Assembly (NCBI GenBank): GCA_964440495.1
Contig: CAYTSD010000004.1
Location: 1 to 57,816 of the forward strand
DNA length: 57,816 bases
From: an uncultured Nitrososphaeria archaeon
GTDB taxonomy: Archaea; Thermoproteota; Nitrososphaeria_A; Caldarchaeales; Wolframiiraptoraceae
Direction of reading: 5' to 3'
Shown here: in pieces, positions 1 to 57,816 of the stretch
Position numbering within the stretch: position 1 is the stretch's first letter
Layout of the letters: each line of letters starts with the position of its first letter
Notes under the pieces: model-generated
What the model was told of the DNA's origin: nothing
The model's database searches: none
The model's input: only the letters and a program-made list of their open reading frames with translations
Program-made: the position numbers and the translations under genes

Positions 1-70
1 CTCTAGGAAGAAGATTCTGAAACTTATTGACGCATTTACTGAACGTGTTGTAGAGAGGGGTGGAAGAATA

Positions 71-586
71 ATGACGCCTGAGCTGTATGAGCTTGCCTTC
101 GAGGTTCTCACAGTCCTAAAAGCCAGCGAATCTGAAAGACTATCAACGTTTACTATCCAAGAGGATAAGTTAAGGAAGCTCATCGAATCCTTGAGAGTTA
201 GATTACAGGCTGAACAGGAATCGGCTGAAGAGTTTATGCGTGTCGCCGCCAAGCTTAAGAGCGATCTAGTTAGGATGCTTTTTAGGATAGTGGCGAGTGA
301 CAGCATAAAGCATGCGGACACGATGATGCTTATCCTATCCATTATTGAAAGGGGAGGTGAGGTAGAGGTAGATGAACTAGACCGTGAGATTCTTATGAAT
401 CTGTTATCTAAGGAGGAGATAGTTCACGTCCATAGCCTCGATGAGGTTAAACAATTTCTACCCCACAGGATTATCAAGATTCTAGTCGAAGCAATCGAGT
501 ACGATGAGAGAAAACATGCTCAGATTCTTAAGGAACTCTTAGACTACGCTTCAACGAAGCAGGATCACTCCAGCCAGGATCGTTAG
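71..586 (+). CDS. hypothetical helical protein (possibly ferritin-like; function unknown)
   Basis: 171-aa ORF. The reading frame stays open upstream to the window edge (no stop from position 2 to 70), so the true start may lie outside the window. Helical, with one ExxH-like element (DERKHAQIL). No confident family assignment. Confidence 0.3.
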   Translation: MTPELYELAFEVLTVLKASESERLSTFTIQEDKLRKLIESLRVRLQAEQESAEEFMRVAAKLKSDLVRMLFRIVASDSIKHADTMMLILSIIERGGEVEVDELDREILMNLLSKEEIVHVHSLDEVKQFLPHRIIKILVEAIEYDERKHAQILKELLDYASTKQDHSSQDR

Positions 587-1378
587 AGCCGCCAACCCTA
601 GAGTAAACACGTAGGTCTTCACCCTTATCGAGATTTTTAGTAGGAAGTCTATTGTTGGAATGGAGGCCGCTGTCGCTGCCGTGAAGGCAGCCAACACTAT
701 CAGAGGATTTATCCCTAGGGTTAGTGTTGGTGCGATGGAGAGGGCGTATAGGCTTCCCCCAAGCGTGGCTGGAATCCCCATCAGGAAGCTGAGCCTCAAT
801 GCTTCTCTAGGTCTATAGCCCATTAAGAGCAAGGCGAAGAGAGTTATCCCACTTCTACTTATCCCAGGTAGTGCTGAGAATCCCTGAGCAACTCCCGCAA
901 TAAGTCCCTCCAAAACTCCTACCCCTCTGCTTGAGGAGGCTTCCTCGACTCTCTCCCTCCTCCAAGAGATTATACCTGTCACGGCTAGAAGCACGCCTAC
1001 CAAGATTATGGCTGCGGCGCTCTCTAAGGCCTTTAGAGAGAAGATGGCTAAGGGCACTGCCACGAGAGCCGTTGAAGCTAGGGAGGCTAGTAGAAATCTT
1101 AGGAGAGCGGCGTCCTCTCCATGAAGATGAATCCTGGGAAGGGCGGTTAAGACCTTTAGAAGCTCTCTCCTAAAGTAGATGGATGCGGCTGCAACCGTCG
1201 CTCCATTCAGGAACAGTCCAAGTAGGTAGGAGTCGCTGGCCCTAAGCCCGAAACCCATGAAGAGGAGGAGTAGAAGGGTCTTGCTGCTTACGGGAAGCCA
1301 CTCAGAGACACCTTGGATAACTCCTGCTAGAAGCGCTGTGAAAGCTCCGGAAACACCCTCCAAAGCCGTTGAACCCAT
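551..1378 (-). CDS. uppP: undecaprenyl-diphosphate phosphatase (UppP/BacA family)
   Basis: Polytopic membrane protein with the BacA signatures EWLPVSSKT near the N-terminus and PGISRSGITL mid-protein. Length of 275 aa is typical. Confidence 0.85.
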   Translation of the reverse strand: MGSTALEGVSGAFTALLAGVIQGVSEWLPVSSKTLLLLLFMGFGLRASDSYLLGLFLNGATVAAASIYFRRELLKVLTALPRIHLHGEDAALLRFLLASLASTALVAVPLAIFSLKALESAAAIILVGVLLAVTGIISWRRERVEEASSSRGVGVLEGLIAGVAQGFSALPGISRSGITLFALLLMGYRPREALRLSFLMGIPATLGGSLYALSIAPTLTLGINPLIVLAAFTAATAASIPTIDFLLKISIRVKTYVFTLGLAALTILAGVILLR

Positions 1379-1459
1379 CTCCTTCGCCTCAACTTGGGTT
1401 GAATCCTTAAATTTTCTGCGTCGGCTGCGGCTTAGAGACCTTCAAGGAGGTTAAAGAGG

Positions 1460-2482
1460 TTGCGGATAATCTTAGCTGGATTCGGGGTCGTTGGGAGAAG
1501 CCTCCTCGAGATAATAGGGGAGAGAGGTGGAGAACTGAGGAGGCTCTACGGCCTAAACCCACGTTTCGTCGCCATAGTCGATAGAGGAGGAGCCGCAGTA
1601 TCTGAGCAAGGCTTAGAGCCTCTACAAGCCCTCCAAGTTAAGAAGCTTAAGAAAACAGTGGCGGAGTATCCTGAGCTAGGTAGAAGAGGTCTAGGGGTTG
1701 AGGATGTCTTGGATGATGTCGAGGCAGATATCTACATAGACGCTACCCCCACAAACATTATCGACGGAGAGCCGAGCTACACTTATCTACGCAAAGCCCT
1801 CGCCAAGAAGCTCCACGTGGTGACCGTTAATAAGGGGCCCTTAGCTCTAGCTCTCCCAGCCTTAAAGGAGATCGCCAATCATAGAAGAGTGATTCTGAGG
1901 TTCAGCGGCAGCGTCGGCGGCGGAATGCCTGTAATAGAGTTTGCCCGTCAATGCGCGATGGGTGACAGGGTCATAAGGGTTGAAGGAATATTGAATGGGA
2001 CAACGAACTATATTCTCACAAGGATGGAGGAGGATGGGCTGAGCTTCGAGAAGGCTCTTAGGGAGGCTCAGGAAAAGGGATTCGCTGAACGCGACCCCAC
2101 ACTAGACATAAAGGGGCTTGACACAGCAGCAAAATTAGTAATCCTAGCAAATGAGGTTCTGGGAATAAAGTCAACGATACAGGATGTTAAGATAAAGGGA
2201 ATCGATGAGATAAGGTTAGAGGATGTGGAGAAAGCCGCGGAGAGAGGAGAGGTGATAAGGCTTCTGGGGAAGGTTGACGGAGGGTTAAGGGTTGAGCCTA
2301 CGGCAATAAGACGTGAAGACCCCCTCGCAGTCAAATATGCTATGAACGCCGTAGCATTCCATACAGAGAACTCTGGGCGACACATCATAACTGGGAAGGG
2401 AGCCGGAGGAAGGGAAACAGCTACAGCAATTATAAGAGACCTAATCCAGATTAAGGCCACCATCACCAGGGGAGGAATCTAA
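1460..2482 (+). CDS. hom: homoserine dehydrogenase
   Basis: N-terminal Rossmann motif ILAGFGVVGRS, VNKGPLA and GILNGTTNYIL motifs. TTG start preceded by GGAGG. Immediately upstream of aspartate kinase. Confidence 0.85.
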   Translation: MRIILAGFGVVGRSLLEIIGERGGELRRLYGLNPRFVAIVDRGGAAVSEQGLEPLQALQVKKLKKTVAEYPELGRRGLGVEDVLDDVEADIYIDATPTNIIDGEPSYTYLRKALAKKLHVVTVNKGPLALALPALKEIANHRRVILRFSGSVGGGMPVIEFARQCAMGDRVIRVEGILNGTTNYILTRMEEDGLSFEKALREAQEKGFAERDPTLDIKGLDTAAKLVILANEVLGIKSTIQDVKIKGIDEIRLEDVEKAAERGEVIRLLGKVDGGLRVEPTAIRREDPLAVKYAMNAVAFHTENSGRHIITGKGAGGRETATAIIRDLIQIKATITRGGI

Positions 2483-2483
2483 A

Positions 2484-3896
2484 ATGAGGATTGTAATGAA
2501 GTTTGGTGGAACATCTCTTGGAGACGGTGAGAAAATAAGGAGAGCGGCGGAACTACTCAAGCATTATCTTGATGAAAATGAGGTAGTCGCTGTCTGTTCA
2601 GCGATGAACGAAGTCACAGACAAGCTCTTCAACCTAGTCGACAAAGCATCGAGAGGAAGGAGAAAAGATGTTGAACGTATTCTGTCGGAGTTCTCCGAGA
2701 CCCATGAGAGAGCCGTAGAAGACGCGTTGAAGAACCCTGAGATCAAGGATGAAGTTAAGAGAAGTCTTGGCCGCGACCTTGAGGAGCTTAGGAGAGCGAC
2801 GCTCGGAGTCCTCTATCTTAGGGAGGCTACACCGAGGTCACGTGACTACATCGTATCCTTCGGCGAGAGGCTTTCAACCAGAATCTTCTGGGGAGCCTTG
2901 AGAGAGCTCGGCGTTGAGGCCGAATATCTGGATGGAGGCTCAGCTGGGATAATCACGGACTCAAACTTTGGTGAGGCAACCCCATTAATGGAGGTCACCA
3001 GACTTGAGGTTAAGAGAAGGGTTGGAGCGCTACTAGACCAGGGGGTCACACCCGTCGTCACCGGATACATGGGGGTTAACGAGGAGGGAGTCGTGACAAC
3101 TCTCGGTAGAGGAGGCTCAGACTACACAGCAACCATACTGGGATTCTGCCTCGAGGCCGACGAGGTCTGGCTCTGGAGCGACGTCGACGGGCTGATGACA
3201 GCAGACCCAAGAATCGTCAAAGACGCCCAAGTCCTGCCAAGCGTATCCTACAGCGAGGCCATAGAGATGGCGCTCTTCGGGGCGAAAGGCCTCCACCCCC
3301 GCGCCCTCGAGCCAGCGATGCAAGCTGGAATAATCGTTAGAATCAGGAACACATTCAACCCATCCAACCCAGGGACTATAATAACCTCAAAGCCTAAGAA
3401 GATGGGTGCGGTCGTTAAGGCAGTCCTACTCGTCAGAGATGTAGCCATGCTAACTGTTAAGGGTGCAAGCATGGTCGGGAAACCTGGAACAGCTGCAAGG
3501 ATTCTCTCAACCCTAGCGCAGAAAGGAGTTAACATCAAGATGATCTCTCAAAGCGTCTCGGAGTCAGGTATATCGCTGATAGTTCCGAGAAGAATGTTGA
3601 GCAGGGCTTTAAGCAGTCTTGAGACCTCCCTTCTAGGAGGAGGGGTTGTCAAGGAGATTGAGGCTGAGGATGATGTCAACGTTGTGGCCGTAGTGGGAGA
3701 AGAGATGAAGGGGACGCCGGGAGTTGCTAGCAGAGTATTTGGAGCCGTAGCCTCAAGAGGGATAAACATACGTATGATAGCCCAAGGCTCCTCAGAGCTT
3801 AACATCTCCTTCGTAGTGAAGGAGGAGGATGGAGCAGAGGCCGTTAGAGCAGTCCACGAAGAATATCAGTTGAATAGGCTGGGGCTTCAACCTTGA
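2484..3896 (+). CDS. lysC: aspartate kinase with C-terminal ACT domains
   Basis: KFGGTSL N-terminal motif, GRGGSDYTA, and a tandem ACT-like C-terminus (VAVVGEEM, INIRMIAQGSSELNISF). Starts 2 nt after hom. Confidence 0.9.
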   Translation: MRIVMKFGGTSLGDGEKIRRAAELLKHYLDENEVVAVCSAMNEVTDKLFNLVDKASRGRRKDVERILSEFSETHERAVEDALKNPEIKDEVKRSLGRDLEELRRATLGVLYLREATPRSRDYIVSFGERLSTRIFWGALRELGVEAEYLDGGSAGIITDSNFGEATPLMEVTRLEVKRRVGALLDQGVTPVVTGYMGVNEEGVVTTLGRGGSDYTATILGFCLEADEVWLWSDVDGLMTADPRIVKDAQVLPSVSYSEAIEMALFGAKGLHPRALEPAMQAGIIVRIRNTFNPSNPGTIITSKPKKMGAVVKAVLLVRDVAMLTVKGASMVGKPGTAARILSTLAQKGVNIKMISQSVSESGISLIVPRRMLSRALSSLETSLLGGGVVKEIEAEDDVNVVAVVGEEMKGTPGVASRVFGAVASRGINIRMIAQGSSELNISFVVKEEDGAEAVRAVHEEYQLNRLGLQP

Positions 3897-3925
3897 AATA
3901 ACACCTCGAACAACATTCTATAGGC

Positions 3926-5065
3926 TTGATAAGAGTTCAGGAGAAGGCTTGCAGCATCTGTGGAACGAGGTCAAGGCTCATCTCAGAGGCTATAGGAGTC
4001 TGTGTAAAGTGTCTAAGAAATAGAAGCGAGGAGGCATTAAGAATAGTTGAAGAAAAACATGCTAGAAGCAGAAAGCTGTTTGGTTTACCTGCTAAGCCTC
4101 CGAGAACGTCTGGAGGGATAAGATGCGTAATCTGCTCTAATGAATGTGTAATTGGAGAGGGTGAGAGGGGATACTGTGGGTTGAGGAAGAATATTGGAGG
4201 AAAGATAGACTCAATCGTGGACTCGGAGCATGGGCTGCTACACTATTACTTAGACCCACATGTAACCAACTGCTGCGCGGCATGGTTCTGTCCAGCTGGC
4301 ACTGGAGCAGGTTACCCGAGATACGCTGTTAGAAGCGGGGCGGAATACGGCTACTACAATCTCGCCCTATTCTTCTATGGATGCAACTTCAACTGCCTCT
4401 TCTGCCAGAACTGGACTCACAAGAAGATAGAGGAAGGTAAGCTTGTAAGTGTCGACGAGCTTGTTGAGAAAACATTACTTAATCAGAGGATTACTTGCTG
4501 GTGCTGGTTCGGCGGCTCTCCTGAACCTCAGCTACCCTTCGCAATAAATGCATCTAGAAGGATATTGGAGGAGAAGCCTAAAAGCAGGGTTATGAGAATA
4601 TGTTTTGAGTGGAATGGAAGCGGAAACCCTGCTCTTGTTAAGAGAGCTGCGGAGCTCTCCTATGAGAGCGGAGGGAACATAAAATTCGATTTAAAGGCAT
4701 TCACTCCATCCATTCACAAGGCATTAACCGGTCAAGACAATAAGCAGGCTTTACACAACTTCGAGATGATTTATAGAGAGTTTTATGAGAGGAGGAGGGA
4801 GGTGCCTGTTCTAACCGCTACGACGCTTCTCGTCCCACATTATGTTGACGCCGAAGAGGTTGAGAAGATAGCTGAGTTCATAGCAGACCTAAGCCCCGAT
4901 ATACCATACAGTCTACTAATATTTCACCCAGATTTCATGATGAGCGATGTAACCGTCACTCCCAGGAGGCAGGTTGAGGAATGCTATAAAGCTGCTTCAA
5001 AGCATCTGAAAAATGTAAACATCGGGAATATCTCTCTTCTCGGATTGGCTGAGGCTGGACTATAG
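3926..5065 (+). CDS. radical SAM protein, PflA/AmmeMemoRadiSam-like, with N-terminal Cys-rich zinc-ribbon extension
   Basis: CxxxCxxC cluster [11 protein letters not shown]. Upstream are [23 protein letters not shown] and an extra N-terminal CSICG...CVKC. TTG start. Confidence 0.7.
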
Positions 5066-6136
5066 TCTCCATTCAACCGGCATGAATCTATAGCGTCGAT
5101 AGGTTGCCGGAGGCCTTCCCACGACAGCAATCGGATAGCCGCAGAACTTGCATCTATTCTTCTCATCTAGATGCCACTGGGTTATGTCGAAGCCCTCTCT
5201 AGCGATTACGAGTTTACCGCATCCCGGGCAATAGGTGTTCTCGTAGGGATGGCCTGGAACATTCCCAACATAGACGTAGTTCATCCCCTCCTCCTTAGCA
5301 ACCTTCCAATGACGCTCCAGAGTCTCAACAGGAGTCCAAGGAAAATTCATCATCCTATAATCAGGGTGAAACCTCAGGAAATGAATGGGAACATCTGGGC
5401 CAAGATTATCATGAACCCATCGAACAAGTTTTCTAGCAGCATCCAAGCTGTCTCCAACACCTGGGACAACAAGGTCTGTTATCTCTATGTGGACGTTGGT
5501 TTTATCTCTTAGTTCAAGCAATGTTTGGAAGACAGGCTCTACGTCGGGTATTCCAATGTATTTTCTGACGAAACTTGTTTCCCCATTTCCCTTGAAGTCA
5601 ACTGTGGCTGCGTCGAGGAAGTCTTTAGCCTCATTGACTGCTTCAGGGGTCCAATAACCATTTGTAACGAAGACGTTTATCAGCCCCTCCCTCCTCGCTA
5701 TAACCCCTACATCATGAGCGAACTCCATGAATATTGATGGCTCATTATAGGTGTATGCTATGCCGTGGCTTCCATAGTTTCTAGCCATCTTAACCACGAT
5801 CTCCGGGGTTACGTCGACACCCTCAACCTTTCTACGTTGACTAATGTCATAGTTTTGGCAGTATTGGCACATCCAGTTGCATCCCGTAGTCGCTATCGAG
5901 AAAACACTTGACCCAGGCATGTAATGCATTAGGGGCTTCTTCTCAATTGGGTCAACATGAGCCGTTATTATCTTTCCATACACGAGCAGGTAAAGTGTTC
6001 CATCAACATTTTTCCTTACGCCGCAGAATCCAACCTGACCTGGTTTAAGCCTACAGTATCTTGCGCATGCAGTGCACTTAATCCTTCCGTCGGGAAGTTT
6101 TTCATAGAGCCGAGCAGGCTTTCCTGAAACCTCCAT
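5060..6136 (-). CDS. amrS: AmmeMemoRadiSam system radical SAM enzyme-like protein
   Basis: [23 protein letters not shown] followed by the radical SAM cluster [16 protein letters not shown]-terminal zinc ribbon CPGCG...CKFCG. Confidence 0.7.
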
Positions 6137-6212
6137 AATGCTTCATAGACTAGGTTCTCAGCTCCTCTTATAAGCATTAATCTATAAGCCCGCCCAGTAA
6201 TTCATACTGGAG

Positions 6213-6644
6213 TTGAAGGGGATATACATCCTCCTCCTCAGGGTCAAGAAGCATCTTAGGATTAGAGTTGGGTCTCTGGGAGTAGTAGACTTCGATGAGG
6301 GTGAATATGTTTACGTCGGCTCTGCTCAAAACAGTGTTGAGAAGAGGCTGAGGAGACATCTAAGAAAGAGAAAGCCCCTTAGATGGCATATAGACTACCT
6401 CACCGCAAACCCCTATGTACAGATTCTCAACGCATCCATTTTCCCGCTTTCAAAACCTTATGAATGTAAGGCCGCAAAGATAATATCTTCTATTGGAGAA
6501 ACCTACCCTATTCCAAGGTTTGGCTCCACTGACTGTAGATGTAGGTCTCATCTTTTCAGGATAAACACATCCTTTAGAAGAATAATATCCCGTTTAGAGA
6601 GTGAATTTAAGACCAAGTCTCTTGGCGCTGATCTGCCGAGATAG
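6213..6644 (+). CDS. DUF123 / GIY-YIG nuclease superfamily protein
   Basis: GIYILLL...GEYVYVGSAQNSVEKRLRRHL...RWHIDYL matches the DUF123 (GIY-YIG-like) pattern. TTG start. Confidence 0.55.
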   Translation: MKGIYILLLRVKKHLRIRVGSLGVVDFDEGEYVYVGSAQNSVEKRLRRHLRKRKPLRWHIDYLTANPYVQILNASIFPLSKPYECKAAKIISSIGETYPIPRFGSTDCRCRSHLFRINTSFRRIISRLESEFKTKSLGADLPR

Positions 6645-6645
6645 A

Positions 6646-6849
6646 TTATTTTCTCCTTCTTCCATGTTTTCTTTTAACCTTTTCTATTATCATTCTTGAT
6701 TTGTTGATGTCTACTGATATGTTTAGCTCATCTCCTTCTTTAAATGGGAATTGGCTGTCGTGAGCAAGCCTTGCCGGAATGTGTATGTAGAAGTACTCGT
6801 TCCCGCTTACGTGGATCTTCTTCCTGAGATAGCTCTTCGCCTTTAGCAT
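6646..6849 (-). CDS. small AbrB/SpoVT-like DNA-binding protein (putative)
   Basis: 67 aa. IHIPARLAHDSQFPFKEGDELNISVDINKSRMIIEKV resembles the swapped-hairpin AbrB pattern, and the tail is basic. Weak assignment. Confidence 0.35.
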   Translation of the reverse strand: MLKAKSYLRKKIHVSGNEYFYIHIPARLAHDSQFPFKEGDELNISVDINKSRMIIEKVKRKHGRRRK

Positions 6850-6982
6850 GGCTCCTCAAAGGCTGCCTAGATGATTTAACATATAAAATTTGTGGATAAA
6901 CAATGCTGTAATTTTTTCGTGTATTTTTCTTAAGGGTTTGGGCAACGTTTTTATTATGCCGTTCTCCGCCTTGGGCTGAGCC

Positions 6983-7213
6983 ATGGGTAAGGTGAGGACG
7001 AGGAAGGTCAAGGTGCTTGCGAAGGAGATTCTCAAAGCCTTCGGTGACAGGGTGTCTACGGATTTCGAGGCAAATAAGAGGCTTGTCGGAGAAGTTCTCG
7101 TCGGAAGGGTTTCGAAAAAGCTGAGAAACAAGGTTGCAGGCTACCTCACGGCTCTAGCTAAGAAGCAGCTGGAGGAGGCTGAGGAAGAGGAGCAGAGCGT
7201 CGAAGCCTCTTAA
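6983..7213 (+). CDS. rps17e: 30S ribosomal protein S17e
   Basis: N-terminus MGKVRTRKVKVLAKEIL...FEANKRLV is characteristic of eS17. A/T-rich TATA-like element lies about 30 nt upstream. Confidence 0.85.
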   Translation: MGKVRTRKVKVLAKEILKAFGDRVSTDFEANKRLVGEVLVGRVSKKLRNKVAGYLTALAKKQLEEAEEEEQSVEAS

Positions 7214-7240
7214 ATACTGCTGAGACATTTTTCCGGATGC

Positions 7241-7300
7241 CCCGATGATGAGGATGACCTGCACGGAGCCTATATGAGGAGCATGCACCTCACTGAGGGC
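7241..7300 (+). ncRNA. C/D box sRNA (2'-O-methylation guide), putative
   Basis: C box ATGATGA 7245-7251, then a 12-nt spacer 7252-7263, then D' CGGA 7264-7267 (1 mismatch). A 6-nt linker precedes C' ATGAGGA 7274-7280 (1 mismatch), then a 12-nt spacer 7281-7292 and D box CTGA 7293-7296. Flanked by CCC (7241-7243) and GGG (7297-7299). Lies in the intergenic gap between rps17e and the ThiS-like gene. Confidence 0.55.
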
Positions 7301-7311
7301 GTAAGAAGGCT

Positions 7312-7602
7312 ATGGTTGGAGATGAAGGGGTCTTGGAGGTTGAGCTGCTCGGCCCTCTGAGAGCTGAGGCTGGGGGAAGCCCCTCCCTAAGGCTCAGGGT
7401 TAGGGGAAGGGCTAAGCTTCTAGAGGTCTTGGAGATGCTTCCGCCGAGGGTTAGGGAGAGGGTTCTAAGGGATGGAGGGGTTGCCCCGGGAATCCTCATC
7501 CTTGTTAATGGGGTCGAGGTCACGGTTTTAGGAGGCGTCGAGGAGGTCTCTGTAGGGGAGCGAGATAGGGTAACTCTCATACCTATAATACATGGAGGGT
7601 GA
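7312..7602 (+). CDS. ThiS/MoaD-family beta-grasp (ubiquitin-like, SAMP/Urm1-type) protein ending in Gly-Gly
   Basis: 96 aa. The C-terminus ...GERDRVTLIPIIHGG stop is the typical MoaD/ThiS/SAMP ending with a free diglycine. Confidence 0.6.
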   Translation: MVGDEGVLEVELLGPLRAEAGGSPSLRLRVRGRAKLLEVLEMLPPRVRERVLRDGGVAPGILILVNGVEVTVLGGVEEVSVGERDRVTLIPIIHGG

Positions 7603-7605
7603 GGT

Positions 7606-8178
7606 ATGGCGGCTCTAACGAGCTTCGGAGACCTTTGGATTGCGGCAGCGGTCTATAGAAATCCTAGGAGAACCGTCTTAGCAGACCCTGATGCGGTTCT
7701 TGAGAGGGTGAGGGAGCTTAGCGGCGGGGACTCAGTCGTCCAGCTCTTCGACGCAGACCCTATAATCTCTCTCAGGCAGATTCACGCCGCGGTTGCCGCC
7801 GCCTACTTAGCCTTTAGGGCTGGAACCAATATTGCTAGGAGGGTTGAGATTGAGGTTCTTCTGAGACTGGCTGCGGACACCCAGATAGGGAGAGCTCTCC
7901 GGAGGATTGGGGTTAGAGAGGATTCGAGGGAGCTGGGAGCCGCCGTCATGGCCAAGGATAGAGCTGAGGCCTCAAATATTCTTAGAAGGGTTGCCGCCTT
8001 AGTTGGAGGAGAAGAGGTCTCTGAGGAAGCTCTAGGAGACGAGCAGAAGATTGGAGAGGCTTTAAAGTTCTATGGCATAGGTGTGGAGGAGGTGGAGACT
8101 GTTCAGGCGGGCTCGAGGCGGGAGGCGGCTCTCCTCCTAGTCCTTGAACGTATGGCTACGCTAGATGTTGAGCGTTAG
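7606..8178 (+). CDS. cgi121: KEOPS complex subunit Cgi121 (putative)
   Basis: VVQLFDADPIISLRQIHAAVAAAYLAFRAGTNIARRVEIEVLLRLAADTQIGRALRRIGV fits the Cgi121 family pattern as I recall it. Convergent with Sua5/TsaC. Confidence 0.5.
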   Translation: MAALTSFGDLWIAAAVYRNPRRTVLADPDAVLERVRELSGGDSVVQLFDADPIISLRQIHAAVAAAYLAFRAGTNIARRVEIEVLLRLAADTQIGRALRRIGVREDSRELGAAVMAKDRAEASNILRRVAALVGGEEVSEEALGDEQKIGEALKFYGIGVEEVETVQAGSRREAALLLVLERMATLDVER

Positions 8179-8796
8179 GCCGTGCTCCTCGGCCCATTTC
8201 CTCAGCTCCTCAACCTCCACAGCACCCTCCCTCAAAACACGTAGAGAGCCTCCAATGACTTCGACAACTGTTGAAGGCCTCCCAAACCTACATGGCCCCC
8301 CATCTATCACAAGGTCAACCGCCTCGGCAAGCCTGCTGTCAAGCTCCTCTAATCTTCGGGGTGCCGGGGCGCCGGAGGGGTTGGCGCTAGTTCCAACGAG
8401 GAGGCCGCCGGAGGCTTCGATTATCTCTAAAGCCTGGATGCTCGCTGGAATCCTCACCCCAACGCTCTCCCTCCCAGCAGTGAGAACCCCTACAATCTCA
8501 GGCCTAGCCCTAGCCACTAGGGTCAGCTGACCAGGCCAGTAAGAGTAGGCCAGCTGGAGAGCCGTCTCGTCGAGAATAGCGACACGGAGCACGTTCCCAA
8601 GAGAGCTGGAGAGGACTGGGAGAGGCTTACCAACCCTACCCTTTAAGCGATAGACCCTCTCAACAGCCTTAGAGTCAAAGGGATTGCATCCAAGCCCATA
8701 GAGAGTATCGGTTGGATAGATTACAGCCCCGCCGCTCTTCACAATTCTACCAGCCTCATCGACGGCCTCTAAAGAGAATCGCACAACCCTCGGCAT
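8161..8796 (-). CDS. tsaC: L-threonylcarbamoyladenylate synthase (Sua5/YrdC/TsaC, YrdC domain only)
   Basis: YPTDTLYGLGCNPFD, GRVGKPLPVL, and SANPSGAPAP motifs. Confidence 0.85.
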   Translation of the reverse strand: MPRVVRFSLEAVDEAGRIVKSGGAVIYPTDTLYGLGCNPFDSKAVERVYRLKGRVGKPLPVLSSSLGNVLRVAILDETALQLAYSYWPGQLTLVARARPEIVGVLTAGRESVGVRIPASIQALEIIEASGGLLVGTSANPSGAPAPRRLEELDSRLAEAVDLVIDGGPCRFGRPSTVVEVIGGSLRVLREGAVEVEELRKWAEEHGLTLNI

Positions 8797-8896
8797 CCCT
8801 CAAAAGATGGATGGAACAGGATTTAGAGATTGAAAAACAACTCCTATAGCGAAGAGATATATAGCGCCCACCCCAACCATCTCCGAGAGGTTTTAG

Positions 8897-10171
8897 GTGA
8901 ATCCAAATTTCTTAATAGTTGGCTCTGGAGCAGGTGGAGCTACCCTAGCCAAGGAACTTGCAATCCGTGGAAAAAACGTCACCATAGTGGAGCGTGGGAG
9001 GTTCCATAAACTTGGAACAGAGCGGAGGGCGATGAGATTCTATACAGGAGGATTCTCCCCCGGAGAGAAAGTAGACGGCGGAACCACTATTTTCAGAACA
9101 ATCATGGTTGGAGGAACTACCATGGTTACTTTAGGATGCTGTGTGAAGCCACCGCAACAAGATCTCAGAAGACTTGGAATAGATTTGGATAAAGAACTTG
9201 AGGAGGCTGAAAGGGAGCTAGCGGTTTCTCTCGTGCCTGAGAACTTTATGGGAGAGAGGACAAAAATTCTGAGAAAAGCTTCCGAAGAACTCGGATACAG
9301 TGTTAAGCCCATGCCCAAGTTTATAGACTTTAAGAGATGCACTAACTGCGGGTTATGTGTTACAGGGTGCCGGTATGGAGCGAGATGGAGCGCTCTCAAA
9401 CCTTTGGGTGAAGCTAGAAAAGCAGGGGCAAAACTCCTAACAAATACATCCGTTGAAGAGGTTCTCTACAGAGATGGAGAAGTTAAGGGAGTAAAGACAC
9501 GTGGTCCATCGGGTTCTCAGGAGATCTCCGCTGACAAAGTTATTTTAGCTGCTGGGGGATTAAGTACGCCTATTATCTTGCAGAGGTCAGGGCTTGAAGC
9601 AGGAGACGGGCTCTTCGTAGACCTCTTCATAAACACTTATGGTATGATAGAGAAACATGGAATTAGAGATGAGCTTGGAATGGCCACAATAATCAACCAA
9701 TTCCATGAAAGCGACGGCCTCATATTAACACCAATATTGGATACATGTCTCCACATGCTTCTCTATCTTCCACTCCTTAAGAAGATGCGGGCGTTTAATC
9801 GGGATAAAATGCTTGGATTGATGACAAAGATCGCTGACGACTCTTCGGGAAAGATAGAATCAAATGGTAGAATATGTAAACCTATCACCAAGAATGATTG
9901 GAGAAAGCTAGAGAAGGGGGTTGAGCTTTCTAAGAACATTCTAAGACAAGCAGGCGTAAATCCTAGATCTTTTCTAACAACAGAGGTGAGGGGAGCTCAT
10001 CCAGGTGGAACAGCCGCCATCGGAAAAACCGTTAACAAGGAATTCGAAACCGAGATCAATGGGCTTTACGTATGTGACAGCAGTCTTCTCCCAGCTTCAT
10101 TAGGTAATCCACCTGTGTTAACGATAGTTGCATTGGCTAAGAGGTTGGGAGCACTGCTCACCGCAGGATAA
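8897..10171 (+). CDS. FAD-dependent GMC-family oxidoreductase
   Basis: N-terminal dinucleotide fold IVGSGAGGATLAKELA...VERG. C-terminal GAHPGGTAAIG and CDSSLLP motifs. GTG start. Confidence 0.6.
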   Translation: MNPNFLIVGSGAGGATLAKELAIRGKNVTIVERGRFHKLGTERRAMRFYTGGFSPGEKVDGGTTIFRTIMVGGTTMVTLGCCVKPPQQDLRRLGIDLDKELEEAERELAVSLVPENFMGERTKILRKASEELGYSVKPMPKFIDFKRCTNCGLCVTGCRYGARWSALKPLGEARKAGAKLLTNTSVEEVLYRDGEVKGVKTRGPSGSQEISADKVILAAGGLSTPIILQRSGLEAGDGLFVDLFINTYGMIEKHGIRDELGMATIINQFHESDGLILTPILDTCLHMLLYLPLLKKMRAFNRDKMLGLMTKIADDSSGKIESNGRICKPITKNDWRKLEKGVELSKNILRQAGVNPRSFLTTEVRGAHPGGTAAIGKTVNKEFETEINGLYVCDSSLLPASLGNPPVLTIVALAKRLGALLTAG

Positions 10172-10180
10172 TTGCTCCAC

Positions 10181-11098
10181 CTAATAGATTGGTGTGAGCC
10201 ACTCTATGTGGCTCTCATCCTCCCCTCTCACTATCTTTATAAATCTCTCCCGGATTCTAAGCGTTATCTCGCCTGGTTTTCCATCTCCAACAGGTCTGCC
10301 GTCAACCTCGATTATCGGCGTGATCTCAGCTGCGCTTCCCGTGAAGAATAGCTCGTCGGCGAGATAGAGTTCTCCGCGTGAAATCATACGCTCCTCAACC
10401 TTGAATCCCTCCTCCCTAGCCAGCTCCATCACAGTGTTACGTGTAATGCCCTCAAGGATTGATGCGCAGAGCGGGGGTGTGGCAAGAGAACCGTTTCTCA
10501 CGAGGAAGATATTCTCTCCAGGTCCCTCCGACACGTAGCCCTTTTGATTTAGAAATATTGCCTCGTCGTAGCCTGCTCTTCTAGCCTCCATCGTCGCGAG
10601 GACGGAGTTTACATAGTTTCCTGAAACCTTCGCCATGGGCGGTGAGCTGTCGTCATCTATTCTTCTCCAGCTTGAGACACATACCTTCAGGCCTCTTGGT
10701 TTCTCGAAGTAGCGTGGGAATGGGAAGGCGAAGATTAGGACATTTACCTCATTCTTAGATATGTCGAGACCTATGCTTCCTCTGCCTACATAGAGGAGGG
10801 GTCTAATGTAGAGGTCTGTTTTAAACTCATTCTTCCTAAGCAGCTCAATTACTGCGTCTCTGAGTTCCTCAACGCTGTAGGGGGAGCTTAGTCCAAGCAT
10901 CTTCGCTGAGCTCATTAGACGGTTTAGATGCTCGGGAAGCCTGAAGACGTAGAGGTTCTTCTTCCCCATATATGCTCTGATGCCCTCGAAGACCGCCGTC
11001 CCATAATGTAAGGCATGAACCGAGACATGGACAGCGGCGTTCTCCCACTCAACAAACCTTCCATCCATCCAGACATATTTTGGAGGGGTCTTAATCAT
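10181..11098 (-). CDS. ilvE: branched-chain amino acid aminotransferase
   Basis: Fold-type IV PLP enzyme pattern: WMDGRFVEWENAAVHV, HYGTAVFEGIRAY, GITRNTV, ADELFFTGSAAEITPI. Confidence 0.85.
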   Translation of the reverse strand: MIKTPPKYVWMDGRFVEWENAAVHVSVHALHYGTAVFEGIRAYMGKKNLYVFRLPEHLNRLMSSAKMLGLSSPYSVEELRDAVIELLRKNEFKTDLYIRPLLYVGRGSIGLDISKNEVNVLIFAFPFPRYFEKPRGLKVCVSSWRRIDDDSSPPMAKVSGNYVNSVLATMEARRAGYDEAIFLNQKGYVSEGPGENIFLVRNGSLATPPLCASILEGITRNTVMELAREEGFKVEERMISRGELYLADELFFTGSAAEITPIIEVDGRPVGDGKPGEITLRIRERFIKIVRGEDESHIEWLTPIY

Positions 11099-11137
11099 GT
11101 AGCCAACCTCGAGACAGTTCTATAAAAATCTGATACA

Positions 11138-11839
11138 CTAAACCCTTGTAACTGTTCCCCTATATCTTTCTGAAGGAAGCTCTTCAACCTTTCCCTCAAC
11201 CACTGCTAGGACATAGTTTATGAAATAGGGTTCGGGGAGAGCTCCCTCGAAGGAGTATCTATCGTTTATCACTATCTTGGGAACGGCCATGACCTGATAT
11301 TTAGCGGATAGCTCTGGGAACTCCGTTGCCTCAATCATATCCGACTTCACGTTGAGATTCTCTACAGCTATCTCGTGCGCTATTCTAACGGCACGTGGAC
11401 AGTATGGACAGGTAGGTGTGACAAATACCTGTATATGGAGAGGTGTGGCTATTGCTGAGACTCTTTTCCTCGAGGTTGGAGCAAGCCTAGATTTACCTTT
11501 AGAGACATCTACTATGTCTTCTATCAGTGTTGTGAATTCGTAGCCTGCGGGTAGGCCGAAGAATCTAACCCCGTACTCCTTCTCGCCGAAGAGAAGTAGG
11601 GCTGGAGTTTTGTCAATACTCCATCTCGAAGCCTTATCGGAGTTTTCCTCGATATCATAGTATTCTGGGAGAAGCCTCTCTGAGAGACCTGAGACCTCCT
11701 CAACAATCTGCCTCATTATCTTACAGTTTTCTTCCTCAGGCTTCTTGGTGAAGACTATGAGTCTCACGTTTCCCTGAAGCTCCCTCTCAAATTTCCGAGA
11801 TAATAGTCTCCTGTCTCTTTCCTTAATTATCGCAGCCAT
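11138..11839 (-). CDS. protein disulfide oxidoreductase (two thioredoxin-fold units, glutaredoxin-like)
   Basis: C-terminal unit has the CPYCP active site followed by MAVPKIVIN. Size and two-domain layout match archaeal PDO. Confidence 0.65.
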   Translation of the reverse strand: MAAIIKERDRRLLSRKFERELQGNVRLIVFTKKPEEENCKIMRQIVEEVSGLSERLLPEYYDIEENSDKASRWSIDKTPALLLFGEKEYGVRFFGLPAGYEFTTLIEDIVDVSKGKSRLAPTSRKRVSAIATPLHIQVFVTPTCPYCPRAVRIAHEIAVENLNVKSDMIEATEFPELSAKYQVMAVPKIVINDRYSFEGALPEPYFINYVLAVVEGKVEELPSERYRGTVTRV

Positions 11840-11878
11840 CGTTGAATCGAGAATTATTGGATGTCTTAAAGATTTCCG

Positions 11879-13057
11879 CTACTTTATTCCAAGAGATGAG
11901 TAGAAGGCTTCTAAGGCTACTCCCTCATCGGTTTCGAATCCTAGTTTTCTAAGCGTGTATGCGAGAGCGGTTATCGTGTAGACCAAGTAGTGGGTTGTCG
12001 CAGTTATCCCCATATGTCCTACTCTAACGCTTTTACCCTCAAGCTTGCCCACACCTCTCGCTATCATTACATTGAATCTCTCAAGCAAGCCTTGTATCAG
12101 CTTTTTAGCCATTCCCTCTGGAAGGCTTATCACCGTAATGGTTGAAGAGGCGTATTCTTCTGGCGCGAAGGTTTCGAGACCCATCGCTCGGACAGCTTCT
12201 CTAAAGGCCGCAGCCATTTTAGCATGCCTCTCATACCTCTTCTCCAATCCCTCGTTTATTGCGATCTTCAAAGCCTCTCTAAGTGCGAGTATGGTGTGGG
12301 TTGGAACCTCCGTGGGGTAGGGGTGGCCCATGACTCCAAGCTTCTCTATGGACTCCTTCCATACCTGTAGGTCTAGGAACCATGCGCGCGGGCTCCATTT
12401 TCTTTCATCTATTATTCTACCTGCCTTCGGGCTTATCGCTATAGGGGTTATTCCAGCTAGACCTGAGATAGCCATGCTTGAGTGGCCGACGCAGTAGTCG
12501 ATGAACCAGTCGTCGACACTTATCTCCATCCCGCCGTAGGATGAGGTTGCGTCAACTATAAAGAGAGCGTTACTCTCATTCACTATCTTTCCATAGGTCT
12601 TTATCGGGTTTCTAACGCCTGTAGATGCCTCTACATGAACCGCTACAACGGCTCTCGTGTCGGGATTTTCCTTTAAAGCCGACTCAAGCTCTACAGGCTT
12701 CAGAATCTCCCCATATCCTGCCTCAAGTTTTATGACATCGCAGCCGAGGTGGCGACCCATCTCAACAACCCTCTCCCCGCAGCTTCCATTAACGAGAACT
12801 ATCATCTTCTCTCCCGGTGGAACTAGGTTCGCTATCCCCATCTCGAGGGCAGCTGAGCCTGGGGCAGGAACTAGGAGAACCTCGCCAGATGTTCCAAAGG
12901 GCTTCTGAGCAAGAGCGACTGTTTCTTCGTAAATCTTACCCCACTGCCTACCGAAGTGAGGGAGGGGAGGCTTGGAGGCTGCGGCCAAGACCTCGGGCGC
13001 GACCTCAGAGGGGCCTGGAACCATTAGTATCGGCTTCCACTCACTCTTACTCGCCAT
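11879..13057 (-). CDS. class V aminotransferase (alanine-glyoxylate / serine-pyruvate type)
   Basis: MVPGPSEV N-terminus and fold-type I PLP architecture. 392 aa. Confidence 0.7.
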   Translation of the reverse strand: MASKSEWKPILMVPGPSEVAPEVLAAASKPPLPHFGRQWGKIYEETVALAQKPFGTSGEVLLVPAPGSAALEMGIANLVPPGEKMIVLVNGSCGERVVEMGRHLGCDVIKLEAGYGEILKPVELESALKENPDTRAVVAVHVEASTGVRNPIKTYGKIVNESNALFIVDATSSYGGMEISVDDWFIDYCVGHSSMAISGLAGITPIAISPKAGRIIDERKWSPRAWFLDLQVWKESIEKLGVMGHPYPTEVPTHTILALREALKIAINEGLEKRYERHAKMAAAFREAVRAMGLETFAPEEYASSTITVISLPEGMAKKLIQGLLERFNVMIARGVGKLEGKSVRVGHMGITATTHYLVYTITALAYTLRKLGFETDEGVALEAFYSSLGIK

Positions 13058-13082
13058 CTCTCCAAATGTTTAAGCATAGGAT

Positions 13083-13496
13083 CTATTTAAGAGCACGTAC
13101 ACGTTTAGCCGCATCCTTGGCCAGAGTATCGGCCTCACGGTTAAGCCTCCGACTAATATAATGTATTGAAATTTTATCGAGCCTCGATGACAGGTTTAAG
13201 GCTCTTTGATACAGTTTTTTAAGCCTCGGTGCTTTAACCTTGTACTCTCCTTTAAGCTGCTTTACCAGGAGCATGCTGTCGGAGTAGAGGTCAACTGTTT
13301 TGGCCCCGAGCTTTAAAGCCTCTTCCAGAGCCTTTAGAAGAGCATAGTACTCCGCCTCATTATTCGTCTTAACCCCCAGAGACCTACCTATCCTCCTCAG
13401 CTCCCTACCCCCTTCATCGAATATTATTACTCCGAGACCAGCTGGCCCTGGATTCCCCTTCGATGAGCCGTCGAAGAATATCTTGAGACGCTTCAA
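13083..13496 (-). CDS. rnhA: ribonuclease HI
   Basis: FDGSSKGNPGPAGLGVII, TNNEAEYYALLKALE, and DSMLLVKQL motifs carrying the DEDD residues. Confidence 0.85.
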   Translation of the reverse strand: MKRLKIFFDGSSKGNPGPAGLGVIIFDEGGRELRRIGRSLGVKTNNEAEYYALLKALEEALKLGAKTVDLYSDSMLLVKQLKGEYKVKAPRLKKLYQRALNLSSRLDKISIHYISRRLNREADTLAKDAAKRVRALK

Positions 13497-13509
13497 GATT
13501 TTCTCTCTT

Positions 13510-14025
13510 TTAGCCAGCCTCAGGCTGAGGCTTCACGAGCTTGTTGATGATTATCCTATAACTCTTTGGAAGCTTCTTTGCCGCGAGCTTGAGCGCTTCT
13601 TTCGCTGCCTCAAGCCCCGTCTCTGTGACCAGGACTCTGAAGACAGGTTGCCCCGCGTCAACTTGAGCCGCTCTCCCAACCGGTTTCCCGAATGCTCTGC
13701 GCATCCCCTCCTGAAGTCGGTCGGCATGTGCTCCAAATATCATCTTGTTCTCTCTTAGAACGTGGTGGGGGTGAGCCTTCAGCTCGGCGAAGTAATTATC
13801 GTCTCCAACCCTCTTGCTTAGATGTTTTCCAATTGCTATTCTGGCTGATTCCAGGGATGCGTCCCTTATCTGGAGAGACTCCTTGGAGATTAGGAGAAGC
13901 TCGTATGGATAGTCCTCTCTAAAGGTTCCCATGGAGTATTTGCTTATTCTGGGCTGTGGAGCACCGTGGATAAAGTCCTCTCTCGAGTAGGGTCTCTCCC
14001 TAGCCCTCCAGTTCTTAGCCCTCAT
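13510..14025 (-). CDS. rpl10e: 50S ribosomal protein L10e (uL16)
   Basis: MRAKNWRARERPYSREDFIHGAPQPRI...MRRAFGKPVG is typical of archaeal L10e. Confidence 0.85.
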   Translation of the reverse strand: MRAKNWRARERPYSREDFIHGAPQPRISKYSMGTFREDYPYELLLISKESLQIRDASLESARIAIGKHLSKRVGDDNYFAELKAHPHHVLRENKMIFGAHADRLQEGMRRAFGKPVGRAAQVDAGQPVFRVLVTETGLEAAKEALKLAAKKLPKSYRIIINKLVKPQPEAG

Positions 14026-14069
14026 CTAGTCTTCCCAGACTCGGAGAGGGGAAGGCTTCTTTTAAGCAT

Positions 14070-14450
14070 TTACAGTTTCCCAAAGTAGGACTTAACGTGA
14101 GGCCTCGTCAGATAGTATATTATCGCTATGTTGATAAGTATGGTGATTATCCCTGCTGGGAGGGTTAGAAGCCCTAGGATTATCCCGAGGATTGAGAGGC
14201 CTATCGCTAAACCCCAAGACCAGCTGGCTCTAGTCCAGAACCCCCACGCAATAGCGAAGGAGGCTAAGCCCAAGATTATGGATATGACCGCTATGATGAC
14301 CAACACTCCTCCAGCAAGCAAGCCTACGAGAGGTATCATCGCCGCCATCCCTGCAGCCGCGAAGAGGGACGCAGCTGACCCAAGCCAAATCAATCCACCT
14401 ATAACCTCCAGTATAGCTAAGACCGTTATCCCGAAAGGTCTACCACTCAT
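14070..14450 (-). CDS. small integral membrane protein, unknown function
   Basis: 126 aa, four strongly hydrophobic Gly/Ile/Leu-rich segments. No family recognised. Confidence 0.45.
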   Translation of the reverse strand: MSGRPFGITVLAILEVIGGLIWLGSAASLFAAAGMAAMIPLVGLLAGGVLVIIAVISIILGLASFAIAWGFWTRASWSWGLAIGLSILGIILGLLTLPAGIITILINIAIIYYLTRPHVKSYFGKL

Positions 14451-14457
14451 ACCGGAT

Positions 14458-15222
14458 TTAAAGACCTCTAAGCTTAATAAGTATGCTGGAGCATGTGAGA
14501 AGCTCCTCAGGCTTAAGCTGATAGACGCGTTTGGAGAGAATACTCCTTGGGAGAAGGCTTCCCAAATCTTCCCTGGAATACTCCTTGAGAAAACTTTTCA
14601 AAACTTTGCGAACCGTCTGCCTCCTCCTCGTGAACAAAAGCTTTAGAAAACTCTTCTCTTCAGGCCGAATCCCTCTCACATCAACCCTCCTATTCATGAC
14701 AACTATCGCTGAATCCACCTTTGGAGTAGGGTTGAAGAAGATTCTTGGAACGATCTCGGCTATCCTTACTTCATAGAAGAGCTGGGCCAGAAATGATGTA
14801 AAGACATATTTATGGGAGCCGGGTTTGGCTAGAAGCTTTGAAGCGAACTCTCGTTGAAGTGTTAGAACGATTAACTCTGGAGGAGACTCTATGAGCCAGT
14901 CTATGAGACGTGTTGAGATACGGTAGGGAGGGTTTGAGACAACCTTGTTAAATCCTTTAGGCCTAAGTTTCAGAACATCGCCGATGAGCAGCTCCACGTT
15001 ATCGTAGCCTTTTATATTTTCCGCGGCTTCAGATGCGAGAGACTCATCAAGCTCAACCGCTATTACTTTACCAGCCTTCTCCGCAATCCTCTTCGTCAGT
15101 TCCCCCCTGCCTGCACCAACCTCTAGAACTACGTCTCTTCTAGAAATCTTTCCATAATCCACTAACCTGTCTAAGACTTCTTCCCTGACCAAGAAGTGTT
15201 GGCCTAAAATTCTTCTCTTCAT
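14458..15222 (-). CDS. rsmA: 16S rRNA (adenine1518/1519-N6)-dimethyltransferase (KsgA/Dim1)
   Basis: GQHFL, VLEVGAGRGELT, and SNPPYRIST motifs. Lies in the conserved archaeal L21e-RpoF-DUF655-KsgA cluster. Confidence 0.85.
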   Translation of the reverse strand: MKRRILGQHFLVREEVLDRLVDYGKISRRDVVLEVGAGRGELTKRIAEKAGKVIAVELDESLASEAAENIKGYDNVELLIGDVLKLRPKGFNKVVSNPPYRISTRLIDWLIESPPELIVLTLQREFASKLLAKPGSHKYVFTSFLAQLFYEVRIAEIVPRIFFNPTPKVDSAIVVMNRRVDVRGIRPEEKSFLKLLFTRRRQTVRKVLKSFLKEYSREDLGSLLPRSILSKRVYQLKPEELLTCSSILIKLRGL

Positions 15223-15809
15223 CTTGAATGTATTATAGGCTCTCTGACAAAAAGTCTATGCCTCTCATTAATATCGGTAAGCTCCTGCAGTATTCTTTGA
15301 ACAAGGGCTTTAACAGGGTCTTGGACGCAGCCTCGTTTCTTCAAGTCCTCATAGCTTTCAAAGGGCTTTAACTCTCTCTCCCTCAGAATCTTCAACGCAA
15401 TCTTCTTACCGATACCTGGGATAAGTTCTAGAGCATGCATTCTGGGGGTAACAGGCATCGACGTGTTAAAGAACTCGACGAATCTTTTCTCATTCGTCTC
15501 GACAATCGTTCTTACCGCGTTCTCCAGCTCATTCTTAGCTGTCTGCGTTAGGTCATCATAGTTTATCCTCCTAATTATTCTTAGAATACTTCTTGGGACA
15601 TCCTTTCCAACATATATTCTTGTCCCGACAAGAGGCTTATGCTTCTGGGAAACAGCTGCTTCTAAGAGGGTGAAGTAATCCTCACCGAGTAATTGGACTA
15701 TTAGTTCATTTCTTCCAACAGCTATGTTTGGAGCCTGTGCCCGCAGTTCTGAGGCTGGGAAAACGTCGAGAACGTATGCAAAATCTTCATATTTTTTCTG
15801 CTTTGCCAA
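15219..15809 (-). CDS. DUF655 family protein (OB fold plus helix-hairpin-helix, putative nucleic-acid binding)
   Basis: ELIPGIGKKIALKIL HhH element. Conserved position between rpoF and ksgA. 4-nt overlap with ksgA. Confidence 0.6.
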   Translation of the reverse strand: MAKQKKYEDFAYVLDVFPASELRAQAPNIAVGRNELIVQLLGEDYFTLLEAAVSQKHKPLVGTRIYVGKDVPRSILRIIRRINYDDLTQTAKNELENAVRTIVETNEKRFVEFFNTSMPVTPRMHALELIPGIGKKIALKILRERELKPFESYEDLKKRGCVQDPVKALVQRILQELTDINERHRLFVREPIIHSR

Positions 15810-15851
15810 AAGCTTTCACAGCTCCTTTTCCTGATATGTTTATTTTCCCGG

Positions 15852-16148
15852 TTATCCCTCTTCTTCTAGATGTTTCTTTATTAGCTCGATTATTGCCTTG
15901 AGTTTCTCCTCAGAGAAGAGTAGGAATGAGACCAGGCGTTTGTATCCGCTTAGGATCGCTCTAAGCTCCTCTATGTGAGTCGGACATATGTCGACTATTT
16001 GGACCGCTTCCTCCCGTGTAAGCTCAAACTTCTCCATCAGCTCCTCAATAAGCTTCTTAGCTTTTTCAGGTGGAAGCTTGGAGTACTTTCTAGCATAGTT
16101 TAGGACACGCATCTGCAGTGAGTTTAGCTCCATCTCCCTCTCCTCCAT
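15852..16148 (-). CDS. rpoF: DNA-directed RNA polymerase subunit F (Rpo4)
   Basis: About 100 aa, helical, with ...LTREEAVQIVDICPTHIEELRAIL.... Conserved position downstream of L21e. Confidence 0.6.
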   Translation of the reverse strand: MEEREMELNSLQMRVLNYARKYSKLPPEKAKKLIEELMEKFELTREEAVQIVDICPTHIEELRAILSGYKRLVSFLLFSEEKLKAIIELIKKHLEEEG

Positions 16149-16207
16149 AAGCTCCCTTACTTCAGGCAGTGAGAGGGGAGTTTGAGAGGTTACTTTCTTA
16201 GGCAGGT

Positions 16208-16501
16208 TTACTCACCCCATTTAGCTATGTGATCGGGTAAGACTGTGAGTTTCTTCAGCTTCTCACCTAGCTTAACCGCGACAACGTAGGCTCTCCCCCT
16301 CTTCTCGAGGATCTCCCCAATCTTTCCATGGTATCTTCTGTGAGGCGCTCCCTTCTGGACGGAGGGGTTAATCTTTATCGTAACCCTGTCTCCAGGCTTA
16401 TATTCTCTGAGATAGATCTCGGGTAGAGGGCTTCTCCTAGCCCCCCTAGGAAGAGTGAGTATCCTACGTGACTTGTATCTGAATCCCTTTGATTTCGGCA
16501 T
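16208..16501 (-). CDS. rpl21e: 50S ribosomal protein L21e
   Basis: MPKSKGFRYKSRRIL...GDRVTIKINPSVQKGAPHRRYHGKIGEI. I place the start at ATG 16501, not the TTG at 16639 in the ORF track. An A/T-rich TATA-like element (16522-16540) sits just upstream. Confidence 0.8.
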   Translation of the reverse strand: MPKSKGFRYKSRRILTLPRGARRSPLPEIYLREYKPGDRVTIKINPSVQKGAPHRRYHGKIGEILEKRGRAYVVAVKLGEKLKKLTVLPDHIAKWGE

Positions 16502-16905
16502 GCCGATGAGATTTGGAGCTACGTCTTTAAAAGTTTTTAAACCGCCCCCAGGGTGACTATTTAACGTTATCCAGAGCCTCTTCTCCAACCTCCCCCAAAG
16601 GGTCTCCCTTTTTCCTCCCCCCGGAGAAATTCCCCCCAAGCATCGGGTTCCTGAGACTCAGGCCGATCTCCAACACCTCAGCAGCTTCTTTTCCAATTAG
16701 CCTCTACATTGGCTGGAAGACTTTTCATGCTTTCTTTGGAGGTGACTTCTCTCTTTAATATGTCACCTTAACCGATAAAAATACGCCTACAAATGTTCTA
16801 AGTTCATGCTTCTCTTTCATCCTCTGCTTTTCTTACATTGAATTAATTAGAGAATTGCTTTTGAGCTATGTAATACAATAGTTTATAAATAAGTTTCTGA
16901 ATAGT

Positions 16906-17739
16906 ATGTGCGTCCTTAGCATGACTGTAATTAGGAAAGTTAGCTTGAGAGAGATCGTCGCTAAGCCTGCTGAAGCTCTTGACGTAGACTTTCTCCCGAA
17001 CAAGAGATTGAAGGGGATCCTGATAAGAGATATTGAGAACATTCCCGAGAACCTAAGGAAAATCACTAGAGCTATAATCGAAGAAGGGGCTAATCTCATA
17101 ATTATGAGACCCTCATCGCCTAGTGCAAGAATAGTGGATCTGCTCTACTATGTGGAGTGCCCGGAAGATACCGAGGAGGCTATAGCATCAAGAATTAGGG
17201 AGCTCAACATAGCTGAAGAGGTTTTAATCTTCGACACGCCTGACGAGAGGCTAGCCTTAAACGCCTTCTTCCCAACCCTAGTTCTAGGAAGGAGGGCGAT
17301 AATCCTTAGAGAACCCGTTTACAGCGGACTCTTCAACGGGCTTCGGGAAATTGTGACAGAAGGTGGCGCAAAAACATTCCTATACATGATTGGACTCCGA
17401 ACCGGGGAAGAGGTAGCTCACTCCCTAATGCCGATAGTGAAGAGTAAAACAATATTAGAATCTCTAGAGACATTAGGTCTAATTGGAAAGGCTTTAGGCT
17501 ACGGCGATCTAGAAAAGATTCAAGCGGTCAAAGATACTATAATTTACAGCGTTCAAGATAATTGGGAGGCCGCGGTTCTGAGAAGAAGGTATCAGACCCC
17601 ACAGTGCTACTGGACAAAAGGTTTACTGGAAGGATTCTTAGGCGAGTTAACAGGCTATAAATGGAAGGCAGAGGAAGAAGAATGTGTCGCTATGGGAAAT
17701 AAGAGATGTAGATTCACTTTAAGAAAAGAAAGCGAATAA
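16906..17739 (+). CDS. V4R (4-vinyl reductase-like) domain protein
   Basis: C-terminal CYWTKGLLEGFLGELTG...EEECVAMGNKRCRF is the V4R signature. The alternative start ATG 16921 fits the TATA at 16882-16890 better. Confidence 0.5.
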   Translation: MCVLSMTVIRKVSLREIVAKPAEALDVDFLPNKRLKGILIRDIENIPENLRKITRAIIEEGANLIIMRPSSPSARIVDLLYYVECPEDTEEAIASRIRELNIAEEVLIFDTPDERLALNAFFPTLVLGRRAIILREPVYSGLFNGLREIVTEGGAKTFLYMIGLRTGEEVAHSLMPIVKSKTILESLETLGLIGKALGYGDLEKIQAVKDTIIYSVQDNWEAAVLRRRYQTPQCYWTKGLLEGFLGELTGYKWKAEEEECVAMGNKRCRFTLRKESE

Positions 17740-17813
17740 TATTCGGCTCTAGCACAGATTTACATCCCTCCATATCTTTTTAATTTACTTATGTGAGGAA
17801 AGTTACTGTATAG

Positions 17814-17836
17814 AGGCTTTCGAAAGCTTTGTTTTT
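17814..17836 (+). terminator. palindrome plus T-tract between convergent V4R and JAMM genes (putative terminator or binding site)
   Basis: Perfect 12-nt palindrome GCTTTCGAAAGC at 17816-17827, followed by TTTGTTTTT. Confidence 0.3.
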
Positions 17837-17840
17837 CGGC

Positions 17841-18473
17841 TTATTCCCCACTCGGTGAGAATTTTTTCTTTATCTTCTTAAATACGCTTCCTATAGTGGT
17901 TGATGGTTCGCTGCTCTCTATCTCAGCCTCCTCCACTTCGCCTCCTCCCCGAATGTATCGCAGGTCAACCGTCTCCATCCCCTGTATTGTGCTCTCGATA
18001 ACTTTTCTTCTATGTATTCCTATTGTAATTCTTAGCGATGAGATTTCTCCTTTTCTATTGATTCTGAAGGCCTTAACCCTAAGGTCTCTAAGCTTCCTGG
18101 TTCTCGCATAAGTTACTGGGTCTACCACCATCGCTATTGCTTTGGGAAACATCATCTGGTATCTCTTCTGGGTTTCAATATCTATTGACGATAGGAAGAC
18201 GTCAAATCCTGGATGAGTGTGATACCATCCAACTATGTAAAGGCCGGGTCTCTCACGCATCAGCCATTCAGCGGTTGCGGCCATAGTTTCTTCTTGTAGA
18301 TAGACAAATGCTGAGGTAGATTTTTGGTCTCCAGTTATCGCGTCCCACACTTCGAGAACATCCTGCTTCTTGAGGTATTTCCCAACCAGTAAGCCCGCAA
18401 CCTCCCGGTCTAAATTTATCAAAGCATGTTTGATTACTTTTCCGAGAGCCAGCGGATAAATCCTAACCCTCAT
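17841..18473 (-). CDS. JAMM/MPN+ metalloprotease, Rpn11-like (putative pro-ubiquitin processing / deubiquitinase)
   Basis: Complete JAMM motif: EVAGLL upstream Glu plus HTHPGFDVFLSSID (HxHx7Sx2D). Divergently transcribed from the Ub-E2-E1-RING operon. Confidence 0.85.
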   Translation of the reverse strand: MRVRIYPLALGKVIKHALINLDREVAGLLVGKYLKKQDVLEVWDAITGDQKSTSAFVYLQEETMAATAEWLMRERPGLYIVGWYHTHPGFDVFLSSIDIETQKRYQMMFPKAIAMVVDPVTYARTRKLRDLRVKAFRINRKGEISSLRITIGIHRRKVIESTIQGMETVDLRYIRGGGEVEEAEIESSEPSTTIGSVFKKIKKKFSPSGE

Positions 18474-18607
18474 AATCCTTAGAAAAAGGTTGAAACACTT
18501 GAATATAATCTTGCTTAAGCGAGGTTTAACGCGGGTTTAAGGCGGCTCCCTAGGTATCTCCTCGATAATTTCTCGAGAATCCTCGAAGTTTTCCAGGCAA
18601 TTAATCC

Positions 18608-18616
18608 TTATATATA
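18608..18616 (+). promoter_or_regulatory. TATA box of the ubiquitin-cascade operon (putative)
   Basis: TTATATATA lies 40 nt upstream of ATG 18656. A GGAGAGGAG/GAGGT purine stretch lies between it and the start codon. Confidence 0.4.
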
Positions 18617-18655
18617 GTTCCCAACCTTCTTGGAGAGGAGCTGGGGTTTAGAGGT

Positions 18656-18916
18656 ATGAAGATTAGGGTAGTTCCAGCTGTAGGTGGTGGAAGCCCTATC
18701 GAGTTAGAGGTTTCTCCCTCGACCACTATAGGTGCGATTAGAGCCAAGGTCTGCGCCATGAAGAGGCTGCCTCCAGACACCACACGCCTAACCTATAGAG
18801 GTAGGGCGCTTAAAGACACTGAGACCCTCCAATCCCTAGGAGTACAGGATGGGGACAAGCTAGTCTTAATCACCAGAACCGTTGGGGGTTCTAGCTATGC
18901 AGGCGGAACTCCCTGA
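18656..18916 (+). CDS. ubiquitin-like protein (eukaryote-type Ub fold) with C-terminal extension after Gly-Gly
   Basis: MKIRV...TRLTYRGRALKDTETLQSLGVQDGDKLVLITRTVGG-SSYAGGTP. This is the ubiquitin-like hydrophobic pattern and an LxLxxRxxGG-type end, followed by 8 extra residues. Confidence 0.85.
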   Translation: MKIRVVPAVGGGSPIELEVSPSTTIGAIRAKVCAMKRLPPDTTRLTYRGRALKDTETLQSLGVQDGDKLVLITRTVGGSSYAGGTP

Positions 18917-19376
18917 ACTCCTCTGGCACAAGAGGCTGGCAATAGAGTATAAGCTAGTCCATGAGCATGAACCCTTATTCGACGTTGTAGCAGGAGATCT
19001 AACCCATTATAAAGGCGTACTTGTCGGTACAGGGATCTACGAGGGTGGATACTTCAAGGTGGAGATACTTCTTCCTCGGAGCTTTCCCTACGTGCCGCCT
19101 GACGTGGTCTGGTGGACGAGGATATGGCATCCCAACTTCACCGACGAGGTTCCAGCACGTATCTGCGAGTCCATATTTAAGGATGATTGGTCTCCAGCCC
19201 TCCACGTGATAACGGTCATCGAGGCTCTCAGAAACCTCCTTAACAACCCGAATCCAGACGACCCCCTAAACACTATAGCGGCCATGGAGATGAAGTTTAG
19301 ACCAGATATATTTGAGGCGAGGGTTAGACAGTATATAGAGCTCTTCGCAAGACCCGACCAAGCCCTCACAAAGTAG
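18897..19376 (+). CDS. ubiquitin-conjugating enzyme E2 (UBC fold)
   Basis: HPNF motif followed by the catalytic Cys context PARICESIFKDDWSPAL. I prefer ATG 18897 over the TTG 18882 in the track. Overlaps the tail of the Ub gene. Confidence 0.8.
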   Translation: MQAELPELLWHKRLAIEYKLVHEHEPLFDVVAGDLTHYKGVLVGTGIYEGGYFKVEILLPRSFPYVPPDVVWWTRIWHPNFTDEVPARICESIFKDDWSPALHVITVIEALRNLLNNPNPDDPLNTIAAMEMKFRPDIFEARVRQYIELFARPDQALTK

Positions 19377-19418
19377 TATAATAGTAGGTCTCTTTGATAA
19401 GAGAGTGGTTAATGGGTA

Positions 19419-20621
19419 ATGAGTGAGGGTGAAGGCTCCCCAATCCCTCGGGAGGATCGCTATGACCGACAGATGAGAATCGAGGGCTGGAGGCAGGATA
19501 AGCTCCTCAACTCAACAGTGATGATAGTTGGGGTTGGGGCAACTGGATGCGAAGTTGCGAAGAACCTGGCCTTAATGGGTGTTGGGAGATTGATACTAGT
19601 TGATAACGATGTTGTGGAAGTCTCGAATCTAAGTAGGCAGATGCTGTTTCTAGACAGGGATTTAGGTAGGCCGAAGGTCGAGGCAGCCGTTGAGAAGCTT
19701 AGAGAGATGAATCCATGGGTAAGGGTTGAAGCATTCTACAGCGATGTTAGAGAGCTTGACCTAACACTCTTCAAGGAATCAGATGTTTTATGCTCATGTC
19801 TAGATAACTGGCCTGTTAGAAGATGGCTTAACTCCGTTGCCGTTGAACTCGATAAACCGCTTATCGACGCGGCCATGGAAGGGTTCTACGCCAACCTCCA
19901 AATAGTCATACCTGGAAAGACCGCCTGCCTCGAATGCCATGGAGAAGACCTAATCCCGAAGGAGGTTCAACTTGCTGAATGCACGCTCAGAAGAAGAAAG
20001 CCTGAAGACTTGGCCTCAGACCTCAAGCAACAGGGGATAGAGATCGAGACCGAAGTAGTTGAGAAGCTATTCGAGCTTGGAATAAAGACTATCTTCGACC
20101 TAAAGTATTCGCAGGCAGATATGTTGGAGAAGCTTGACAATAGCCTCCGAGAGAGGGTTAAGGAGATTCAGGAGATTCTCAAGCCCAAGATGCCTGCGCT
20201 TCAGAGTATAGCCGCAACGATAGCTGGGATAGCCTCAACCGAGGTGATAAAACTCCTCCACGGCGGAAGTGTTGGGAAACCCATGAAAGGCCTCCTAGTA
20301 TACGATGGGGCTGCAGGAAGATTCACGAAGGTGAGGCTTGACAGAAGGGAGGACTGCTTCGTCTGCGGCGACCATGTCAGGGAGAAGGGTGTAGTATTCA
20401 CGGCGAAGCCCGGGGAAACCGTTGCGGAGCTTAAGAAGAGGATTGCTGAGAGCTTCGGCTTCCCAGACCCCGAACTCCTCTACAAGAAGTGGAAGCTCAG
20501 CGACGAGCAAACCCTAAGGCAGGTAGGCGTGAAAACAGGTGAGACTATATACGTTGAGACCAGTAGAAGGTTTACCCCCCTCCCACTACAGATAGAACTC
20601 GTGGAAGAAACAATTAATTAG
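19419..20621 (+). CDS. ubiquitin-activating enzyme E1-like (ThiF/MoeB/UBA adenylation domain plus C-terminal ubiquitin-fold domain)
   Basis: RYDRQMRIEGW...VGVGATGCEVAKNLALMGVG...VDNDVVEVSNLSRQ. Paired CxxC motifs (CLEC, CFVC). The C-terminus VFTAKPGETVAELKKRIAESFG...GETIYVE is beta-grasp-like. Confidence 0.85.
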   Translation: MSEGEGSPIPREDRYDRQMRIEGWRQDKLLNSTVMIVGVGATGCEVAKNLALMGVGRLILVDNDVVEVSNLSRQMLFLDRDLGRPKVEAAVEKLREMNPWVRVEAFYSDVRELDLTLFKESDVLCSCLDNWPVRRWLNSVAVELDKPLIDAAMEGFYANLQIVIPGKTACLECHGEDLIPKEVQLAECTLRRRKPEDLASDLKQQGIEIETEVVEKLFELGIKTIFDLKYSQADMLEKLDNSLRERVKEIQEILKPKMPALQSIAATIAGIASTEVIKLLHGGSVGKPMKGLLVYDGAAGRFTKVRLDRREDCFVCGDHVREKGVVFTAKPGETVAELKKRIAESFGFPDPELLYKKWKLSDEQTLRQVGVKTGETIYVETSRRFTPLPLQIELVEETIN

Positions 20622-20659
20622 GTTCGAGAAGCATAGCCGAGGGAGGGTGACGCAGGAGA

Positions 20660-20923
20660 TTGCCTAAGAGAATAGTTCTCGGCAAGCCGGTCAGCGTGGG
20701 GTTCTGGGATCCCTGGTCGGTTGAGGAGCCTGTTAGAAAGCCGAGGCCGAGGGAGGAGCCCCGTGAAGAGAACTTCTGCGTAATCTGCCTCTCCAAGATA
20801 GAGGAGGGGGCTCCGACGATCCAGTGCCCGCACTGTGGAGCAATCGGGCATAGAAGCTGCTTTGAGGACTGGGTTAGGCTTAAGGGGACCTGCCCTCTCT
20901 GTAAGAGACCTATAACGCTTTAG
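20660..20923 (+). CDS. small RING-type zinc finger protein (putative E3)
   Basis: CVIC-x12-CPHCGAIGHRSC-x3-W-x7-CPLC gives eight Cys/His ligands in cross-brace-compatible spacing. TTG start preceded by GGAG. Confidence 0.8.
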   Translation: MPKRIVLGKPVSVGFWDPWSVEEPVRKPRPREEPREENFCVICLSKIEEGAPTIQCPHCGAIGHRSCFEDWVRLKGTCPLCKRPITL

Positions 20924-20974
20924 ACATCTTTAAGGTATAGTTTTTAAGCCTTATCTAAGGAGAATCTGCAAGGG

Positions 20975-21373
20975 GTGAAGCGTCTGGAGGAGAGAAGAGA
21001 GGAGGAGAAGGAAGAGGAGGAAGAAGAAGGAGTCGTTGAGATAGAGTTAAGCTATCTAGATACCCCTGGGGGTAAGAAGGTTGCAACCCTAGAGTCGGCT
21101 AAGAGTTTAGCCGACGCCATAGTGGTTTTAGATGACGCTGTATCAGAGTTGGAGGAGAAGGTGGGAAGGTTGGAGAGAGGTGAAGGGCTCGTGAAGGTGG
21201 TTGAAGAGTTCTCAGCAAGGATTACAGCAATCGAGAAGACGTTAAGTGACTTGGAGAGGAATCTTCAGACAGAGTTGGGAGACCTATCTGACAAGCTCTC
21301 AGCGCTGATAGACGCCTTCCACGAGCTGGCTGAAAGGGTTCAGAGAATAGAGGATGAGATTTCTAGGGGCTGA
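20975..21373 (+). CDS. acidic coiled-coil protein, unknown function
   Basis: Poly-Glu N-terminus, then heptad-like Leu/Glu repeats. GTG start. No family recognised. Confidence 0.4.
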   Translation: MKRLEERREEEKEEEEEEGVVEIELSYLDTPGGKKVATLESAKSLADAIVVLDDAVSELEEKVGRLERGEGLVKVVEEFSARITAIEKTLSDLERNLQTELGDLSDKLSALIDAFHELAERVQRIEDEISRG

Positions 21374-22199
21374 GGAAAGCCCTCCTCATATCGGCCAGAG
21401 TCTTCTCAAGGCTCGCACGCTTCTCCTCAAGCTCCTCTATCTCGGACTCCAGCCTCCTCTTCCTCTCACTTAGAGAGGTTAACTCGCCCTTAAGCTGAGT
21501 TAGCTTACGTTCAAGCTTCGCAGCCTCCTCTTCCTTCTCCCTCATCCTCGCAAGCGAGTCCTTCAGCTCTGCTTCACGTCTCACCAGTCTTTCCAGCCGT
21601 ATCTCCCTCAGCTTGAAGTCCCTGAGCATCTCCTTCATCATGTCTGAGAGCCTGTTCCGAGCCTCTTCAAGCCCTGCCAGATAGCGTTGCTGAAGCTCAG
21701 CTATCCTGTTCTCCAGCTCGGTCTTCCTCTCCTCAAGCTCTCTGACCTCAGCCTCTCTAAGGGTAAGCTTCCTCTCCTTGGCGTCAAGCTCCTCCTTCCA
21801 CTTCCTTATCTCCTCCTTCATAACCGCTAGCTCGGTCTTCTCCTTTAGAACCCGGTTAATCTCCTGTCTAAGGGATTCACGCTCCTTGCTCAGCGACTCA
21901 ACGATGTCCTTTATCCCCTCCTGAACCGAGAGAAGCATGTTCTCATAGTAGCGTACTATCGTCAACTCTTCAGCGACTTTCTCAGCCTTCCCAATGAAGG
22001 AGTTTAGCTTTGACTCCCAGCGCTGAGGTTGAGAGGCGACCGTGGATAAGAGTTCTAGAGCCCTGTCAAGCTCGTTGTTTATCTTAGAGAGCCTGTTATC
22101 CAAGCCCTCTGTCAGATTCTTCTCTATCTCGGTTAGTCTCCCGCTAAGCCTCTCCTCAAGCTCTAGAAGCTTATCTTTCTTGCTTGTGAAGGGACTCAT
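21363..22199 (-). CDS. long coiled-coil protein, unknown function
   Basis: 278 aa, almost entirely heptad-rich E/K/R/L sequence. TATA-like TTTTTATAG on the minus strand about 25-32 nt upstream of ATG 22199. Confidence 0.45.
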   Translation of the reverse strand: MSPFTSKKDKLLELEERLSGRLTEIEKNLTEGLDNRLSKINNELDRALELLSTVASQPQRWESKLNSFIGKAEKVAEELTIVRYYENMLLSVQEGIKDIVESLSKERESLRQEINRVLKEKTELAVMKEEIRKWKEELDAKERKLTLREAEVRELEERKTELENRIAELQQRYLAGLEEARNRLSDMMKEMLRDFKLREIRLERLVRREAELKDSLARMREKEEEAAKLERKLTQLKGELTSLSERKRRLESEIEELEEKRASLEKTLADMRRAFLSP

Positions 22200-22335
22200 C
22201 TCTGCCTAGGCTAATTGATACGGCTATAAAAAGGTGTTTCGGCATATCTCGAAAATCAACTCTTATAAAAGAGCCTGGGCTAAAGGGTTTAGAAGAGGTG
22301 CGGATGCAGGAGTGATAGTTGGTCAAGAAGAGGTT

Positions 22336-23043
22336 ATGGCCAGACTTTATAAGATAGGCGCAGGAGCAGCAGCGGTAGGCGCAATCCATATCCTAACACT
22401 GCTTCTAAGCTGGTATATCGAGAGCAATGGGAAAGTCGTTGCAGCCTTGGTTGGATATGTTTTCCCGGAGTCGCTTATATTCTCGGTGGCAGGCGGACTG
22501 ATGGCTGGAATAGGCCTCCTCATAGCATATGTGGTTAAACGGGTAATCGTCACCAAACTCGTGATAGGTGCTCTAGCAGTTATTGGAGGTGTTCTCGCAC
22601 TCTTCTCCCCCCTCTACATATACTTCTACCACATTCTTGAGCTAGGGATACGCGGGTACCCCGATATAGGTTTCTTCGCAGCAATCTTCACAGGAATAGT
22701 CCAGATAGGTGTGGGCGCTCTCGCTCTCCTCACGCCGACGAAGAGGGAGATAATACCCACAGCAGCTCCAGAGATTACGCCTACACCAGCCTTCGAGCCA
22801 GCGCCTACACCCCCTCCACCGACAACGCCTAGAACGCGGAGACCAAGGGGGCCTGCCACCGCAAGAATCGTACCCGCAACCGACATAGAAGAGGCCACCT
22901 GCAGCATATGTTATGAGCCTGTTAAGCCTGAGGATGCTGTGAAGTGTAGCGCCTGTGGGGCTATCTTCCATAGAGGATGCATCGATACATGGGTAAGCCT
23001 GAATGGGACATGCCCTGTCTGTAAGGCCGTGATAGTGGGCTAA
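22336..23043 (+). CDS. polytopic membrane protein with C-terminal RING-type zinc finger (paralog of the small RING protein)
   Basis: Several hydrophobic segments, then a Pro/Thr-rich linker (TPTPAFEPAPTPPPPTTP), then CSIC-x11-CSACGAIFHRGC-x3-W-x7-CPVC. Start set at ATG 22336 (GAGGT upstream). The track gives GTG 22234. Confidence 0.7.
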   Translation: MARLYKIGAGAAAVGAIHILTLLLSWYIESNGKVVAALVGYVFPESLIFSVAGGLMAGIGLLIAYVVKRVIVTKLVIGALAVIGGVLALFSPLYIYFYHILELGIRGYPDIGFFAAIFTGIVQIGVGALALLTPTKREIIPTAAPEITPTPAFEPAPTPPPPTTPRTRRPRGPATARIVPATDIEEATCSICYEPVKPEDAVKCSACGAIFHRGCIDTWVSLNGTCPVCKAVIVG

Positions 23044-23094
23044 GCCTATATAAGGGCGTCCAGCCCAACCTTCTCCCAGCGGGTGTAATAGAGG

Positions 23095-24576
23095 ATGAGT
23101 AGGCTTGCTAAGGCGGAGTCCAAGTATGACGCCTTGATGAGGCTGGCTCTTGAACGTGGATTCTTCATGCCTGCCTCCGAGATCTATGGAGACGCTCCAG
23201 CAGGGTTCTGGGACTATGGCCCACTCGGGGCAGCCCTCAAGCGGAGATTCATAGAGCTCTGGCGCAGAGAGCTTGTTAGAAGAGATAAGATGCTCGAGAT
23301 CGACGGAGCACAGGTCTTGTCAAAAAACGTCTTCAAGGCCTCGGGGCACTTGGAGAGCTTCGTAGACCCTATAGCGAGATGCGGTAGATGTAAGGCGATC
23401 TATAGGCTTGATAAGCTGATCGAGGAGAAGACCGGGATTCACGTGCCTGAGCGTGCAAGCTTGGAGGAGATGGAGAAGATTGTTAGGGAGAGGGGGATAA
23501 GGTGTAATAGATGTGGTGGAGAGTTAACCGACTTCTCCCACTTTAACATGATGTTCAGGCTAAGCATAGGCGTAGCTGGTGGAGAGGCCTATCTTAGGCC
23601 AGAGACATGTCAAAGCATATTCATAGACTTCCTCCGCCTCTATAGAATAATGCGTAGAAAACTCCCCCTAGGGATAGCGCAGGTCGGTAAGAGCTTCAGA
23701 AACGAGATATCCCCTAGACAGGGGCTTCTACGTATGCGTGAATTCTATCAAGCAGAGATAGAGGTCTTCTTCAACCCGAATAAAGCAAACGACCTCCCGA
23801 AGGCAAAGCCCTTCTTAGACTACGGGCTTCGACTACAGCCTCTCGGCAGAGATGAGCCCATGGAGATAACTTGTAGGGAGGCTCTGGACAAGAAACTCGT
23901 CTCAAGCGAGCTCGTAGCCTACTATCTCGCCCTGATACAGCAGTTCTATGAGAAGGCTGGCATCTCTAGGGAAAAGATTCGGCTGAGGCAGCTTGGAGAG
24001 GATGAAAAAGCGTTCTACGCCGTCGAGGCATGGGATTTGGAGGTTGAGACAAGCCTAGGATGGATAGAGCTTGTAGCATGTAACAATAGGGGAGACCATG
24101 ACCTTGGAGGCCATCAAGCCATGAGCGGCAAGGAGATGACTGTTCTCGACGACGGTGAAAAAGTTCTACCACATGTATTCGAGCTATCGATGGGTGTTGA
24201 CAGAAGCCTTTACTGCATCCTAGAGAACGCCCTAACAGAGAGCAGGGGAAAATCCGTTCTCAAGATCTCCCCAACCCTAGCTCCGATTCAGGCAGCCGTC
24301 CTACCGCTCCTCTCGAAGGAGCCCTTCACCTCGAAGGCGATGGAAGTCTACGAAACCCTGAGAACAGAATTCGACGTAGACTACGATGAGTCAGGAAGCA
24401 TTGGGAGAAGATATGCACGCCAAGACGAAATAGGAACCCCCTACTGCATAACAATTGATCATAGAACACTTGAAGATGAAACAGTTACTCTGAGAAACAG
24501 GGATACAGCGGCACAGTTCAGAGTAGAGATATCCAAGCTTCCTGAAACACTTAGAAAGCTTCTGAACCCCGTGTAG
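23095..24576 (+). CDS. glyS: glycine--tRNA ligase (archaeal/eukaryotic type)
   Basis: RGFFMPASEIYGDAPAGFWDYGPLGAALK, class II motifs (FRNEISPR, GVDR), and a C-terminal anticodon-binding domain. TATA CTATATAA at 23046-23053. Confidence 0.9.
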   Translation: MSRLAKAESKYDALMRLALERGFFMPASEIYGDAPAGFWDYGPLGAALKRRFIELWRRELVRRDKMLEIDGAQVLSKNVFKASGHLESFVDPIARCGRCKAIYRLDKLIEEKTGIHVPERASLEEMEKIVRERGIRCNRCGGELTDFSHFNMMFRLSIGVAGGEAYLRPETCQSIFIDFLRLYRIMRRKLPLGIAQVGKSFRNEISPRQGLLRMREFYQAEIEVFFNPNKANDLPKAKPFLDYGLRLQPLGRDEPMEITCREALDKKLVSSELVAYYLALIQQFYEKAGISREKIRLRQLGEDEKAFYAVEAWDLEVETSLGWIELVACNNRGDHDLGGHQAMSGKEMTVLDDGEKVLPHVFELSMGVDRSLYCILENALTESRGKSVLKISPTLAPIQAAVLPLLSKEPFTSKAMEVYETLRTEFDVDYDESGSIGRRYARQDEIGTPYCITIDHRTLEDETVTLRNRDTAAQFRVEISKLPETLRKLLNPV

Positions 24577-24628
24577 AAAGACTTATAGCAACCTCCAACA
24601 ATAGTATACTGTAAAGAGGTTATGGATT

Positions 24629-25294
24629 ATGTCGCTTCCAAGGGACCGTGAAGAAGATTTCCGGATAAGAGTGCTTACACTGATACAGGACCAGATAAGG
24701 AAAGTTGTAGACAACTATAGAGTTCTATTAGACATGCTTGAGAACTATGTTAGGGGACCGGACACCAAAGCTCTCGAGGAATACTATACGAAGATTCTCA
24801 AGAACGATGAGTCAGCCAAAGAGACCAGCAGAGTAATCGAGAGAGAGATGAATAACGTCGGAGCCCTTCTTACCGATAGGGAAGATTTTCTTAGATTGGT
24901 GGCTGAGATAGATAAGGTCTCAGACACGATTGAAGGGGCGGCTTTCAGACTCGTAAACCTTGGAAAGATGAAGACTAAGATAGACAAGAATCTTGGAAAG
25001 AAGATAATAGAGTTGGGGGAGAAAGTTTTAACAACCTTGATAACTCTTCGGGAGACTCTTCTCGCAATCACGCTTGACCCAGACACCTTCATGCGTAAGA
25101 TCCGTGAAACCGAGAAATGCGAGAAAGAGGTTGACGAGATTTACCGTTCACTTGATCTCGCCCTCCTCCAAAGCAACTTGAAAATAGCTCCCCTCCTCCT
25201 GATGAGAGAGATTGTCAGCATGCTTGAAGACATGGCTGATAGAGCTGAACGCGTAGCGGATATACTGAGAGCCCTCTCACTTCTGATAACGTAG
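24629..25294 (+). CDS. DUF47 (PhoU-like, TIGR00153-type) protein
   Basis: Two-repeat helical bundle with EKEVDEIYRSL and LEDMADRAERVAD elements, typical of DUF47/Pit-accessory proteins. Confidence 0.5.
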   Translation: MSLPRDREEDFRIRVLTLIQDQIRKVVDNYRVLLDMLENYVRGPDTKALEEYYTKILKNDESAKETSRVIEREMNNVGALLTDREDFLRLVAEIDKVSDTIEGAAFRLVNLGKMKTKIDKNLGKKIIELGEKVLTTLITLRETLLAITLDPDTFMRKIRETEKCEKEVDEIYRSLDLALLQSNLKIAPLLLMREIVSMLEDMADRAERVADILRALSLLIT

Positions 25295-25307
25295 CCTCCT
25301 AGGAGAG

Positions 25308-25856
25308 ATGCGATTGATAAGAGCAGAGCTTATCCAAGATACAATAATAGTCTGGGACGTTGAGGATGGTAGAAGACTCTATAGAGAGGGGTTCTACGGA
25401 AAGCCTCTAGGTATACCGAAGCCTAAGGCAGCGGACTTCGACGCACCGTTGATCTTGGATATAATAGAGGCGGTCTACCTTGTGGAGAAGAATAAGCTGG
25501 AAATCTTAAAGGATGATAGGAGAATCGGGTTCGACGAGCTTCTAACCTACGCCGAGAAGAACTATGAAAGATTCAGGGAGAGGTATCTTGTTTACAGAGA
25601 CCTCCGTGATAGAGGATTCATAGTGACACCTGGAATAAAGTTTGGAAGCGACTTCGCGGTCTACAAGATTGGGCCAGGCCTCGAGCATGCGCCGTTCATA
25701 GTTCAGGTTAAAGATTTCGAAGACAAGATATCGGCGCTCGACGTTATTAGGTCTGGAAGGCTTGCGACAACCGTGAAGAAGCATTTCACGATAGCTGTTC
25801 CAGAACTTAGAACTAAACGTGTACTCTATATATTGTTCGAGTGGTGGAGAGCCTAA
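25308..25856 (+). CDS. endA: tRNA-splicing endonuclease
   Basis: YLVYRDLRDRGFIVTPGIKFGSDFAVYK...HAPFIV catalytic-domain pattern. 182 aa. Confidence 0.8.
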   Translation: MRLIRAELIQDTIIVWDVEDGRRLYREGFYGKPLGIPKPKAADFDAPLILDIIEAVYLVEKNKLEILKDDRRIGFDELLTYAEKNYERFRERYLVYRDLRDRGFIVTPGIKFGSDFAVYKIGPGLEHAPFIVQVKDFEDKISALDVIRSGRLATTVKKHFTIAVPELRTKRVLYILFEWWRA

Positions 25857-25899
25857 ATCCATAATAGGTTATTTTTCCTCATCTTTGGCAAGTGGTCTA

Positions 25900-27066
25900 A
25901 TGCTTAGAAGAGTCTTTCTGCTGAGCGTGATGGCTTTCTCAGTCTCCGTCTCAATATTCATGATATGGCCTATTCTCTCAATATATGCTTACCAAGATGT
26001 TGGCGTAACGAAGCCTGAAGTTGGGATAATTACCGCCGCCGCCTTTGTTACAGCCCTCTTCCTCCGCGTCCCATTCTCTCTCGGCCTTAAGACAGAGCAC
26101 TTCACATTAGCCCTCATAGGAGGATTGATAGCGAACACCGTGGCTTTAGCGGGATACGGTCTCTCCCACGATATTTTCTCACTTCTAGGATTTAGGGTGC
26201 TTCACGGAATCGCTGTCGCACTCGACTATACGTTAATGCTAACGCTGTCAAGTATGATTGTTACCGATGAGGCTGAGATGACTAGCTCAATTGAGAGCTA
26301 CACCACCGCCCTAGCACTTGGACTCGTGACAGGGCCAGCTATCGGAACACTCCTGGTCTCTTCAATCAGTCTAAGATCTCTTATGTTTGTGGCCTCTGTT
26401 CTCGGGATAGCGGCGATAGCGGCTGGAACAGGTTTTCTCCGAGAGGTCCACGGAATATGGGGAGGATTCCAGTCATCGAGAGTCAAACTAAGAGATTTGT
26501 TGATGGTGTTGAGGAAGGGGGGTGTAACGGCTGCGGCGGCAACCTATCTAACCTTCTCAACAGCTTATGGGGCTTTAACAGCCTACGCTCCTCTTAAGGG
26601 AAAACTTGAGCTAGGGCTTACAGACCAGTATGTCTCGATGCTCTTCTTCATGTATTTCTTCATAGTCTTTGCGGTGAGACTCTTTCTAGGTAGGCTAAGG
26701 AAGAGGATTGGGATACTCGTCCTCCTTTACGGAGCCCTAGCATCGGCGGGGGCTGGAATGCTTCTGATAGGCCTCGCGCCAGCCGTACCCTTATTTACAT
26801 TAGGCTTTGCGCTTGTTGGGTTAAGCCATGGATTAGTGTTTCCTCTAACGGCCTCGGTGGCAGCACACACAACCCCACCCTATGCGAGAGTTACTGGAAA
26901 CGCTATCTTCTTAACGTCCTTCGATTTAGGAAACGTTATAGGGCCGTCCATAGCCTCACTCATAGTTAGCGTGGCTCCAATATCTCTAACACTCGCAGCG
27001 ATTTCGATAATACCGTTCCTAGGAATACTAACCGTCTCATTCATAAAAAGAATGGGATTCCAGTAA
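25900..27066 (+). CDS. MFS transporter
   Basis: About 12 hydrophobic segments in a two-halves organisation. Start moved to ATG 25900 (MLRRVFLL...) because the track's start overlaps endA. Confidence 0.7.
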   Translation: MLRRVFLLSVMAFSVSVSIFMIWPILSIYAYQDVGVTKPEVGIITAAAFVTALFLRVPFSLGLKTEHFTLALIGGLIANTVALAGYGLSHDIFSLLGFRVLHGIAVALDYTLMLTLSSMIVTDEAEMTSSIESYTTALALGLVTGPAIGTLLVSSISLRSLMFVASVLGIAAIAAGTGFLREVHGIWGGFQSSRVKLRDLLMVLRKGGVTAAAATYLTFSTAYGALTAYAPLKGKLELGLTDQYVSMLFFMYFFIVFAVRLFLGRLRKRIGILVLLYGALASAGAGMLLIGLAPAVPLFTLGFALVGLSHGLVFPLTASVAAHTTPPYARVTGNAIFLTSFDLGNVIGPSIASLIVSVAPISLTLAAISIIPFLGILTVSFIKRMGFQ

Positions 27067-27140
27067 TATACTCCATGGTATATCGTCTACTAAAGGGACT
27101 TGAGAAAAGTTTAATTTCACATCATTGAAGTACGGTTGAG

Positions 27141-27731
27141 ATGAACTTTGAGGGGGAGTTAAAGAAGATATCAGAGATAACGAAGAGCTATCTTATGTTA
27201 ACAGATGAAGATATTCAGAGAATTAGAAAAATCAAGAATGTTTTACTGGAAAATTCTGAGGAGATTGTTTCAGGAACTGTTGGGTCTCTTTTATCATGTG
27301 AGCTTGCCTTGGAGTTTGTTAAGAAGGCTAACCTAACCGAGGAGCAGGCTAAGAAGCTGTTTAAGCACTGGTTTCTCACATTCCTTGAAGGCAGCTACGA
27401 CCTAAGACATGCTAAGGAAGTCTTTAGGATAGGGTTGGCTCACGCAAGGTACGGCGTACATAGGAGGCTTATGTGCATGTGTATGGGTGCATGGATTAGA
27501 GAGATTCTGAAAGTTATTGAGGCTGAATCGGGGAGAATAGATGAGCTTGTTCCAACAATTGCGTCCGTCTCGAAGCTCATCTTCTGGAATCTAGTGATAA
27601 TGCTTCATGGATACCATGTTGCGAGGGTTGAGAGTCTTAAGCGGGCGGCGGGAATCTCACCTCAACTTATCGATAGGCTCTTTAGGGTTAAGGCGGATGA
27701 GGTCTATAAGAGTCTGCTGAAGAGGATGTAG
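27141..27731 (+). CDS. protoglobin / globin-coupled-sensor-type globin domain protein (single domain)
   Basis: HWFLTFLEGSYDLRHAKEVFRIGLAHARYGV parallels the protoglobin pattern (W-x-L...SYD...IGL-x-H, proximal His). 196 aa. Confidence 0.55.
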   Translation: MNFEGELKKISEITKSYLMLTDEDIQRIRKIKNVLLENSEEIVSGTVGSLLSCELALEFVKKANLTEEQAKKLFKHWFLTFLEGSYDLRHAKEVFRIGLAHARYGVHRRLMCMCMGAWIREILKVIEAESGRIDELVPTIASVSKLIFWNLVIMLHGYHVARVESLKRAAGISPQLIDRLFRVKADEVYKSLLKRM

Positions 27732-27739
27732 AGCCGTTC

Positions 27740-28540
27740 TTAGGATTCGTTCAGCTTCTCAGCTATCTCCTTAGACCTCCTCGCAGCAGCCTCGACAGCC
27801 TTCATTACAGCTGTTCTTACACCGCTCTCCTCGAGATAGAATATTCCTTCTATTGTTGTGCCTGCCGGGGTTAGAACCATCTCCTTTATCGTTGCTGGGT
27901 GGAGACCTGTCTCGAGGTAGAGCTTGGCTGTCCCGAAGACCGTGTAGGCTGCTGACTGGTAGGCAAACTCTCTTGGGAGACCTACCTTTAGCCCAGCGTA
28001 GGCCATGGCCTCGATTAGGGTTGCGACGTAGGCGGGGCCGCTTCCGCTTAGGGCTGTCACGGCGTCCATAAGCTCTTCATCCACCTCCATGCATTTCCCC
28101 ATCTCTGAGAAAAGCTCCTCGACAAGCCTTGAGTCCTCCTCCGTCAGGCCGGGCGCCTTGGTGTAGGCCGTGAAACCCGCACGAACCATTATAGCCACAT
28201 TAGGCATTGCACGGACTATCTTTGCCCTGGGCGCCGTGTCCATAAGCCTCTTGATGGGTATGGCTGCGGCGACGGAGATTAGGAGCTTTCCATCTAGGAG
28301 GTCTGCAACCTCTCTTAGAACATCGATTGCCTTGTAGGGCTTAACGGCTAGAAAGACGACGTCGGAACTTGAGGCCACTTCCCTGTTGTCTCTCGTAAGC
28401 CTGACACCGTATTGTTCAAGCTCCCTAGCCTTCTCGATATTCCTCCTCGAGCCGATTACACTATACTTCTCGCTCTGCGCTAGAACCTTCGCTATGGCTG
28501 AGCCTATCTGCCCTACTCCGATAACTCCTACCTGAAGCAT
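27740..28540 (-). CDS. proC: pyrroline-5-carboxylate reductase
   Basis: VGVIGVGQIGSAI Rossmann motif. VRAMPN, GSGPAY, and TPAGTTIEG motifs. Confidence 0.85.
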   Translation of the reverse strand: MLQVGVIGVGQIGSAIAKVLAQSEKYSVIGSRRNIEKARELEQYGVRLTRDNREVASSSDVVFLAVKPYKAIDVLREVADLLDGKLLISVAAAIPIKRLMDTAPRAKIVRAMPNVAIMVRAGFTAYTKAPGLTEEDSRLVEELFSEMGKCMEVDEELMDAVTALSGSGPAYVATLIEAMAYAGLKVGLPREFAYQSAAYTVFGTAKLYLETGLHPATIKEMVLTPAGTTIEGIFYLEESGVRTAVMKAVEAAARRSKEIAEKLNES

Positions 28541-28579
28541 TCTAGCTCAATCTAGAGCCGTCAGTAATAAACCCTTATT

Positions 28580-29671
28580 TTACAGGAGGCCGACCTCTCT
28601 AAAGAGCTGGATAGCCTCCTCTAGACTAGGCCTCCTCTTATGTAGTATCGTGTAACGGTTGGGTCTAATCTCAGCGGCCTCAACCAAGGCTCTGGCGGCA
28701 ATCTCTAAAGGTATCCCATTCTCTGCAAGACTTACAGGTATCCCAGCTTCAATCATAAGTCTCCTAATATTCCTCCAACCATATTCAGGTCTCCTCCACC
28801 AGCCCGGATTATGTATCTCATGGTAACGAGCCATGACTAGCGCCCCAATCGCGCACTGAATCCCGTGAGGCGCCCTATGTCTCAGATTCATGTCAAGGTA
28901 GTGGCTGAAGAGATGCTCGCTTCCAGAGGCAGGCCTAGAGGAGCCTGCAACCATCATCGCTACACCCGAGTAGACTAGGGCTTCAACAAGGCTCTCTATA
29001 CGTTCCCGTCTGCTGAGAGGCTTACTCAGCGCCTCAACAACAAGCCTAACAGCTCGCAGAGTACAGCTTTCAGCGGTCTTACAATATGGTTCACCTACCT
29101 CATCTCTACCAAGCTGCCAATCCTTTATCGAGACTATCTTCGCGATTATGTCTCCAAATCCTGAGGCCCTGAGAATCCTAGGCGCATCCATCATTATATC
29201 TAGGTCGATTAGGGCTAGGACTGGAGCACGGGTCTTAATCGAGATTCTTCGGCCTTTATCGAAGAGCGAGGCCGTTGGTGAGGCTATCCCATCATGGGAG
29301 GGCGCCGTAGGTATCGAGATGAATGTCTTACCAGTTTTGTAGGCGGCGTATTTGGCCACATCTATGACCGAGCCCCCGCCAACGCCGATAATTGTCTCGA
29401 AACCCTTAACCTTCTCAGCCTTCTCCTCAGCCTCACTGAAGGTAGGCGCTCTAACGAGGAACCCCTCACCATCGACAAAATCTACGACAAATCTCCCAGC
29501 AACCCTAAAGGTGACTTCATCATAGAAGACGGCGTAAGAGTTTGAGCTTAGAAGACCTAGAGACTCCTTGAGAGGCGCTATCACGGCGGCTTGAAGAGTT
29601 CTGTCATGGTCTAGACCACAGCCACATTCCTCAGCTGAGGGAATTCCATCACCGAATCTTAGAGTCTTCAA
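28580..29671 (-). CDS. egsA: sn-glycerol-1-phosphate dehydrogenase (iron-ADH/DHQS superfamily)
   Basis: GVGGGSVIDVAKY nucleotide motif and metal ligands in SGSEHLFSHYLD. Size of 363 aa is typical for the archaeal lipid-backbone enzyme. Confidence 0.7.
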   Translation of the reverse strand: MKTLRFGDGIPSAEECGCGLDHDRTLQAAVIAPLKESLGLLSSNSYAVFYDEVTFRVAGRFVVDFVDGEGFLVRAPTFSEAEEKAEKVKGFETIIGVGGGSVIDVAKYAAYKTGKTFISIPTAPSHDGIASPTASLFDKGRRISIKTRAPVLALIDLDIMMDAPRILRASGFGDIIAKIVSIKDWQLGRDEVGEPYCKTAESCTLRAVRLVVEALSKPLSRRERIESLVEALVYSGVAMMVAGSSRPASGSEHLFSHYLDMNLRHRAPHGIQCAIGALVMARYHEIHNPGWWRRPEYGWRNIRRLMIEAGIPVSLAENGIPLEIAARALVEAAEIRPNRYTILHKRRPSLEEAIQLFREVGLL

Positions 29672-29706
29672 TCTAGAAGGCCTCCGAGAAGCGAAGGTTA
29701 AAGCCT

Positions 29707-30351
29707 TTACTCCTTCTCAATCTCAAGACTTCCAGTCCTTATGTAGGAAACCGCGTCCGCTATGTAGCATGCGTGATCAGCGATTCTCTCAAGATATCTG
29801 AGGACAAGTGTTCCAGCGATTAGGCATGGAGGGTTATCTTTCTGACCCCTCTCCAACAGTCCCTTGAGATAGTCGTCGTAGAGTGCGTCGACATCGTCAT
29901 CAAGTTCTCTAACCTTCTTGGCGAGGTCCAGGTCTTCGAATATGAATGCTCGGCCAACCTCCCTAACCATGTAGAGGACAATTATGTAGAGCTGCCTAAG
30001 CTTCGAGAAGTCGCATCCCATCACTGGAACAAGAATGCTTGTCTCACATATATCAAGCGAGTATCTCCCAATCCTAGAGAGATCGTAGGAGACTTGGAGA
30101 CAGGATCTAATTCTCCTGAGGTCTGTTGCAACCGGCTGGAATCTTGCTATGAGTTCTATCGCCAGCTGCCCAGACTCCTCCCTCATGAATCTAAGTTGCT
30201 CTGAGAGCATCCGCACATCTTCGAGGGCGACCTTCCCCGTGAAGACGCTTTCCATAGCTCTTCTAAATGCCTCTACCGCCGCGGCGGCCATGTCTCCTAT
30301 TATTCCCTTAAGTCTCTCAACCCCTGTATCTAACGGTCTGCGGACACTCAA
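29707..30351 (-). CDS. phoU: phosphate signalling complex protein PhoU
   Basis: Two PhoU repeats (ERIADHACYIAD). Last gene of the pst operon. Confidence 0.8.
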   Translation of the reverse strand: MSVRRPLDTGVERLKGIIGDMAAAAVEAFRRAMESVFTGKVALEDVRMLSEQLRFMREESGQLAIELIARFQPVATDLRRIRSCLQVSYDLSRIGRYSLDICETSILVPVMGCDFSKLRQLYIIVLYMVREVGRAFIFEDLDLAKKVRELDDDVDALYDDYLKGLLERGQKDNPPCLIAGTLVLRYLERIADHACYIADAVSYIRTGSLEIEKE

Positions 30352-30358
30352 TCAAGGT

Positions 30359-31120
30359 TCACCCCATCTTACCTACCACATATTTCTCGGTTAACTCATG
30401 TTTAGGTGTTGTGAATACATTGGATGTCTCACCAACCTCTATCACCTCACCCATGTAGAGGAATGCTACATAGTCGCTTACCCTGGCGGCCTGCTGAGGA
30501 TTATGGGTCACTATAACCACCGTGTAGTCCTCCTTGAGCTCGAGCATAAGCTCCTCGATCTTTGAAGCGGCCACGGGATCTAGGTTGGCTGTGGGTTCAT
30601 CCATTAGGATTATTTTAGGCTTCAGGGCGAGGGTCCTCGCTATGCAGAGTCTCTGTTGCTGGCCTCCGCTGAGGCGGGCTGCAGGCTTCTTTAACTCGTC
30701 TTTAACCTCGTCCCAGAGATAGGCCTTCCTCAAAGCCCATTCAACAAGCTCGTCAAGCTCCTTCTTGCTCCTTACTATTCCGTTGAGCTTCGGGCCTAGA
30801 GCGACGTTCTCATAGATTGAGAGGTGGGGAAATGGGTTCGGAACCTGGAAGACCATCCCAGCAAGCCTTCTAGCATCCATCGGGTCAACCTCATCGCTGT
30901 AAATGTTCACCCCATTTATCCAGACCTCTCCCTCAACCTTGGCCAACGGATTCAGTTCGAGGAGACGGTTCATTGCGCGGAGGAGGGTGCTCTTCCCACA
31001 TCCACTCGGCCCCATTATCGCGAACACCATGTTCCTCGGGATTCTGAGGCTCACATTCTTCAGAACATGCTTCAGCCCATACCAGACATTGAGGTTTCTT
31101 ACGTCAACAGCCCACCTCAT
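30359..31120 (-). CDS. pstB: phosphate ABC transporter ATP-binding protein
   Basis: Walker [10 protein letters not shown], signature LSGGQQQR, Walker B ILMDEP. Confidence 0.9.
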
Positions 31121-31950
31121 AGCTTCACCTCCTTAACCAGACTTCTCGTCACTATGAAGAGCGCGAGGATTATTGTCAGTAGCACTGCTGCAGCCCCCCA
31201 TGCGACCTCATGCCATCTCTCATAGGGACTTAAGGCGAAGTTGTATATTAGGAGTGGCACCGCCCCTATAGGCTTGTCAAGTCCCTCAAAGTAGGAGAGA
31301 GTTGTCCCAAGTATTGTGAAGAGAAGTGGAGCGGTCTCACCTGCAGCCCTCGCCAAACCAACGAGTAAAGCTGTTGCAACACCTCTCCTCGCAACGCTTA
31401 GGAGGATTCTAAGATTAACTACGAAGGGTGAAACCCCTAGACTGTAGGCGGCTTCCTTCAAGCTGTAGGGTATGGATGCATAGGCTTCGCGGACTTGGAG
31501 AGCCACGTAGGGTATTATCACTATAGCTAGGGCGAATGCTCCAGCGAAGGCGTTGAAGCTTCTAAGAGGCAGGACGAGGACCGCGTAGGCGAAGAGACCT
31601 ATTATCACCGTTGGAAACTCAACCATTATCTGGAGAGAAAGCCTAGTGTAATGAGATAGGATGTGGTGACCATACTCCGACAAGAATATCCCAGTAAACA
31701 ACCCTAAACCTCCACCAATAAGAATAGATAAAGCCATAAGAATAAGGGTGCCTACAAGAGCTGGACCTATCCCACCATCGCTTCCCCCCAGAGGTGGAGG
31801 AGGAAAATCTACAAGAAACCGAGGTGAGATTATCCTTGCACCATTAACATATATTGATGCAATAATAGCGAAGAGAGGGGCTGCTGAAACTATTGCCAAG
31901 AGACCTATCAACCCAATCATTATCTTATTCTTGACTTTCCTCGCAATCAT
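31117..31950 (-). CDS. pstA: phosphate ABC transporter permease PstA
   Basis: Polytopic permease with an EAA-like loop ([11 protein letters not shown]). 4-nt overlaps on both sides. Confidence 0.85.
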
Positions 31951-32855
31951 CTTTGAGTCACCACCTTCCTTACGAGTCTTAGCCCCAGTATGTTTATTGC
32001 AAGCCCTATTAGGAAGAGTAGGAATGCTCCTCCAAACAGTGCGGCTACCATGTAGTCATAGGACTCAGCATTTGGGAACTGGTTTGCTATGAGGCTTGAG
32101 ACGGTGTATCCCATGTCGAACAAGCTTTTCGGGAGAGTTGGAGTATTCCCCACGACCATCGCTACGGCAATAGTCTCACCCATGGCTCTGCCGAGCGCTA
32201 AAATCACTCCAGCGAATATTGCTGACTTAATGTATCCTGTCATGACTTTTATCACCTCCCATTGAGTCATCCCGATGCTGTAGGCGGCTTCCTTCAAGCC
32301 CTGCGGAACAGCTTCATATGCCTCCCTAATCACGCTTGAAGAGAACGGTATCACCATTATTGCGAGGAGTGTTCCAGCCGTGAACAGGTTTGTTGGAGAA
32401 GGCTTTGTAGAGAAGAGTGGAATGAATCCGAGATACTCGTGGAGGGGAAGCATAACGTATTGATGGAGCAGTGGGGCGAATACGTAGAGACCCCAGAGTC
32501 CATAGATTACTGTTGGAAGGCTTGCCATTAGGTCTGATAAGCTGTTAATCACGTCCCTAAGCTTCGTTGGGACAAGCTCTATGGAGAAGACTGCTAAGGA
32601 GATTGCGAGGGGAGTAGCTATACCAACCGCGAGACCGGAGGTTATCAGGGTTCCGACGATTGCGTGGAGAATTCCATAATCTTCCTTCGGAGGATTCCAA
32701 ACGGCGGTTACAATAAATCTTAACCCCTCCTTCAAGAATATCGGGAAAGATGTGTAGATTAGGGAGAAAATTATTCCAGCCACTATTATGAATGAGATTA
32801 TAGGGAAGACGAGCAGGAACATGAAGAACTTTCTCTCGCTTCTCATAGGTCTCAT
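31947..32855 (-). CDS. pstC: phosphate ABC transporter permease PstC
   Basis: Polytopic permease with an EAA-like loop (KEAAYSIGMTQWE). 4-nt overlaps on both sides. Confidence 0.85.
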   Translation of the reverse strand: MRPMRSERKFFMFLLVFPIISFIIVAGIIFSLIYTSFPIFLKEGLRFIVTAVWNPPKEDYGILHAIVGTLITSGLAVGIATPLAISLAVFSIELVPTKLRDVINSLSDLMASLPTVIYGLWGLYVFAPLLHQYVMLPLHEYLGFIPLFSTKPSPTNLFTAGTLLAIMVIPFSSSVIREAYEAVPQGLKEAAYSIGMTQWEVIKVMTGYIKSAIFAGVILALGRAMGETIAVAMVVGNTPTLPKSLFDMGYTVSSLIANQFPNAESYDYMVAALFGGAFLLFLIGLAINILGLRLVRKVVTQR

Positions 32856-33976
32856 ACCTCCTTTATCATCTCTAACGCTTTGAGACCTATTTGAGCTGCC
32901 TCTGGTGGAAGTGGAACGTATCCTTCAAGCACGTTCTCTGGTTTCTCACCCTCTGTTAAAACCCATCCAAAAAACTCTTTAACAAGCTCGGCTTTCACAG
33001 GGTCGTAGGTCTTTCTCAGGATTATGAATGAGAAGGAGGTTATCGGGTAACTATTCTCTCCAGGCTGGTTGACTACTTTATCGATTATGCCGCTCCAGTC
33101 TTCATCTGGGTTTGGAAGAGTTAAGGAGGCCTCCTTTATAGCTGCCTTCAAGGTCTCAGAGGTAGGAAGAACGAAGAATCCATCCCGATTCATTAGTTTA
33201 GCTGCTTTAAGGTTGGCCGACTTAACGTATGCCAGCTCCACGTAGCCTATTGAATACTTGTTCTGGCTCACGGCTGCGGCCACGCCCTCATTACCCTTTC
33301 CGCCTAATCCATTGCCGACGCTGTCGACAGGCCATTGGACTGTGAAGTCTGCTCCAACCTCCTCAGCCCACTCGCTTGAAACCGAGGATAGATAGGCTGT
33401 GAAAATCTTAGTTGTGCCGCTTCCATCGCTTCTATGAACAGCGATTATCTTTTCATGTGGGAGATTGAGGTCAGGGTTTAGTTTCCTTATCTCCTCATCA
33501 TCCCAGAAAAGTATCTCAGCTAAGTATATCTTCGCTATCACTTCGCCTGTCAGCTTAAGCTCCATATCCCCTATCTCGGGAATGTTGTATACTACCGCTA
33601 CTCCTCCAACAATTATTGGGAATTGGAGGACGCCATCCCTGGATGACAGCTCAACATAGATTTTATGTTTCAGTGGTGGGTCGCTGCCGACGAAGTCAAG
33701 CATTCCTTCCCTGAACTTCGCCTGACCCGCCCCGCTTCCAAGAGACTGGTAATTCACCCTAACCCTACCCTCACTTAACTCGTAGTACTGTATGGCCCAA
33801 GCCTGCATCTGCGGGTTCAGAAAGGATGAGCCGGCTCCTATCAAGCTCCCTGAAACAAGCCCGTAGCCCTCTCCCTGGGATGGAGCTTCAAGCGAGAACA
33901 GGATTCCGGTAACAGCTATGAAGGAGACTATGATGAGGAAAACTGCGAGAGGTTTCGAGAGGGCTGCCGCAGCCAT
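32852..33976 (-). CDS. pstS: phosphate ABC transporter substrate-binding protein PstS
   Basis: N-terminal membrane anchor, GAGSSF, GSGAG, and RSDGSGTT motifs of PBP-type phosphate binders. Confidence 0.8.
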   Translation of the reverse strand: MAAAALSKPLAVFLIIVSFIAVTGILFSLEAPSQGEGYGLVSGSLIGAGSSFLNPQMQAWAIQYYELSEGRVRVNYQSLGSGAGQAKFREGMLDFVGSDPPLKHKIYVELSSRDGVLQFPIIVGGVAVVYNIPEIGDMELKLTGEVIAKIYLAEILFWDDEEIRKLNPDLNLPHEKIIAVHRSDGSGTTKIFTAYLSSVSSEWAEEVGADFTVQWPVDSVGNGLGGKGNEGVAAAVSQNKYSIGYVELAYVKSANLKAAKLMNRDGFFVLPTSETLKAAIKEASLTLPNPDEDWSGIIDKVVNQPGENSYPITSFSFIILRKTYDPVKAELVKEFFGWVLTEGEKPENVLEGYVPLPPEAAQIGLKALEMIKEV

Positions 33977-34101
33977 CGGCTGAGGGGTATCGAATGAAAA
34001 ATATATGCTTTGAGGATTTTCGTCTATTGATATACACTTTCTCTATATAGGGAAATGATGTTAGGAATACTTAACAATAGGCTCATGTCCGAAAAATGTA
34101 G

Positions 34102-35145
34102 ATGAGTGGAGAAGGATATAGGAGGAGGATTCAGCTTACTGGAAGTTCAACTCTCGTCGTCTCGCTTCCAAAGGATTGGGTGAGGCTGGCTGGACTTCAT
34201 AAGGGTAGCTACATTAGACTCATACCACGTCAGGGCTTGTCACTGCTTCTAGTTCCGGAAAGAGAGGGGGAGAGAAAGCTTAAGGAGATAAGCCTGACAG
34301 CAGGTGAGAAAGCAGGGTCTGAGGAGATTGTTAGGAAGCTTATCTCAATGTATCAGGCGGGCTTCGATGTAATTAAGGTGGGCTTCAAGTCTCCTAGACC
34401 CGAGATGAAGGCCGTCATAAAAGACACTGTAAGAAGGAGGCTTATGGGGATGGAGATTCTAAGCGAGTCGGCTTCAGAGATACTTATACAATGCTTCACC
34501 CGCCACATGGAGTTTCCTCTACAGGATGCGCTCAGGAGAGCTGAAGAGATAGCGTCATCGATGCTTGAAGACGCTGTGGAAGCACTCCTAGGCAGAGATC
34601 ATCAACTCGCCGCAGAAGTCTTCCAGAGAGATGATGAAGTAGATAGACTCTTCCACTACATGATAAGACAGCTGAACGTGGCTTTAGAGAGGCCTGAGGC
34701 TTTAGAGGACCTTGGACTAATAAACCCGATGGAGTTTCTCAGCTATGCTTCGATAGCTAAAGCCGTTGAGAGGGTTGGAGACCATGCGGCGAGCATAGCC
34801 ATCATAGCAGAGGAAATAGATGGAAAACTCGTAGACAACTTGGCCGCAGAGATAGCTACCATGAATAGGGAGGCGGTTAAAGCCTTTAAGAGTGCTCTCA
34901 ACTCCGTTGAGAAAAGAGACGGAGAACTTGCAAACAATATAGTTGATGGAGTCGGGGAGATAAGGAGAAAGCAGTATGAGAGAGCTGTTGAGAAGGTTAT
35001 GAAGTGGAAGACGAGTCCTAGAAATGCCTCACTCATAAAAACAGTCCTAGAAGACCTAATGCGTGTAGCGGAATACAGCGCCGATATAGCCGAACAAGCA
35101 ATCCTCCTCTCAATAATTGTGGCGGAAAGCCCTCTAAAGAAATAA
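34102..35145 (+). CDS. phosphate uptake regulator (N-terminal AbrB/SpoVT DNA-binding domain fused to PhoU repeats)
   Basis: RRRIQLTGSSTLVVSLPKDWV (AbrB-like) followed by two PhoU repeats (ERVGDHAASIA, AEYSADIAE). Divergent from pstS. Confidence 0.7.
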   Translation: MSGEGYRRRIQLTGSSTLVVSLPKDWVRLAGLHKGSYIRLIPRQGLSLLLVPEREGERKLKEISLTAGEKAGSEEIVRKLISMYQAGFDVIKVGFKSPRPEMKAVIKDTVRRRLMGMEILSESASEILIQCFTRHMEFPLQDALRRAEEIASSMLEDAVEALLGRDHQLAAEVFQRDDEVDRLFHYMIRQLNVALERPEALEDLGLINPMEFLSYASIAKAVERVGDHAASIAIIAEEIDGKLVDNLAAEIATMNREAVKAFKSALNSVEKRDGELANNIVDGVGEIRRKQYERAVEKVMKWKTSPRNASLIKTVLEDLMRVAEYSADIAEQAILLSIIVAESPLKK

Positions 35146-35182
35146 ATATACTTATAGCATGCTCTAGACAAGTGTTAGGGGC

Positions 35183-35977
35183 ATGCCCAAACGTATCGTG
35201 ATAAAAGGAGGGCCTAGAGAAGAGAAGGAGAAGCAGCCTGAACCTGAGATAGAGCCTGTTGAAGAGGAGAAGGAGCTGCCCGAGGTAACCGAGATTCCGG
35301 AGTCGCAGGCTGTAAGCGAGCAGGATAGAGAGATTGAGGAGGCGACAATTAACGTTGAGGCCGCCTATGAAACCGTGATGGAGAAGATTGAGGAAGTTAG
35401 GATAAGGGAGAAGGTGACGCAGCAGAGGTTTATGGAGCAGGAGGAAATGACTCTCTCAATCTTGAAGAAGCTTCTCCAGAAATGGGACATGTTTAGAGAT
35501 GAGGCGCTGAAAAGCATCAATGACGCAATAGAGGGATACAACAGGCTTAAAGCTCTACTCGAATCAAAGTTTTCAACCATAGAGGAAGAACTATACTTCA
35601 ACCAGATAGAGCTTGACACTCTCAGACAACTTGAAGAGCAAGGTAAACCCATATCGGTTTCGAAGAAGGAGGAGCTTGAGAAAAAGGTTCCAGAGCTTAG
35701 GAAAAGCATGGCTGAACTGAATAAGAAGATGGAGGAAATCGATGGTAAGATAGCTGAGCTGAGACATATGGCTGACAACATCTATGAGGTTACATCCTAC
35801 AGAGAGCTCGCCGATAAGCTTCTGAGAGAGATGGTGGATATGTATTATGATAGGCTTGGAGAAGACGCTGAAGTGAAGCTTAGAACGCAGATAGATACCA
35901 TTGCCCAGAGAGAGGGAATCCCAAGGGAATATGCTACAATCTATGTATGGAAGAGGCTTAGGAAGGCTGCTGGATAG
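35183..35977 (+). CDS. acidic coiled-coil protein, unknown function
   Basis: Glu/Pro-rich N-terminus, long heptad region. No family recognised. Confidence 0.4.
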   Translation: MPKRIVIKGGPREEKEKQPEPEIEPVEEEKELPEVTEIPESQAVSEQDREIEEATINVEAAYETVMEKIEEVRIREKVTQQRFMEQEEMTLSILKKLLQKWDMFRDEALKSINDAIEGYNRLKALLESKFSTIEEELYFNQIELDTLRQLEEQGKPISVSKKEELEKKVPELRKSMAELNKKMEEIDGKIAELRHMADNIYEVTSYRELADKLLREMVDMYYDRLGEDAEVKLRTQIDTIAQREGIPREYATIYVWKRLRKAAG

Positions 35978-35999
35978 ACTTAGATAAGGCTGCCGCTAA

Positions 36000-36395
36000 C
36001 TAAGTCAGCATAGGCCTAAACTTGTATCCATACTCTATTATGCCTGAGGATTCATCTTCGCGAATCTTTCTGAAGACTAATTCAACCTTCATCTCGGGTC
36101 TCAGCTCATCTTCCTGGACATCCACTATCTGCGAGAGTATCCTCGTCCCGTCAACCAGCTCTATCAACCCTATTATATAGGGAGTCTGGCTTCCGAATTC
36201 CTTCGGCGGGGTCTTGAGTATGGTATAGGCTAGGAGTTTTCCTTCCTTAGGAAGCTCAACCTCGGCGAATTCTCTGGCTCCACACTTTCTACAGACTATC
36301 GGCCTCTCATGATGGAATGTTCCACAGTGGGTGCATCGCCATCCAGCGAGTCTATAGTTGAAGGGCTTGTTGCGCCAATACCTAGGCACCTTCAC
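36000..36395 (-). CDS. DUF35 OB-fold/zinc-ribbon protein (scaffold of the archaeal thiolase/HMG-CoA synthase complex)
   Basis: Zinc ribbon CTHCG...CRKCG followed by an OB-fold segment. 4-nt overlap with the thiolase gene. Confidence 0.75.
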   Translation of the reverse strand: MKVPRYWRNKPFNYRLAGWRCTHCGTFHHERPIVCRKCGAREFAEVELPKEGKLLAYTILKTPPKEFGSQTPYIIGLIELVDGTRILSQIVDVQEDELRPEMKVELVFRKIREDESSGIIEYGYKFRPMLT

Positions 36396-37552
36396 TCCAC
36401 ATCACCTCTCTTTAGAACGGTTGTTATCGCGGTTGCTCCCAGCCCTCCTATGGACTGGGCCATCCCAACCTTTGCTCCATCAACCTGATTCCCTCCAGCC
36501 CTCTCCGTGAGCTGTAGATATGTCTCCGCAATCTGATAGATTCCAGTCGCCCCTATTGGATGCCCTCTCGCTTTAAGCCCCCCAAAGGTGTTGCAGGGAA
36601 GGCTTCCACCCAGATTGAACTCCCCAGCTCTAGCTAGTTTTCCAGCCTTCCCTCGTTCCGCGAAGCCGGTGGACTCGAGCGAGACCGCCGCCATTATCGA
36701 GGTAGAATCATGAAGTTCAAGTAGGTCTATTTCCCTTCTCTCGATGGAGGCCATTCTCAGAGCCTCTCTCGAAGCCCTTGCGAGAGCTGGGAAATAAAGG
36801 GGGTCTTCACGTTCAAAGGGTGTTAGATAATCGGTTGCCGCGGCTATGTATAGCTCCGTCTTCTCCGTGTTAAGTTTCTCCGCAAGCCTCTCACCCACCA
36901 ATACGATTGCGGCAGCCCCATCCCCTATCCCGCTTATCTCGAACCTTCTCAAAGGCTTTGCAACATAGGGTGATGCGAGAACCTTCTCTAAGCTTATCTT
37001 GAATGGATATTGGGCATGTTTCACCCCTGCTGCATGCTCGTGACTTATTGCTGGAAAGATTGCGACGTCCTCCTCCGATAGATTGTAGCGTTGGAGGTAG
37101 AGTTGATAGAGGAGCGCGTTCAGCGCGGTGAAGGAGGCGCCAATGTATCCCACATATTCCTGCCTTTGACCCATTAGTAGAATAGAGGTCACCTCTTCTG
37201 CGAGGCCGTCGGAGAGCTTCTCTCCGCCGACAACAAGCACGGCGTCAGCCTTTCCAGAAAGTATCTCAGAGGAGGCTGCATAGACTGCGGCGGCTCCCGA
37301 TGCCTCGGCTGCCTCTACTCTAAATGCTGGTATACCTGAGAGGTTTAGGTCTTCGGCTAGTAGGGCGCCTAGATGAGCCTGCTCCTGTAAAGCTTCAGCC
37401 GCCATGTTAGCAACATAGATGGAGTTCACACCGCTTATCCCAGCATCCTCCAAAGCCTTCGCAGCCGCCTCGGCCATAAGCTGCTCCAAGCTCTTCTCCC
37501 AGTGCTCGGCAATCTTCGTGAAACCAGCTCCAGCGACATAGACTTTACCCAA
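36392..37552 (-). CDS. acetyl-CoA acetyltransferase (archaeal thiolase)
   Basis: Thiolase-fold protein of 386 aa with the C-terminal GHPIGATG motif. Conserved trio with HMGCS and DUF35. Confidence 0.85.
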   Translation of the reverse strand: MGKVYVAGAGFTKIAEHWEKSLEQLMAEAAAKALEDAGISGVNSIYVANMAAEALQEQAHLGALLAEDLNLSGIPAFRVEAAEASGAAAVYAASSEILSGKADAVLVVGGEKLSDGLAEEVTSILLMGQRQEYVGYIGASFTALNALLYQLYLQRYNLSEEDVAIFPAISHEHAAGVKHAQYPFKISLEKVLASPYVAKPLRRFEISGIGDGAAAIVLVGERLAEKLNTEKTELYIAAATDYLTPFEREDPLYFPALARASREALRMASIERREIDLLELHDSTSIMAAVSLESTGFAERGKAGKLARAGEFNLGGSLPCNTFGGLKARGHPIGATGIYQIAETYLQLTERAGGNQVDGAKVGMAQSIGGLGATAITTVLKRGDVE

Positions 37553-37558
37553 CCAGCT

Positions 37559-38608
37559 TCACCTCGTTAGAAGCTTCCCCCTAAACTTTGCATAGGTTGC
37601 ATAGTCGATGTAGATCTTCCTCTGGATGAGCTGCTCGAGGAGAGGTGCTCTCCCACGTCTCTCAACTATTCCGTCGAGAACCCTGAGGACATAGGCATCG
37701 CTCCCCGCCCCTGAGCCGAAGGAGGCGAGGAGAATCCTGTCACCGACCTCGGCTTGGTCGAGTATCTTGACGAGGCCTAGGAGGCTGCACGCTGAGTAGG
37801 TGTTTCCAAGGAATCCTGAGACTAAGCCTGGCTTAAGCTTCTCCAGGGGGATTCCGAGAAACTTTGCTGCGGCTAGAGGGAACTTCACGTTCGGCTGATG
37901 GAAGACAACGTAGTCAACGTCGTTTAGACTGTATCCGTCCTCGTCTAGAAGCTGCCTAACAGCTCCGATTATATGCCTGAAATAGGCCGGCTGGCCTGTA
38001 AATCTGGCCGCGTGGCTTGGGTAGTGCTCGTAGGGTCTCCGCCAGAAGTCCGGTGTATCGGTGACATAGGATGTCCAAGCCTCTATCGAGGCTACAGCGT
38101 CTTGGGAGAACCTGCCTACTAGGAGGGCGGCGGCTCCGCTGGCAGCCGTGTACTCTAGGGCATCTCCAGGCCTTCCCTGAGCTGTATCCGCCCCAATCGC
38201 AAGCCCGTACTCTATTCTCCCAGACTCCACCAAGCTTGCAACGAACTGGAGGGCCTCGGTTCCAGCCTTACAGGCGAACTCTAGGTCTGCTGCCAAGACC
38301 TTCGGGCTTGCCCCAAGGGCTTCGGCGACTGTGGTCCCCGTCGGCTTCACGGCATAGAGCTTCGACTCGCTTCCAACATGGATTGCCCCTATCTGCTTTG
38401 GGTCGATTCCAGCCCGCTTGACCGCCATCCTAGCCGCCTCAACAGCCATGGTGGCGGCATCCTCGTCTGGGCCTGCGACCGCCTTCTCCTCGACTGGGAG
38501 CTCGCTCTTCTCCCTCCCCCAGAGCCTACCTATCTCCTCAGCCTTTATACGGTATACTGGGATGTAGCCTCCGTAACCATGTACGGCTACACCGTTCAGC
38601 TTCACCAT
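37559..38608 (-). CDS. hydroxymethylglutaryl-CoA synthase
   Basis: Condensing-enzyme fold with ...ACKAGTEAL... (catalytic Cys context), FHQPN, and GNTYSAS-like (GNTYSAC) motifs. Confidence 0.85.
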   Translation of the reverse strand: MVKLNGVAVHGYGGYIPVYRIKAEEIGRLWGREKSELPVEEKAVAGPDEDAATMAVEAARMAVKRAGIDPKQIGAIHVGSESKLYAVKPTGTTVAEALGASPKVLAADLEFACKAGTEALQFVASLVESGRIEYGLAIGADTAQGRPGDALEYTAASGAAALLVGRFSQDAVASIEAWTSYVTDTPDFWRRPYEHYPSHAARFTGQPAYFRHIIGAVRQLLDEDGYSLNDVDYVVFHQPNVKFPLAAAKFLGIPLEKLKPGLVSGFLGNTYSACSLLGLVKILDQAEVGDRILLASFGSGAGSDAYVLRVLDGIVERRGRAPLLEQLIQRKIYIDYATYAKFRGKLLTR

Positions 38609-38717
38609 AGGCTTCCCCCTCGACTTGGGGTTTTCTTTTTATAAGTCTTGCCGATTAATGATACGTTAATCAACGTAGATTTAAGATATTATAACGGTTC
38701 ATGAGAAATTAGAGGCC

Positions 38718-39170
38718 ATGCCCGAAGCCCTCGACGAGAAAGACCTCCTAATATTGAGGCAGCTTGAACTCGACTCTTCGCAGAGTGTTAGGGAGATAGC
38801 TGAGAAGCTTGGGATGCCGAGGACAACTGTTCAGGAGAGAATAAGCAGGCTGAGACGCAGAGGGGTAATTAAGAGATTCACGGTCAAGATAGACTACTCC
38901 AAACTCGGGAAACCCACCACAGCCTTCATCCTCGTATCCTTCATGCCTGGCCCAAGCATCTCCCAGAAGAACCTAGCACATCAGATAGCCGTGCTCCCAG
39001 ACGTCGAGGAGGTCCACCTAATCTCAGGAGAGTGGGACATACTCGTCAAGGTTAGAGGAGGCTCCATGGAGGAGATAGGAGAACTAGTGATAGAGAGAAT
39101 CAGAGCCATGGAAGGAGTCGCGAGAACCATGACATGCGCATCCTTCTACACAGCCAAAGAAGACCCATAA
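38718..39170 (+). CDS. lrp: Lrp/AsnC family transcriptional regulator
   Basis: N-terminal HTH (LDEKDLLILRQLELDSSQSVREIAEKLGMPRTTVQERISRL) plus a C-terminal RAM/AsnC domain. Confidence 0.85.
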   Translation: MPEALDEKDLLILRQLELDSSQSVREIAEKLGMPRTTVQERISRLRRRGVIKRFTVKIDYSKLGKPTTAFILVSFMPGPSISQKNLAHQIAVLPDVEEVHLISGEWDILVKVRGGSMEEIGELVIERIRAMEGVARTMTCASFYTAKEDP

Positions 39171-39266
39171 TTATTCAGCATTATCAGGTTATATCACATG
39201 ATATTAGCCTCACTTAAAGGAATGGCTACAGATTTTAGATTGGATTACCGCAACTAGATTGCCGAC

Positions 39267-40385
39267 ATGAGAGAATTGGAGAGGCTTGCGGCTGAACGTG
39301 CGCGGGACGCTGTTCAGCTCGATAAGAAGGGTCTAAAGAAGGAGGCTGCGCGAAGATACCGTGAGGTTATCAGGCTTCTCTCGAGAATAATTGAGCTGAC
39401 CGAGGACCCGATTATGAGGGGGGTCTACGAGGAGAAGCTGAAGCAGTATAAGAATAGGCTTGAAGTCCTCGGGGAGGCTGAAGCAGAAGGAGAGCCATCG
39501 GTGAAGACAAAGACCGTGAAGACATCCGATGAACCCTACATCCTCAAGGAGCCGCTCCAAGTCACATGGGATGATATAATAGGATTAGAGGATGCGAAGA
39601 AGGCTGTTAAGGAGAGTATAATCTACCCCACGAAGAGGCCAGACCTTTTCCCGCTAGGCTGGCCACGTGGAATCCTGCTTTTCGGCCCACCCGGATGTGG
39701 GAAGACTATGCTTGCAGCCGCCGTTGCTAGGGAGATTGACGCAGTCTTCATGCAGGTTGACGCCTCGATAATAATGTCTAAGTGGCTTGGAGAGTCTGAA
39801 AGGAATGTTGCAAACATCTTCAAAGTTGCGAGAAAATATGAGTCTGAGGGTAAGCCTGTGATAATATTCATCGATGAAGCCGATTCCCTTACAGCCTATC
39901 GGTGGAATGAGGTTGGAGGAGAGGCGAGGGCGAGAAACCAATTGATAAAGGAGATGGATGGACTCCTAGACAAGGGTAAGAAGAGCTACATCTACGTTCT
40001 CGCAGCCACGAATAAGCCCTGGCTTCTCGACGAACCATTCATAAGAAGATTTCAGAGAAGAATCTTCATAGGTTTACCTGACTATGAGACGAGGCTTAAG
40101 ATGCTTGAATACTATACGAGTAGACTTGAACTAGATGAGGATGTCAAGTTAAGTGAGATTGCGAGGATGACCGACGGATACTCCGGAGCAGATATACATG
40201 ACATTTGCATGGAGGTTCAGATGAAGGTTGTAAGCGAGTTCTTCGAGAAGGGAAGCGGCGAGGATAATAAGCCCAGGAAGATAAGCATGTCAGACTTCAT
40301 CGATGTAATCAAGAGAAGGAAGCCTAGCGTCGATCTAGATACTATGAGGAAGATGCTTGAATGGGCTTCAAGATTCGGAGCCTAA
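39267..40385 (+). CDS. cdvC: Vps4-like AAA+ ATPase CdvC (N-terminal MIT domain)
   Basis: MIT-like three-helix N-terminus, Walker A GPPGCGKT, Walker B IIFIDEADS, and ATNKPWLLDEPFIRRF second region of homology. Confidence 0.85.
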   Translation: MRELERLAAERARDAVQLDKKGLKKEAARRYREVIRLLSRIIELTEDPIMRGVYEEKLKQYKNRLEVLGEAEAEGEPSVKTKTVKTSDEPYILKEPLQVTWDDIIGLEDAKKAVKESIIYPTKRPDLFPLGWPRGILLFGPPGCGKTMLAAAVAREIDAVFMQVDASIIMSKWLGESERNVANIFKVARKYESEGKPVIIFIDEADSLTAYRWNEVGGEARARNQLIKEMDGLLDKGKKSYIYVLAATNKPWLLDEPFIRRFQRRIFIGLPDYETRLKMLEYYTSRLELDEDVKLSEIARMTDGYSGADIHDICMEVQMKVVSEFFEKGSGEDNKPRKISMSDFIDVIKRRKPSVDLDTMRKMLEWASRFGA

Positions 40386-41171
40386 AGCCTCCCTTCCAAC
40401 AAGCTCTATCACGCCCTTCCTCTCCAACTCCTCTAAAATCTCCTTGACCTCTTCAACATCTATCCCAAGCTCCTTCGAGCATTCATAGACGTCTATCTCA
40501 TCCTTCTTTGAGACGTAGGAGTAAACCTTTCTCTCTTTCTCGGTCAGCTGAGGCACATCTGGGAAGGAGCTCTTAACCTTCTCCGCAGCCTTCTCCTGCG
40601 CCTCCCTAAGAATCTTGACAGCTTCCTCGTCAAGCTCACTCATAGTTATCGGCGACAGCTCACCTTGAGTTGAGGATGATGTAAACTCTTCGATGCATTC
40701 AGCGAGCTCGTGGAGGCTTTGAGCTGCTTCTGGGACCACTCCTGCAACCTCGTCTTCAACCTCTGTGAGGAGTGAGAGCAAGGGGACGACTAAACCTATG
40801 ACTTCACTTATCTCAAGGATTGTCTCAAGCCTAAGCTTAACCTGCTCCAAGACAAGCTGCGTCTTCATGACCATGCTTGCAAGCCTTCTAACCTCGGCTA
40901 TCTCCTCAGCATAGATTGCGGCTCTCCCCTCATCCTTATTCACTAAGGCGTCGATAACCCTCTCGAAGTACTCCCTGCTTCGGGAGACCATCTCGGCATA
41001 CTTGTATCTAAGTTTCTCGATTTGAGCGTTTAAAGCAGAGAGAGAAGCCTCCAACCTACGTTTAAGCTCTTCCCTCGCCTCCTCATCCATGAATGGGTCT
41101 CCACCCAGCTCTCCGTCTCCTATCATTAACCTAGCCGAGGCTGAGAGCCGAAGCTTTATACCCTTTACCAA
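40368..41171 (-). CDS. cdvB: ESCRT-III-like protein CdvB with C-terminal winged-helix domain
   Basis: Snf7-like helical hairpin core followed by YSYVSKKDEIDVYECSKELGIDVEEVKEILEELERKGVIEL. The track start is TTG 41171. ATG 41126 and ATG 41090 are alternatives. Confidence 0.7.
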   Translation of the reverse strand: MVKGIKLRLSASARLMIGDGELGGDPFMDEEAREELKRRLEASLSALNAQIEKLRYKYAEMVSRSREYFERVIDALVNKDEGRAAIYAEEIAEVRRLASMVMKTQLVLEQVKLRLETILEISEVIGLVVPLLSLLTEVEDEVAGVVPEAAQSLHELAECIEEFTSSSTQGELSPITMSELDEEAVKILREAQEKAAEKVKSSFPDVPQLTEKERKVYSYVSKKDEIDVYECSKELGIDVEEVKEILEELERKGVIELVGREALGSES

Positions 41172-41339
41172 GATAGATAACCAACCTAATCCCCTGAAAA
41201 TCTTCTCGAAATACCTCTAACATACCTACGGCTTGGCCATGGAAAATTTCATAGGAATAGAATCTGAGGAGTTGAAGCTCTAAAATCCTAGAATAATGAA
41301 AGCTTAAAATAACTGACTCAACCCCCTTTTTCTGCAGAA

Positions 41340-43160
41340 ATGTGCGGTATAACTGGATGCGCGGCCAAGGGGATTCAAGTCTCACCTCTCCTCCACAAGT
41401 CTCTTAAGAGATTAGAGTATAGAGGTTATGACTCAGCAGGCATAGCAACAGTCTATAATGGGAAGATCTACGTCAAGAAAGATGTAGGCAAGATAGATGA
41501 GATACATAAAAGACTAAACCTAGACGACCTTCCTGGATCTATTGGGATAGCTCATACAAGGTGGGCGACGCATGGAGCGCCGTCCAAGGTTAATGCTCAT
41601 CCTCACATAGATTGTAAGGGGGAGCTGGCGATAGTTCATAATGGGGTCATAGAGAACTTTCTTGAACTGAAGCAGGAGCTCCTCGATAGGAAGCATGAAT
41701 TTGCCTCGAGAACAGATACTGAGGTAATCGCTCACCTGATAGAGGAGTATCTAAAGATGGGTAGAGGTTTCTTCGACGCGGTTAGGGAGGCTGTTAGAAG
41801 ACTTAAGGGAAGCTATGCAATAGCAGTAATCTACTCTAAAGAGCCTGACAAGATAGTTGTGGCTAGGCAGGAGTCTCCGTTAGTTATAGGGCTTGGAGAT
41901 GGAAAGAATTTTGCTGCAAGCGATGTAGCGGCGTTCATAGAGTATACGAATAAGGCTATCTTTCTTCAGAATGGTGAGATGGCTGAGGTCACGGCTGACA
42001 AAGTTAAACTGGTTAGAATAGATACTGGTGTGGAGTTTGAGAGGAAGCCGACGACTCTTGAATGGAGTATCGAGATGGCTGAGAAAGGCGGCTACCCGCA
42101 CTTCATGTTAAAGGAGATTCATGAGCAGCCTCACAGTCTCAGAGAGGCCTTGAAAGCCCAGCAACAATATATCGACCTCCTCGCAGAGTTCCTCGATAGA
42201 AGTAGGGACACCTTGCTCCTCGCAGCTGGAACATCCTACAACGCCTGCGTCGCCGCATCATATCTCTTCTCAAAGATTGCTCGTCTAACAACTTATCCAG
42301 TGATAGCCTCAGAATATATTGAGAACTATGGAGCTTCATCGGGTGTCGACACGGTTATTCTCGCTGTAAGCCAGTCTGGTGAGACGGCGGATGTCTTAAA
42401 CGCCTTGGAGTATGCGAGGATGAGGGCTGCTACAATACTTGGATTGACGAATGTTGTAGGCTCGACCCTTACCAGGGTTGCGAGAGCCTATGTTCTCCAG
42501 AACTCGGGCCCCGAGATAGGGGTTGCAGCAAGCAAGACCTTTACGGCTCAGCTAATGGTTCTCTCAATGCTTGGTCTTAGGCTTGCTAGGAAGAGGGGGA
42601 AGCTGGCCCAGTATGAGATAGATGAGCTTAAGGAGGAGCTGCGTAGAGTTCCAGAACTCGTTGAGAAAGCTTTGAAAATCTCTGAGGAGCCTATAAAGAA
42701 GCTTGCCAAAGAGCTTGCAAACTCTTCCAGCATCTTCTTCCTTGGAAGAGGGATAAACTATGCAACAGCCCTCGAGGCCAGGCTCAAAATCATGGAGCTA
42801 TCCTACATACCATGTATAGCTTATCCAGCGGGTGAAAGCAAGCATGGCCCGATAAGCGTTATCGAGAAGGATTATCCAGTATTCTTCATCGCTCCAAACG
42901 ACTCCACCAGGAAGCATGTTATTGGAAACATTATGGAGATGAAGGCTAGGGGTGCCAAGATATACTGTGTTGGAACCGAGGGTGATGAGGAACTCAAGAA
43001 GCAGTGTGATTGGTTCCTTGGTCTGCCGAAGGTTCACGAGATTCTAAGCCCAATAGTCTATGTGATACCCTTCCAGCTTCTCGCATACTACATGGCTGTT
43101 GAAAAGGGATATAATCCCGACATGCCGCGGAATTTGGCGAAGTCTGTAACCGTTCTTTAG
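41340..43160 (+). CDS. glmS: glutamine--fructose-6-phosphate aminotransferase
   Basis: N-terminal MCGI nucleophile, two SIS domains, and C-terminal ...RNLAKSVTV-type end. Confidence 0.9.
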   Translation: MCGITGCAAKGIQVSPLLHKSLKRLEYRGYDSAGIATVYNGKIYVKKDVGKIDEIHKRLNLDDLPGSIGIAHTRWATHGAPSKVNAHPHIDCKGELAIVHNGVIENFLELKQELLDRKHEFASRTDTEVIAHLIEEYLKMGRGFFDAVREAVRRLKGSYAIAVIYSKEPDKIVVARQESPLVIGLGDGKNFAASDVAAFIEYTNKAIFLQNGEMAEVTADKVKLVRIDTGVEFERKPTTLEWSIEMAEKGGYPHFMLKEIHEQPHSLREALKAQQQYIDLLAEFLDRSRDTLLLAAGTSYNACVAASYLFSKIARLTTYPVIASEYIENYGASSGVDTVILAVSQSGETADVLNALEYARMRAATILGLTNVVGSTLTRVARAYVLQNSGPEIGVAASKTFTAQLMVLSMLGLRLARKRGKLAQYEIDELKEELRRVPELVEKALKISEEPIKKLAKELANSSSIFFLGRGINYATALEARLKIMELSYIPCIAYPAGESKHGPISVIEKDYPVFFIAPNDSTRKHVIGNIMEMKARGAKIYCVGTEGDEELKKQCDWFLGLPKVHEILSPIVYVIPFQLLAYYMAVEKGYNPDMPRNLAKSVTVL

Positions 43161-44605
43161 ACCCTTTCCCTAAGCTTGAAGAAGAGCCTCGTCTCACCCA
43201 TAGTCTTCAGAGGCATCTCCCTAACCTTCACAACGATAGGCAGGTCGTTCACCATCCTACCTATCATTAGGCAGTATCTTGGGGGGAGCGCCTTCGCAAT
43301 TCTCTTGGCGGTCTCAGAGTCTACTCTAGAAGCCTTCGAGATGTATTCTAGGTCTGATTCATTCGTGAAGTTGAAGAGGAAGATGTTGTCAGCCTGTCTA
43401 TAAACGGTCTCGGGTATCATGTCAGGCTGATTTGTGACGAAGATTGGGAATAGGCCTGTATGCCTCATCCTCGTAACAAGGTCATCCCAGTAGGTTTCCC
43501 TTAGATAGAGGTGAGCCTCCTCAGCGACGAGAAAAATCGGGTCTACTCTACCTTCTCTTAGAAGACTTGACAGCTTGCTCAGAAGATACTCCACTATTAT
43601 TCTTCTGCCGCTTGGAATGGTCTTCGAGAGGTTGACAACGATTATTCCTCCATCCTCCATATTGTTTAGGGTTTCCTCCAAGTTTGTTGCCTCTTCTTCG
43701 CTGAAGAATTGAGTTGAGTTGAGGCTCAGTAATCTGCTCATCAACGCTTCTCTAACCGATTCATGCATCTGAGCTCTTCCAGCGGCCTCTATTAACCCCC
43801 GTAGGCTCACCCTTCCCTTAACTCTCTTCACGGTTCCCCATAGTCGGATGAATTCTCTGAGGCTTGCGGCTGGAGTGTTTAGGACATGTTGAAGTATGTC
43901 GAGTATTGTTCCAAGCCCTGCGTCTTCTATGGATGCCTTGAAGTTTTCACCTGGGTTTAGAACTAGATGCTTGTCGGCGACCCCGCTTCTACCTCCGTCC
44001 AATCTTGTTGAGAGCCCAACATATTCTCCGTTAATGTCCAGTACAACTATCTTTGCACCGTATTCTGCTAGGGAGGTTACGAGAAGCTTTGCTAGATGAG
44101 ATTTACCGGTCTCCTTCTTCCCAGTGATTATTGTCAGTCTACCGTCGAAGGCCTCGGCGTTCACGGTCAGTATCCCGCCCATACACTCACCTATCACTAT
44201 AGGTCTTCTCCCACCGATGCTTGAGAGCTCAGCTATCAGCTCTGGGGATGCATGCTCTATCCTGGAGCCGAGTTTTGAGGGAAGCCAGAGGAGGTCGCTG
44301 CGCAATCCATCTCCATCGACTACTCCCCGGAGCTTCGCAACAACTATTCGGGCATCTCTAAGACCGGCTACAAGGGAGCCTACACCATAGGGGTCTATCA
44401 ACCTTGTTGAAAGCTCCTCGGAGCCAAGCTCTCTTAGAGCATCCTCAAGCCCCCCTGGAAGCTCGGCGTAGTCTACGTCTATGACTTGGAGGAGGAGACG
44501 TCTCCTACCATCCACTGCTTGGAGGTAGTCCCCACGCTGGAGGGGCTTCTCATCTGGGGCGGCGAGGAGCTCAACCAGGTCACCGCTCTTGGATAGAAGC
44601 TTCAT
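43157..44605 (-). CDS. HerA/FtsK-superfamily (DUF87-type) ATPase, divergent HerA-like
   Basis: N-terminal barrel-like segment (GDYLQAVDGRRRLLLQVIDV), Walker A ITGKKETGKSHLAK, Walker B IFLVAEEAHLY, and VTNQPDMIPETVYRQADNIFLFNF (HerA-type sensor region). ATGA overlap with the upstream NurA-like gene. Confidence 0.7.
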   Translation of the reverse strand: MKLLSKSGDLVELLAAPDEKPLQRGDYLQAVDGRRRLLLQVIDVDYAELPGGLEDALRELGSEELSTRLIDPYGVGSLVAGLRDARIVVAKLRGVVDGDGLRSDLLWLPSKLGSRIEHASPELIAELSSIGGRRPIVIGECMGGILTVNAEAFDGRLTIITGKKETGKSHLAKLLVTSLAEYGAKIVVLDINGEYVGLSTRLDGGRSGVADKHLVLNPGENFKASIEDAGLGTILDILQHVLNTPAASLREFIRLWGTVKRVKGRVSLRGLIEAAGRAQMHESVREALMSRLLSLNSTQFFSEEEATNLEETLNNMEDGGIIVVNLSKTIPSGRRIIVEYLLSKLSSLLREGRVDPIFLVAEEAHLYLRETYWDDLVTRMRHTGLFPIFVTNQPDMIPETVYRQADNIFLFNFTNESDLEYISKASRVDSETAKRIAKALPPRYCLMIGRMVNDLPIVVKVREMPLKTMGETRLFFKLRERV

Positions 44606-45645
44606 CTAAACACCTCCCCGTCCACCGGGTTGAAGAGGAGGTCGCGAATCGAGGTTGGGTGGATTATCTCGACGCTCCTCCTGCGAAGCATGGCTTGGAT
44701 TGCCAGTACGTCGAGCTTGCTGAAGGTGCAGTAGTCGTGGGCTAGGATGAGGGTCTCAGGGTAGCCATACACTAGGGCATCGCTTCGGAGGAGGCTTCCG
44801 AAGACCCTTTCCGCGGAGGCGGTTATGCTGGCGTCAACCCTGAACCCGCTGCATCCGGGGCAGAGCCTGGCCAAGAATATGTCTCCTAGGACTCGAACCC
44901 TCATCTCAGCGCTCCTGACAGCTTGGGTGACCTCGACTAGGTAGGGTGGCTCAGCCTCGGCGCCCAAGGTTGTTAGAAGCTCACCCCAAACCCTTAGAAC
45001 ACTAGTCTTAGAGAAGGCGAGAATATCGTTTCCCCGAGGCCTGGCCTTCTCGAGAATCCTGCCTACTAGGTAGAGGGGGTTGTCTAGGGGGCCTGCGGAG
45101 AGGGAGCCGTCGAAGAGGAGTATGCTGTCGGTATAGTGTTCGGCGGCGTACTCCTGCATCCGTTTCTCGATTAGGCCTGCCATCACCCTCTGGATGGAGT
45201 TGTAGAGCTGGTAGTTTCCCCAGGCTTCGAGGGGGGCGGCGCCGAGAACCGAGGCGAGAAGCTCTCCCATGTTCTCGTAGCTCACATAGAAGACCAGTGG
45301 GCCGAGGACCTCGACAGCTGTTTTGGAGCGGTCTCGGGTTACGATGGCCCCCCTAACGGCTATGACTACGCCTCTCGACCCTGCCGCAACCCTTATCGAG
45401 GAGGTGTCTATGGCCACGACAGGGCGTCTAGGCGCCTCAAGCTCAGGTTGAATTATCTCAACGGCTCCTTCTCCCCGGCCCTCCAGAAAGGCTATACAGC
45501 ACTCATCTTGAACAATATTCTCAACACCACCAGCGTAAAGCCTGAGGCCGTCGACCTTCTCTAGGCTTCGGAGACTGCTCTCAAGGAAAGCTTTAAAATA
45601 GCTTTGTGAGGCTTCTATTTGGGGTTGTTGGCTTTGGAGGGTCAT
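44602..45645 (-). CDS. NurA-like nuclease domain protein
   Basis: NurA-type motif series: VVAIDTSS (motif I Asp), LLFDGSLS, AFSKTSVL, and YGYPETLILAHDY. Confidence 0.6.
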   Translation of the reverse strand: MTLQSQQPQIEASQSYFKAFLESSLRSLEKVDGLRLYAGGVENIVQDECCIAFLEGRGEGAVEIIQPELEAPRRPVVAIDTSSIRVAAGSRGVVIAVRGAIVTRDRSKTAVEVLGPLVFYVSYENMGELLASVLGAAPLEAWGNYQLYNSIQRVMAGLIEKRMQEYAAEHYTDSILLFDGSLSAGPLDNPLYLVGRILEKARPRGNDILAFSKTSVLRVWGELLTTLGAEAEPPYLVEVTQAVRSAEMRVRVLGDIFLARLCPGCSGFRVDASITASAERVFGSLLRSDALVYGYPETLILAHDYCTFSKLDVLAIQAMLRRRSVEIIHPTSIRDLLFNPVDGEVFR

Positions 45646-45681
45646 GCCGCAGTTTCCCCTTGTTTATTGGGGTTTGCTGTG

Positions 45682-45690
45682 CTTATAAAT
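45682..45690 (+). promoter_or_regulatory. TATA box for the 45717 gene (leaderless-type spacing)
   Basis: CTTATAAAT ends 27 nt before ATG 45717. Lies in the 71-bp divergent spacer shared with the NurA-like gene. Confidence 0.4.
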
Positions 45691-45716
45691 GTTGCTCAAC
45701 TTGAGCATGATGAAAA

Positions 45717-46136
45717 ATGAACGAGCAGGAAAAAATCAAGGTTGAGGTCACGATAGGGCCTGCCACGGTCAGGGTTGAGGCTCCACCCGATAAGTTGGAG
45801 GAGGCTTTGAGGCAGGTTGTCTCGGCTCTTAGGGCCGCCCTCCCCCAGTTGATGGTTGAGGAAGAGCGGAGGGAGAGGGTTAGGAGGAGACCTCAGCCCA
45901 CATGCGCATCTCTTCTCCGCCAACTCATAGAGGAGGGGTGGTTTGATAGGCCTAGAAGCCTCTCGGAGACCACGCAAGAGCTTGCTAGAAGAGGCTACAA
46001 CTATGACTCAACCGCGGTCTCCCACACCCTCCTAGACCTGGTTAGGGAGAGGGTTCTCGTTAGGGAAGGCTCGCCCAGACGCTACGTGTATTACAGGCCT
46101 GAGGGCAGGGTGGCTGAGCGGGAGGAGCGGGTCTAA
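45717..46136 (+). CDS. small winged-helix protein, paralog family member 1 (unknown function)
   Basis: N-terminal KIKVEVTIGPATVRVEAPPDKLEEALRQVVSAL motif shared with the next three genes. C-terminal wHTH-like RSLSETTQELARRGYNYDSTAVSHTLLDLVRERVLVREGSPRRYVYY. Confidence 0.5.
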   Translation: MNEQEKIKVEVTIGPATVRVEAPPDKLEEALRQVVSALRAALPQLMVEEERRERVRRRPQPTCASLLRQLIEEGWFDRPRSLSETTQELARRGYNYDSTAVSHTLLDLVRERVLVREGSPRRYVYYRPEGRVAEREERV

Positions 46137-46633
46137 GGCTTCTCACCAGTCTGGCCATACTTCTCGAGCACACGCTTTATCCCAAGCTGGGTTATGGTGT
46201 AGTCGCCTCTATCCAGCCTCCTAAGCATCCCACGTTGAACAAGCTCGGACAGCCTGCCTGACACGGTCTTCTCGCTCTTGGAGAGGCTTCGGCTAAGCTC
46301 CGAGAGGTTCACCGTCGGGCTCTCCCTCCTACCGAGGCTATGCTCGAGATGGCTTCGGAGGGCTAGGAGGAGGACTGCGTCCGTGACTGGGAGGTCGTCG
46401 AGGTTCTGGAGGAAGAAGAGGCCCTCGCTCTCCTCGTAGGCTATGAGGCCGCCCAAGCTCTCAAGAACCTCTTGGAGGCCGACGCTGTAGGCTATCTTCT
46501 TGGCAAGCGAGTAGGCTGGGATAACCTTCTCGAGGAAGGCGACTACCTGTCGATAGACCTCCTCGGGCGCTCCAGAGAACTCCGCCTCAAGCTCCCCATA
46601 CCTTATGCTGACCCTAAGCTCATCTTCCTTCAT
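46133..46633 (-). CDS. small winged-helix protein, paralog family member 2 (unknown function)
   Basis: ELRVSIRYGELEAEFSGAPEEVYRQVVAFLEKV N-terminal motif. C-terminal wHTH VNLSELSRSLSKSEKTVSGRLSELVQRGMLRRLDRGDYTIT. Confidence 0.55.
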   Translation of the reverse strand: MKEDELRVSIRYGELEAEFSGAPEEVYRQVVAFLEKVIPAYSLAKKIAYSVGLQEVLESLGGLIAYEESEGLFFLQNLDDLPVTDAVLLLALRSHLEHSLGRRESPTVNLSELSRSLSKSEKTVSGRLSELVQRGMLRRLDRGDYTITQLGIKRVLEKYGQTGEKP

Positions 46634-47106
46634 AGGCTCTCACCGAAGAGCTCTCGGAGCGAGGCTGGTGTAAAGGTGTAGAGCCCCTCCCCCTGTTTCA
46701 CCACTAGGCCTGCTCTCCTAAGCTCGCTCAGCCTTGCCCGGACAACCCTCTCATTAAGCCCCGAGTAGGCTGCAACCTCCTTGGGTGTAAGGGTGTCTTT
46801 CTCGAGGAGGCCTAGAGCCTTCCCCACATAGACGGCGGCCAGGCAGAGGAGTATCTTACGCTTAGCGTCGAGCTCCTTGAGTACCGTCACTCTACCCTCC
46901 CTTATCTCAACCATGCCTGCAAGCCTCTCGGCAAGCTTCTGGACATCGATTGCGCCGACAAGCTTCTTCACCGCCTCTAGGGCTGGATAGAGTTGGGAGA
47001 GATACCTGTTGACGCTTGCCCAGACCTCTTGGTATCCTCCCTCAAACTCTGCCTCCGTCCCTCCATGCCTTATAGTGATCTTGAGAGGTTCTCCGCTCAT
47101 CTTCAC
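46630..47106 (-). CDS. small winged-helix protein, paralog family member 3 (unknown function)
   Basis: PLKITIRHGGTEAEFEGGYQEVWASVNRYLSQL N-terminal motif. C-terminal wHTH LTPKEVAAYSGLNERVVRARLSELRRAGLVVKQGEGLYTFT. ATGA overlaps on both sides. Confidence 0.55.
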   Translation of the reverse strand: MKMSGEPLKITIRHGGTEAEFEGGYQEVWASVNRYLSQLYPALEAVKKLVGAIDVQKLAERLAGMVEIREGRVTVLKELDAKRKILLCLAAVYVGKALGLLEKDTLTPKEVAAYSGLNERVVRARLSELRRAGLVVKQGEGLYTFTPASLRELFGESL

Positions 47107-47552
47107 GCCTCCCTGAACCCGTTCTCAACGAACCTAATTCCCTTCCGCAGAATCCTGAAGACTTTCTTCCCGTTGACTCTACCCGCATCCTCGAACAGCC
47201 TATCTCTGACAAGGTCTCCTACAACGTCTCTAGGGTTGCTTGGGGTCGGCCACCTCGCTTTCCGATAGTATTCCTCGAAGTCGTCGTAGCCTACGTTTCT
47301 ACCCTCCCATTTATAAAGGTAGTAGGCTATAGTTAGGAACCGCTGTGGATGAGATTTTGGGTCAAGCCTGTCCGCGAACTCTATGAAGGAGGGCTTCTCC
47401 CCGGCTTCTCCTCTGCCTCCCTCCATGGCTGAAAGCCTCTCCAACATGGCTTCAAGCCAGCTTAGGTCGCTTAGCTTCGCCTCAACAAACTCTCTGTCAC
47501 CCTCAACCTCGACCTCAACGCCATTCGATAACACTCTAACCCTGTATGACAT
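47103..47552 (-). CDS. small protein, paralog family member 4 (divergent; unknown function)
   Basis: YRVRVLSNGVEVEVEGDREFVEAKLSDLSWLEAML N-terminal motif. The C-terminal half (FLTIAYYLYKWEG...DVVGDLVRDRLFEDAGRVNGKKVFRILRKG) is wHTH-like but divergent. First gene of the three-gene minus-strand operon. Confidence 0.45.
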   Translation of the reverse strand: MSYRVRVLSNGVEVEVEGDREFVEAKLSDLSWLEAMLERLSAMEGGRGEAGEKPSFIEFADRLDPKSHPQRFLTIAYYLYKWEGRNVGYDDFEEYYRKARWPTPSNPRDVVGDLVRDRLFEDAGRVNGKKVFRILRKGIRFVENGFREA

Positions 47553-47587
47553 GTGTGCGCTCCCGCCTGATTTAGGCTAGGAGATTG

Positions 47588-47595
47588 TTATAAGC
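47588..47595 (-). promoter_or_regulatory. TATA box of the three-gene paralog operon (putative)
   Basis: Minus-strand CTTATAAC lies about 36 nt upstream of ATG 47552. Confidence 0.35.
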
Positions 47596-47677
47596 CTTCC
47601 ACAGGGGATTGAAAGTGGGAAAATGGCTTAGGCTTCGGGTTTAGGGCACTCTAAGAGCACTGAAATTAGGTGGGCGG

Positions 47678-49588
47678 CTAATCGGAGGTTTGGCCAGAGC
47701 TGAGATGCTTCTTAACAAGGCTGTAGAGCCTCGCTCCGTCAACCTTCCCACGATACTCCTTCATAAGCTCCCCCATAATCACCGAAGCCGCCTTACCGGG
47801 ATTCCTTTTCACAAGTTCTCCATGCTTCCTGAGAAGAGCGGTAACCCGAGCCTCAACATCCTCCATCCTCACAGGCCTGAGGCCTAGAGCCTCAACCGCC
47901 TCTTCAACGGTCTTCTCAGGATTCTCAGCCAGCCAAGTAAACAGTTTCTCGGCAGCCTCCTTCGCGAGCTCTCCCCGTCCCACCAGCCTGAAAAACCCTA
48001 GGAGGTGTTGATCACTTATCCTCTCAACCTTAACGCCCTCTCTTCGGAGGCTTTTCAGGAGCTCCGTGAGGGTTGAGGCCACAACGCTTGCGGCTACACC
48101 TGTCTCCCCGACAATCCGCTCAAACAGCTCAACGCGCTCGGAGTCTATCAGCTCGTCGGCAATCTGCCTACTAAGCCCATACTTCTCAGCAAGCCTCCCA
48201 GCAACCTCGTCTAGAGTTGGTGGAAGCCTCCTCCTAAGCTCCTCCAAGTAGCTCTCGGAGACAGGGTAAGGCGGGAGATCGGTCTCAGGATACATCCTTG
48301 CGGCTCCAGGTCTAGGTCTTAGGTAGACTGTTGTCCCGTCTGGGCGTGCGCCACGTGTCTCGGATGGGACTCCGCGTAGAGCCTCGGCCGCCCGCTCCCT
48401 CACATACTCCAACGCTTCTCTAGCCCTCTGCTCCTCGTCTGCGACAAAGACTACTGCGTCCTCCTCACCAGCCTCCATCTCACGTCTCAATGCCATAACC
48501 TCCTCAGCGCTGATTCCATAGCCTGGAAGCTCGTCGGTGTGGAAGATTCCCTGAACCTCGGCCCATGCACGCGCCCTTCCCGCAAACTCTGCGCCAAGCC
48601 TGACCCCTGGAGCCGCCTCCAGACCTACTAGGCCTCCGAAGCCTGGGAGCTTGAGGGCTATAACCCTCCCCCCAGCCTTGAGACCCCTCTTCAACACCTT
48701 CGACCCAGTCTTCTCGAATAGGTGTGTAACATCCTTGACTTGGGCTGAGGTTACATCTTCTTCGCTTACCCCACGTTTCCTGAGCTCGTCTCTTATTTTT
48801 AGGAGGTGGAGTTGGCGCTTAACCTCTAGTTCAACAACCTTTGGGAGTAGGCCTAGCTCTTGGACACCCTTAATCTCAACCAGTGCTCCATCCCTAATCG
48901 AGATGTTCAGGTCTTGTCTGACGGTTCCTATTCCTCTCTTCACCTTTCCCGTGGCGCGGAGCAGCCTCCCGATAGCGTAGGCGACCTCAAGCGTCTCCCT
49001 GGGAGAGTTTATCGCAGGGGCTGTCGAGACCTCTATTAGGGGGACTCCAAGCCTGCTTAAGTCGTAGTGAACCTCGTGAGGTTTATGCTCAAGTATTCTA
49101 GCCGCGTCCTCCTCCAAGGTTATCGTCTGTATAGGGATGGTCTTTCCATGAACCTCTATCCTCCCGCCTAGAGCAACTACGCATGTGCGTTGGAAGCCTG
49201 TGGTGTTGGAGCCGTCGATAACTATCTTCCTCATAACGTGTATCTCGTCGACCGGTGTAGCGTTCATTAGGAGGGCTATGGTTAAGGCGACCTCCACTGC
49301 TTCTCTGTTTAGGTCGTGAGGCGGCTCCTCATCCATCTCAACCAGGCAGGTTGACGCAGTGTTTGCGTGATAGACTATCTTCTTACGTTTCTTTGCCTCG
49401 AAGATTGCGGCTGGGTCTACTTCACCTAGCTCGCTCTGGGCTTCCCTAAGCCACCTAACGAATCTAATCTCCCTCCCATCTGTCCTAGAGTCGGTTGGGC
49501 AGTCGCAGAAGAGCTTAGACTTTGTGTCGAGTTGGCGGTGGATTTCGAGGCCTACCTTCAGCCCAAGCTTCTGGTAGTCGAGGGTCAC
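47678..49588 (-). CDS. gatE: Glu-tRNA(Gln) amidotransferase subunit E
   Basis: GLKVGLEIHRQL N-terminus, GatB/E core, and a C-terminal YqeY-like tail. 4-nt overlap with gatD. Confidence 0.9.
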   Translation of the reverse strand: MTLDYQKLGLKVGLEIHRQLDTKSKLFCDCPTDSRTDGREIRFVRWLREAQSELGEVDPAAIFEAKKRKKIVYHANTASTCLVEMDEEPPHDLNREAVEVALTIALLMNATPVDEIHVMRKIVIDGSNTTGFQRTCVVALGGRIEVHGKTIPIQTITLEEDAARILEHKPHEVHYDLSRLGVPLIEVSTAPAINSPRETLEVAYAIGRLLRATGKVKRGIGTVRQDLNISIRDGALVEIKGVQELGLLPKVVELEVKRQLHLLKIRDELRKRGVSEEDVTSAQVKDVTHLFEKTGSKVLKRGLKAGGRVIALKLPGFGGLVGLEAAPGVRLGAEFAGRARAWAEVQGIFHTDELPGYGISAEEVMALRREMEAGEEDAVVFVADEEQRAREALEYVRERAAEALRGVPSETRGARPDGTTVYLRPRPGAARMYPETDLPPYPVSESYLEELRRRLPPTLDEVAGRLAEKYGLSRQIADELIDSERVELFERIVGETGVAASVVASTLTELLKSLRREGVKVERISDQHLLGFFRLVGRGELAKEAAEKLFTWLAENPEKTVEEAVEALGLRPVRMEDVEARVTALLRKHGELVKRNPGKAASVIMGELMKEYRGKVDGARLYSLVKKHLSSGQTSD

Positions 49589-50931
49589 AGCGCCTCAGCC
49601 TCCATTCTAGGCATATTCCTCCCACCAATCTCACCTGCAATCGGCGTGAGCATGAGACGCTTAACCTCATCTGGGTCGCTTGTCTGGGCGAGAGCCCACG
49701 AGAGCTTGACGTAGGCTGTCTCTGGAAGCATGTTGTCGAGAGGCGTTACACCCGCTTTCAAGAGGTCTCGGCCGTTGTCATAGACCCTCATATTCACCCT
49801 ACCCCAGATGCACTGGGATGTCATCCCAACGAAGACCCCCCTCTCCACAAGCCTTCTCACAACTGGTATGAGCCTTGAAGCGACGTGCCCAAGCCCTGTC
49901 CCCTCTAGGATTACTCCCCTAACATGCTTCTCCGTGACTGCCTCAAGAATCTCTGGAGGCATTCCAGGATAGAATTTCACCAGGGCTGCTTCATCGGAGA
50001 ATCCGGGTTTGAAGGTGTAGCCGTCTCCTCCACGTGGGTTCAACCCCTCCTCCCTAACCCGTATATCACCCATCTCGACATAGGCTATCGGACTGGCGTT
50101 CACAGACTGGAAGGCATCCCTACTGCTCGTATGGAGCTTCCTAACCCTCGTCCCCCTATGGACAGCTATCAGGGTATCCGAGTGCCATGCATGCATCGTT
50201 ACACAGACCTCGGCGAATGGGGCGTGGCCTGCAACCTTCACAGCGGCTATCAGATTCGTCGCCGCATCGCTTGAAGGCCTATCGGAGGAGCGTTGAGCGC
50301 CTACGAAGACCACTGGAACCGGGGGCTTTTGGAGGGCGAAGCTCAGGGCTGCGGCCGAGTATCCCATGGTGTCGGTTCCATGCGCTATTACGACGCCGTC
50401 AACCCCTTTTCTTATCAGCTCATCGGCCCTCACAGCCATCTCGTTCCAATGGCTTGGCGTAAGGTTCTCGCTGAAGATTGAGAAGAGTATCTCTGCGTCG
50501 AGGGCAGCTATCTCGGCGAGCTCAGGCACGATTGAGAGGAGGTCCTCGGCTGTGAGAGCAGGCCTAACACCCCCAGTCCTATAATCTATTCTACTCGCTA
50601 TCGTCCCACCCGTACTCATTATCGTTACCTTTGGTAGGCCTGGTCTTGACGGAGGTCTTGGAGGTGGGACGAACCTTGGCTTCACGGCCTCAGCGACCCG
50701 TCTAACCTTTACATCTCCATGAACCCTTATCCCGAGATTGTAGCCATTTGGAAGCTTTAGGACTATGTAGTCTGGCTCGGCGAGCTCGTAGCGTGCCATC
50801 AGAATCCCTCTATAGATGCGGCCATCGACCTCAACCTCGACCTCGTCGCCGACGCTTACACCAGAGGACTCCAGAACCACCCTAATTCTCCCAACGTATC
50901 CCTGAAGCCTCTCATCTCCAGACATTTCCAA
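49585..50931 (-). CDS. gatD: Glu-tRNA(Gln) amidotransferase subunit D (asparaginase-like)
   Basis: STGGTIASRIDYRTGG and HGTDTMGYSAA asparaginase motifs. Archaea-specific partner of GatE. Confidence 0.9.
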   Translation of the reverse strand: MEMSGDERLQGYVGRIRVVLESSGVSVGDEVEVEVDGRIYRGILMARYELAEPDYIVLKLPNGYNLGIRVHGDVKVRRVAEAVKPRFVPPPRPPSRPGLPKVTIMSTGGTIASRIDYRTGGVRPALTAEDLLSIVPELAEIAALDAEILFSIFSENLTPSHWNEMAVRADELIRKGVDGVVIAHGTDTMGYSAAALSFALQKPPVPVVFVGAQRSSDRPSSDAATNLIAAVKVAGHAPFAEVCVTMHAWHSDTLIAVHRGTRVRKLHTSSRDAFQSVNASPIAYVEMGDIRVREEGLNPRGGDGYTFKPGFSDEAALVKFYPGMPPEILEAVTEKHVRGVILEGTGLGHVASRLIPVVRRLVERGVFVGMTSQCIWGRVNMRVYDNGRDLLKAGVTPLDNMLPETAYVKLSWALAQTSDPDEVKRLMLTPIAGEIGGRNMPRMEAEAL

Positions 50932-51004
50932 CGCTTACTCTAGAAACCTGATAATTAGGGTTATGGAAGATTTTTAAGAGAGAATCAGACTCAATACACT
51001 CAAC

Positions 51005-52204
51005 ATGAACCCCTTCAAGGTTCCAAAGCGTATTGAGGAGCTGAAAGCTGAAGCAGTCTTCAACGTGTTGTTAAGGGCCTTGGCGGCTGAAGCCTCTGGG
51101 AAGAAGATTGTTCACCTCGAGATAGGGGAACCCGACTTCGACACACCTCAACACATTAAGGAGGCGGCCTACGAGGCCTTGAAGCAAGGGAAGACCCATT
51201 ACACTCCAACCCTCGGGATACCTGAGCTGAGGAAAGCTATAGCTGAAAGCGTTCAACGAGACTACGGTGTAGAGATAAGCTGGGAGAAGAATGTGGCCGT
51301 CACAACAGGATGCAAGCAGGCAATCTTCGCGGCAACGCTAGCGATTGTAGAAGAGGGAGATGAGGTAATCTACCCTAATCCAGGGTACCCAGCCTACGAG
51401 TCGGCAGCCTTCCTCGCCGGAGGAAAACCCATACCCTACAGAGTTACAATAGAGGATAACTATAGAATGATTCCTGAGAAGCTTGCCGAGCTGATAACCC
51501 CTAAGACGAAGCTCGTATTCATCAACTCACCCAACAATCCATGTGGAACAGTCATGAGCGAGGAAGATGTAAGAGGTATAGTTGAGCTCTCCGAGGACCA
51601 TGGATTCTTCATAATCTCCGACGAAGTCTACAGACCGATACTATTCGATGGGTTAAAGCATTTCTCCCCGCTTAACGTTAAGGGAGAACTGGATAGAATA
51701 ATAATTGTCGATGGATTCTCTAAGCGCTATGCAATGACTGGGTGGAGGCTTGGATACCTACTCGCCCCCGAAGAAGTCCTACCATACATCTTCAAAATCC
51801 TAAACGTGTCAACCTCCTGTCCAGTAGCATTCAACCAATATGCTGGGATAGCTGCTCTGAGGGGACCTCAGGAACCAAGCATTATGATGGCGCGGGAATA
51901 TGAGAGGAGGCGGGATGTAATCCTTGAAGAGCTTTCGAAGATAGAGGGTATTAGATTCGCTAGGCCGACTGGAGCGTTCTACGCCTTCGTCGATATAAGT
52001 AGGGTTTTAGATAAGCTTGGAATAGGTTCCGAGGAGTTTGTGCTCAGGCTTATCGACAATTACGGTGTCTCGCTTCTACACGGCTCAGCGTTAGGAAGCT
52101 ACGGGGAGGGATACATCAGGATAAGCTTCGCAAACTCTGAAGAGAATCTCAGAGAAGGGATTAGAAGACTTAAGAAAGCTGTTGACGACGCCCTCAAATC
52201 TTAA
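51005..52204 (+). CDS. aspartate/aromatic aminotransferase (class I PLP enzyme)
   Basis: NSPNNPCGTV and the PLP-lysine motif GFSKRYAMTGWRLGY. Confidence 0.85.
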   Translation: MNPFKVPKRIEELKAEAVFNVLLRALAAEASGKKIVHLEIGEPDFDTPQHIKEAAYEALKQGKTHYTPTLGIPELRKAIAESVQRDYGVEISWEKNVAVTTGCKQAIFAATLAIVEEGDEVIYPNPGYPAYESAAFLAGGKPIPYRVTIEDNYRMIPEKLAELITPKTKLVFINSPNNPCGTVMSEEDVRGIVELSEDHGFFIISDEVYRPILFDGLKHFSPLNVKGELDRIIIVDGFSKRYAMTGWRLGYLLAPEEVLPYIFKILNVSTSCPVAFNQYAGIAALRGPQEPSIMMAREYERRRDVILEELSKIEGIRFARPTGAFYAFVDISRVLDKLGIGSEEFVLRLIDNYGVSLLHGSALGSYGEGYIRISFANSEENLREGIRRLKKAVDDALKS

Positions 52205-52880
52205 CGCCCTCAAACAAGACTATCCTCCACCTAGGTCTTCCATGCTGGTCGTAGAAATAATCCGCGTTAGGCAGCTTCTTTAAGTAGTCTCTTAAGCGGA
52301 GAAGGGTTGAGCCGAATGGATATGTAGTGTAGTCGAGAACTCTTACCTTAAACCCTGTCTCTCTCATTAAGCGGAGGGTTTCACCTATCCCGACGAGGGA
52401 GACCGCTGGAACAATCAATTTACCGCCATCTCTTAGATGATGCGCCGCATTCTTTATCACAGGGTCTAGGACGGCTCTTCCATCAATCCCTCCCCAAGTA
52501 TATCTCGGAAGAGGGTTTGGTGAGGGGGTCATAGGAGGGTTAGAGATTATTACGTCAAATCTCTCCCCTCTCTGAATAGGGTTATAGAGGCTTCCAAGCC
52601 TGAGCTCAACGTTGGAGATATTGTTAAGCCTTAGGTTGGCCTCTGCTGTTCTGAGGACACGTCTCGATACATCTGTCGCGACAACATGTGAAGCTCCCAG
52701 CTTCGAGGACAGGATAGCCAGCACCCCTGAACCTGTCCCCAGGTCAAGGACGTTTAACCCCTCCATCTCGGGGAGATTCTCGGCGATAAGCCTAGTCGCT
52801 GTCGATGGCTTATAGACTCTTGAAACCTGTAGAAGCTTAATCTCTATCCCCTTTACTTTAAAGATTTTGATAGGTTTCAT
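52194..52880 (-). CDS. class I SAM-dependent methyltransferase with NPPM motif (HemK/Mtq2/RsmC-like amino-methyltransferase)
   Basis: Motif I VLDLGTGSGVLAI and motif IV IISNPPMTP. ATGA overlap with the upstream kinase-fold gene. Confidence 0.65.
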   Translation of the reverse strand: MKPIKIFKVKGIEIKLLQVSRVYKPSTATRLIAENLPEMEGLNVLDLGTGSGVLAILSSKLGASHVVATDVSRRVLRTAEANLRLNNISNVELRLGSLYNPIQRGERFDVIISNPPMTPSPNPLPRYTWGGIDGRAVLDPVIKNAAHHLRDGGKLIVPAVSLVGIGETLRLMRETGFKVRVLDYTTYPFGSTLLRLRDYLKKLPNADYFYDQHGRPRWRIVLFEGVKI

Positions 52881-54490
52881 AGTGTTTCGAGAACCTTTCT
52901 AACACCTTTCTCGACCCTTCTCTGAATCCATATCGGAGTCCACGGCGTGAGGAGCCTGCTATACTTCTGCTTCAACGCTCCTTCAACCACATCTCTCTCA
53001 CCCTTCTCAAGATACCCTTTAACGGTTTCCGAGGCAAATCTCTCAGCATTGTCTCCGTCAAGGTAATGAGCTGTATAGAATAGGAGTTCAGCTATATCCC
53101 AATCCCGAAGCCCGCCGAAGGAACACTGCTCCAAATCTATCAAATATACCTCCCCATCTTTTGTGAAGAGGAAGCTATGAGGGTTGCAGTCACCCATCGT
53201 GATGTCTTTGCTGTGAAGCTCGGCCAGTATTCTGCCCATTGTGCGTGAAACCTCTATGAATCTCTCGGTTCCCAAACCTTTTAGAAGCGAGCGCACCCCA
53301 TCGAGGCCATTTATGTATCTCTGGGCGATAATCTTCTTAGGCCAACTAACGTGGAGGATCTCAGCGGTATTGAATCCAAGTTCAGCTAACTTGTTTACAA
53401 AGAATATCTCATTACCCATGCGTGTGGATGCTAGAACTGAGAAGTTCTTGACGCCTAGAGCCCATAGCCATGCTATAACCCACTTAAAGTCGGTCCAGTT
53501 GAGAAACTTCTTCATAAAAATTCTCTCTTCCCCGCCATTTGTTTTGAATGACGCTACGTAGGCCGAGTTTAAGACCCCTCCAATCCTCTTGACTTTAACC
53601 TTTGAAGCGTTGATGCCGTAAACTTTCTCAACGAGCTCCCTTATTCCGAGTTTCTCCATGAGGGGCTGGAGGCCGAGTGAGGTCTGGATATAGAGCATCC
53701 GACTTGGGTCGGGAAGCCTAGGTGGAATCAGGGTTTTAAAATTGAATTCAACGTTTCTAAGGAAGTCGAGTGAAGAGGCCTGGCCTGAGGTTAGATATAG
53801 TCTGAAGGCGTGTTCAAGTTCATCTGATAGTCTCTGGTAGACTGTTGAGCTTGAGAGAACCTCTTCGACGAAGCTTGGTGTGGGCGAGTATCCTTCCCCC
53901 ACATCTGTTAAGATTCCCTCCTCAACGAGTTTAGTTATAGCTCTCTCGAATCCCTTGATACTCATCTTGACAGCCTTTGAAGTCCAGGTCGAGGTGAATA
54001 CGGCTCTTATGAGGGGTCTTGAGGGAGGGTAGGTTACTGAGAGCCTACGGAGCTTCTCATAGAGGAAGTATTCGGGTTTGATTACGACCCTGCTTGAGGC
54101 AAGCTGGTGCTCGAGAATCAGGTTTCGGAGAGACTCAACTATGATGTGTCTCTTATATTCTTCCTCCATGCCGTGGAGTTTTTCACCGTTTATCATGGAT
54201 AGATAGGGGAAGAGGAAGAGGTGGGCGGCAACCCCTCCATATACTTCATCAGAGCTGTCTTTAGCGAGACTCTCTCCGCCGATTATGACGCTGTAGCTAA
54301 GGTTTGGGAGAACACGTTTCCGTTTAATCTTCAAGGCATTATTTTCCTTCAAGACTATGAGGAGGCTCATTATACCTGAGTCAGGGTTCTTGGTTATCGC
54401 TGGGACACCGTGGATGCTTAGGGCTTCAACCTCTCCTCTAACCCCTAGAGACACAGCAACCTCATCCAGATTCATAGACCCTATCCTCAA
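52877..54490 (-). CDS. protein with C-terminal kinase-like fold (RIO/Bud32/APH-ChoK-like) and N-terminal domain of unknown function
   Basis: ILAELHSKDITMGDCNPHSFLFTKDGEVYLIDLEQCSFG resembles the catalytic-loop plus metal-binding (IDxxQ) segments of atypical kinases. The canonical HGDxxxxN is degenerate. The first 330 aa or so are unassigned. Confidence 0.4.
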   Translation of the reverse strand: MRIGSMNLDEVAVSLGVRGEVEALSIHGVPAITKNPDSGIMSLLIVLKENNALKIKRKRVLPNLSYSVIIGGESLAKDSSDEVYGGVAAHLFLFPYLSMINGEKLHGMEEEYKRHIIVESLRNLILEHQLASSRVVIKPEYFLYEKLRRLSVTYPPSRPLIRAVFTSTWTSKAVKMSIKGFERAITKLVEEGILTDVGEGYSPTPSFVEEVLSSSTVYQRLSDELEHAFRLYLTSGQASSLDFLRNVEFNFKTLIPPRLPDPSRMLYIQTSLGLQPLMEKLGIRELVEKVYGINASKVKVKRIGGVLNSAYVASFKTNGGEERIFMKKFLNWTDFKWVIAWLWALGVKNFSVLASTRMGNEIFFVNKLAELGFNTAEILHVSWPKKIIAQRYINGLDGVRSLLKGLGTERFIEVSRTMGRILAELHSKDITMGDCNPHSFLFTKDGEVYLIDLEQCSFGGLRDWDIAELLFYTAHYLDGDNAERFASETVKGYLEKGERDVVEGALKQKYSRLLTPWTPIWIQRRVEKGVRKVLETL

Positions 54491-54496
54491 CCCAAG

Positions 54497-56404
54497 CTAC
54501 CCCCTCTTCTCAAGCCTCTCCAAAAATCTCTCCCAGACACCCCTCATCTCTCTATAAAAGACTCTAACTAAGTCATATAGTATTAGGAGGAAGAAGACCG
54601 CTATGATTAAGGTTATGAAGATTCTCAGAATCCATAGCTCTTCTGGGATATACCCTATCACCGATGAGGCCGCTATCCAGACGAGCAGGGTTGTGGATAG
54701 ATAGAGCAAATCTACTCCAACTCTCCTCAGAGTTGAGCCAGTTATCTCAAGACTTCTGACAAGCTGGTCCGCCGCCTCCTCCGTGAAGAATTTTAGAACC
54801 ATCAATATCTTGTATCCAAAGTAGATTATTGCAACTATGTTTATAGCTGTGAGTATGTGGGAGACGTTGAATCTTATTAGGTCTGCTAGCTGGAGGCCTA
54901 CGTCTCCGCAGAGGATTGAGGTAAAGTATGTTAGGGCTAGGATTATTATGAGCTTGAAGGCGTTTGTGAAAAGTGCTGTAAGATTTTCTCTTATCGCTCC
55001 CCGTCTCCTAGGTCTTTCCTTGACTTCCATAAGCTCCGGTCTAGGTGGCCGAAGCTCCGGAAGCTTCGGCGCAGGCTTCTCAGCTTTCTTCCTGTAGAGT
55101 ATTATTGCCTTGGCCGCGAATATTGGAGGGGTGGCTGCACAGTAGATTAGAGGGATGAGCGGCTGGTTCAGTAGTCCTCCCACCATTACCGTGAAAAGTC
55201 TAACATCCCTCGTCGCCCATGGGAAGCCTCTCCGAAGCCTCTGTAGATTTATTCTCCCTCCCGCCGCGATGCTGACATAGCTTACCAAGACTACTCCAGC
55301 CGAGGCGAGAGATGTTAGGATGAGGCTGTGGAGTAGGGGTAATGTCTGGAGGGAGTATATTCCTAGGGCGACTACTATGGCTAGGTCTGCGAATCTGTCG
55401 AGAACGGTGTCGAAGAAGCCGCCGAATCTCGTCACCTCCTCCCTGAGCCTCGCAAGCTCCCCATCAACGCCGTCAATTATCGATGAGAGCTGAGCAACGA
55501 TTCCTCCGACAAGGATTAAATTCCATGCTATGAGGAAGGCTGCAGCGATACTTAGAAGAAAGCTGAGAATCGTTACGTGATTTGGTTTAAGCCAAGGTAG
55601 GTGCCTGTAGAGGAGGAGGGAGATTCTCGTGGAGATTGGGCGGTTTATGTAGGTTGAGACTGGGCCGTCGCTTGGCTTGTATAGTGTTCTCCTAAGAATC
55701 TCCCTGTAGAGTTTCCTAGCCTTCACAAGGTCTTCGGGGACATCTATATCCATCCAGAGCCTCCCCGTTACATCTACGTAGGCCGCCTTACCCTGCGCCG
55801 CGGCATAGTTTACTAGGTCTGCGAACACCGCCTTGGCTCCCTTCTCCTCGATAACCTTTCTGATGAGCCTGAGACCCTCCGCATTTATTAGGAATAGGCC
55901 TGTATCCACTCCGCTGAACTCTTTGAGCTTCTTACCAGCCTCCAAGACAACCCTCATTTTCTCTCTTATTCGGAGACCTTCCTCAGCCTCCCTCCATTCT
56001 GGCTCCCTGTCGAGGCATAAGATTACAGGAGCATCTCCATCCGCGGAGACTATTCTCCTAAGAATCTCAGGCTCGAAGAGATGGTCGGACATAACCGCCA
56101 ATACGGAGTCTTCCTCCAGATTCTTCGCCGCTGTATAGAACGAGTAGAGGTTTCCATAGTCTTCCCCCCTTACCTCAACTATCCTCACACTCTCTCCAAC
56201 CCTAGATTTTATGGCGTCCACGTATTCTGGCCTCGTCGCTACGATTATCTCCTCAACCTTCACCTCTCTCAGCAGCTTTATCTGAAAGTCTAGGAGAGAG
56301 ACGCCGGCCTCGACCTCCAGCAAGCATTTCGGAGTATTCCTCGTATAGGGATAAAGCCTCGTCCCCCTCCCAGCAGCAACAATCACCGCTCTCAGCTTAG
56401 TCAT
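54497..56404 (-). CDS. bifunctional nucleotidyltransferase / CDP-alcohol phosphatidyltransferase (IPCT/DIPPS-like) with extra C-terminal membrane domain
   Basis: N-terminal AVIVAAGRGTRLYPYTRNTPKCLLEV (GxGTRxxPxT NTP-transferase). Complete CDP-OH-P motif DGVDGELAR-x8-GGFFDTVLDRFAD. After a Pro/Arg-rich linker (PKLPELRPPRPEL...RPRRRG) come about 190 further residues with several hydrophobic segments. Confidence 0.7.
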   Translation of the reverse strand: MTKLRAVIVAAGRGTRLYPYTRNTPKCLLEVEAGVSLLDFQIKLLREVKVEEIIVATRPEYVDAIKSRVGESVRIVEVRGEDYGNLYSFYTAAKNLEEDSVLAVMSDHLFEPEILRRIVSADGDAPVILCLDREPEWREAEEGLRIREKMRVVLEAGKKLKEFSGVDTGLFLINAEGLRLIRKVIEEKGAKAVFADLVNYAAAQGKAAYVDVTGRLWMDIDVPEDLVKARKLYREILRRTLYKPSDGPVSTYINRPISTRISLLLYRHLPWLKPNHVTILSFLLSIAAAFLIAWNLILVGGIVAQLSSIIDGVDGELARLREEVTRFGGFFDTVLDRFADLAIVVALGIYSLQTLPLLHSLILTSLASAGVVLVSYVSIAAGGRINLQRLRRGFPWATRDVRLFTVMVGGLLNQPLIPLIYCAATPPIFAAKAIILYRKKAEKPAPKLPELRPPRPELMEVKERPRRRGAIRENLTALFTNAFKLIIILALTYFTSILCGDVGLQLADLIRFNVSHILTAINIVAIIYFGYKILMVLKFFTEEAADQLVRSLEITGSTLRRVGVDLLYLSTTLLVWIAASSVIGYIPEELWILRIFITLIIAVFFLLILYDLVRVFYREMRGVWERFLERLEKRG

Positions 56405-56470
56405 CCCAACTGAATAAATGGGTCAAAGATTATTTATTTTTGAGGGAGCCTTATTGATGGAGAGAATGGT

Positions 56471-57805
56471 ATGGAGCCGTATCGGATTACCCGCCAGGTG
56501 ATCTCGAAAGCTAGGAAGCTTGGAGCCACAGACGTGGTAGTTACAGTGTCGTCGGGGACGGAGAGGATGATAAAGTTCTCCAACAACGAGATACTTACGG
56601 TTGAGGAAAGAGTTGAGAACGAGGTCGAGATATTTGTGGCGATAAGGGAGAGGAGGGCGTCGGTCACCGTGAACGAGCTCTCTCAGCCAGCGATAATGAG
56701 AGCTATTAAGGAAGCAGTCTCCCTCGCCAAGAGAAGCCAGCCAAGCGACATATACGCACCCCTACCGAAGGGCCCCTTCAAGTATGACAAAGCCCTACTC
56801 AAAGCTGGGAAGGTTTCCGGAGAGCCTGAGAAGCTTGTCGACCACGTGGATGCGGCTGTAAACGCTGCGTTAGGTGAGGGTGCCAAGAGAGCTGCGGGCT
56901 CACTCGTATATTCTGTGGGGAAAACCTGGCTGAGGACTAGTGGAGGAGCCTACGGTGTTGCCGAGGATTCCGGGATAACACTCTCCATAAGAGCATTCGC
57001 CGACGGAGATGCGACAGGACACTTCGTATCGGTGGCTGCACGTGACCAAGACTTCAAACCCGAGGAGGCTGGAAGGAGGGCTGGAGAGATAGCGAGGATG
57101 GCTGTGAACCCCATGAAAGCGGAGCCTGGAACCTATGAGACGCTGCTCGGCCCTATGACCTTCGCACACCTCGTCGAACATCTAGGCTCAGCGGCTTCAG
57201 CATTCTACGTGGAGACAGGATTATCCTTCCTAGCCGACAAGCTGGGGACACAAGTCGCATCAGAGAAACTGAAGATAGTTGACGACCCAACTATTCCGGG
57301 AACCTATGGAGCCGCAGCCTTCGATGAGGAGGGGCTTCCAACTAGGAGAAACATCATAGTCGAGGAAGGCGTTCTCAAAACCTATCTACATAACTCGACA
57401 ACAGCGAAGAAGTTTGGAACAGAGTCCACCGCCAACGCAGGCCTAATAGTTCCACAGCCATTCAACCTCATAGTCGAGGGAGGAGGGAGAAGCCTCGACA
57501 AACTGATCTCAGGGATAGACGACGGAATCTATGTAACGAACGACTGGTATCTCCGCTACCAAAACTATAGGACGGGAGACTTCTCGACAATCCCTAGAGA
57601 CGGGATCTTCAGGATAAGGAAGGGAAGCATAGAGGGAGCCGTGAGAGGATTGAGAATAAGCGACAACATGCTGAAAATCTTCAGGAACCTGAGGGAACTA
57701 GGAGACGAGAAGTATTGGATACTGTGGTGGGAGGTTGAGACGCCTGTACTCGCACCACATGCAGTAATAGAAGAGATAAACTTCAGCCGCCCACATCAAT
57801 TATAA
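56471..57805 (+). CDS. TldD/PmbA family metallopeptidase
   Basis: Length and overall pattern of the PmbA/TldD family: N-terminal ...AKKLGATDV..., and a C-terminus with GIYVTN...F. 444 aa. Confidence 0.7.
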   Translation: MEPYRITRQVISKARKLGATDVVVTVSSGTERMIKFSNNEILTVEERVENEVEIFVAIRERRASVTVNELSQPAIMRAIKEAVSLAKRSQPSDIYAPLPKGPFKYDKALLKAGKVSGEPEKLVDHVDAAVNAALGEGAKRAAGSLVYSVGKTWLRTSGGAYGVAEDSGITLSIRAFADGDATGHFVSVAARDQDFKPEEAGRRAGEIARMAVNPMKAEPGTYETLLGPMTFAHLVEHLGSAASAFYVETGLSFLADKLGTQVASEKLKIVDDPTIPGTYGAAAFDEEGLPTRRNIIVEEGVLKTYLHNSTTAKKFGTESTANAGLIVPQPFNLIVEGGGRSLDKLISGIDDGIYVTNDWYLRYQNYRTGDFSTIPRDGIFRIRKGSIEGAVRGLRISDNMLKIFRNLRELGDEKYWILWWEVETPVLAPHAVIEEINFSRPHQL

Positions 57806-57816
57806 ACATTCTTAAA

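Follow-up and report, generated by a model that had tools for sequence, protein, structure and literature searches.

An apparently intact eukaryote-like ubiquitin-tagging gene cluster of the Caldiarchaeum type in a contig of the Caldarchaeales

The question raised by this locus is whether five adjacent genes at positions 17841-20923 of the window (the whole 57,816-nt stretch of DNA that we analysed) encode a full ubiquitin cascade, as a sequence-only reading had proposed, and to which known system such a cascade belongs. All five of the open reading frames named in that reading were present: a divergent gene for a JAMM/Rpn11-like protease, then genes for ubiquitin (Ub), an E2, an E1 and a small RING protein (RING1). 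Each of the five proteins exceeded the Pfam gathering threshold, and a combined profile and motif scan found the catalytic motifs intact, in agreement with the proposed cascade. Chance is excluded, because the E-values of the five assignments range from 1e-11 to 1e-61 and the synteny is conserved in >60 independent contigs. By these criteria the cluster is real and is, to all appearances, an intact eukaryote-like ubiquitin-tagging cluster of the Caldiarchaeum type; we consider it very probably an orthologue of that ubiquitylation system, native to a chromosome of the Caldarchaeales (Aigarchaeota). The class is already known, having been reconstituted biochemically from Caldiarchaeum subterraneum, and we describe here a copy in a related hot-environment archaeon. 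The conserved neighbours of the cluster, a further ligase anchored in the membrane and a pair of coiled-coil proteins, offer leads to the cellular role of the system.

The five core proteins

The Ub gene (18656..18916, plus strand) encodes 86 aa and scored 55.4 bits with the Pfam ubiquitin family. The closest solved structures were those of the C. subterraneum Ub-like protein, 2mqj and 6fj7 (E 7e-41 to 2e-40 in the PDB search); for a single Ub, human ubiquitin chains in the PDB gave E-values of about 1e-9 to 1e-10, and human Ub was 40% identical across 67 aligned residues. No ThiS match was found in Pfam at E<0.01, and the earlier description of a ubiquitin-like beta-grasp protein therefore stands. 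The same description had the protein terminate in RTVGG; that motif is present, but SSYAGGTP follows GG77-78. As read from the gene, Ub is made as a pro-form with an 8-residue tail (encoded 18890-18913), the mature protein corresponding to residues 1-78 (18656-18889). Positions T46 and K31 are conserved as in the C. subterraneum protein (CsUb) by motif check (PMC5654768, PMC11354881). Between Ub and its orthologues in the closest relatives (loci L001-L005) identity is 94%, as compared with 65-71% for E1 and 38-56% for RING1, which indicates strong constraint on Ub. Since those relatives encode Ub without a propeptide, processing is not universally required in the clade.

The E2 gene (18882..19376, plus strand) can be read as 164 aa from TTG 18882 or as 159 aa from ATG 18897. 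The ATG is most likely the start; in orthologue comparisons the conserved N-terminus begins ELPE(P/L)LW. The E2 start overlaps codons of the Ub tail. Profile evidence identifies the protein as a UBC-type E2 (Pfam UQ_con, 94.9 bits), and its best solved relatives are the eukaryotic Ubc13 and E2-K (E 1e-22, PDB search). The HPN motif (83-85) and catalytic Cys that had been described for it are present, the latter as the sole cysteine, Cys95, together with FPY in loop 4, WSPA in loop 7 and a C-terminal Lys164. Profile searches thus returned neither a ThiS/MoaD assignment for the beta-grasp protein nor an E2 outside the UBC fold, the two outcomes that the sequence-only reading had named as contrary to it.

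The E1-like activating enzyme (400 aa; 19419..20621, plus strand) combines a ThiF-type adenylation domain (Pfam ThiF, 206.7 bits) with an inserted region for the catalytic Cys, a zinc site of two CxxC pairs and, at the C-terminus, a UFD/UBL domain; the ThiF type, the CxxC pairs and the terminal beta-grasp had been noted in the sequence-only reading. The ThiF profile spans residues 15-313 as against 236 profile positions, and therefore E1 carries an insertion of about 60 aa. Residues 323-382 matched Pfam ubiquitin (30.7 bits), and this domain shares 25% identity with the Ub encoded in the same window (E 2e-5). The motifs are GxGxxG at 38-43, CxxC at 170-173 and 313-316, and Cys188, which in the alignment falls at the catalytic Cys region of human UBA3. 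In the PDB, UBA3/Uba1 matched at 131 bits (E 4e-37) and ThiF/MoeB at 105/98 bits (ThiF 4.5e-29). Judged by these profiles, the protein is E1-like, with higher scores against the eukaryotic E1s than against ThiF or MoeB.

RING1 (20660..20923, plus strand) is an 87-aa RING-H2 finger protein of the srfp E3 type, scoring 43.6 bits with zf-RING_2 and 29.6 bits with Prok-RING_1 in Pfam. All eight zinc ligands of the predicted finger are present, from C40 to C81. Wherever an orthologous locus has the gene on its contig, Ile42 and Trp71, the E2-contact positions, are conserved, as are Lys82/Arg83 past the last Cys.

The protease (210 aa; 17841..18473, minus strand) scored 70.7 bits with Pfam JAB and matched CsRpn11 (PDB 6fju) at E 2e-64, identity being 55% overall and rising to 61% across the first 149 residues, the catalytic core. 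Both its divergent transcription and its full JAMM motif, E24 and H85-x-H87-x7-S95-x2-D98, were as originally described, and a scan of the whole window found this motif in no other protein. Its best relatives outside Caldiarchaeum in the PDB search were Rpn11/PSMD14 and CSN5. By orthology, the enzyme would serve both as the pro-ubiquitin processing enzyme and as a deubiquitinase.

Gene arrangement and distribution

The Ub and E2 genes overlap, and the remaining gaps among Ub, E2, E1 and RING1 are 38-42 nt; from this tight packing the four genes probably form a single transcript. Single-operon expression is not obligatory, since some relatives carry unrelated genes between E2 and E1. The divergent intergenic region (18474..18655, 182 bp) contains, by reading and pattern scan, A/T-rich TATA-like boxes in both directions: TTATATATA at 18608-18616 lies ~40 bp before the ATG of Ub, and a minus-strand TTATAT at 18508-18503 precedes the ATG of the JAMM gene by ~30 bp. 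Their position suggests that they are the promoters of the Ub operon and the JAMM gene, respectively. The flanking genes are archaeal housekeeping genes (L21e, Rpo4, KsgA, a class II aaRS and tRNA-splicing endonuclease), from which we take the cluster to be chromosomal and native; its GC content is not atypical.

The same cluster was observed in dozens of contigs from the Caldarchaeales, and gene order and orientation are identical in the loci of Caldarchaeum, Terraquivivens and Wolframiiraptor-like MAGs. The last of these include the nearest species representatives (E1 identity 68-71%), so that the locus does help to place the organism, as had been suggested, within the Caldarchaeales near the Wolframiiraptor-like MAGs. 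The accompanying remark that such operons are very rare in prokaryotes is dated: we found 400 E1 homologues at E<=1e-20, largely in Caldarchaeales/Aigarchaeota MAGs.

The conserved extension and alternative readings

The conserved gene block, as judged from synteny, runs past 20923 as far as 23043 and adds genes for another RING E3 and a pair of coiled-coil proteins. Immediately downstream of RING1 lies cc132 (20975..21373, plus strand), a small acidic coiled-coil protein of 132 aa with a net charge of -18, for which Pfam returned generic coiled-coil matches only, all below threshold. Synteny of cc132 was seen at L001-L011, L014 and L073, as well as in 42 of the 51 metagenome loci with room for it. 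The next gene, cc278 (21363..22199, minus strand), is convergent with cc132, their 3' ends overlapping by 11 nt, and encodes a 278-aa coiled-coil rod, modelled by AF2 as a single continuous helix over residues 5-275 (mean pLDDT 89). Searches of PDB, Pfam and PADLOC gave generic coiled-coil matches only. A metagenome scan anchored on cc278 recovered 55 loci, all 55 adjoining Ub genes, with cc278 identity down to 30%; where the contig had room, RING1 (47/47), E1 (36/36) and TM-RING2 (39/39) were always found. By their position, cc132 and cc278 may belong to the ubiquitin system.

TM-RING2 (22234..23043, plus strand) is a membrane-anchored second RING-H2 E3 (Pfam zf-RING_2, 45.5 bits). Its true start is probably GTG 22312, giving 243 aa, and the database gene call is likewise 243 aa. 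In the AF2 model (mean pLDDT 84), helices at 5-31, 52-75, 78-108 and 119-140 are followed by a disordered, Pro-rich linker (147-180) and a C-terminal RING, which is predicted to face the cytoplasm. The eight ligands, the Ile and Trp, and the architecture of four TM helices, linker and RING are conserved in the orthologues with the gene on their contig. Among 1.84e9 representatives, only 13 clusters contained the TM domain, 11 with a RING and 2 without one in the listed sequence. "A second E3 protein" adjacent to the operon was mentioned by Fuchs 2018 (PMC6043591), and in the searchable literature an extension of this type appears only as "a second E3". TM-RING2 shares a membrane anchor, flexible linker and cytosolic C-terminal RING-H2 with eukaryotic transmembrane RING-H2 E3s (RNF/ATL-type; PMC4021871, PMC3161093), yet no sequence homology is detectable beyond the RING and its TM family is its own; the likeness is one of analogy, not membership. 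The four-helix domain weakly resembles claudin/TARP tetraspans in topology (Foldseek E about 3e-3, TM-score 0.5).

Possibly, then, the functional unit is a nine-gene module, in which the cascade serves both soluble RING1 and membrane-anchored TM-RING2, and cc132 and cc278 are dedicated adaptors, scaffolds or native substrates. We hold this reading tentatively, at somewhat below even chances; it extends the five-gene explanation and does not exclude it. Consistent with it, the order JAMM / Ub E2 E1 RING1 cc132 / cc278 / TM-RING2 is kept in the Wolframiiraptor-like, Terraquivivens and Caldarchaeum loci where the contig reaches, and E1, RING1, cc132, cc278 and TM-RING2 remain together even in a rearranged sub-lineage (L025 and others), in which no Ub, E2 or JAMM gene turned up across the fetched locus and another class II aaRS, in opposite orientation, stands alongside. 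The restriction of cc278 to the vicinity of Ub genes, the exclusiveness of the TM domain to its family, the retained zinc ligands and E2-contact residues of RING2 and its predicted cytoplasmic RING point the same way. However, this is synteny inside one archaeal order, where gene order may be inherited rather than selected, and the housekeeping aaRS is nearly as syntenic. Moreover, searches with the coiled-coil proteins returned no informative homologue, cc278 and TM-RING2 each form a transcription unit of their own, and in one locus (L071, GCA_025058225.1) TM-RING2 and the aaRS are present but the 7 kb upstream contain no gene of the Ub system.

A bacterial-style anti-phage conjugation system of the Bil, CBASS Cap2/Cap3 or 6A-MBL type, on a mobile or defence island, is very unlikely, and we rejected it. 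PADLOC JAB models did match the JAMM protein (best 2.6e-10), CBASS "E1-E2" models the adenylation half of E1 (best 1.7e-22, 78 bits) and the NCBIfam 6A-MBL cap2_3 model gave a weak match (1.7e-11), but these matches are generic to the superfamilies, confined in E1 to the adenylation domain and far weaker than those to ThiF (207 bits) or Pfam JAB, and PADLOC matched neither Ub, nor E2, nor either RING. Furthermore, E1 and E2 are separate proteins here, a RING E3, absent from such defence systems, is present, and the locus, of ordinary GC content, is flanked by ribosomal and aaRS genes and keeps this position throughout the order. Least probable of all, and effectively refuted by the profile results, is a sulfur-carrier/SAMP-type system (ThiS/MoaD-like protein, ThiF/MoeB/UbaA E1 and JAMM desampylase) with E2 and RING as unrelated neighbours: the E1 adenylation domain matched the ThiF, MoeB and UbaA NCBIfam models at 1e-34 to 4e-41, far below curated cut-offs, and JAMM the Haloferax desampylase model weakly (E 2e-4, 21 bits vs a cut-off of 130), whereas the beta-grasp protein matched ubiquitin and not ThiS, with human Ub chains also recovered, a UQ_con E2 and a RING-H2 protein are encoded in the same closely packed run of genes, E1 shows the insertion in its Cys region and the C-terminal UBL that are typical of canonical E1s and scores higher against UBA3/Uba1 than against ThiF/MoeB, and SAMP precursors are not cleaved by CsRpn11 (PMC6043591).

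Proposed pathway and comparison with known systems

For the Caldiarchaeum-type cascade, the pathway that we propose follows from orthology at every step, and its steps through RING-assisted discharge and JAMM reversal have been shown in vitro for the C. subterraneum proteins, namely pro-Ub cleavage, E1 and E2 charging, RING-dependent conjugation and deubiquitylation (PMC5654768, PMC6043591). The JAMM protease would cut the 86-residue precursor after Gly78, exposing the RTVGG C-terminus. E1 would adenylate Gly78 with ATP at its Rossmann/GxGxxG site, to which the zinc site of two CxxC pairs would lend stability, and Cys188 in the inserted region would take Ub as a thioester. With E2 recruited by the C-terminal ubiquitin-like domain of E1, Ub would pass to Cys95 beside the HPN loop; RING1, bound to E2 through Ile42 and Trp71, would then assist discharge onto substrate lysines by means of the basic residue past its last Cys. 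Conjugation could also be reversed by the JAMM enzyme. The residues reported as functionally important in the C. subterraneum papers are present here (Ub T46, the E2 PY loop and the RING Ile/Trp/basic linchpin). By further extension, membrane-anchored RING2 may use the same E2 to mark membrane-proximal targets, and the two coiled-coil proteins may be adaptors or substrates.

The published operon, C. subterraneum CSUB_C1473-C1477 (Rpn11-like, Ub, E2-like, E1-like, srfp; Nunoura 2011, Hennell James 2017 and Fuchs 2018; PMC3082918, PMC5654768, PMC6043591), has these five genes arranged and oriented as they are here, with a divergent JAMM gene and partly overlapping genes, and the sequence-only reading was correct in naming it as the best known, reconstituted example. 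The comparison with that set, which it had proposed, bears out the assignment for Ub and JAMM by E-value, and for the locus by gene order. Shared as well are a short Ub tail past GG, an E1 with a C-terminal UBL domain and Cys-region insertion, RING ligands of the pattern C-x2-C...C-x2-C-x4-H-x2-C...C-x2-C, Ub T46/K31, E2 HPN/PY/WSPA, the RING Ile/Trp/basic linchpin and an adjoining second E3. The lineage is a different one, and identity is moderate for JAMM against CsRpn11 (about 55%) and for E1 against Caldarchaeum MAG proxies (51-56%); against the same proxies E2 was 69% and Ub 79-90% identical. The Ub tails, 8 residues here and 9 in Cs, are unrelated in sequence, and a V4R-domain gene sits between L21e and JAMM at this locus, unlike in C. 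subterraneum.

The eukaryotic ubiquitin/NEDD8 cascade supplies the best solved relatives of E1 and E2 and shares the predicted chemistry, from adenylate through E1 thioester and E2 thioester to RING-assisted aminolysis. In contrast to eukaryotic E1s, the enzyme here is a single 400-aa chain that lacks the two large catalytic-Cys half-domains (first and second) and has no distinct regulatory subunit. Unlike proteasomal Rpn11, the JAMM protein stands by itself, and neither an Rpn8-type partner nor lid genes occur in the window; CsRpn11 is active alone (PMC6043591). Relative to eukaryotic Ub, hydrophobic-patch Ile44 is replaced by Thr46 and Lys48 by Arg, and the genes are arranged as an operon with only two E3s nearby.

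Asgard clusters, compared from the published descriptions (PMC9192718, PMC11188069), group the same component types (Ub, E1, E2, RING and JAB) and are regarded as relatives of the eukaryotic system. The Asgard system reportedly has connections with ESCRT-I/II-like and UEV proteins (same sources); no such genes flank the present cluster. As a separate observation, CdvB and CdvC lie in the same window, about 16 kb from the cluster.

The SAMP/UbaA/JAMM1 and ThiS/MoaD-ThiF/MoeB systems share with this locus the ancestral beta-grasp and E1 adenylation chemistry and a JAMM-family protease, but they lack E2 and E3 and use ThiS/MoaD-family proteins in place of the PF00240 Ub, E2, RINGs and UBL- and insertion-bearing E1 seen here. 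Bacterial Bil and CBASS Cap2/Cap3 systems (PMC10557695) likewise bring E1, E2 and JAB activities together in one prokaryotic operon; those systems, however, employ E1-E2 fusions or Bil-type proteins in a defence role without a RING, whereas the present locus has separate E1 and E2 proteins together with a RING.

The ubiquitin gene cluster

The sequence-only reading had placed genes for a ubiquitin cascade at 17841-20923, with the hallmark motifs of a JAMM protease, an E2, an E1 and a small RING finger. We observed that all five genes are real ORFs in the ORF list, that each scores above the curated Pfam gathering threshold against which our Pfam calls were judged, and that these motifs are in place. 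The JAMM gene (17841-18473, minus strand, 210 aa; Pfam JAB, 70.7 bits) is transcribed divergently from 4 plus-strand genes, and a 182-bp spacer separates it from the ubiquitin start. Within this spacer, direct reading and a simple pattern look revealed TATA-like A/T boxes at ~40 bp from the Ub ATG and ~30 bp from the JAMM ATG, upstream in each case, which from their positions may be promoters; a scan for sigma-70 promoters and intrinsic terminators, not meaningful for an archaeon, gave counts near shuffle expectation. The Ub and E2 genes overlap, and gaps of only 42 nt (E2-E1) and 38 nt (E1-RING1) follow, an arrangement that is consistent with co-transcription of Ub, E2, E1 and RING1. The order of these 4 genes is the same in 12 of the related loci that we fetched (L001-L011 and L014). 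A minus-strand gene for a ~480-aa membrane transporter, split into 2 ORFs, lies between E2 and E1 in one Terraquivivens locus (L006, 3972-5982), and an unrelated minus-strand gene for a 223-aa protein has the same location in another (L008, 5127-5982); since these insertions split the operon, a separate promoter must serve E1-RING in these loci.

The modifier gene (18656-18916, plus strand, 86 aa) encodes a member of the Pfam ubiquitin family (PF00240, 55.4 bits), and E values of about 1e-40 link its product to 3 solved structures entered as "Ubiquitin-like protein", 2mqj (7e-41), 6fj7 and 5zew. Thr46, a residue found important in studies of the Candidatus Caldiarchaeum subterraneum (Cs) protein, is present. 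The ubiquitin-like sequence had thus been read correctly, but not the reported end at RTVGG: Gly77-Gly78 is followed by SSYAGGTP, and the protein is therefore a precursor. In the 5 closest relatives (L001-L005), Ub stops exactly at RTVGG and a ~140-nt spacer precedes E2; Terraquivivens and Caldarchaeum loci have tails of 8 to 18 residues with unrelated sequences, and their Ub and E2 genes abut or overlap. Because the tails of relatives are unrelated or absent, the sequence of the tail is unconstrained. Its presence seems to be tied to the overlap of the Ub and E2 genes, and processing by the JAMM protease would be required only where a tail exists.

The E2 gene (18882-19376, plus strand, 164 aa; Pfam UQ_con, 94.9 bits) has its most likely start at ATG 18897, not at TTG 18882, as the conserved N-terminus of its orthologues opens at ELPE(P/L)LW; this ATG falls within the codons for the Ub tail (18890-18913). 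As judged from its sequence, the product is a stand-alone UBC-type E2, with HPN at residues 83-85, a lone cysteine, Cys95, and the FPY (loop 4 PY) and WSPA (loop 7) elements that are important in the Cs studies. Its closest solved relatives in the PDB are the eukaryotic Ubc13 and E2-K (E 1e-22). The E1 (19419-20621, plus strand, 400 aa; Pfam ThiF, 206.7 bits) has a GxGxxG motif at residues 38-43, a zinc site made up of CxxC pairs at 170-173 and 313-316, an insertion of ~60 aa in its ThiF domain, and a C-terminal ubiquitin-family domain (PF00240, residues 323-382, 30.7 bits); its Cys188 aligns to the catalytic-Cys region of human UBA3. RING1, the small srfp-type RING-H2 protein of the operon (20660-20923, plus strand, 87 aa; Pfam zf-RING_2, 43.6 bits), has 8 zinc ligands from C40 to C81, together with the E2-contact residues Ile42 and Trp71 and the basic Lys82/Arg83 after the last cysteine; the Ile, the Trp and a basic residue in this place are important in the Cs studies. 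Its N-terminal part carries a conserved RIVLGxxVxVGxW segment.

The JAMM protease carries the full motif (Glu24, H85-x-H87-x7-S95-x2-D98). It matches 6fju ("26S proteasome regulatory subunit N11-like protein") at E 2e-64 and yeast Rpn11 at about 5e-19, and in the printed alignment it is identical to CsRpn11, the Cs JAMM protease, at 55% of positions overall and 61% in the catalytic core. Entry names and a structure paper of 2018 (PMC6043591) indicate that 6fju, like 2mqj, 6fj7 and 5zew, is a C. subterraneum protein.

Genes beyond RING1

The same reading had ended the operon at 20923. Its 5 genes stand; that boundary does not, for the conserved block runs further, through 3 more genes. The first, cc132 (20975-21373), encodes a small acidic coiled-coil protein. 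The second, cc278 (21363-22199, minus strand), encodes a coiled-coil rod that is predicted to form a single continuous helix of ~270 residues (pLDDT 89). Searches for homology of cc278 gave only generic coiled-coil matches in the PDB profile search (e.g., DotF, MCP, MukB, keratin) and, in Pfam and PADLOC, SMC/JetC/LmuB arm-type matches that were below threshold; both were rejected.

The third gene, TM-RING2 (22234-23043), encodes a membrane-anchored second RING protein and has a probable GTG start at 22312, giving 243 aa. Its structural model, a confident one (pLDDT 84), has 4 transmembrane helices and, in the first outer loop, a beta-hairpin; a disordered linker rich in proline leads to a C-terminal RING, and the soluble part spans residues ~147-243. 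Given the 4 helices, with basic residues on the side of the N-terminus, of the TM2-TM3 loop and of the post-TM4 segment, this RING is predicted to be cytoplasmic. The 4-TM, linker and RING plan is kept in the loci that have the gene on the contig, and so are the 8 zinc ligands of the RING and its E2-contact Ile and Trp. A profile search of 1.84 billion representative proteins with the transmembrane domain alone yielded only 13 clusters; 11 of them contained a RING, and the other 2, which lacked one in the listed sequence, look truncated or frameshifted. Weak Foldseek matches, the only ones obtained, to claudin/TARP-like tetraspans in the PDB (E 3e-3 to 4e-2, TM-score about 0.5) reflect a topological resemblance and not a family. 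Among its best 8000 candidates, a word-index search with TM-RING2 and cc278 listed only close relatives; wider relatives were sought by tblastn on the fetched loci, by a metagenome scan and by an exhaustive search of representative proteins. The Cs operon was described as "adjacent to a second E3 protein" (Fuchs 2018; PMC6043591) and several RING E3s were reported in aigarchaeal genomes (Grau-Bove 2015). In the literature that we searched, which was incomplete, that phrase of Fuchs et al. was the only mention, and the membrane anchor and the coiled-coil neighbors were not described.

We used tblastn on the related loci to follow the block as a whole, and observed the order JAMM (minus), Ub, E2, E1, RING1 and cc132 (plus), cc278 (minus), TM-RING2 (plus) and a class II aminoacyl-tRNA synthetase (aaRS) gene (plus). 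This order is kept, contig permitting, in Wolframiiraptor-like loci and in those of Terraquivivens and Caldarchaeum. With cc278 as its anchor, a metagenome scan returned 55 loci, with identities down to 30%; where the contig left room, RING1 was adjacent in 47 of 47, E1 in 36 of 36 and TM-RING2 in 39 of 39. In a sub-lineage of 6 loci (L021, L023, L025, L029, L039 and L051), E1, RING1, cc132, cc278 and TM-RING2 are still together, whereas Ub, E2 and JAMM were not found in the fetched loci, none of the 3 being within about 4 kb of E1. One of these (L025, 3180-8886) has HypD and acylphosphatase-domain genes beside E1 and a different, oppositely oriented class II aaRS gene. In this locus a luciferase-like monooxygenase gene is inserted before TM-RING2. 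In another related locus, L073, a LAGLIDADG-type homing-endonuclease-like ORF (1188-1912, minus strand; weak Pfam match) overlaps the RING1-homologue region just downstream of E1.

The conserved order of the added genes may merely have been inherited, and this explanation is a live one because all of the evidence comes from within a single archaeal order. Also against a link between these genes and the cascade, a divergent TM-RING2 (29% identity) was found next to a class II aaRS gene at 7001-9346 of a further locus (L071, GCA_025058225.1), where the genes in front of it encode Lrp, an HMG-CoA-synthase-like protein and a thiolase, and the nearest 7 kb is free of ubiquitin-system genes. This leaves two possibilities: that genome encodes the cascade at another site, or TM-RING2 can exist without it. 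Considering the adjacency counts and the rearranged sub-lineage, which favor a link, together with these objections, we regard membership of cc132, cc278 and TM-RING2 in the ubiquitin system as quite possible, if still short of probable. A nine-gene module in place of the five-gene operon studied so far, in which the membrane RING E3 and the coiled-coil pair would act together with the E1 and E2 of the cascade, is likewise proposed tentatively, with our own judgment leaning slightly against it.

Proposed mechanism and its implications

For the C. subterraneum proteins, JAMM cleavage of pro-ubiquitin, E1 and E2 thioesters and RING-dependent conjugation have been demonstrated (PMC5654768, PMC6043591). 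By orthology and from the intact motifs, the window proteins would act likewise: the JAMM protease would cleave the Ub precursor after GG, the E1 would adenylate Ub and hold it as a thioester on Cys188, Ub would pass to Cys95 of the E2, the RING would stimulate discharge to lysines, and the JAMM protease would deconjugate Ub, each of these steps having been shown for the Cs orthologues. [quoted passage not shown] Possibly, the membrane-anchored RING2 uses the same E2, and cc132 and cc278 have a role in the system.

In the literature searched, the Caldiarchaeum system is the only prokaryotic E1/E2/RING-E3 ubiquitin cascade to have been reconstituted in vitro. The core locus described here is a further intact, moderately diverged copy, whose E1 is 51-56% identical to those of the Caldarchaeum MAGs that serve as proxies for that system; it is useful for comparative and ancestral-state work and not in itself surprising. 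The conserved membrane E3 and coiled coils are a modest addition. They do bear on the question of native targets: Hennell James et al. (2017; PMC5654768) stated that physiological substrates could not yet be determined for the archaeal system, and used Rad50, a heterologous coiled-coil protein, as a surrogate. We propose cc132, cc278 and the membrane-tethered second E3 as candidates for the targets and location of the cascade. If the nine-gene module is real, it would be a prokaryotic precedent for membrane-localized ubiquitylation, an archaeal ubiquitin cascade would have its first candidate native adaptors or substrates, and membrane-anchored RING E3s would be older than eukaryotes.

Host lineage and comparison with known systems

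The sequence-only reading had noted that an ordinary ThiS/MoaD carrier in place of ubiquitin, along with an E2 lacking the UBC fold, would undo its assignment, and the E1 does match E. coli ThiF (4.5e-29) and MoeB (3.6e-27). These matches rank behind human UBA3 and yeast and human Uba1, its closest solved relatives (E 4e-37), and the NCBIfam ThiF, MoeB and UbaA matches fall far below the curated cut-offs (e.g., 140 versus 275 bits). A sulfur-carrier or SAMP system has a ThiS/MoaD carrier, an E1 without UBL or Cys domain, and neither E2 nor E3. In contrast, the Pfam profile search assigned the window modifier to ubiquitin with no match to the ThiS/MoaD family, an E2 and RINGs are encoded alongside it, and both a UBL domain and a Cys insertion mark the E1; we therefore reject that reading. 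A defence-type conjugation system of the Bil, CBASS Cap2-Cap3 or 6A-MBL kind would have JAB with an E1-E2 fusion or with a Bil-type E1 and E2, together with defence effectors and no RING. PADLOC did give matches to the JAB and E1 half, but these were generic (best, 78 bits, versus 207 for Pfam ThiF), and none was obtained for Ub, E2 or either RING; moreover, E1 and E2 are unfused, separate genes in a housekeeping context, and this reading is also rejected. Contamination or transfer from a eukaryote is dismissed, since the genes overlap and are arranged as an operon, are flanked by archaeal housekeeping genes and keep their synteny across the order.

Those flanks include Cgi121, Sua5, L10e, KsgA, DUF655, Rpo4, L21e, the class II aaRS and a tRNA-splicing endonuclease, among others; with these neighbors and an unremarkable GC content, the cluster is chromosomal and native. 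Several other features of the window were recorded. A V4R-domain gene (16906-17739, 277 aa) lies between L21e and JAMM and looks like a lineage-specific insertion, since L21e directly abuts JAMM in the 5 closest relatives. Downstream of the cluster, among housekeeping genes, is a protoglobin-family gene (27141-27731, 196 aa; Pfam Protoglobin, 60 bits). The stretch 43157-47106 carries a HerA-like (DUF87) and NurA-like gene pair and, after ~0.5 kb, genes for 2 small, paralogous-looking winged-helix proteins (166 and 158 aa) without family assignment. At 39267-41171, a pair of genes for CdvC/Vps4 and CdvB (ESCRT-III) converge and overlap slightly; CdvC has MIT, AAA and Vps4_C domains (PDB 4lcb, E 2.7e-118), and CdvB a C-terminal winged helix (PDB 9s97, 'Cell division protein B2', E 6e-28). 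An ESCRT link to the ubiquitin genes was rejected, as the pair lies ~16 kb downstream and no evidence of linkage was found.

Neither Rfam at its gathering thresholds nor a tRNA search gave any match in the whole window, which has no rRNA or tRNA gene, so that taxonomic placement relied on protein similarity. The cluster does help to place the organism, in Caldarchaeales, as had been suggested: the genomes closest to it are those of Caldarchaeales and Wolframiiraptor MAGs, and among 400 E1 homologues at E<=1e-20, those with names are nearly all from Caldarchaeales, Aigarchaeota, "Nitrososphaerota" or Wolframiiraptor MAGs. Among GTDB species representatives, E1 identity is 71% for 2 "Thaumarchaeota archaeon" AUK MAGs and an uncultured Nitrososphaeria MAG, which provide the closest loci, 68% for a Wolframiiraptor sp. 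MAG and 56-58% for Terraquivivens species. The value is 51% for a Caldarchaeum sp. MAG and 56% for a "Ca. C. subterraneum" MAG. In one Ca. Caldiarchaeum subterraneum MAG locus (DQVM01; L013, 1-5118), genes for an archaeal flagellin and a T2SSE/FlaI-type ATPase replace the divergent JAMM upstream of Ub; with these archaellum/type IV pilus-like genes in that position, the JAMM juxtaposition is not universal even within the genus.

"Rpn11-like" is used for the JAMM protease as a statement of sequence affinity and not of membership in a proteasome lid. Eukaryotic lid Rpn11 is an obligate MPN heterodimer with Rpn8 in a PCI/lid complex, whereas CsRpn11 was reported to be active by itself (PMC6043591), and no second MPN/JAMM motif was found within the window. 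The class had been judged to be known already, with Ca. Caldiarchaeum subterraneum as its best example, and the published operon bears this out: Nunoura et al. (2011; PMC3082918) described rpn11l, encoded on the reverse strand, and next to it the partly overlapping genes ubl, e2l, e1l and srfp, an arrangement exactly like that of the window. The Cs system has since been characterized both structurally and biochemically, including reconstitution of the cascade (Hennell James et al., 2017; PMC5654768) and a study of CsRpn11 (Fuchs et al., 2018; PMC6043591). The Ub precursor, E2, E1, srfp RING and divergent JAMM that define this operon are all present here, and in the same order. By these sequence features, we consider the window locus to be the orthologue, in a related but distinct lineage, of the published Caldiarchaeum-type ubiquitylation operon.

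What the first reader, a model, noticed from the sequence alone, without database searches (positions are those of the whole stretch)
20975..23043. Second, membrane-anchored RING paralog next to the ubiquitin operon, separated by two coiled-coil genes
About 1.4 kb downstream of the small RING gene, a polytopic membrane protein ends in a RING domain. That domain is clearly paralogous to the small RING: CSIC-x11-CSACGAIFHRGCIDTWVSLNGTCPVCK versus CVIC-x12-CPHCGAIGHRSCFEDWVRLKGTCPLCK. It is tethered by a Pro/Thr-rich linker. This architecture recalls eukaryotic membrane-embedded RING E3 ligases. It would give the archaeal cascade two E3s, one soluble and one membrane-bound. The two intervening coiled-coil proteins (20975-21373 and 21363-22199) have no recognisable domains and could be scaffolds, substrates or unrelated. 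I am not aware of a membrane RING having been characterised as part of the archaeal system.
Basis: partly seen in the sequence, partly recalled or inferred. Interest (0 to 1): 0.7.

Follow-up and report, generated by a model that had tools for sequence, protein, structure and literature searches.

The report
Membrane-anchored RING ligase beside archaeal ubiquitin operon
Next to a eukaryote-like ubiquitin operon in a hot-spring archaeon (Aigarchaeota/Caldarchaeales) lies a conserved four-helix membrane protein whose RING finger is predicted to face the cytoplasm, so it is probably a membrane-bound ubiquitin ligase, although a "second E3" here was already mentioned in the literature and its activity is untested.

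Summary
The membrane RING gene most likely starts at GTG 22312, giving 243 aa, not at 22234. The second coiled-coil gene (21363-22199) is on the minus strand. The RING gene appears to have its own promoter.

The protein has four TM helices, a disordered Pro/Thr linker and a C-terminal RING. The charge pattern puts the RING in the cytoplasm. The RING shares an unusual C-x2-C-x4-H zinc-ligand variant with the operon's small RING (srfp). It keeps the counterparts of the srfp residues whose mutation impaired ubiquitylation: Ile/Leu/Met in 102/102 family sequences, Trp in 100/102, Lys/Arg linchpin in 76/102.

The family is small and was found only in Aigarchaeota-type contigs. Twenty-three unique loci carry the whole block JAB-Ub-E2-E1-srfp-CC1-CC2-TMRING, several with different flanking genes. 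Six loci keep only E1 onward and three keep only srfp onward. Calditenuis-like genomes have the membrane RING beside GlyRS with none of the partners nearby.

Fuchs et al. 2018 already mention "a second E3 protein" next to the C. subterraneum operon. In the papers I could read, I found no description of the membrane anchoring or of the conserved srfp-CC1-CC2-TMRING module. Ligase activity is inferred, not shown.

Verdict: a new member of a known kind, of moderate interest.

The parts
22312..23043 (+). Membrane-anchored RING protein (TM-RING), 243 aa. The longest ORF starts at 22234, but the likely start is GTG 22312.
   Evidence: Homologues of 230-284 aa begin at this position, and a TATA-like box lies inside the longer ORF.
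22324..22731 (+). Four-helix membrane domain. Helices are residues 5-29, 52-75, 78-111 and 119-140 of the 243-aa protein, with a beta-hairpin (33-47) in the first outside loop. His26 in TM1 and S99-P100-x3-Y104 in TM3 are invariant in the 31- and 33-sequence family alignments.
   Evidence: AlphaFold2 model, mean pLDDT 83. Hydropathy and charge bias. Invariant columns. No Pfam family covers this domain.
22741..22899 (+). Pro/Thr/Arg-rich linker between TM4 and the first RING cysteine. Residues 149-179 are predicted disordered; the stretch after them is modelled with confidence.
   Evidence: pLDDT <50 for residues 149-179. Length and sequence vary between homologues.
22900..23022 (+). RING domain core, C197-C237, with ligand pattern C-x2-C-x11-C-x2-C-x4-H-x2-C-x10-C-x2-C. 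E2-contact positions are I199 and W227; the linchpin position is K238 (nt 23023-23025, just past the core).
   Evidence: Pfam zf-RING_2 E=9.1e-12. PDB sequence matches to Arkadia, RNF24, RLIM, RNF38, gp78 and Hrd1 RINGs. Residue statistics over 102 family sequences.
22200..22311 (.). Divergent intergenic region between CC2 and TM-RING with two TATA-like boxes. CTATAAAAAG at 22224-22233 reads TTTTTATAG on the minus strand and would serve CC2. TTATAAAAG at 22264-22272 would serve TM-RING.
   Evidence: Read directly from the sequence. Assignment as promoters is inference. A further TATA-like box at 23047-23056 precedes GlyRS.
21363..22199 (-). CC2, 278 aa, predicted as a single continuous alpha-helix (coiled-coil protein). 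It diverges from TM-RING and converges on CC1.
   Evidence: AlphaFold2 helix 5-275, mean pLDDT 89. Conserved at 31-64% identity in every locus that carries srfp. Only coiled-coil noise in Pfam, NCBIfam and PDB.
20975..21373 (+). CC1, 132 aa. It has an acidic N-terminus, a conserved Y-L-D/E-T-P-x-G-K/R motif and then a coiled coil. It probably belongs to the Ub operon transcript.
   Evidence: Alignment A7, invariant T30, P31, G33. The srfp-to-CC1 gap is 5 nt or less, or overlapping, in 13 of 34 unique loci. The 11-nt 3' overlap with CC2 occurs in 25 of 34.
20660..20923 (+). Small soluble RING protein (srfp-type E3), the paralogue of the TM-RING's RING domain.
   Evidence: Pfam zf-RING_2 3.5e-11 and Prok-RING_1 29.6 bits against a 29.1 cut-off. 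The orthologous protein in C. subterraneum is biochemically an E3 (PMC5654768).
18656..20621 (+). Ubiquitin (18656-18916), E2 (18882-19376) and E1 with a C-terminal Ub-like domain (19419-20621). This is the cascade the RINGs would use.
   Evidence: Pfam ubiquitin 5.3e-15, UQ_con 4.1e-27, ThiF 3.9e-61.
17841..18473 (-). Rpn11-like JAB/MPN deubiquitinase, divergent from the Ub operon.
   Evidence: Pfam JAB 1.2e-19.
23095..24576 (+). Glycine-tRNA ligase. It is the most persistent downstream neighbour of TM-RING and probably has its own promoter.
   Evidence: NCBIfam TIGR00389 E=9.3e-160. Adjacent in nearly all loci, including Calditenuis-like ones.

Best explanation
The gene encodes a membrane-embedded RING-type ubiquitin ligase. 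A tetraspan domain with both termini inside sits in the cytoplasmic membrane. A flexible linker holds a RING domain in the cytoplasm; about 30 of its residues are predicted disordered.

The RING would bind the E2~ubiquitin thioester made by the neighbouring E1/E2 and promote ubiquitin transfer to lysines of membrane or membrane-proximal proteins. The small soluble paralogue srfp would do the same for soluble targets.

The TM domain is strongly conserved, with an invariant His in TM1 and an S-P-x3-Y motif in TM3. It is therefore likely to be the substrate- or partner-recognition part rather than a passive anchor.

CC1, which looks like the fifth gene of the Ub operon, and CC2, a roughly 270-residue single helix, most likely form a coiled-coil partner of the two RING proteins. 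They could act as scaffold, adaptor or dedicated substrate.

**Shown here:** domain architecture, predicted topology, conservation of the counterparts of experimentally important srfp residues, and gene linkage.

**Inferred:** E2 binding, ligase activity, the targets and the role of CC1/CC2.
For: 1. The RING passes Pfam zf-RING_2 at 45.5 bits against a 27.3 cut-off. Its nearest solved relatives are bona fide RING-H2 E3s: Arkadia 6.6e-9, RNF24, RLIM, RNF165, RNF38, EL5, gp78/AMFR, Hrd1/synoviolin, RNF13 and ZNRF3.
2. In C. subterraneum srfp, mutating I30, W58 or R69 impaired ubiquitylation (PMC5654768). The matching positions in 102 unique TM-RING sequences are I/L/M in 102/102, W in 100/102 and K/R in 76/102. 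The window protein has I199, W227 and K238.
3. All eight Zn ligands are invariant.
4. The RING shares srfp's unusual C-x2-C-x4-H ligand arrangement. Only about 3 of the 137 best other RINGs have it without also keeping the canonical C-x-H His. The srfp HMM scores TM-RINGs at a median of 46.7 bits, above 136 of 137 others.
5. Topology: loop 1-2 is acidic (K/R 0-1, D/E 1-4) and loop 2-3 is basic (K/R 2-4, D/E 0) in the family members whose hydropathy scan gives four segments. This puts both termini inside. AlphaFold2 gives four helices, pLDDT 83. The weak best fold matches are claudin/TARP tetraspans, which have the same N-in/C-in topology.
6. Linkage: 23 unique loci carry JAB-Ub-E2-E1-srfp-CC1-CC2(-)-TMRING. 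Several have different flanks: L034-L041 and L045 lack the ribosomal genes upstream, L108 has L11/L1/L10 upstream, and L112 has thiolase genes upstream and NADH dehydrogenase genes downstream.
7. The block srfp-CC1-CC2-TMRING survives where Ub/E2/E1 are not adjacent (L024, L027, L049).
8. The srfp-to-CC1 gap is 5 nt or less in 13 of 34 loci.
Against: - No activity or interaction data exist for this protein.
- The linchpin Lys/Arg is replaced by Gly/Asn/Gln in 26 of 102 family members.
- The canonical fourth ligand (His) is absent and must be replaced by an upstream Cys.
- In the three Calditenuis-like loci examined (27-30% identity), the TM-RING sits between an AsnC-type regulator and GlyRS. 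No srfp, CC1, CC2, Ub, E1 or E2 lies within 8 kb. Whether those genomes have a Ub system at all could not be checked.
- Among the closer relatives much of the neighbourhood is collinear (ribosomal genes upstream, GlyRS-PhoU_div-EndA downstream), so part of the synteny is inherited gene order.
- The gene appears to be a separate transcription unit, judging from TATA-like boxes read by eye.
- Topology rests on the positive-inside rule and AlphaFold2, not on a dedicated predictor or an experiment.
Confidence: 0.62

Rival explanations
1. The TM-RING is a non-catalytic or co-catalytic membrane receptor. Its RING heterodimerises with srfp, as in BRCA1-BARD1 or Mdm2-MdmX type RING pairs, and recruits the soluble ligase, perhaps through the CC1/CC2 coiled coil, to the membrane. 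The two RINGs would then form one E3 complex rather than two independent E3s.
For: srfp and TM-RING are co-conserved with CC1/CC2 as a four-gene block even where Ub/E1/E2 are not adjacent. In the L024/L027/L049 lineage the features are split between the two proteins. There srfp has lost the Ile and Trp (CDAC......KSLIG) but keeps K/R after the last Cys, while the TM-RING keeps Ile and Trp but has Gly at the linchpin.
Against: In most lineages, including the window, both RINGs carry the full set of E2-contact and linchpin residues. That fits two independently active ligases. C. subterraneum srfp works alone in vitro (PMC5654768). Calditenuis-like loci have the TM-RING without an adjacent srfp. 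No dimerisation element was identified.
Confidence: 0.15
2. The RING-like domain has a ubiquitin-independent role, for example as a zinc-stabilised peptide or protein binding module of a membrane sensor. Its position near the Ub operon would be inherited gene order.
For: Calditenuis-like genomes keep TM-RING plus GlyRS with no Ub-system gene within 8 kb. GlyRS, not the Ub operon, is the most persistent neighbour. The gene appears to have its own promoter. The TM domain is conserved well beyond what an anchor needs. From memory, Burroughs et al. 2011 argue that not all prokaryotic RINGs act in Ub pathways; that paper could not be read here.
Against: The E2-contact Ile and Trp are kept in nearly all 102 sequences, including the Calditenuis-like ones. 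The block stays together in lineages whose flanks on both sides differ (L108, L112, L034-L045). The nearest paralogue is an experimentally validated E3.
Confidence: 0.13
3. CC1 and CC2 are unrelated to the RING proteins. They would be structural or cytoskeletal coiled-coil proteins that happen to lie between the two RING genes.
For: They have no recognisable domain, only compositional similarity to SMC/Rad50 arms and other coiled coils. CC2 is on the opposite strand.
Against: In every locus examined that still has srfp, CC2 lies between the two RING genes; CC1 was detected in all but one (L049, where it fell below the tblastn threshold and was not checked by eye). Both are absent when srfp is absent. 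CC1 abuts or overlaps the srfp stop in many loci, and the 11-nt CC1/CC2 overlap is conserved in 25 of 34.
Confidence: 0.1

Closest known systems
srfp, the small RING finger E3 of the Candidatus Caldiarchaeum subterraneum ubiquitin operon (Nunoura 2011; Hennell James 2017)
   Same: Same RING subtype: C-x2-C-x11/12-C-x2-C-x4-H-x2-C-x10-C-x2-C, with a Cys pair in place of the canonical C-x-H. Same E2-contact Ile and Trp and a basic linchpin. Encoded in the same locus as Ub, E2, E1 and the Rpn11-like DUB.
   Different: srfp is a 75-95 aa soluble protein and the fourth gene of the operon. This protein is 243 aa with a tetraspan membrane domain and a flexible linker, and it appears to be a separate transcription unit. 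Its Prok-RING_1 score (22.3 bits) is below the cut-off that srfp passes. Its activity is untested.
'Second E3 protein' adjacent to the C. subterraneum operon (Fuchs et al. 2018, PMC6043591)
   Same: A second RING gene next to the Ub operon of an aigarchaeote. It is most likely the orthologue of this gene.
   Different: That paper mentions it in one sentence as a 'small E3 RING finger protein'. It gives no membrane domain, topology, conservation or link to the coiled-coil genes. I could not retrieve the C. subterraneum sequence to confirm orthology.
Eukaryotic polytopic membrane RING-H2 ligases (Hrd1/synoviolin, gp78/AMFR) and single-pass ones (RNF24, RNF13, ZNRF3, plant ATL/EL5)
   Same: The architecture is an N-terminal membrane domain, a cytosolic linker and a C-terminal RING-H2-like domain facing the cytoplasm. 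The RING sequence matches these proteins' RINGs at E = 8e-8 to 2.8e-5 for the isolated RING chains.
   Different: The membrane domains are not detectably homologous. The best fold matches are weak hits to claudin/TARP tetraspans (E 3e-3, TM-score 0.45-0.58), and none of the 50 matches listed was Hrd1 or gp78. The fourth zinc ligand differs. No ERAD partners (Hrd3, Der1) were identified here.
Pfam Prok-RING_1 (PF14446), prokaryotic RING fingers linked to Ubl/E1/E2/JAB genes (Burroughs, Iyer and Aravind 2011)
   Same: Prokaryotic RINGs found in the neighbourhood of E1/E2/Ubl/JAB genes. From memory, the Pfam entry says the bacterial versions carry TM helices. Fourteen of 16 diverse family members give sub-threshold or borderline Prok-RING_1 hits, best 3.7e-7.
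   Different: The window protein scores 22.3 bits against a 29.1 cut-off. The tetraspan domain has no Pfam model. The 2011 paper was not available, so I cannot say whether it describes this architecture.

Membership tests
RING-type E3 ubiquitin ligase (RING-H2-like) | Eight zinc ligands with cross-brace spacing | tested here: met
   C197, C200, C212, C215, H220, C223, C234 and C237 are invariant in 33 and in 16 diverse sequences. Pfam zf-RING_2 scores 45.5 bits against 27.3. One variation: the canonical ligand-4 His is Ala, and a Cys three residues upstream (C-x2-C) is the likely substitute. The geometry itself was not inspected.
RING-type E3 ubiquitin ligase (RING-H2-like) | E2-binding hydrophobic residues: Ile after the first Cys and Trp after the sixth ligand | tested here: met
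   I/L/M in 102/102 and W in 100/102 unique family sequences. The equivalent srfp mutations I30Q and W58A abolished or impaired ubiquitylation (PMC5654768).
RING-type E3 ubiquitin ligase (RING-H2-like) | Basic linchpin residue after the last Cys, which locks E2~Ub in the closed state | tested here: met
   K238 in the window protein, and K/R in 76/102 family members. Gly/Asn/Gln occupies the position in 26/102, mostly the divergent subgroups.
RING-type E3 ubiquitin ligase (RING-H2-like) | Stimulates ubiquitin transfer from a cognate E2~Ub | not testable with these tools
   This needs biochemistry. No complex-prediction tool was available.
Archaeal srfp / Pfam Prok-RING_1 | Scores above the Prok-RING_1 gathering threshold | tested here: not met
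   22.3 bits against a 29.1 cut-off for TM-RING. The srfp in the same window scores 29.6.
Archaeal srfp / Pfam Prok-RING_1 | Small soluble protein encoded inside the Ub-E2-E1 operon | tested here: not met
   The protein is 243 aa with four TM helices. It is separated from the operon by a minus-strand gene and has its own TATA-like box.
Archaeal srfp / Pfam Prok-RING_1 | Shared C-x2-C-x4-H ligand variant and reciprocal sequence closeness | tested here: met
   The srfp HMM ranks TM-RINGs above 136 of 137 other top RINGs. The variant is rare among the others.
Hrd1/gp78-type polytopic membrane RING ligases | N-terminal multi-pass membrane domain with a cytosolic C-terminal RING-H2 | tested here: met
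   Four TM helices, both termini predicted inside, RING C-terminal. This is a match of architecture only.
Hrd1/gp78-type polytopic membrane RING ligases | Homologous membrane domain | tested here: not met
   None of the 50 listed Foldseek PDB matches of the full model was Hrd1 or gp78. No Pfam family covers the TM region. The profile search of 1.84 billion proteins found the TM domain in only about 14 clusters, all with the same architecture.
Claudin/PMP22/TARP tetraspan fold | Four-helix bundle with an extracellular beta-sheet from loop 1, and N-in/C-in topology | tested here: inconclusive
   Best PDB fold hits are claudin-3/-4/-19 and TARP gamma, with E 3e-3 to 3e-2 and TM-score (target) 0.45-0.58. 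None reaches E<=0.001. The model has a beta-hairpin in loop 1.
Claudin/PMP22/TARP tetraspan fold | Claudin loop-1 signature with the conserved Cys pair | tested here: not met
   Loop 1 (residues ~30-51) is about 20 residues long and contains no cysteine. This is read directly from the sequence.

The most novel reading that the evidence does not exclude
The four genes srfp-CC1-CC2-TMRING encode one ancestral membrane-associated ubiquitin-ligase machine. It would comprise a soluble RING and a tetraspan RING joined by a long coiled coil, and it would ubiquitylate membrane proteins in a prokaryote without endomembranes. On this reading, membrane-protein ubiquitylation, the logic behind ERAD and ubiquitin-dependent sorting, arose in archaea before eukaryotes, with a membrane domain unrelated to Hrd1 or gp78.
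Probability: 0.2. Interest if true: 0.8.

Novelty: new member of a known kind. Interest (0 to 1): 0.5.

Why it matters
Aigarchaeotal and Asgard ubiquitin operons are the best models for how eukaryotic ubiquitylation began. So far only the soluble srfp E3 has been studied, and only with an artificial substrate (Rad50).

A conserved membrane-embedded RING paralogue gives the system a second, spatially restricted E3. That makes a concrete question testable: did ubiquitylation of membrane proteins, the basis of ERAD and endocytic sorting, exist in archaea?

The co-conserved coiled-coil genes are candidate natural partners or substrates, which the field currently lacks. The constructs are small and the cognate E1, E2, Ub and DUB have already been produced recombinantly for C. 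subterraneum.

Tried and rejected
- **Function of CC1 and CC2.** Pfam, NCBIfam and PDB profile searches returned only coiled-coil noise (SMC/Rad50 arms, viral fusion proteins, keratins), all far below cut-offs. No Snf7/ESCRT-III, PspA, CdvA or Vps23 hit appeared at E<0.1. The AlphaFold2 model of CC2 is one long helix, so I did not run a fold search on it.
- **CC2 homologue search.** The word-index search returned only 8 hits because of the low-complexity composition.
- **Earlier literature.** Burroughs et al. 2011 (PMC5938088) and Burroughs 2012 (PMC5881585) are not held. Searches for CSUB_C1478-1480 found nothing beyond Nunoura 2011.
- **Metagenome scan.** The scan with the most diverse alignment failed for lack of a conserved stretch. 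It worked with a subgroup alignment.
- **RNA features.** Rfam and tRNA scans of the whole window found nothing.
- **Start codon.** I rejected the 22234 start: the frame contains the TATA-like box and no homologue has the extension.
- **Operon membership.** I rejected the idea that the RING gene belongs to the Ub operon, because a minus-strand gene lies between them.
- **Window identity.** I rejected the idea that the window is C. subterraneum itself. Its srfp spacing is x12, not the published x11, and the numbering offsets disagree with I30/W58/R69.
- **Calditenuis Ub system.** I could not determine whether Calditenuis-like genomes encode Ub/E1/E2 elsewhere.
Full report
**Observation**

The window carries a eukaryote-like ubiquitin locus of the Aigarchaeota/Caldarchaeales type:
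- a JAB/Rpn11-like gene, 17841-18473 (-)
- ubiquitin, 18656-18916
- E2, 18882-19376
- E1 with a C-terminal Ub-like domain, 19419-20621
- a small RING protein (srfp-type), 20660-20923
- two coiled-coil ORFs, CC1 at 20975-21373 (+) and CC2 at 21363-22199 (-)
- the ORF of interest, 22234-23043 (+)
- glycine-tRNA ligase, 23095-24576 (TIGR00389, E=9e-160)

The last 43 residues of the ORF of interest match Pfam zf-RING_2 at E=9.1e-12. The two RINGs align at 46% identity, E=9e-12.

1. CC2 is on the minus strand. Its 3' end overlaps CC1's by 11 nt, and it diverges from the RING gene.
2. All homologues begin at the position of Val27 of the long ORF. The residues just after it (E-E-V-x-x-R) are conserved. 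A TATA-like box, TTATAAAAG (22264-22272), lies inside the long ORF about 40 nt upstream of GTG 22312. The protein is therefore most likely 243 aa, encoded at 22312-23043.
3. A second TATA-like box on the other strand (22224-22233) would serve CC2, and another (23047-23056) precedes GlyRS. The membrane RING gene thus looks like its own transcription unit. These promoter assignments are my reading of the sequence, not a test.

**Anatomy**

Hydropathy finds four TM segments in 15 of the 16 aligned family members; the crude scan splits the window's own protein into five. AlphaFold2, run with a 31-sequence alignment, gives mean pLDDT 83. It shows helices at 5-29, 52-75, 78-111 and 119-140, a beta-hairpin at 33-47, a disordered stretch at 149-179 and a confident RING at about 181-243.

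In the members that give four segments, the loop between TM1 and TM2 is acidic (K/R 0-1, D/E 1-4), and the loop between TM2 and TM3 is basic (K/R 2-4, D/E 0). By the positive-inside rule both termini, and hence the RING, are cytoplasmic.

A Foldseek search of the PDB gave only weak matches, with the best E at 3e-3. They were uniformly claudin and TARP-gamma tetraspans, which share the N-in/C-in topology and the extracellular sheet. I treat this as a resemblance. The claudin loop-1 cysteine signature is absent.

No Pfam family covers the TM domain. It is nonetheless strongly constrained. His26 in TM1 and S99-P100-x3-Y104 in TM3 are invariant across the 31- and 33-sequence family alignments; in the more divergent 16-sequence set only the Ser stays strictly invariant. 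That suggests more than an anchor.

**The RING**

The eight zinc ligands (C197, C200, C212, C215, H220, C223, C234, C237) are invariant. The canonical fourth ligand (the His of C-x-H) is Ala here, and a Cys three residues upstream (C-x2-C) is the likely substitute. Hennell James et al. noted the same peculiarity for srfp.

Among the 137 best non-family RING hits drawn from 1.84 billion proteins, 128 have the canonical C-x-H. Only about three share the variant without the His.

An HMM of srfp RINGs scores the TM-RINGs at a median of 46.7 bits, above 136 of those 137. The exception, P0103, is itself a membrane protein with srfp-type RINGs. The two families are cleanly separate: each scores 74 bits or more on its own HMM and 52 or less on the other's. 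The duplication therefore predates all sampled lineages.

Against PDB sequences, the RING is closest to genuine RING-H2 E3s: Arkadia, RNF24, RLIM, RNF165, RNF38, EL5, gp78, Hrd1, RNF13 and ZNRF3.

In C. subterraneum srfp, mutating I30, W58 or R69 impaired ubiquitylation (PMC5654768). The matching positions in 102 unique family sequences are:
- I/L/M in 102/102
- W in 100/102
- K/R in 76/102, and Gly/Asn/Gln in the rest

**Distribution and linkage**

A profile search of 1.84 billion representative proteins found the full-length architecture in only about 14 clusters at 50% identity. Everything else matched the RING alone.

Source names, where given, are Wolframiiraptor, Geocrenenecus, Benthortus, Calditenuis, 'Aigarchaeota', 'Thaumarchaeota' and Caldarchaeales. 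Some are annotated 'RING finger protein'. No hit carried an Asgard label, though many carry no label at all.

I mapped the window's proteins onto 113 fetched loci by tblastn and checked called genes with Pfam. Among 49 unique TM-RING proteins in the first 65 loci, the arrangements were:

| Arrangement | Loci | Notes |
|---|---|---|
| Full block JAB(-)-Ub-E2-E1-srfp-CC1-CC2(-)-TMRING | 23 | Others are truncated by contig ends but consistent |
| E1-srfp-CC1-CC2-TMRING | 6 (L015, L032, L043, L047, L062, L064) | Geocrenenecus-like; in L062, HypD, acylphosphatase and a Vps4-like gene sit upstream where Ub/E2/JAB would be; the other five show only the absence of tblastn hits |
| srfp-CC1-CC2-TMRING | 3 (L024, L027, L049) | Ribosomal L15e and unrelated genes upstream in L024/L027; CC1 was not detected by tblastn in L049 |

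- **Collinear relatives.** Among close relatives the whole neighbourhood is collinear, with RrnaAD-DUF655-Rpb4-L21e upstream and GlyRS-PhoU_div-EndA downstream. That weakens synteny as evidence.
- **Block kept with changed flanks.** The block persists where the flanks differ. L034-L041 and L045 (36-40% identity) lack the upstream ribosomal genes. L108 has L11/L1/L10 upstream and no JAB. L112 has thiolase genes upstream and NADH dehydrogenase genes downstream.
- **Calditenuis-like loci.** Three such loci (L109-L111, 27-30% identity), fetched afterwards, have only an AsnC-type regulator, the TM-RING and GlyRS. Nothing from the Ub system lies within 8 kb.
- **One different neighbour.** One close relative (L031) has a TauE-like gene upstream instead of CC2.
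- **Gene spacing.** CC1 abuts or overlaps the srfp stop in 13 of 34 unique loci. The 11-nt CC1/CC2 overlap is present in 25 of 34.

I draw four conclusions from this. Linkage to the Ub operon is real and more than inherited order. The tightest unit is srfp-CC1-CC2-TMRING. CC1 is probably the fifth gene of the operon. The linkage is not obligatory.

**The coiled-coil genes**

CC1 has a conserved Y-L-D/E-T-P-x-G-K/R motif followed by a coiled coil. CC2 is predicted as one continuous helix from residue 5 to 275, pLDDT 89, with an invariant Trp and an R-E-I-R-L-E-R-L segment.

No family or structure match rises above coiled-coil noise. Their role as scaffold, adaptor or substrate is inference from co-conservation.

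Two published parallels may be relevant. The only in vitro substrate sites reported for the C. subterraneum cascade were lysines in Rad50's coiled coil. In Asgard archaea a neighbouring coiled-coil UEV-Vps23 protein is the RING E3's substrate (bioRxiv 10.1101/2023.07.25.550441). These are analogies, not evidence.

**Mechanism**

The best-supported reading is a membrane-embedded RING E3. Its cytoplasmic RING, on a flexible tether, would engage the operon's E2~Ub and modify membrane or membrane-proximal proteins. The conserved tetraspan domain would provide recognition. I put this at about 0.62.

Rival readings:
- A RING-RING heterocomplex with srfp, about 0.15. The complementary loss of features in the L024 lineage is suggestive.
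- A Ub-independent role, about 0.13. This is supported by the Calditenuis-like loci.
- CC1 and CC2 unrelated to the RING proteins, about 0.1.

**Comparison with what is known, and novelty**

Nunoura 2011 and Hennell James 2017 describe only srfp. Fuchs et al. [quoted passage not shown] The existence of a second RING gene there is therefore already in the literature.

In the papers I could read, I found no description of its membrane domain, topology, family-wide conservation or the four-gene module. I could not read Burroughs et al. 2011.

From memory, the Pfam Prok-RING_1 entry says bacterial members carry TM helices, so membrane-tethered prokaryotic RINGs are not unheard of. Eukaryotic membrane RING-H2 ligases (Hrd1, gp78, RNF24, ATLs) share the architecture but not, detectably, the membrane domain.

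I classify the finding as a new member of a known kind. Interest is moderate (0.5), because it makes archaeal membrane-protein ubiquitylation directly testable.

Noticed in passing
window 16906-17739 (+): A V4R-domain ORF (Pfam V4R 5.8e-14; weak MsvR-like NCBIfam hit) sits between ribosomal L21e and the JAB gene in this window. In the 20 or more syntenic relatives L21e is followed directly by JAB, so this looks like a lineage-specific insertion next to the Ub locus.
   Followed up: partly
window 18656-18916 and 18882-19376: The ubiquitin ORF ends ...RTVGG-SSYAGGTP, an 8-residue tail after the first Gly-Gly that contains a second Gly-Gly. The longest E2 ORF overlaps this tail. Relatives encode 78-aa ubiquitins with shorter tails.
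   Followed up: no
window 23095-24576; L109-L111: GlyRS is the most persistent neighbour of the membrane RING gene. The pair stays adjacent even in Calditenuis-like genomes that lack srfp, CC1, CC2 and the Ub genes nearby. This may simply be old gene order, but it is unexplained.
   Followed up: partly
window 21363-21373; 34 related loci: CC1 and CC2 converge with an 11-nt overlap of their 3' ends in 25 of 34 unique loci. This is an unusually conserved convergent overlap.
   Followed up: partly
L112 8001-8686: In this metagenome contig the TM part (188 aa) and the RING (59 aa) are called as two overlapping genes. That indicates a frameshift in the linker, either a sequencing error or a genuinely split gene.
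   Followed up: no
P0037 (protein): This 307-aa protein has first ~93 residues 61% identical to the TM-RING N-terminus and a HisKA/HATPase_c histidine-kinase C-terminus. It comes from a single contig and is either a chimeric assembly or a domain swap.
   Followed up: partly
L062 9282-10000 (also L032, L043, L047, L064): Geocrenenecus-like loci carry 0.7-2.1 kb spacers between CC2 and the RING gene. In L062 the spacer is AT-rich with no ORF of 75 aa or more; the others were not inspected. Other lineages have about 110-220 nt here. The nature of these spacers is unknown.
   Followed up: no
L062 3161-4282 (-): A Vps4/CdvC-like AAA ATPase with a MIT domain lies about 2 kb upstream of E1 in the lineage whose Ub and E2 genes have moved away. 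This is probably coincidental, but worth noting given the ubiquitin-ESCRT links in Asgard archaea.
   Followed up: no
P0103 (protein): A 288-aa protein of unknown origin has an N-terminal TM region, two srfp-type RINGs (CPHCGALSH... and CPYCGVLSH...) and zinc ribbons. It is the top non-family hit of the srfp HMM and may be another kind of membrane-tethered prokaryotic RING.
   Followed up: no
L024, L027, L049 (srfp and TM-RING genes): In this divergent lineage srfp has lost the E2-contact Ile and Trp but keeps a basic linchpin. The TM-RING keeps Ile and Trp but has Gly at the linchpin. This complementary pattern is compatible with a RING heterodimer.
   Followed up: partly

Follow-up and report, generated by a model that had tools for sequence, protein, structure and literature searches.

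The six genes at positions 43157-47552 of the DNA analyzed here (the window, a contiguous stretch of 57.8 kb) are probably best explained as a HerA-NurA machine of the chromosome, by all appearances inherited vertically, together with its own dedicated regulators, encoded by an uncultured archaeon of the Caldarchaeales (formerly Aigarchaeota) close to Wolframiiraptor. In this explanation, the HerA-like protein would act as a ring ATPase to pump double-stranded DNA, and the translationally coupled NurA-like protein, a nuclease of the RNase-H fold, would degrade the DNA that it receives. The pair would serve recombinational repair by resecting DNA ends, with its partner Mre11-Rad50 encoded outside the window in the same organism. 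The small protein S1 would bind a palindrome that covers the start site of its own transcription, within the divergent promoter region of S1 and nurA, thereby repressing itself and probably tuning nurA-herA. Its paralogs S2, S3, and S4 would act as co-regulators or as partner subunits, perhaps pairing with S1 via a shared N-terminal module, which probably serves oligomerization. The novelty would lie in the small winged-helix regulators, a new family dedicated to an otherwise ordinary HerA-NurA end-resection module, and the literature that we searched holds no description of this gene set, as an earlier sequence-only reading of the same DNA had anticipated.

Table 1. Genes and regulatory elements of the block, with positions in the window.
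Feature	Position	Strand	Remark
HerA-like ATPase, 482 aa, divergent P-loop translocase of the HerA/FtsK superfamily	43157-44605	-	Pfam DUF87, 8.8e-13
NurA-like nuclease, 347 aa	44602-45645	-	Pfam NurA, 24 bits against a cut-off of 21
Probable nurA-herA TATA box, AATAAA (minus strand), 18-23 nt upstream of the nurA ATG	45663-45668	-	Read from the sequence; putative function
S1 TATA box, CTTATAAAT	45682-45690	+	Nearly invariant in 14 aligned Caldarchaeales spacers
Perfect palindrome TGCTCAA-C-TTGAGCA, likely operator	45693-45707	.	Between S1 TATA box and S1 start codon
S1, 139 aa, predicted autoregulator	45717-46136	+	Divergent from nurA
S2, 166 aa, N-terminal module and winged helix, paralog of S3	46133-46633	-	
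S3, 158 aa, N-terminal beta-hairpin-plus-helix domain and C-terminal winged helix	46630-47106	-	
S4, 149 aa, first in the small-protein operon (S4-S3-S2), divergent relative of the S1/S1' subfamily	47103-47552	-	
S4-S3-S2 operon promoter region	47553-47677	-	TATA CTTATAAC at 47587-47594, minus strand

All six open reading frames of the block were found where the sequence-only reading had placed them, and its composition is real (Table 1). The stop codon of nurA overlaps the start codon of herA in an ATGA at 44602-44605, and the spacer between nurA and S1 measures 71 bp, both as reported earlier. Two further ATGA overlaps had been described in the three-gene operon; the one between S3 and S2 at 46630-46633 is present, but the S4/S3 junction at 47103-47106 reads GTGA, and S3 starts either with this GTG or, two codons downstream, with an in-frame ATG at 47100. 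S1 and S2 are convergent and overlap by 4 nt (46133-46136). The block is indeed flanked by glmS and gatE, yet its description as a block between two housekeeping genes needs adjusting in that gatD-gatE itself belongs to the synteny conserved with it.

On sequence grounds, the ATPase is a divergent yet intact HerA-family protein. It matches Pfam DUF87, the central domain of HerA, with 49.3 bits against a cut-off of 23.2, and the best solved relative of its family profile is S. solfataricus HerA (4d2i; E 9e-14, residues 118-470), which upholds the HerA-type identity first proposed for it. Walker A (G162-S169), Walker B (E362 E363 A364 H365), and the later Arg/Gln motifs are invariant across 11 orthologs. 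A HerA-like relative is encoded in at least 524 species genomes, among which the 80 closest all belong to Caldarchaeales or Bathyarchaeia, with orthologs that are 46-73% identical. The nuclease, whose identity as a NurA relative was likewise borne out, retains the NurA catalytic motifs: 13 of 15 family members match Pfam NurA, the family profile aligns all three motifs with S. solfataricus NurA (2ygk) at E 0.0016, and D80, D179 (within DGSL), and Y295-P296-E297..A302-H303 are invariant, with E160 nearly so. Both proteins therefore belong to the same two families as the canonical S. solfataricus pair from the herA-mre11-rad50-nurA operon, with intact Walker A/B and NurA D-E-D-H motifs, and their genes are adjacent and translationally coupled. 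Unlike the canonical pair, they are very divergent in sequence (36 bits with the NCBIfam model HerA_Thermprot against a cut-off of 800), a domain search of the ATPase detected no HAS-barrel by sequence, the gene order is nurA-herA, and two to four small winged-helix genes accompany the pair, for which we found no description in the canonical operon.

Neither Mre11 nor Rad50 is encoded within the window. In three Bathyarchaeia (L063, L064, and L053), mre11-rad50 lies directly downstream of the orthologous nurA-herA genes, an adjacency found at only 3 of about 81 orthologous loci, and a neighboring HerA clade carries an mre11-rad50-nurA-herA operon. Because of these arrangements, the pair is most likely the ordinary end-resection machine of its lineage. 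The sequence-only reading had itself allowed for an ordinary pair with Mre11/Rad50 simply encoded elsewhere, and the three Bathyarchaeia loci go part of the way toward that outcome.

[quoted passage not shown] Genes for Vps4/CdvC and a CdvB-like cell-division protein do lie 2-4 kb from the block, 18 related loci likewise have a CdvB-like gene, and one remote relative (L092) sits beside genes for PolD and Orc1. We nevertheless regard this reading as highly improbable, given that the Cdv neighborhood is absent from the C. subterraneum and Bathyarchaeia loci examined in detail, that the invariant catalytic residues of NurA point to DNA degradation, and that Mre11-Rad50 is the sole gene-neighborhood link to a known pathway.

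The divergence and order of the genes suggest vertical inheritance of the cluster. The identity of the HerA-like protein tracks that of gatE (Spearman 0.82; mean 0.595 versus 0.608), and the synteny of gatD-gatE, small-gene operon, S1, and nurA-herA is common to Caldarchaeales and Bathyarchaeia. No relatives were found on IMG/VR viral contigs or PLSDB plasmids. The earlier suggestions that the block might be variably present between its flanking genes and might act as a defense module thus both lack support, in view of the gatE-like divergence, the shared synteny, and the viral and plasmid searches. An anti-virus or anti-plasmid system of the HerA-plus-effector type, with NurA as the effector and the winged-helix proteins as sensors or regulators, is in our judgment very unlikely. 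Like SIR2-HerA, DUF4297-HerA (8j4u/8su9, 8xau), and mad8 of MADS, the block does combine a HerA-type ATPase with an effector enzyme, and weak sequence similarity to these systems exists in the C-terminal half of the ATPase. It matches mad8 (1e-17) and the anti-phage HerA models of PADLOC weakly as well as NCBIfam HerA_antiphage (1.5e-11), though all these scores fall far under their cut-offs, and direct comparison gives 31 bits with anti-phage HerAs, barely lower than the 36 bits with S. solfataricus HerA. The winged helices of S2 and S3 also resemble that of Csa3, and remote members of the broader clade lie next to Csx1/Csx3/Csa1 genes (L088) or Eco57I, Fic, and Nmad3 genes (L095), neighborhoods of CRISPR or restriction-modification type. 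However, these defense-context relatives do not group with the small-gene clade in a distance tree, the effector of the block is NurA, and the block differs from anti-phage HerA systems in its core-gene distribution, with all 80 closest loci belonging to two archaeal classes, in its synteny, in its evolutionary rate, which equals that of gatE, and in having housekeeping flanks rather than a defense island. The adjacency of Mre11-Rad50 to some orthologous loci speaks against defense as well.

Parallels also exist with the paralogous nurA-herA pairs of Thermoproteales, which include a CRISPR-associated nurA-csm6-herA cluster and of which Pyrobaculum has three or more with different roles (Bernick et al. 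2012, PMC3396285). Such documented CRISPR-associated pairs could be taken in favor of a defense function, and a remote member of the present clade, L088, resembles them in its neighborhood; in contrast, the small-gene clade has no cas or csm6 neighbors. Otherwise, the Thermoproteales pairs resemble the one described here in being vertically inherited, divergent, and distinct from the reference pair of homologous recombination, with comparably weak similarity to S. solfataricus HerA.

Each of the four small proteins combines an N-terminal beta-hairpin-plus-helix module with a winged helix at the C-terminus, and two subfamilies can be distinguished, S1/S4 and S2/S3. The N-terminal motif that had been noticed in all four is present and is kept in every subfamily, as judged by consensus lines and profile-profile comparison, and neither a Pfam family nor any specific solved fold corresponds to the module. 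Paralogy is graded, with hhalign probabilities of 99.6% for S2/S3 (BLASTP 7e-18), 98% for S1 and its Bathyarchaeia paralog S1', and 92% for S4 and S1' over the full length (E 5e-7, 122 columns), but only 52-86% for S1-type versus S2-type profiles. Profile searches detected winged helices in S1, S2 (of MarR, IclR, and Csa3 type), and S3; S4 has no match in Pfam, NCBIfam, PADLOC, or PHROGs, and its orthologs turned up only in the Wolframiiraptor-like clade and at L084/L086. The AF2 model of S1 shows strands at 7-13 and 16-22, a helix at 24-41, and, beyond a linker, a winged helix at 63-126 (pLDDT about 90). Five residues are invariant in 29 homologs: T99, A100, and H103 in the third helix of the model (98-110), and R116 and R121 near its strands at 115-126. 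For S3 (model pLDDT 85.5), Foldseek returned generic MarR/IclR/IdeR winged helices only, and none of its 87 homologs bears a functional name beyond ArsR-type regulator.

The linkage of these small genes with nurA-herA is ancient. S1 is divergent from and adjoins nurA in 67 of 69 genome loci, and the reverse search from S1 found a NurA-like gene at all 70 S1 loci with enough flank and a HerA-like gene at all 56 with more flank. The small genes are therefore conserved partners of this NurA/HerA subtype, as had been suspected, and not scattered MarR-type regulators. Genes of the S2/S3 type lie within 10 kb of the pair in 39 of 52 loci and are missing there in 13, and the S2 ortholog of C. subterraneum occupies the equivalent position at 46% identity. 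The tie of S3 and S4 to the machine is looser than that of S1, since some Caldarchaeales encode gatD-gatE-S4-S3 together and S1-nurA-herA elsewhere.

Conserved palindromes overlie the promoters of these genes, and the small proteins therefore look like transcriptional autoregulators. Across the aligned Caldarchaeales spacers the S1 TATA box (TATTTAA in Bathyarchaeia) stands out from a variable surrounding sequence, and a TTTATT/ATTATA element keeps the position of the nurA-herA TATA box in related loci. The palindrome that follows the S1 box, unlike the remainder of the spacer, is conserved across both classes, which share the half-site TGTTGYKCA directly 3' of the TATA box. At up to 2 mismatches, it has a single match in the window (0.16 expected) and occurs once per locus in 18 Caldarchaeales loci, every time in the S1/nurA spacer; at least 35 of 38 matches to the Bathyarchaeia variant TTGTGCAT-N7-ATGCACAA across 1.4 Mb fall in the spacer, too. 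It is likely an operator, and S1 is predicted to be a sequence-specific autoregulator. In the remote Thermoproteota loci L091 and L093, which have no S1, the interval from the TATA box to the cluster's first start codon contains analogous palindromes. The S4-S3-S2 promoter region lacks the S1-type palindrome and retains conserved elements of its own. Among the roles suggested earlier for the small proteins, that of regulators gains support from these palindromes, whereas that of sensors or adaptors of an immune effector finds none. Csa3a, an activator of cas and DNA-repair genes in S. islandicus (PMC5587795), and autoregulated MarR/ArsR-type repressors share with them a C-terminal winged helix of MarR/ArsR/Csa3 type and a palindromic site over the regulator's own promoter. 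Unlike these factors, the small family has no CARF or MarR-type helical dimerization domain but its own N-terminal module, and it retains several paralogs as a group. Simple regulation of a single two-gene operon would not require as many as four paralogous regulators.

Beyond regulation, the small proteins may be physical subunits or adaptors that dock via their N-terminal module on one another as well as on the HerA ring or the NurA dimer. Their winged helices would then load or orient the translocase at specific sites or structures in DNA, similar to the way in which FtsK is steered by its winged-helix gamma domain. We consider this unlikely, if worth keeping in view. The module common to all subfamilies suggests a common docking or oligomerization surface, each genome has two to four paralogs, and S1 is better conserved than the NurA-like protein (mean identity 0.50 versus 0.38), which is unusual for a local regulator. 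Moreover, S2-type genes form one tightly spaced same-strand cluster with nurA-herA at L091 and L093. Against such a role, a single promoter-located palindrome per locus fits a regulator and not a genome-wide loader, S3 and S4 are sometimes encoded away from nurA-herA, and fold searches return ordinary transcription-factor winged helices only. As most loci are without Mre11-Rad50, the small proteins could, as a corollary, replace part of its function, but they persist at L063 where Mre11-Rad50 adjoins, which argues against a simple replacement.

The six open reading frames that the sequence-only reading had delimited between the housekeeping genes glmS and gatE are all present where it placed them and encode a HerA-like ATPase, a NurA-like nuclease and four small proteins that we call S1 to S4 (see the table). 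Its description of the gene junctions was slightly off in one detail: ATGA overlaps are found at the nurA/herA and S3/S2 junctions, but the S4 and S3 genes overlap in a GTGA, with an ATG in the same frame two codons downstream. S1 and S2 are convergent and overlap by 4 nt. The G+C content of the block (0.55-0.59) lies slightly above that of most of the window and stays equally high on through gatDE. Neither tRNA genes nor Rfam families at the gathering threshold were found across the whole 57.8 kb window (1-57816).

Features of the window and of related loci (L-numbers) compared with it; identities are those of the HerA-like protein to its counterpart in the window
Feature	Location	Strand	Remarks
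JAB/Rpn11-like protease	17841-18473	-	
E2 (UQ_con)	18882-19376	+	
E1 (ThiF) with C-terminal ubiquitin-family domain fusion	19419-20621	+	ThiF 15-313, ubiquitin 323-382
RING-finger protein	22234-23043	+	
Vps4/CdvC (MIT + AAA + Vps4_C)	39267-40385	+	
CdvB-like coiled-coil protein	40368-41171	-	C-terminal winged helix
HerA-like	43157-44605	-	482 aa
NurA-like	44602-45645	-	347 aa
S1 TATA box	45682-45690	+	conserved block of aligned spacers
Perfect palindrome TGCTCAA-C-TTGAGCA	45693-45707		directly after S1 TATA box; ends 10 nt before S1 ATG
S1	45717-46136	+	139 aa
S2	46133-46633	-	166 aa
S3	46630-47106	-	158 aa
S4	47103-47552	-	149 aa
GTTACGTAAC-type palindromes	L091:3040-3082, L093:5080-5124		Thermoproteota lineage without S1
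mre11-like/rad50-like/nurA/herA operon	L096		33% identity
CRISPR-adjacent pair	L088:1-12502		33% identity
SMC/MoxR/vWA/nurA/herA cluster	L094:1-9756 (Helarchaeota)		31% identity
Restriction-modification-adjacent pair	L095:1440-11218 (Nitrososphaerales)		30% identity
Pair beside PolD and Orc1	L092		29% identity

Because they pass the family cut-offs and keep the expected motifs, the HerA-like and NurA-like proteins are genuine though divergent members of their families and apparently enzymatically active. The former scores 49.3 bits against the Pfam model of the central P-loop domain of HerA (DUF87/PF01935, curated cut-off 23.2), and its Walker A (G162 K163 K164 .. G167 K168 S169), Walker B (hhhhEEAH; E362 E363 A364 H365) and subsequent Arg/Gln motifs show no variation among 11 orthologs. 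The latter reaches 24 bits against Pfam NurA (PF09376, curated cut-off 21), a model matched by 13 of 15 members of its family (best 9.6e-08). D80 of motif I, D179 within DGSL and Y295-P296-E297..A302-H303 (GYP..L..AH) are invariant in this family, the catalytic glutamate E160 is at least 90% conserved, and the catalytic motifs of the family profile align with the corresponding ones of Sulfolobus solfataricus NurA (2ygk). Among solved structures, the HerA-like family profile matches S. solfataricus HerA best (4d2i; E 9e-14, residues 118-470), followed by anti-phage HerAs; residues 1-117 fall outside the 4d2i alignment, and a Pfam search for the HAS-barrel gave no match at E up to 1. Curated NCBIfam equivalog models scored far below their cut-offs, with 36 bits for HerA_Thermprot and 44 bits for HerA_antiphage (cut-offs 800), and the whole set including CedD stayed within 36-44 bits for cut-offs of 600-800. 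The HerA-like protein is a separate clade and the equivalog of neither HerA_Thermprot nor HerA_antiphage. An exhaustive phmmer search outlined its relatives as a small, discrete clade, with 577 representatives at E<=1e-3 and 71 at E<=1e-30.

The small proteins had been proposed to be four paralogs sharing one N-terminal motif. Profile comparison bears out the paralogy clearly for S2 and S3 (BLASTP 7e-18, hhalign 99.6%) and strongly for the matches of S1 (98%) and S4 (full-length, 92%, E 5e-7) to S1', the Bathyarchaeia paralog of S1, whereas S1-type and S2-type proteins are connected by weaker matches (52-86%). The motif itself, a hairpin with a glycine turn, an E-x-E-x-E-G second strand and a helix, is seen in every subfamily. 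AlphaFold2 models of S1 (pLDDT 75) and S3 (pLDDT 85) show this N-terminal beta-hairpin and helix followed by a C-terminal winged helix with helix-turn-helix and wing. The winged helix is also indicated by Pfam matches of S1 to S3 and their homologs to HTH_27, MarR, TrmB and HTH_5; S4 counts as a winged-helix protein solely through its profile match to S1'. Nearly all Pfam matches of the small proteins are confined to the winged helix of around 40-60 residues, almost all of them below the cut-off, and the N-terminal half gave no family match in Pfam or PDB profile searches. Foldseek comparison of the S1 and S3 models with the PDB likewise returned nothing beyond generic winged helices of MarR, PadR, IclR or ArsR type, with PadR, MarR and IclR proteins as best matches, and nothing for the N-terminal module, and the S1 and S2/S3 profiles found nothing significant among PDB sequences. 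Neither a full-length match above the curated cut-off nor the helical dimerisation domain typical of MarR/ArsR-type regulators was found for any of the four. A Kite/MukE-like identity of S2 was considered and dropped because the underlying Pfam match (DUF4194, 1e-3) occurred in just 1 of 28 family members. Every homolog of S1 and S3 in the protein collection has either no name or a generic one. The literature searched for this gene set, which turned up the canonical complex, paralogs in Thermoproteales and Csa3a, describes neither the small proteins nor a characterised system containing them, in agreement with the sequence-only reading.

Conserved linkage of the small genes with this particular pair was evident from both search directions. 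A scan of one genome per species with the HerA-like alignment detected relatives in at least 524 genomes. The 80 closest are all Caldarchaeales or Bathyarchaeia; among these 80 herA is always preceded by nurA, the divergent S1 gene adjoins nurA in 67 of the 69 loci that extend far enough, and 39 of 52 loci have one or more S2/S3-type genes no further than 10 kb away (two or more in 34 of 52). Conversely, a metagenome scan starting from S1 found a NurA-like gene in 70 of 70 loci with room on that side (69 in the scripted count, the odd one being a coordinate-overlap artefact) and a HerA-like gene in 56 of 56 loci with still longer flanks. Which genes the small-gene operon contains depends on lineage: S1'-S2'-S2/3 in Bathyarchaeia, S4-S3-S2 in the Wolframiiraptor-like clade and S3-S2 in Caldarchaeum, where S2' stands for the S2-type gene of relatives and S2/3 for a gene of S2/S3 type. 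Part of this linkage may reflect a gene order kept from an ancestor. The gatD-gatE pair is found upstream of the small genes in 30 loci spread over Caldarchaeales and Bathyarchaeia (window 47678-50931; L004-L083), and in some Caldarchaeales genomes (L084-L087) gatD-gatE-S4-S3 stay together with S1-nurA-herA elsewhere, which is what argues for this partial explanation. Two independent arguments nevertheless favour assigning the small-protein family to nurA-herA: S1 is paralogous to S1' and S4, and same-strand clusters recur in remote lineages. The latter are exemplified by two remote Thermoproteota loci (L091 and L093; 34-35% HerA identity), in which S2'-S2/3-nurA-herA share a strand and either overlap or are separated by less than 60 bp.

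The idea that the block might be a defence module was not borne out, and the evidence points to a housekeeping rather than a defence function. Housekeeping genes flank the block with conserved gatDE synteny, and its evolutionary rate equals that of gatE: pairwise identities of the HerA-like protein among loci correlate with those of gatE (Spearman 0.82), with equal means of 0.595 and 0.608, respectively. No relatives were found on IMG/VR viral contigs or PLSDB plasmids. PADLOC gave partial low scores alone (mad8 at 62.6 bits, HerA models at no more than 43 bits) and nothing for the NurA-like protein or S4, while PHROGs yielded similarity to generic ATPases and winged helices but nothing specific. 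The block is outside all described defence systems, and a tempting but unsupported candidate can be struck from the list of new ones.

Most likely, the HerA-like and NurA-like proteins work like the canonical end-resection complex. Linkage to mre11 and rad50 is absent from the window and most orthologous loci, but it exists in 3 of about 81 of them (L053, L063 and L064) and in a neighbouring clade (L096). In these three Bathyarchaeia loci, which also carry small genes, mre11 (E about 1e-33) and rad50 (E 1e-50 to 5e-55) follow directly downstream of nurA-herA, and L063 has the complete set S2'-S2-S1-nurA-herA-mre11-rad50 on one strand. This adjacency is our strongest single result and the best evidence that the pair performs double-strand-break end resection. 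A rough neighbour-joining distance tree places every HerA with small genes in one clade whose nearest neighbour includes a Mre11-Rad50-linked pair. Thermoproteales keep at least 3 vertically inherited nurA-herA pairs (Bernick et al. 2012, PMC3396285). The genomes studied here may likewise have a second, canonical pair at another site.

More distant pairs whose neighbourhoods were sampled lie in other surroundings (see the table). The Helarchaeota cluster comprises an SMC_N/AAA_23 protein (931 aa), an AAA_5 MoxR-like ATPase, a vWA/CobT_C protein, NurA, HerA and a 378-aa protein, and may be a separate uncharacterised system. The CRISPR-adjacent pair sits between a HEPN/nucleotidyltransferase pair and genes for Csx1, Csx3, Cas_NE0113 and Csa1, and the Nitrososphaerales pair lies amid genes for an Eco57I-type enzyme, DUF5131, Fic and Nmad3 in what looks like a defence island.

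Alignment of the divergent spacers between S1 and nurA revealed one sharply conserved block in otherwise variable sequence. The palindrome beside the S1 TATA box is matched nowhere else in the window even when 2 mismatches are allowed (0.16 expected), and across 18 Caldarchaeales loci it occurs once per locus and always in this spacer, with TGCTCAANTTGAGCA as the Caldarchaeales form of the site and TTGCGCAA-GA-TGAGCAA at the same position in Caldarchaeum. Around 40 Bathyarchaeia have TTGTGCAT-N7-ATGCACAA directly after the TATA box, and at least 35 of 38 matches to this pattern in 1.4 Mb of sequence fall in the spacer; both groups share the half-site TGTTGYKCA beside the TATA box. Such a conserved palindrome fits the invariant residues of S1, which in the model lie in the third helix (T99, A100 and H103) and around the wing strands (R116 and R121). 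Archaeal repressors classically have a palindrome covering the transcription start, and we infer from this arrangement that S1 is an autoregulator acting at this predicted operator. The site lies around 30 bp upstream of the probable nurA TATA box (45663-45668) and might conceivably also act on nurA-herA, by activation or co-repression. In L091 and L093, which lack S1, GTTACGTAAC-type palindromes follow the TATA box of the S2'-S2/3-nurA-herA clusters and precede their first start codon, which suggests that S-family proteins control nurA-herA there. Regulation of the small-gene operon by S1 was rejected, as no S1-type palindrome is present in the promoter of the S4/S1' operon. A match to the Bathyarchaeia-type inverted repeat in mre11 of L064 was also discarded as an operator; it lies within the coding sequence of the DLHLG motif and is probably due to chance. 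Separately, the S4 promoters of the window (47610-47625, minus strand) and of L004-L021 carry an A[CT]TTTC element 53-64 nt upstream of the S4 start codon that has the same form as ANTTTC, the Orc1-2 DNA-damage motif of Sulfolobales (PMC6061795). We view this element as a weak lead only, because its conservation is limited to the Wolframiiraptor-like clade.

What is new is a dedicated family of small beta-hairpin and winged-helix proteins with a conserved predicted operator that has been kept with the present HerA-NurA clade across Caldarchaeales, Bathyarchaeia and some other Thermoproteota. Archaea resect DNA ends with HerA-NurA, a machine that to our knowledge has been studied almost exclusively in Sulfolobales and Thermococcales. 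Our results suggest that two uncultured archaeal classes, both very large, keep a divergent version, and they link this version to a family of small DNA-binding proteins that had not been annotated before and has a conserved predicted operator. A possible though doubtful extension is that the small proteins are a new archaeal family controlling, or acting within, the double-strand-break response of Bathyarchaeia, Caldarchaeales and related Thermoproteota. S1 and its paralogs would then hetero-oligomerise via the common beta-hairpin module, sense damage or free DNA ends and leave the conserved operator, possibly also riding on the HerA-NurA complex. That they act physically on this machine as well strikes us as unlikely. 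If a break response of this kind were true, the small proteins would be the lineage-specific counterpart of bacterial LexA or of Orc1-2/TFB3 in Sulfolobales. With protein, site and target operon all defined, the block offers a concrete, testable entry to the regulation of DNA-repair genes in these lineages, and the analysis supplies annotations for hundreds of genes listed as "hypothetical protein".

Elsewhere in the window, a eukaryote-like ubiquitin system of the sort known from Aigarchaeota occupies 16906-23043, and a cell-division pair of Vps4/CdvC and a CdvB-like protein (39267-41171) adjoins glmS, with the CdvB-like gene recurring in 18 related loci. A MazE/AbrB-type N-terminal domain fused to two PhoU domains (34102-35145) is encoded beside a probable phosphate ABC-transport operon (29.7-34 kb) and is probably an ordinary regulator of phosphate uptake.

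Follow-up and report, generated by a model that had tools for sequence, protein, structure and literature searches.

The window analyzed here is a stretch of 57,816 nucleotides from an uncultured archaeon of the Nitrososphaeria (contig CAYTSD010000004.1). Within it, four adjacent genes for small proteins, here called A to D, lie next to a gene pair for a NurA-family nuclease and a HerA-family ATPase. The features of the locus, in order of position, are as follows.

43157–44605, minus strand: HerA-family hexameric ATPase, 482 aa (Pfam DUF87, E 8.8e-13)
44602–45645, minus strand: NurA-family nuclease, 347 aa (Pfam NurA, E 3.2e-5, 24 bits against a cut-off of 21)
45646–45716, between the divergent genes: nurA/A promoter region, 71 bp, read from the sequence
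45663–45668, minus strand: TATA-like AATAAA of nurA, read from the sequence
45683–45688, promoter of A: TATA box TTATAA, read from the sequence
45693–45707, no strand: candidate operator, a perfect 7-1-7 palindrome, TGCTCAAcTTGAGCA
45717–46136, plus strand: paralog A, 139 aa, pI 8.9
46133–46633, minus strand: paralog B, 166 aa, pI 5.4
46630–47106, minus strand: paralog C, 158 aa from the GTG at 47106, pI 9.2
47103–47552, minus strand: paralog D, 149 aa, pI 6.0, the divergent member
47553–47677, minus strand: promoter spacer of the D-C-B operon, conserved across D-carrying loci
47588–47593, minus strand: TATA box TTATAA within that spacer, read from the sequence

The four open reading frames lie where the original prediction had placed them and begin with the peptides that it quoted. 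Its claim that three of the genes are translationally coupled agrees with the junction sequences, the three being D, C, and B, joined by 4-nt overlaps or a 2-nt gap. B and C overlap by 4 nt (ATGA); a 4-nt overlap also joins the stop codon of D to the GTG start of C, and an ATG at 47100 lies 2 nt past that stop. Judged from ortholog sequences, this ATG is the more likely start of C, giving a product of 156 aa, because C orthologs are 156 aa long and have an MSGEPL-like beginning. A lies on the plus strand; it converges on B, with which it shares 4 nt at the stop codons, and diverges from nurA. All 35 close homologs of B are annotated as hypothetical; some sources label members of the family as ArsR or PaaX regulators.

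HerA and NurA form an assembly of a hexamer and a dimer that resects DNA ends (PMC3326311, PMC5715905). As in Sulfolobus and Pyrococcus, the pair in the window (43157–45645, minus strand) consists of a nuclease of the NurA family and an ATPase of the HerA family whose Walker motifs are intact (Walker A GKKETGKS, Walker B LVAEEAH), and it is translationally coupled, the start of herA overlapping the stop of nurA by 4 nt (ATGA). Its HerA is nevertheless only distantly related to the Sulfolobus protein, the best PDB match being S. solfataricus HerA (4d2i, E 2.6e-8, residues 122–470), and belongs to a distinct clade about equally far from Thermoprotei HerA, anti-phage HerA, and CedD models. The HerA gene contains inteins in two related loci, L040 and L041. 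In the classical operon, herA and nurA are linked to mre11 and rad50 (PMC2288612), whereas in the window they are linked to the winged helix-turn-helix (wHTH) paralogs described below. No Mre11 or Rad50 was found among the annotated genes around the cluster or in any related locus examined, and the window has no open reading frame of Rad50 size, the longest being 636 aa. The wider neighborhood is one of housekeeping genes (glmS, gatDE, and vps4). A scan of 43000–50000 against Rfam gave no match to an RNA element.

Sequence comparison identifies A, B, C, and D as true, diverged paralogs of a single archaeal DNA-binding (wHTH) protein family. The window sequences by themselves support this unevenly across pairs: B and C match clearly (blastp E 1.5e-22), and the N-termini of A and B (E 1e-3) and of C and D (E 1.5e-2) more weakly. 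When profiles of the orthologs were compared with hhalign, B and C were related over their whole length (P 1.8e-23) and the other five pairs reached P values of 2e-4 to 5e-3, with N-terminus always aligned to N-terminus. Against a superfamily profile of 99 sequences, broadly of the B/C type, D aligned over 134 colinear columns covering the N-terminal module and the wHTH region (P 5.8e-9, 96% probability), and A over 110 colinear columns (P 6e-6, 85% probability). Column-shuffled controls scored at most 21, compared with 37.5 for the true profile of A and 54 for that of D. Restricted to the N-terminal 36–45 residues, A scored 34.1 and D 29.3, far above the shuffled maxima of 11.1 and 15.5, respectively. 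Proteins from other lineages bridge the members: some match the A HMM as well as the B/superfamily HMMs, and others match the HMMs of C and D alike. The original prediction had aligned the N-termini by eye and proposed a local paralog family sharing an N-terminal strand-strand-helix module joined to a wHTH; proper alignment, shuffled controls, and AF2 models all bear this out, the RLSEL..G.. motif of B and C is as quoted, and no match to a well-described family with a stand-alone function emerged.

In the AF2 model of A, two strands (7–13 and 16–22) and a helix (27–41) are followed by the wHTH; the model of B (pLDDT 84) likewise begins with strands at 6–12 and 15–21 and a helix at 23–37. The layout of A is thus a beta-hairpin and helix (7–41), a basic linker of low confidence (43–57), and a wHTH (63–126), while B has the hairpin and helix (6–37), a middle part of helices and a hairpin (39–74), a MarR/ArsR-like wHTH (83–147), and a C-terminal helix. 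C has the same architecture as B. D has no Pfam match, and it is the superfamily profile alignment that points to a wHTH there. Of the four, A alone reaches a Pfam cut-off, and narrowly so: its HTH_27 match (E 1.6e-4) scores 22.3 bits where 22.2 are required. B and C stay below every cut-off; among 36 B and C members, 15 matched MarR_2 and nine HTH_5 (E below 0.01). Weak matches to MarR, ArsR, TrmB, and Csa3 wHTH domains came from Pfam and PADLOC. Foldseek related the models of A and B to the wHTH domains of MarR, ArsR, PadR, and Fur with probabilities of 0.99–1.0, in alignments that span the wHTH only (TM normalized by query 0.3–0.4).

The N-terminal module corresponds to no named domain, as had been suspected. 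Searches of Pfam, NCBIfam, and PDB sequences gave no match to it, the profile search against PDB sequences returning only noise such as designed proteins, and Foldseek searches with the full models of A and B against PDB and BFVD aligned nothing but the wHTH. A Pfam scan of 45 N-terminal peptides produced scattered hits above E 0.01 (DUF2604, Prok_Ub, PqqD, and HMA), none of them recurrent. On inspection, a His-Me (beta-beta-alpha-metal) nuclease was discarded, since neither His, Asn, nor Cys is conserved in the module. In B, the N-terminal 45 residues hold most of the invariant positions, making the module its most conserved part, and we infer that the beta-hairpin and helix serve for oligomerization. 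Fusions within the family involve a Ser/Thr kinase (one case), DUF488 (one), and domains of unknown type (two), too few and too varied to serve as clues to function.

The original prediction missed the link to NurA-HerA, which tells more about the family than any other fact. In Caldarchaeales (Aigarchaeota), Geothermarchaeales, and Bathyarchaeia, the family adjoins NurA-HerA. Among metagenome loci retrieved with the A profile, A was flanked by NurA in 59 of 59 and by HerA in 50 of 50, and it was divergent from nurA-herA in all 59. Of 37 aigarchaeal loci, all that reach far enough carry A, B, NurA, and HerA together, four truncated loci aside. The A-B-NurA-HerA module is found with different flanks in Bathyarchaeia, Geothermarchaeales, and other Nitrososphaerota. 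The A-NurA-HerA adjacency also outlasts a change of all flanks in Caldarchaeum, Bathyarchaeia, and Geothermarchaeales, and it persists down to 36% identity for A; in the Bathyarchaeia loci, conserved neighbors of 231–268 aa have no Pfam match. The gatD-gatE adjacency is likewise conserved, with no obvious functional tie. A is the most conserved member, with 26 invariant positions in a family alignment in which identity falls to 37%, and is the sole invariant one; its Cys63 is invariant. One, two, three, and four paralogs were present in 8, 10, 12, and 17 loci, respectively, and D is confined to one aigarchaeal subgroup, the GatE-adjacent one. Because the number of paralogs varies from one to four, a fixed four-subunit assembly is not general. 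A-like and B-like genes also occur away from NurA-HerA, in L044 and, beside an XPB-like helicase, in L043. The conserved place beside NurA-HerA suggests that the family regulates or assists this DNA-end-processing machine.

The spacer between nurA and A keeps its sequence and its length (mostly 71 bp) among aigarchaeal loci even though protein identity there is only about 50%. Its palindrome is separated by 4 nt from the TATA box of A on its upstream side and by 9 nt from the ATG on its downstream side, and it is unique in the window, where no second copy was found with up to two mismatches. Among 30 distinct orthologous spacers the palindrome is perfect in 13 and has two mismatches or fewer in 19, and its TATA-proximal half, GTTGCNCAA, is retained in nearly all. 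The perfect form is limited to the window's own clade, with the TATA-proximal half alone elsewhere; part of the conservation may therefore be core-promoter sequence. In other lineages, repeats of the TTGCGCAA or TTGTTGA..TCAACAA type adjoin the TATA box of A-like genes. The original prediction had favored an assembly rather than four independent regulators, and A speaks against this: with its divergent orientation in 59 of 59 loci and a conserved palindrome between TATA box and start codon, A has, by sequence, the classic layout of a local regulator.

Winged-helix regulators of the MarR, ArsR, and PadR type are among the closest known systems. The C-terminal domain of A and B is modeled as a canonical wHTH, complete with recognition helix and beta wing, and the position of A, divergent from its would-be target operon and with its own promoter bearing a palindrome, is the usual repressor layout. 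The models of A and B, however, have neither the N- and C-terminal dimerization helices of MarR nor alpha1, alpha5, and the metal sites of ArsR. In A to D the beta-hairpin and helix module replaces the dimerization elements, most Pfam scores fall below gathering cut-offs, and the family occurs as one to four clustered paralogs tied to nurA-herA. A tandem winged helix of the KITE/MukE-JetB kind was considered for B, whose middle part (three helices and a hairpin) could, on the model, be a degenerate first winged helix and which gave one weak, long alignment to DUF4194 (E 1.1e-3, residues 49–148). This was rejected, as DUF4194 was matched by one of 36 members and no SMC or kleisin partner is encoded nearby.

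The best explanation of these observations is that A to D belong to a lineage-specific family of small wHTH DNA-binding proteins, found in Nitrososphaeria (including Aigarchaeota) and Bathyarchaeia and dedicated to nurA-herA. As to how they act, we give about an even chance (roughly 0.5) to A being an operator-binding local regulator of nurA-herA, with B, C, and D as co-translated partners that oligomerize through the module. As a dimer, A would occupy the 7-1-7 palindrome, which separates its TATA box from its start site, and thereby repress its own leaderless transcript; with no more than some 20 bp between the two TATA boxes, it may also tune the divergent nurA-herA promoter, whose transcript is likewise predicted to be leaderless. 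Translational coupling of the operon would supply B, C, and D in a fixed ratio, and these could pair with one another, and possibly with A, through the common N-terminal module, the pairing altering either the choice of DNA or the timing of A's release. The hetero-oligomeric assembly of the original prediction would be plausible; the shared module, the most conserved part of B, and the coupled operon speak for it. Against a local regulator, it would be unusual for one two-gene operon to have four paralogous regulators, the A-like and B-like genes of L044 and L043 lie away from NurA-HerA, and the wHTH of A is conserved above the norm for local regulators, which a structural partner of HerA-NurA would fit equally.

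Such a structural role is a less likely alternative. A to D would be accessory subunits of a variant HerA-NurA machine, factors for DNA recognition or loading that dock on HerA or NurA by the module and target DNA ends or sites, with transcriptional autoregulation as a side function. The linkage is invariant over deep lineages, A is very strongly conserved, expression of D, C, and B is coupled, and the window HerA is of a distinct clade; the HerA inteins of L040 and L041 are typical of core DNA-metabolism genes, and in L043 a B-like domain stands beside a second helicase type, the XPB-like one. The loci also have no mre11-rad50, unlike the classical operon (PMC2288612), but Mre11-Rad50 may be encoded elsewhere in the genomes. 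The copy number of one to four argues against subunits, and the divergent A with its operator-like palindrome has the look of a plain regulator. In its most far-reaching form, which we consider doubtful, A to D would act as obligate subunits, for DNA targeting or loading, of a distinct HerA-NurA machine of Nitrososphaeria and Bathyarchaeia and would represent a new class of accessory factor. The module would build homo- and hetero-oligomers for docking on HerA or NurA, the choice of DNA would fall to the winged helices, and the proteins would fill the recruiting role that the linkage to Mre11-Rad50 has in the classical operon. Our literature search turned up neither a dedicated regulator of HerA-NurA nor a wHTH protein acting as its accessory subunit. 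Site-specific DNA-binding adaptors serving translocase or segregation ATPases are exemplified by the FtsK gamma winged helix with KOPS, and by the centromere-binding AspA or SegB with ParA-type ATPases. In these systems a small winged-helix binder shares a locus or a polypeptide with an ATPase of FtsK-HerA or ParA type and has a site at its own promoter; for A to D they may offer a functional analogy, with no kinship of sequence or fold past a generic wHTH.

That A to D are ordinary, independent wHTH transcription factors, locally duplicated and with unrelated regulons, is improbable. Their wHTH matches are generic, ArsR and PaaX labels have been attached to members, B-like genes stand apart from NurA-HerA in L044, and the gatD-gatE adjacency, which is kept with no evident functional tie, shows the kind of inherited synteny by which proximity to nurA-herA and gatDE would be explained. 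Yet the A-NurA-HerA adjacency survives where every flank differs, it holds with A down to 36% identical, and the strongly conserved common module and translational coupling argue for joint action.

A six-gene anti-virus defense or mobile-element module (HerA-type ATPase, nuclease, and HTH regulators), like bacterial HerA-based defense systems or CRISPR-associated HerA-NurA, is very improbable. In its favor, some archaeal cas cassettes come with a HerA-NurA pair (PMC3973734), and PADLOC matched HerA weakly (mad8, E 1e-17; HerA defense models, E 1e-10 to 1e-12) and likened the wHTH of B and C to those of Csa3 and AbiEi. Against it, PADLOC gave no match for NurA, A, or D, NCBIfam HerA_antiphage scored 43.6 bits against a cut-off of 800, A to D have no phage or PHROG relatives except generic wHTH matches, the window has no adjacent cas, integrase, or defense genes among its housekeeping surroundings, and the module is near-universal and syntenic in the order rather than patchy. 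PADLOC, NCBIfam, PHROGs, and phage tblastn gave nothing specific in support of defense, and the literature held nothing relevant to the MADS (mad8/mad1) lead from PADLOC.

To our knowledge, the recruitment and control of HerA-NurA are poorly understood, and we know of nothing on either for Nitrososphaeria or Bathyarchaeia. The pair is essential in thermophilic archaea where this has been tested (PMC4351679). The analysis adds a protein family that neither Pfam-A nor NCBIfam lists and that has no solved structure, with 161 representatives of 50%-identity clusters scoring below E 1e-10, together with a new N-terminal module, a candidate operator, and a strict genomic partnership with HerA-NurA; the four open the regulation or loading of an archaeal repair machine to experiment. 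Should A to D be plain local repressors, the result would be a useful annotation and no surprise, whereas obligate subunits would constitute previously unknown accessory factors for archaeal DNA end processing or chromosome handling.

Upstream of the D-C-B operon, the spacer carries a CAYTTTCR element, which is conserved; GAGCAC immediately precedes the ATG, and direct repeats of the form GTGC-N7-GTGC lie close to the gatE stop codon.

Four small paralogous genes, A to D, occupy 45717-47552 of the window and adjoin the genes for NurA and HerA, the nuclease and ATPase of archaeal DNA end processing; this neighbourhood is the main new finding on the family.

43157-44605, minus strand: HerA-family ATPase, in ATGA overlap with nurA
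44602-45645, minus strand: NurA-family nuclease, divergent from A
45663-45668, minus strand: TATA-like AATAAA of nurA, in the A-nurA spacer
45683-45688: TATA box TTATAA of A, in the A-nurA spacer
45693-45707: perfect palindrome TGCTCAAcTTGAGCA, 4 nt past TTATAA and ending 9 nt ahead of the A ATG
45717-46136, plus strand: A, 139 aa
46133-46633, minus strand: B, 166 aa
46630-47106, minus strand: C, 158 aa
47103-47552, minus strand: D, 149 aa

A and B are convergent, with a 4-nt overlap of their stop codons; B and C share an ATGA overlap, the GTG start of C is overlapped by the stop codon of D, and translation of D, C, and B is evidently coupled. C more probably starts at an ATG at 47100, 2 nt past the D stop, because its orthologs are 156 aa long and that ATG has a GGAGG ahead of it. 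On the upstream side of D come gatE and gatD; farther out in the neighbourhood are glmS, a Vps4/CdvC gene, and further housekeeping genes. By its homologs, the window belongs to Caldarchaeales (Aigarchaeota), in Nitrososphaeria.

The family, originally predicted as local paralogs with a common N-terminal motif, is borne out by ortholog profiles, shuffle controls, bridging proteins, and AlphaFold models, and the peptides quoted for it are correct when checked against the ORFs. With the window sequences alone, blastp gives clear significance only for B-C (E 1.5e-22, 28% identity across 155 residues), the N-termini of A and B matching at E 1e-3 and those of C and D at E 1.5e-2. Ortholog profiles of all four, built from 37 related loci, gave P 1.8e-23 for B-C and P 2e-4 to 5e-3 for the other five pairs, N-terminus on N-terminus and in the same register every time. 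A combined B+C profile searched against 1.84 billion representatives recovered 666 relatives at E < 1e-3, 161 of them at < 1e-10; 97 of the 148 sequences retrieved out of the best 150 matches are 150-200 aa long. Against a superfamily profile of 99 sequences, D matched at P 5.8e-9 (96% probability, 134 colinear columns) and A at P 6e-6 (85%, 110 columns), with scores of 54 and 37.5 compared with at most 21 in 30 column shuffles per query and 12-14 for reversed profiles. The N-terminal 36-45 residues by themselves score 34.1 (A) and 29.3 (D), the shuffled maxima being 11.1 and 15.5, respectively. Bridging proteins come from other lineages: the A HMM and the B/superfamily HMM both match one each in loci L040 (147 aa), L044 (146 aa), and L046 (160 aa), and the C and D HMMs both match one in L038 (170 aa).

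Family members combine a beta-hairpin and helix with a C-terminal winged helix-turn-helix (wHTH). The AlphaFold model of B (pLDDT 84) has strands at 6-12 and 15-21, a helix at 23-37, a middle region built of helices and a hairpin, the wHTH (83-147), and a helix at the C-terminus; that of A (pLDDT 76) has strands at 7-13 and 16-22, a helix at 27-41, a basic linker of low confidence, and the wHTH at 63-126. Pfam and NCBIfam returned weak wHTH matches alone for A, B, and C and none for D; a profile of 45 N-terminal modules had no credible match among PDB sequences or Pfam, and Foldseek searches of the A and B models against PDB and BFVD gave no alignment outside the wHTH, which matched MarR, ArsR, PadR, Fur, and HOP2 winged helices at E >= 4e-3. 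The models and these searches uphold the earlier description of a wHTH joined to a nameless module. Source annotations read 'hypothetical' or offer generic ArsR/PaaX guesses. DUF4194 (JetB/MukE-like) gave one long match to B that failed to recur, with 1 of 36 family members matching, and was rejected. Among the representatives, B-like regions are in rare cases fused to other domains: P0133 (535 aa) adds a Ser/Thr protein kinase domain and P0251 (326 aa) adds DUF488.

The original prediction overlooked NurA-HerA, to which A is strictly linked. As far as contigs extend, each of the 37 aigarchaeal loci has A, B, NurA, and HerA side by side, with C in most and D confined to the GatE-adjacent subgroup, and the module reappears amid unrelated flanks in Caldarchaeum, Bathyarchaeia, Geothermarchaeales, and other Nitrososphaerota. 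Scanning metagenomes with the A profile yielded 80 loci, in which A is as little as 36% identical; counting loci with enough flank only, A adjoins NurA in 59/59, HerA in 50/50, and a B/C-like gene in 59/68. Family members number one (8 loci), two (10), three (12), or four (17) per locus, and in some lineages an A-like gene, not a D-like one, takes third place in the B-C operon. Among the exceptions, an A-like/B-like pair in L044 adjoins gatDE without NurA-HerA. L043 (1082-5592) encodes a 376-aa protein, in which an unassigned 200-residue N-terminal region precedes a B-like domain, with two further small genes (one a family paralog), then genes for a helicase of XPB-like type (ResIII/ERCC3_RAD25_C) and for a protein of 258 aa that Pfam does not match; L128 (809-3756) has five small genes in tandem, one a similar 369-aa fusion. 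From adjacency counts, copy numbers, and exceptions, the invariant core is therefore A, NurA, and HerA, with B, C, and D as frequent yet dispensable additions. In full-text literature, no paper was found that connects HerA-NurA with a dedicated regulator or with partners of winged-helix type.

Six close relatives of the window (A ~70% identical; L048, L049, L051 [Ga0272445_1000020, 1535-6429], L052, L057, and L058) keep its glmS-herA-nurA order and have A alone beside NurA-HerA, with no B, C, or D found within 6 kb.

The A-nurA spacer is 71 bp in the window and most orthologous loci. Its palindrome TGCTCAAcTTGAGCA occurs once in the window, where a single further match has three mismatches, at chance level; the palindrome is perfect in 13 of 30 distinct orthologous spacers and within two mismatches in 19, and the TATA-proximal half GTTGCNCAA is retained almost everywhere, the encoded proteins being only ~50% identical. 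In other lineages, TTGCGCAA or TTGTTGA-N4-TCAACAA repeats adjoin the TATA boxes of A-like genes. Archaeal repressors usually act at sites between the TATA box and the start point. The A promoter clearly carries a conserved, operator-like palindrome, judged by its sequence.

Paralogy, architecture, nurA-herA linkage, the palindrome, and the coupled translation of D-C-B together suggest, with a probability of about one half, that A acts as a dimer in local regulation of the divergent A/nurA-herA promoter and that B, C, and D would oligomerise through the common module and modulate DNA binding. The winged-helix DNA binders are of an already known kind; new are the putative oligomerisation module and the strict partnership. 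A hetero-oligomeric assembly of A-D, as first proposed, is plausible; a fixed four-subunit form is not general, given one to four members per locus, and its being an assembly 'rather than regulators' is unsupported for A. The main rival, rather less likely, is that A-D would serve this NurA-HerA machine physically, as accessory or loading subunits, which, if borne out, would raise their interest as functional subunits of a repair machine. It draws on the unusually strong conservation of A, inteins in the HerA gene (inteins are typical of essential DNA-metabolism genes), the absence of mre11-rad50 from all loci, and the family's position beside XPB in L043; against it, copy number varies. That these are independent regulators kept together by synteny alone fits the data more poorly and is unlikely. 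A defence module is also a poorer fit, and very improbable.

In the A family, a single invariant Cys, Cys63 (45903-45905), begins the wHTH in a TC motif, and an invariant His103 (46023-46025) lies in the recognition helix; Cys63 might act as an OhrR-type 1-Cys thiol switch, coupling oxidative damage to nurA-herA control. The N-terminal hairpin of one A subgroup carries an additional Cys (EIECD).

In L040 and L041 (1-3525, minus strand), of one lineage, the HerA gene is 1318 aa long with intein and LAGLIDADG domains. Genes for an Ogg-type 8-oxoguanine glycosylase (HhH) and an RsmB-like methyltransferase directly follow HerA in Caldarchaeum (L001, 9422-10974) and another Nitrososphaerota lineage (L042, 9384-11050), an arrangement that again hints at DNA repair as the context. 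A 267-aa protein (40368-41171, minus strand), whose sole Pfam match is a C-terminal TrmB-type wHTH and which Pfam does not identify as CdvA, adjoins the Vps4/CdvC gene (39267-40385, plus strand); its ortholog (E 5e-91; L003, 9656-10393) lies directly after HerA and ahead of Vps4 in L003 and L004, and it could be one more gene conserved beside the cluster, or else act in cell division. gatD-gatE, at times with elp3, adjoins the paralog operon in the window (47678-50931), L044 (1-2544), and L127 (16-3263), spanning the window's clade, Geothermarchaeota, and one more lineage, and is an old synteny block without obvious functional reason. In two Bathyarchaeia-type loci, the A-like gene is separated from the B-like operon by the gene for a conserved ~235-aa protein without Pfam match (L040, 5171-5866; L045, 3162-3872; both minus strand), the two proteins being related at E 2e-59.

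The spacer upstream of D (47553-47677) carries a TATA box of its own along with short motifs that are conserved. Across D-carrying loci (spacers of L003-L034), CAYTTTCR is conserved ~13 nt upstream of BRE/TATA and GAGCAC directly 5' of the D ATG, and right after the gatE stop come direct repeats, GTGC-N7-GTGC, spaced by one helical turn; GTGCTC is similar to a half-site of the A palindrome.
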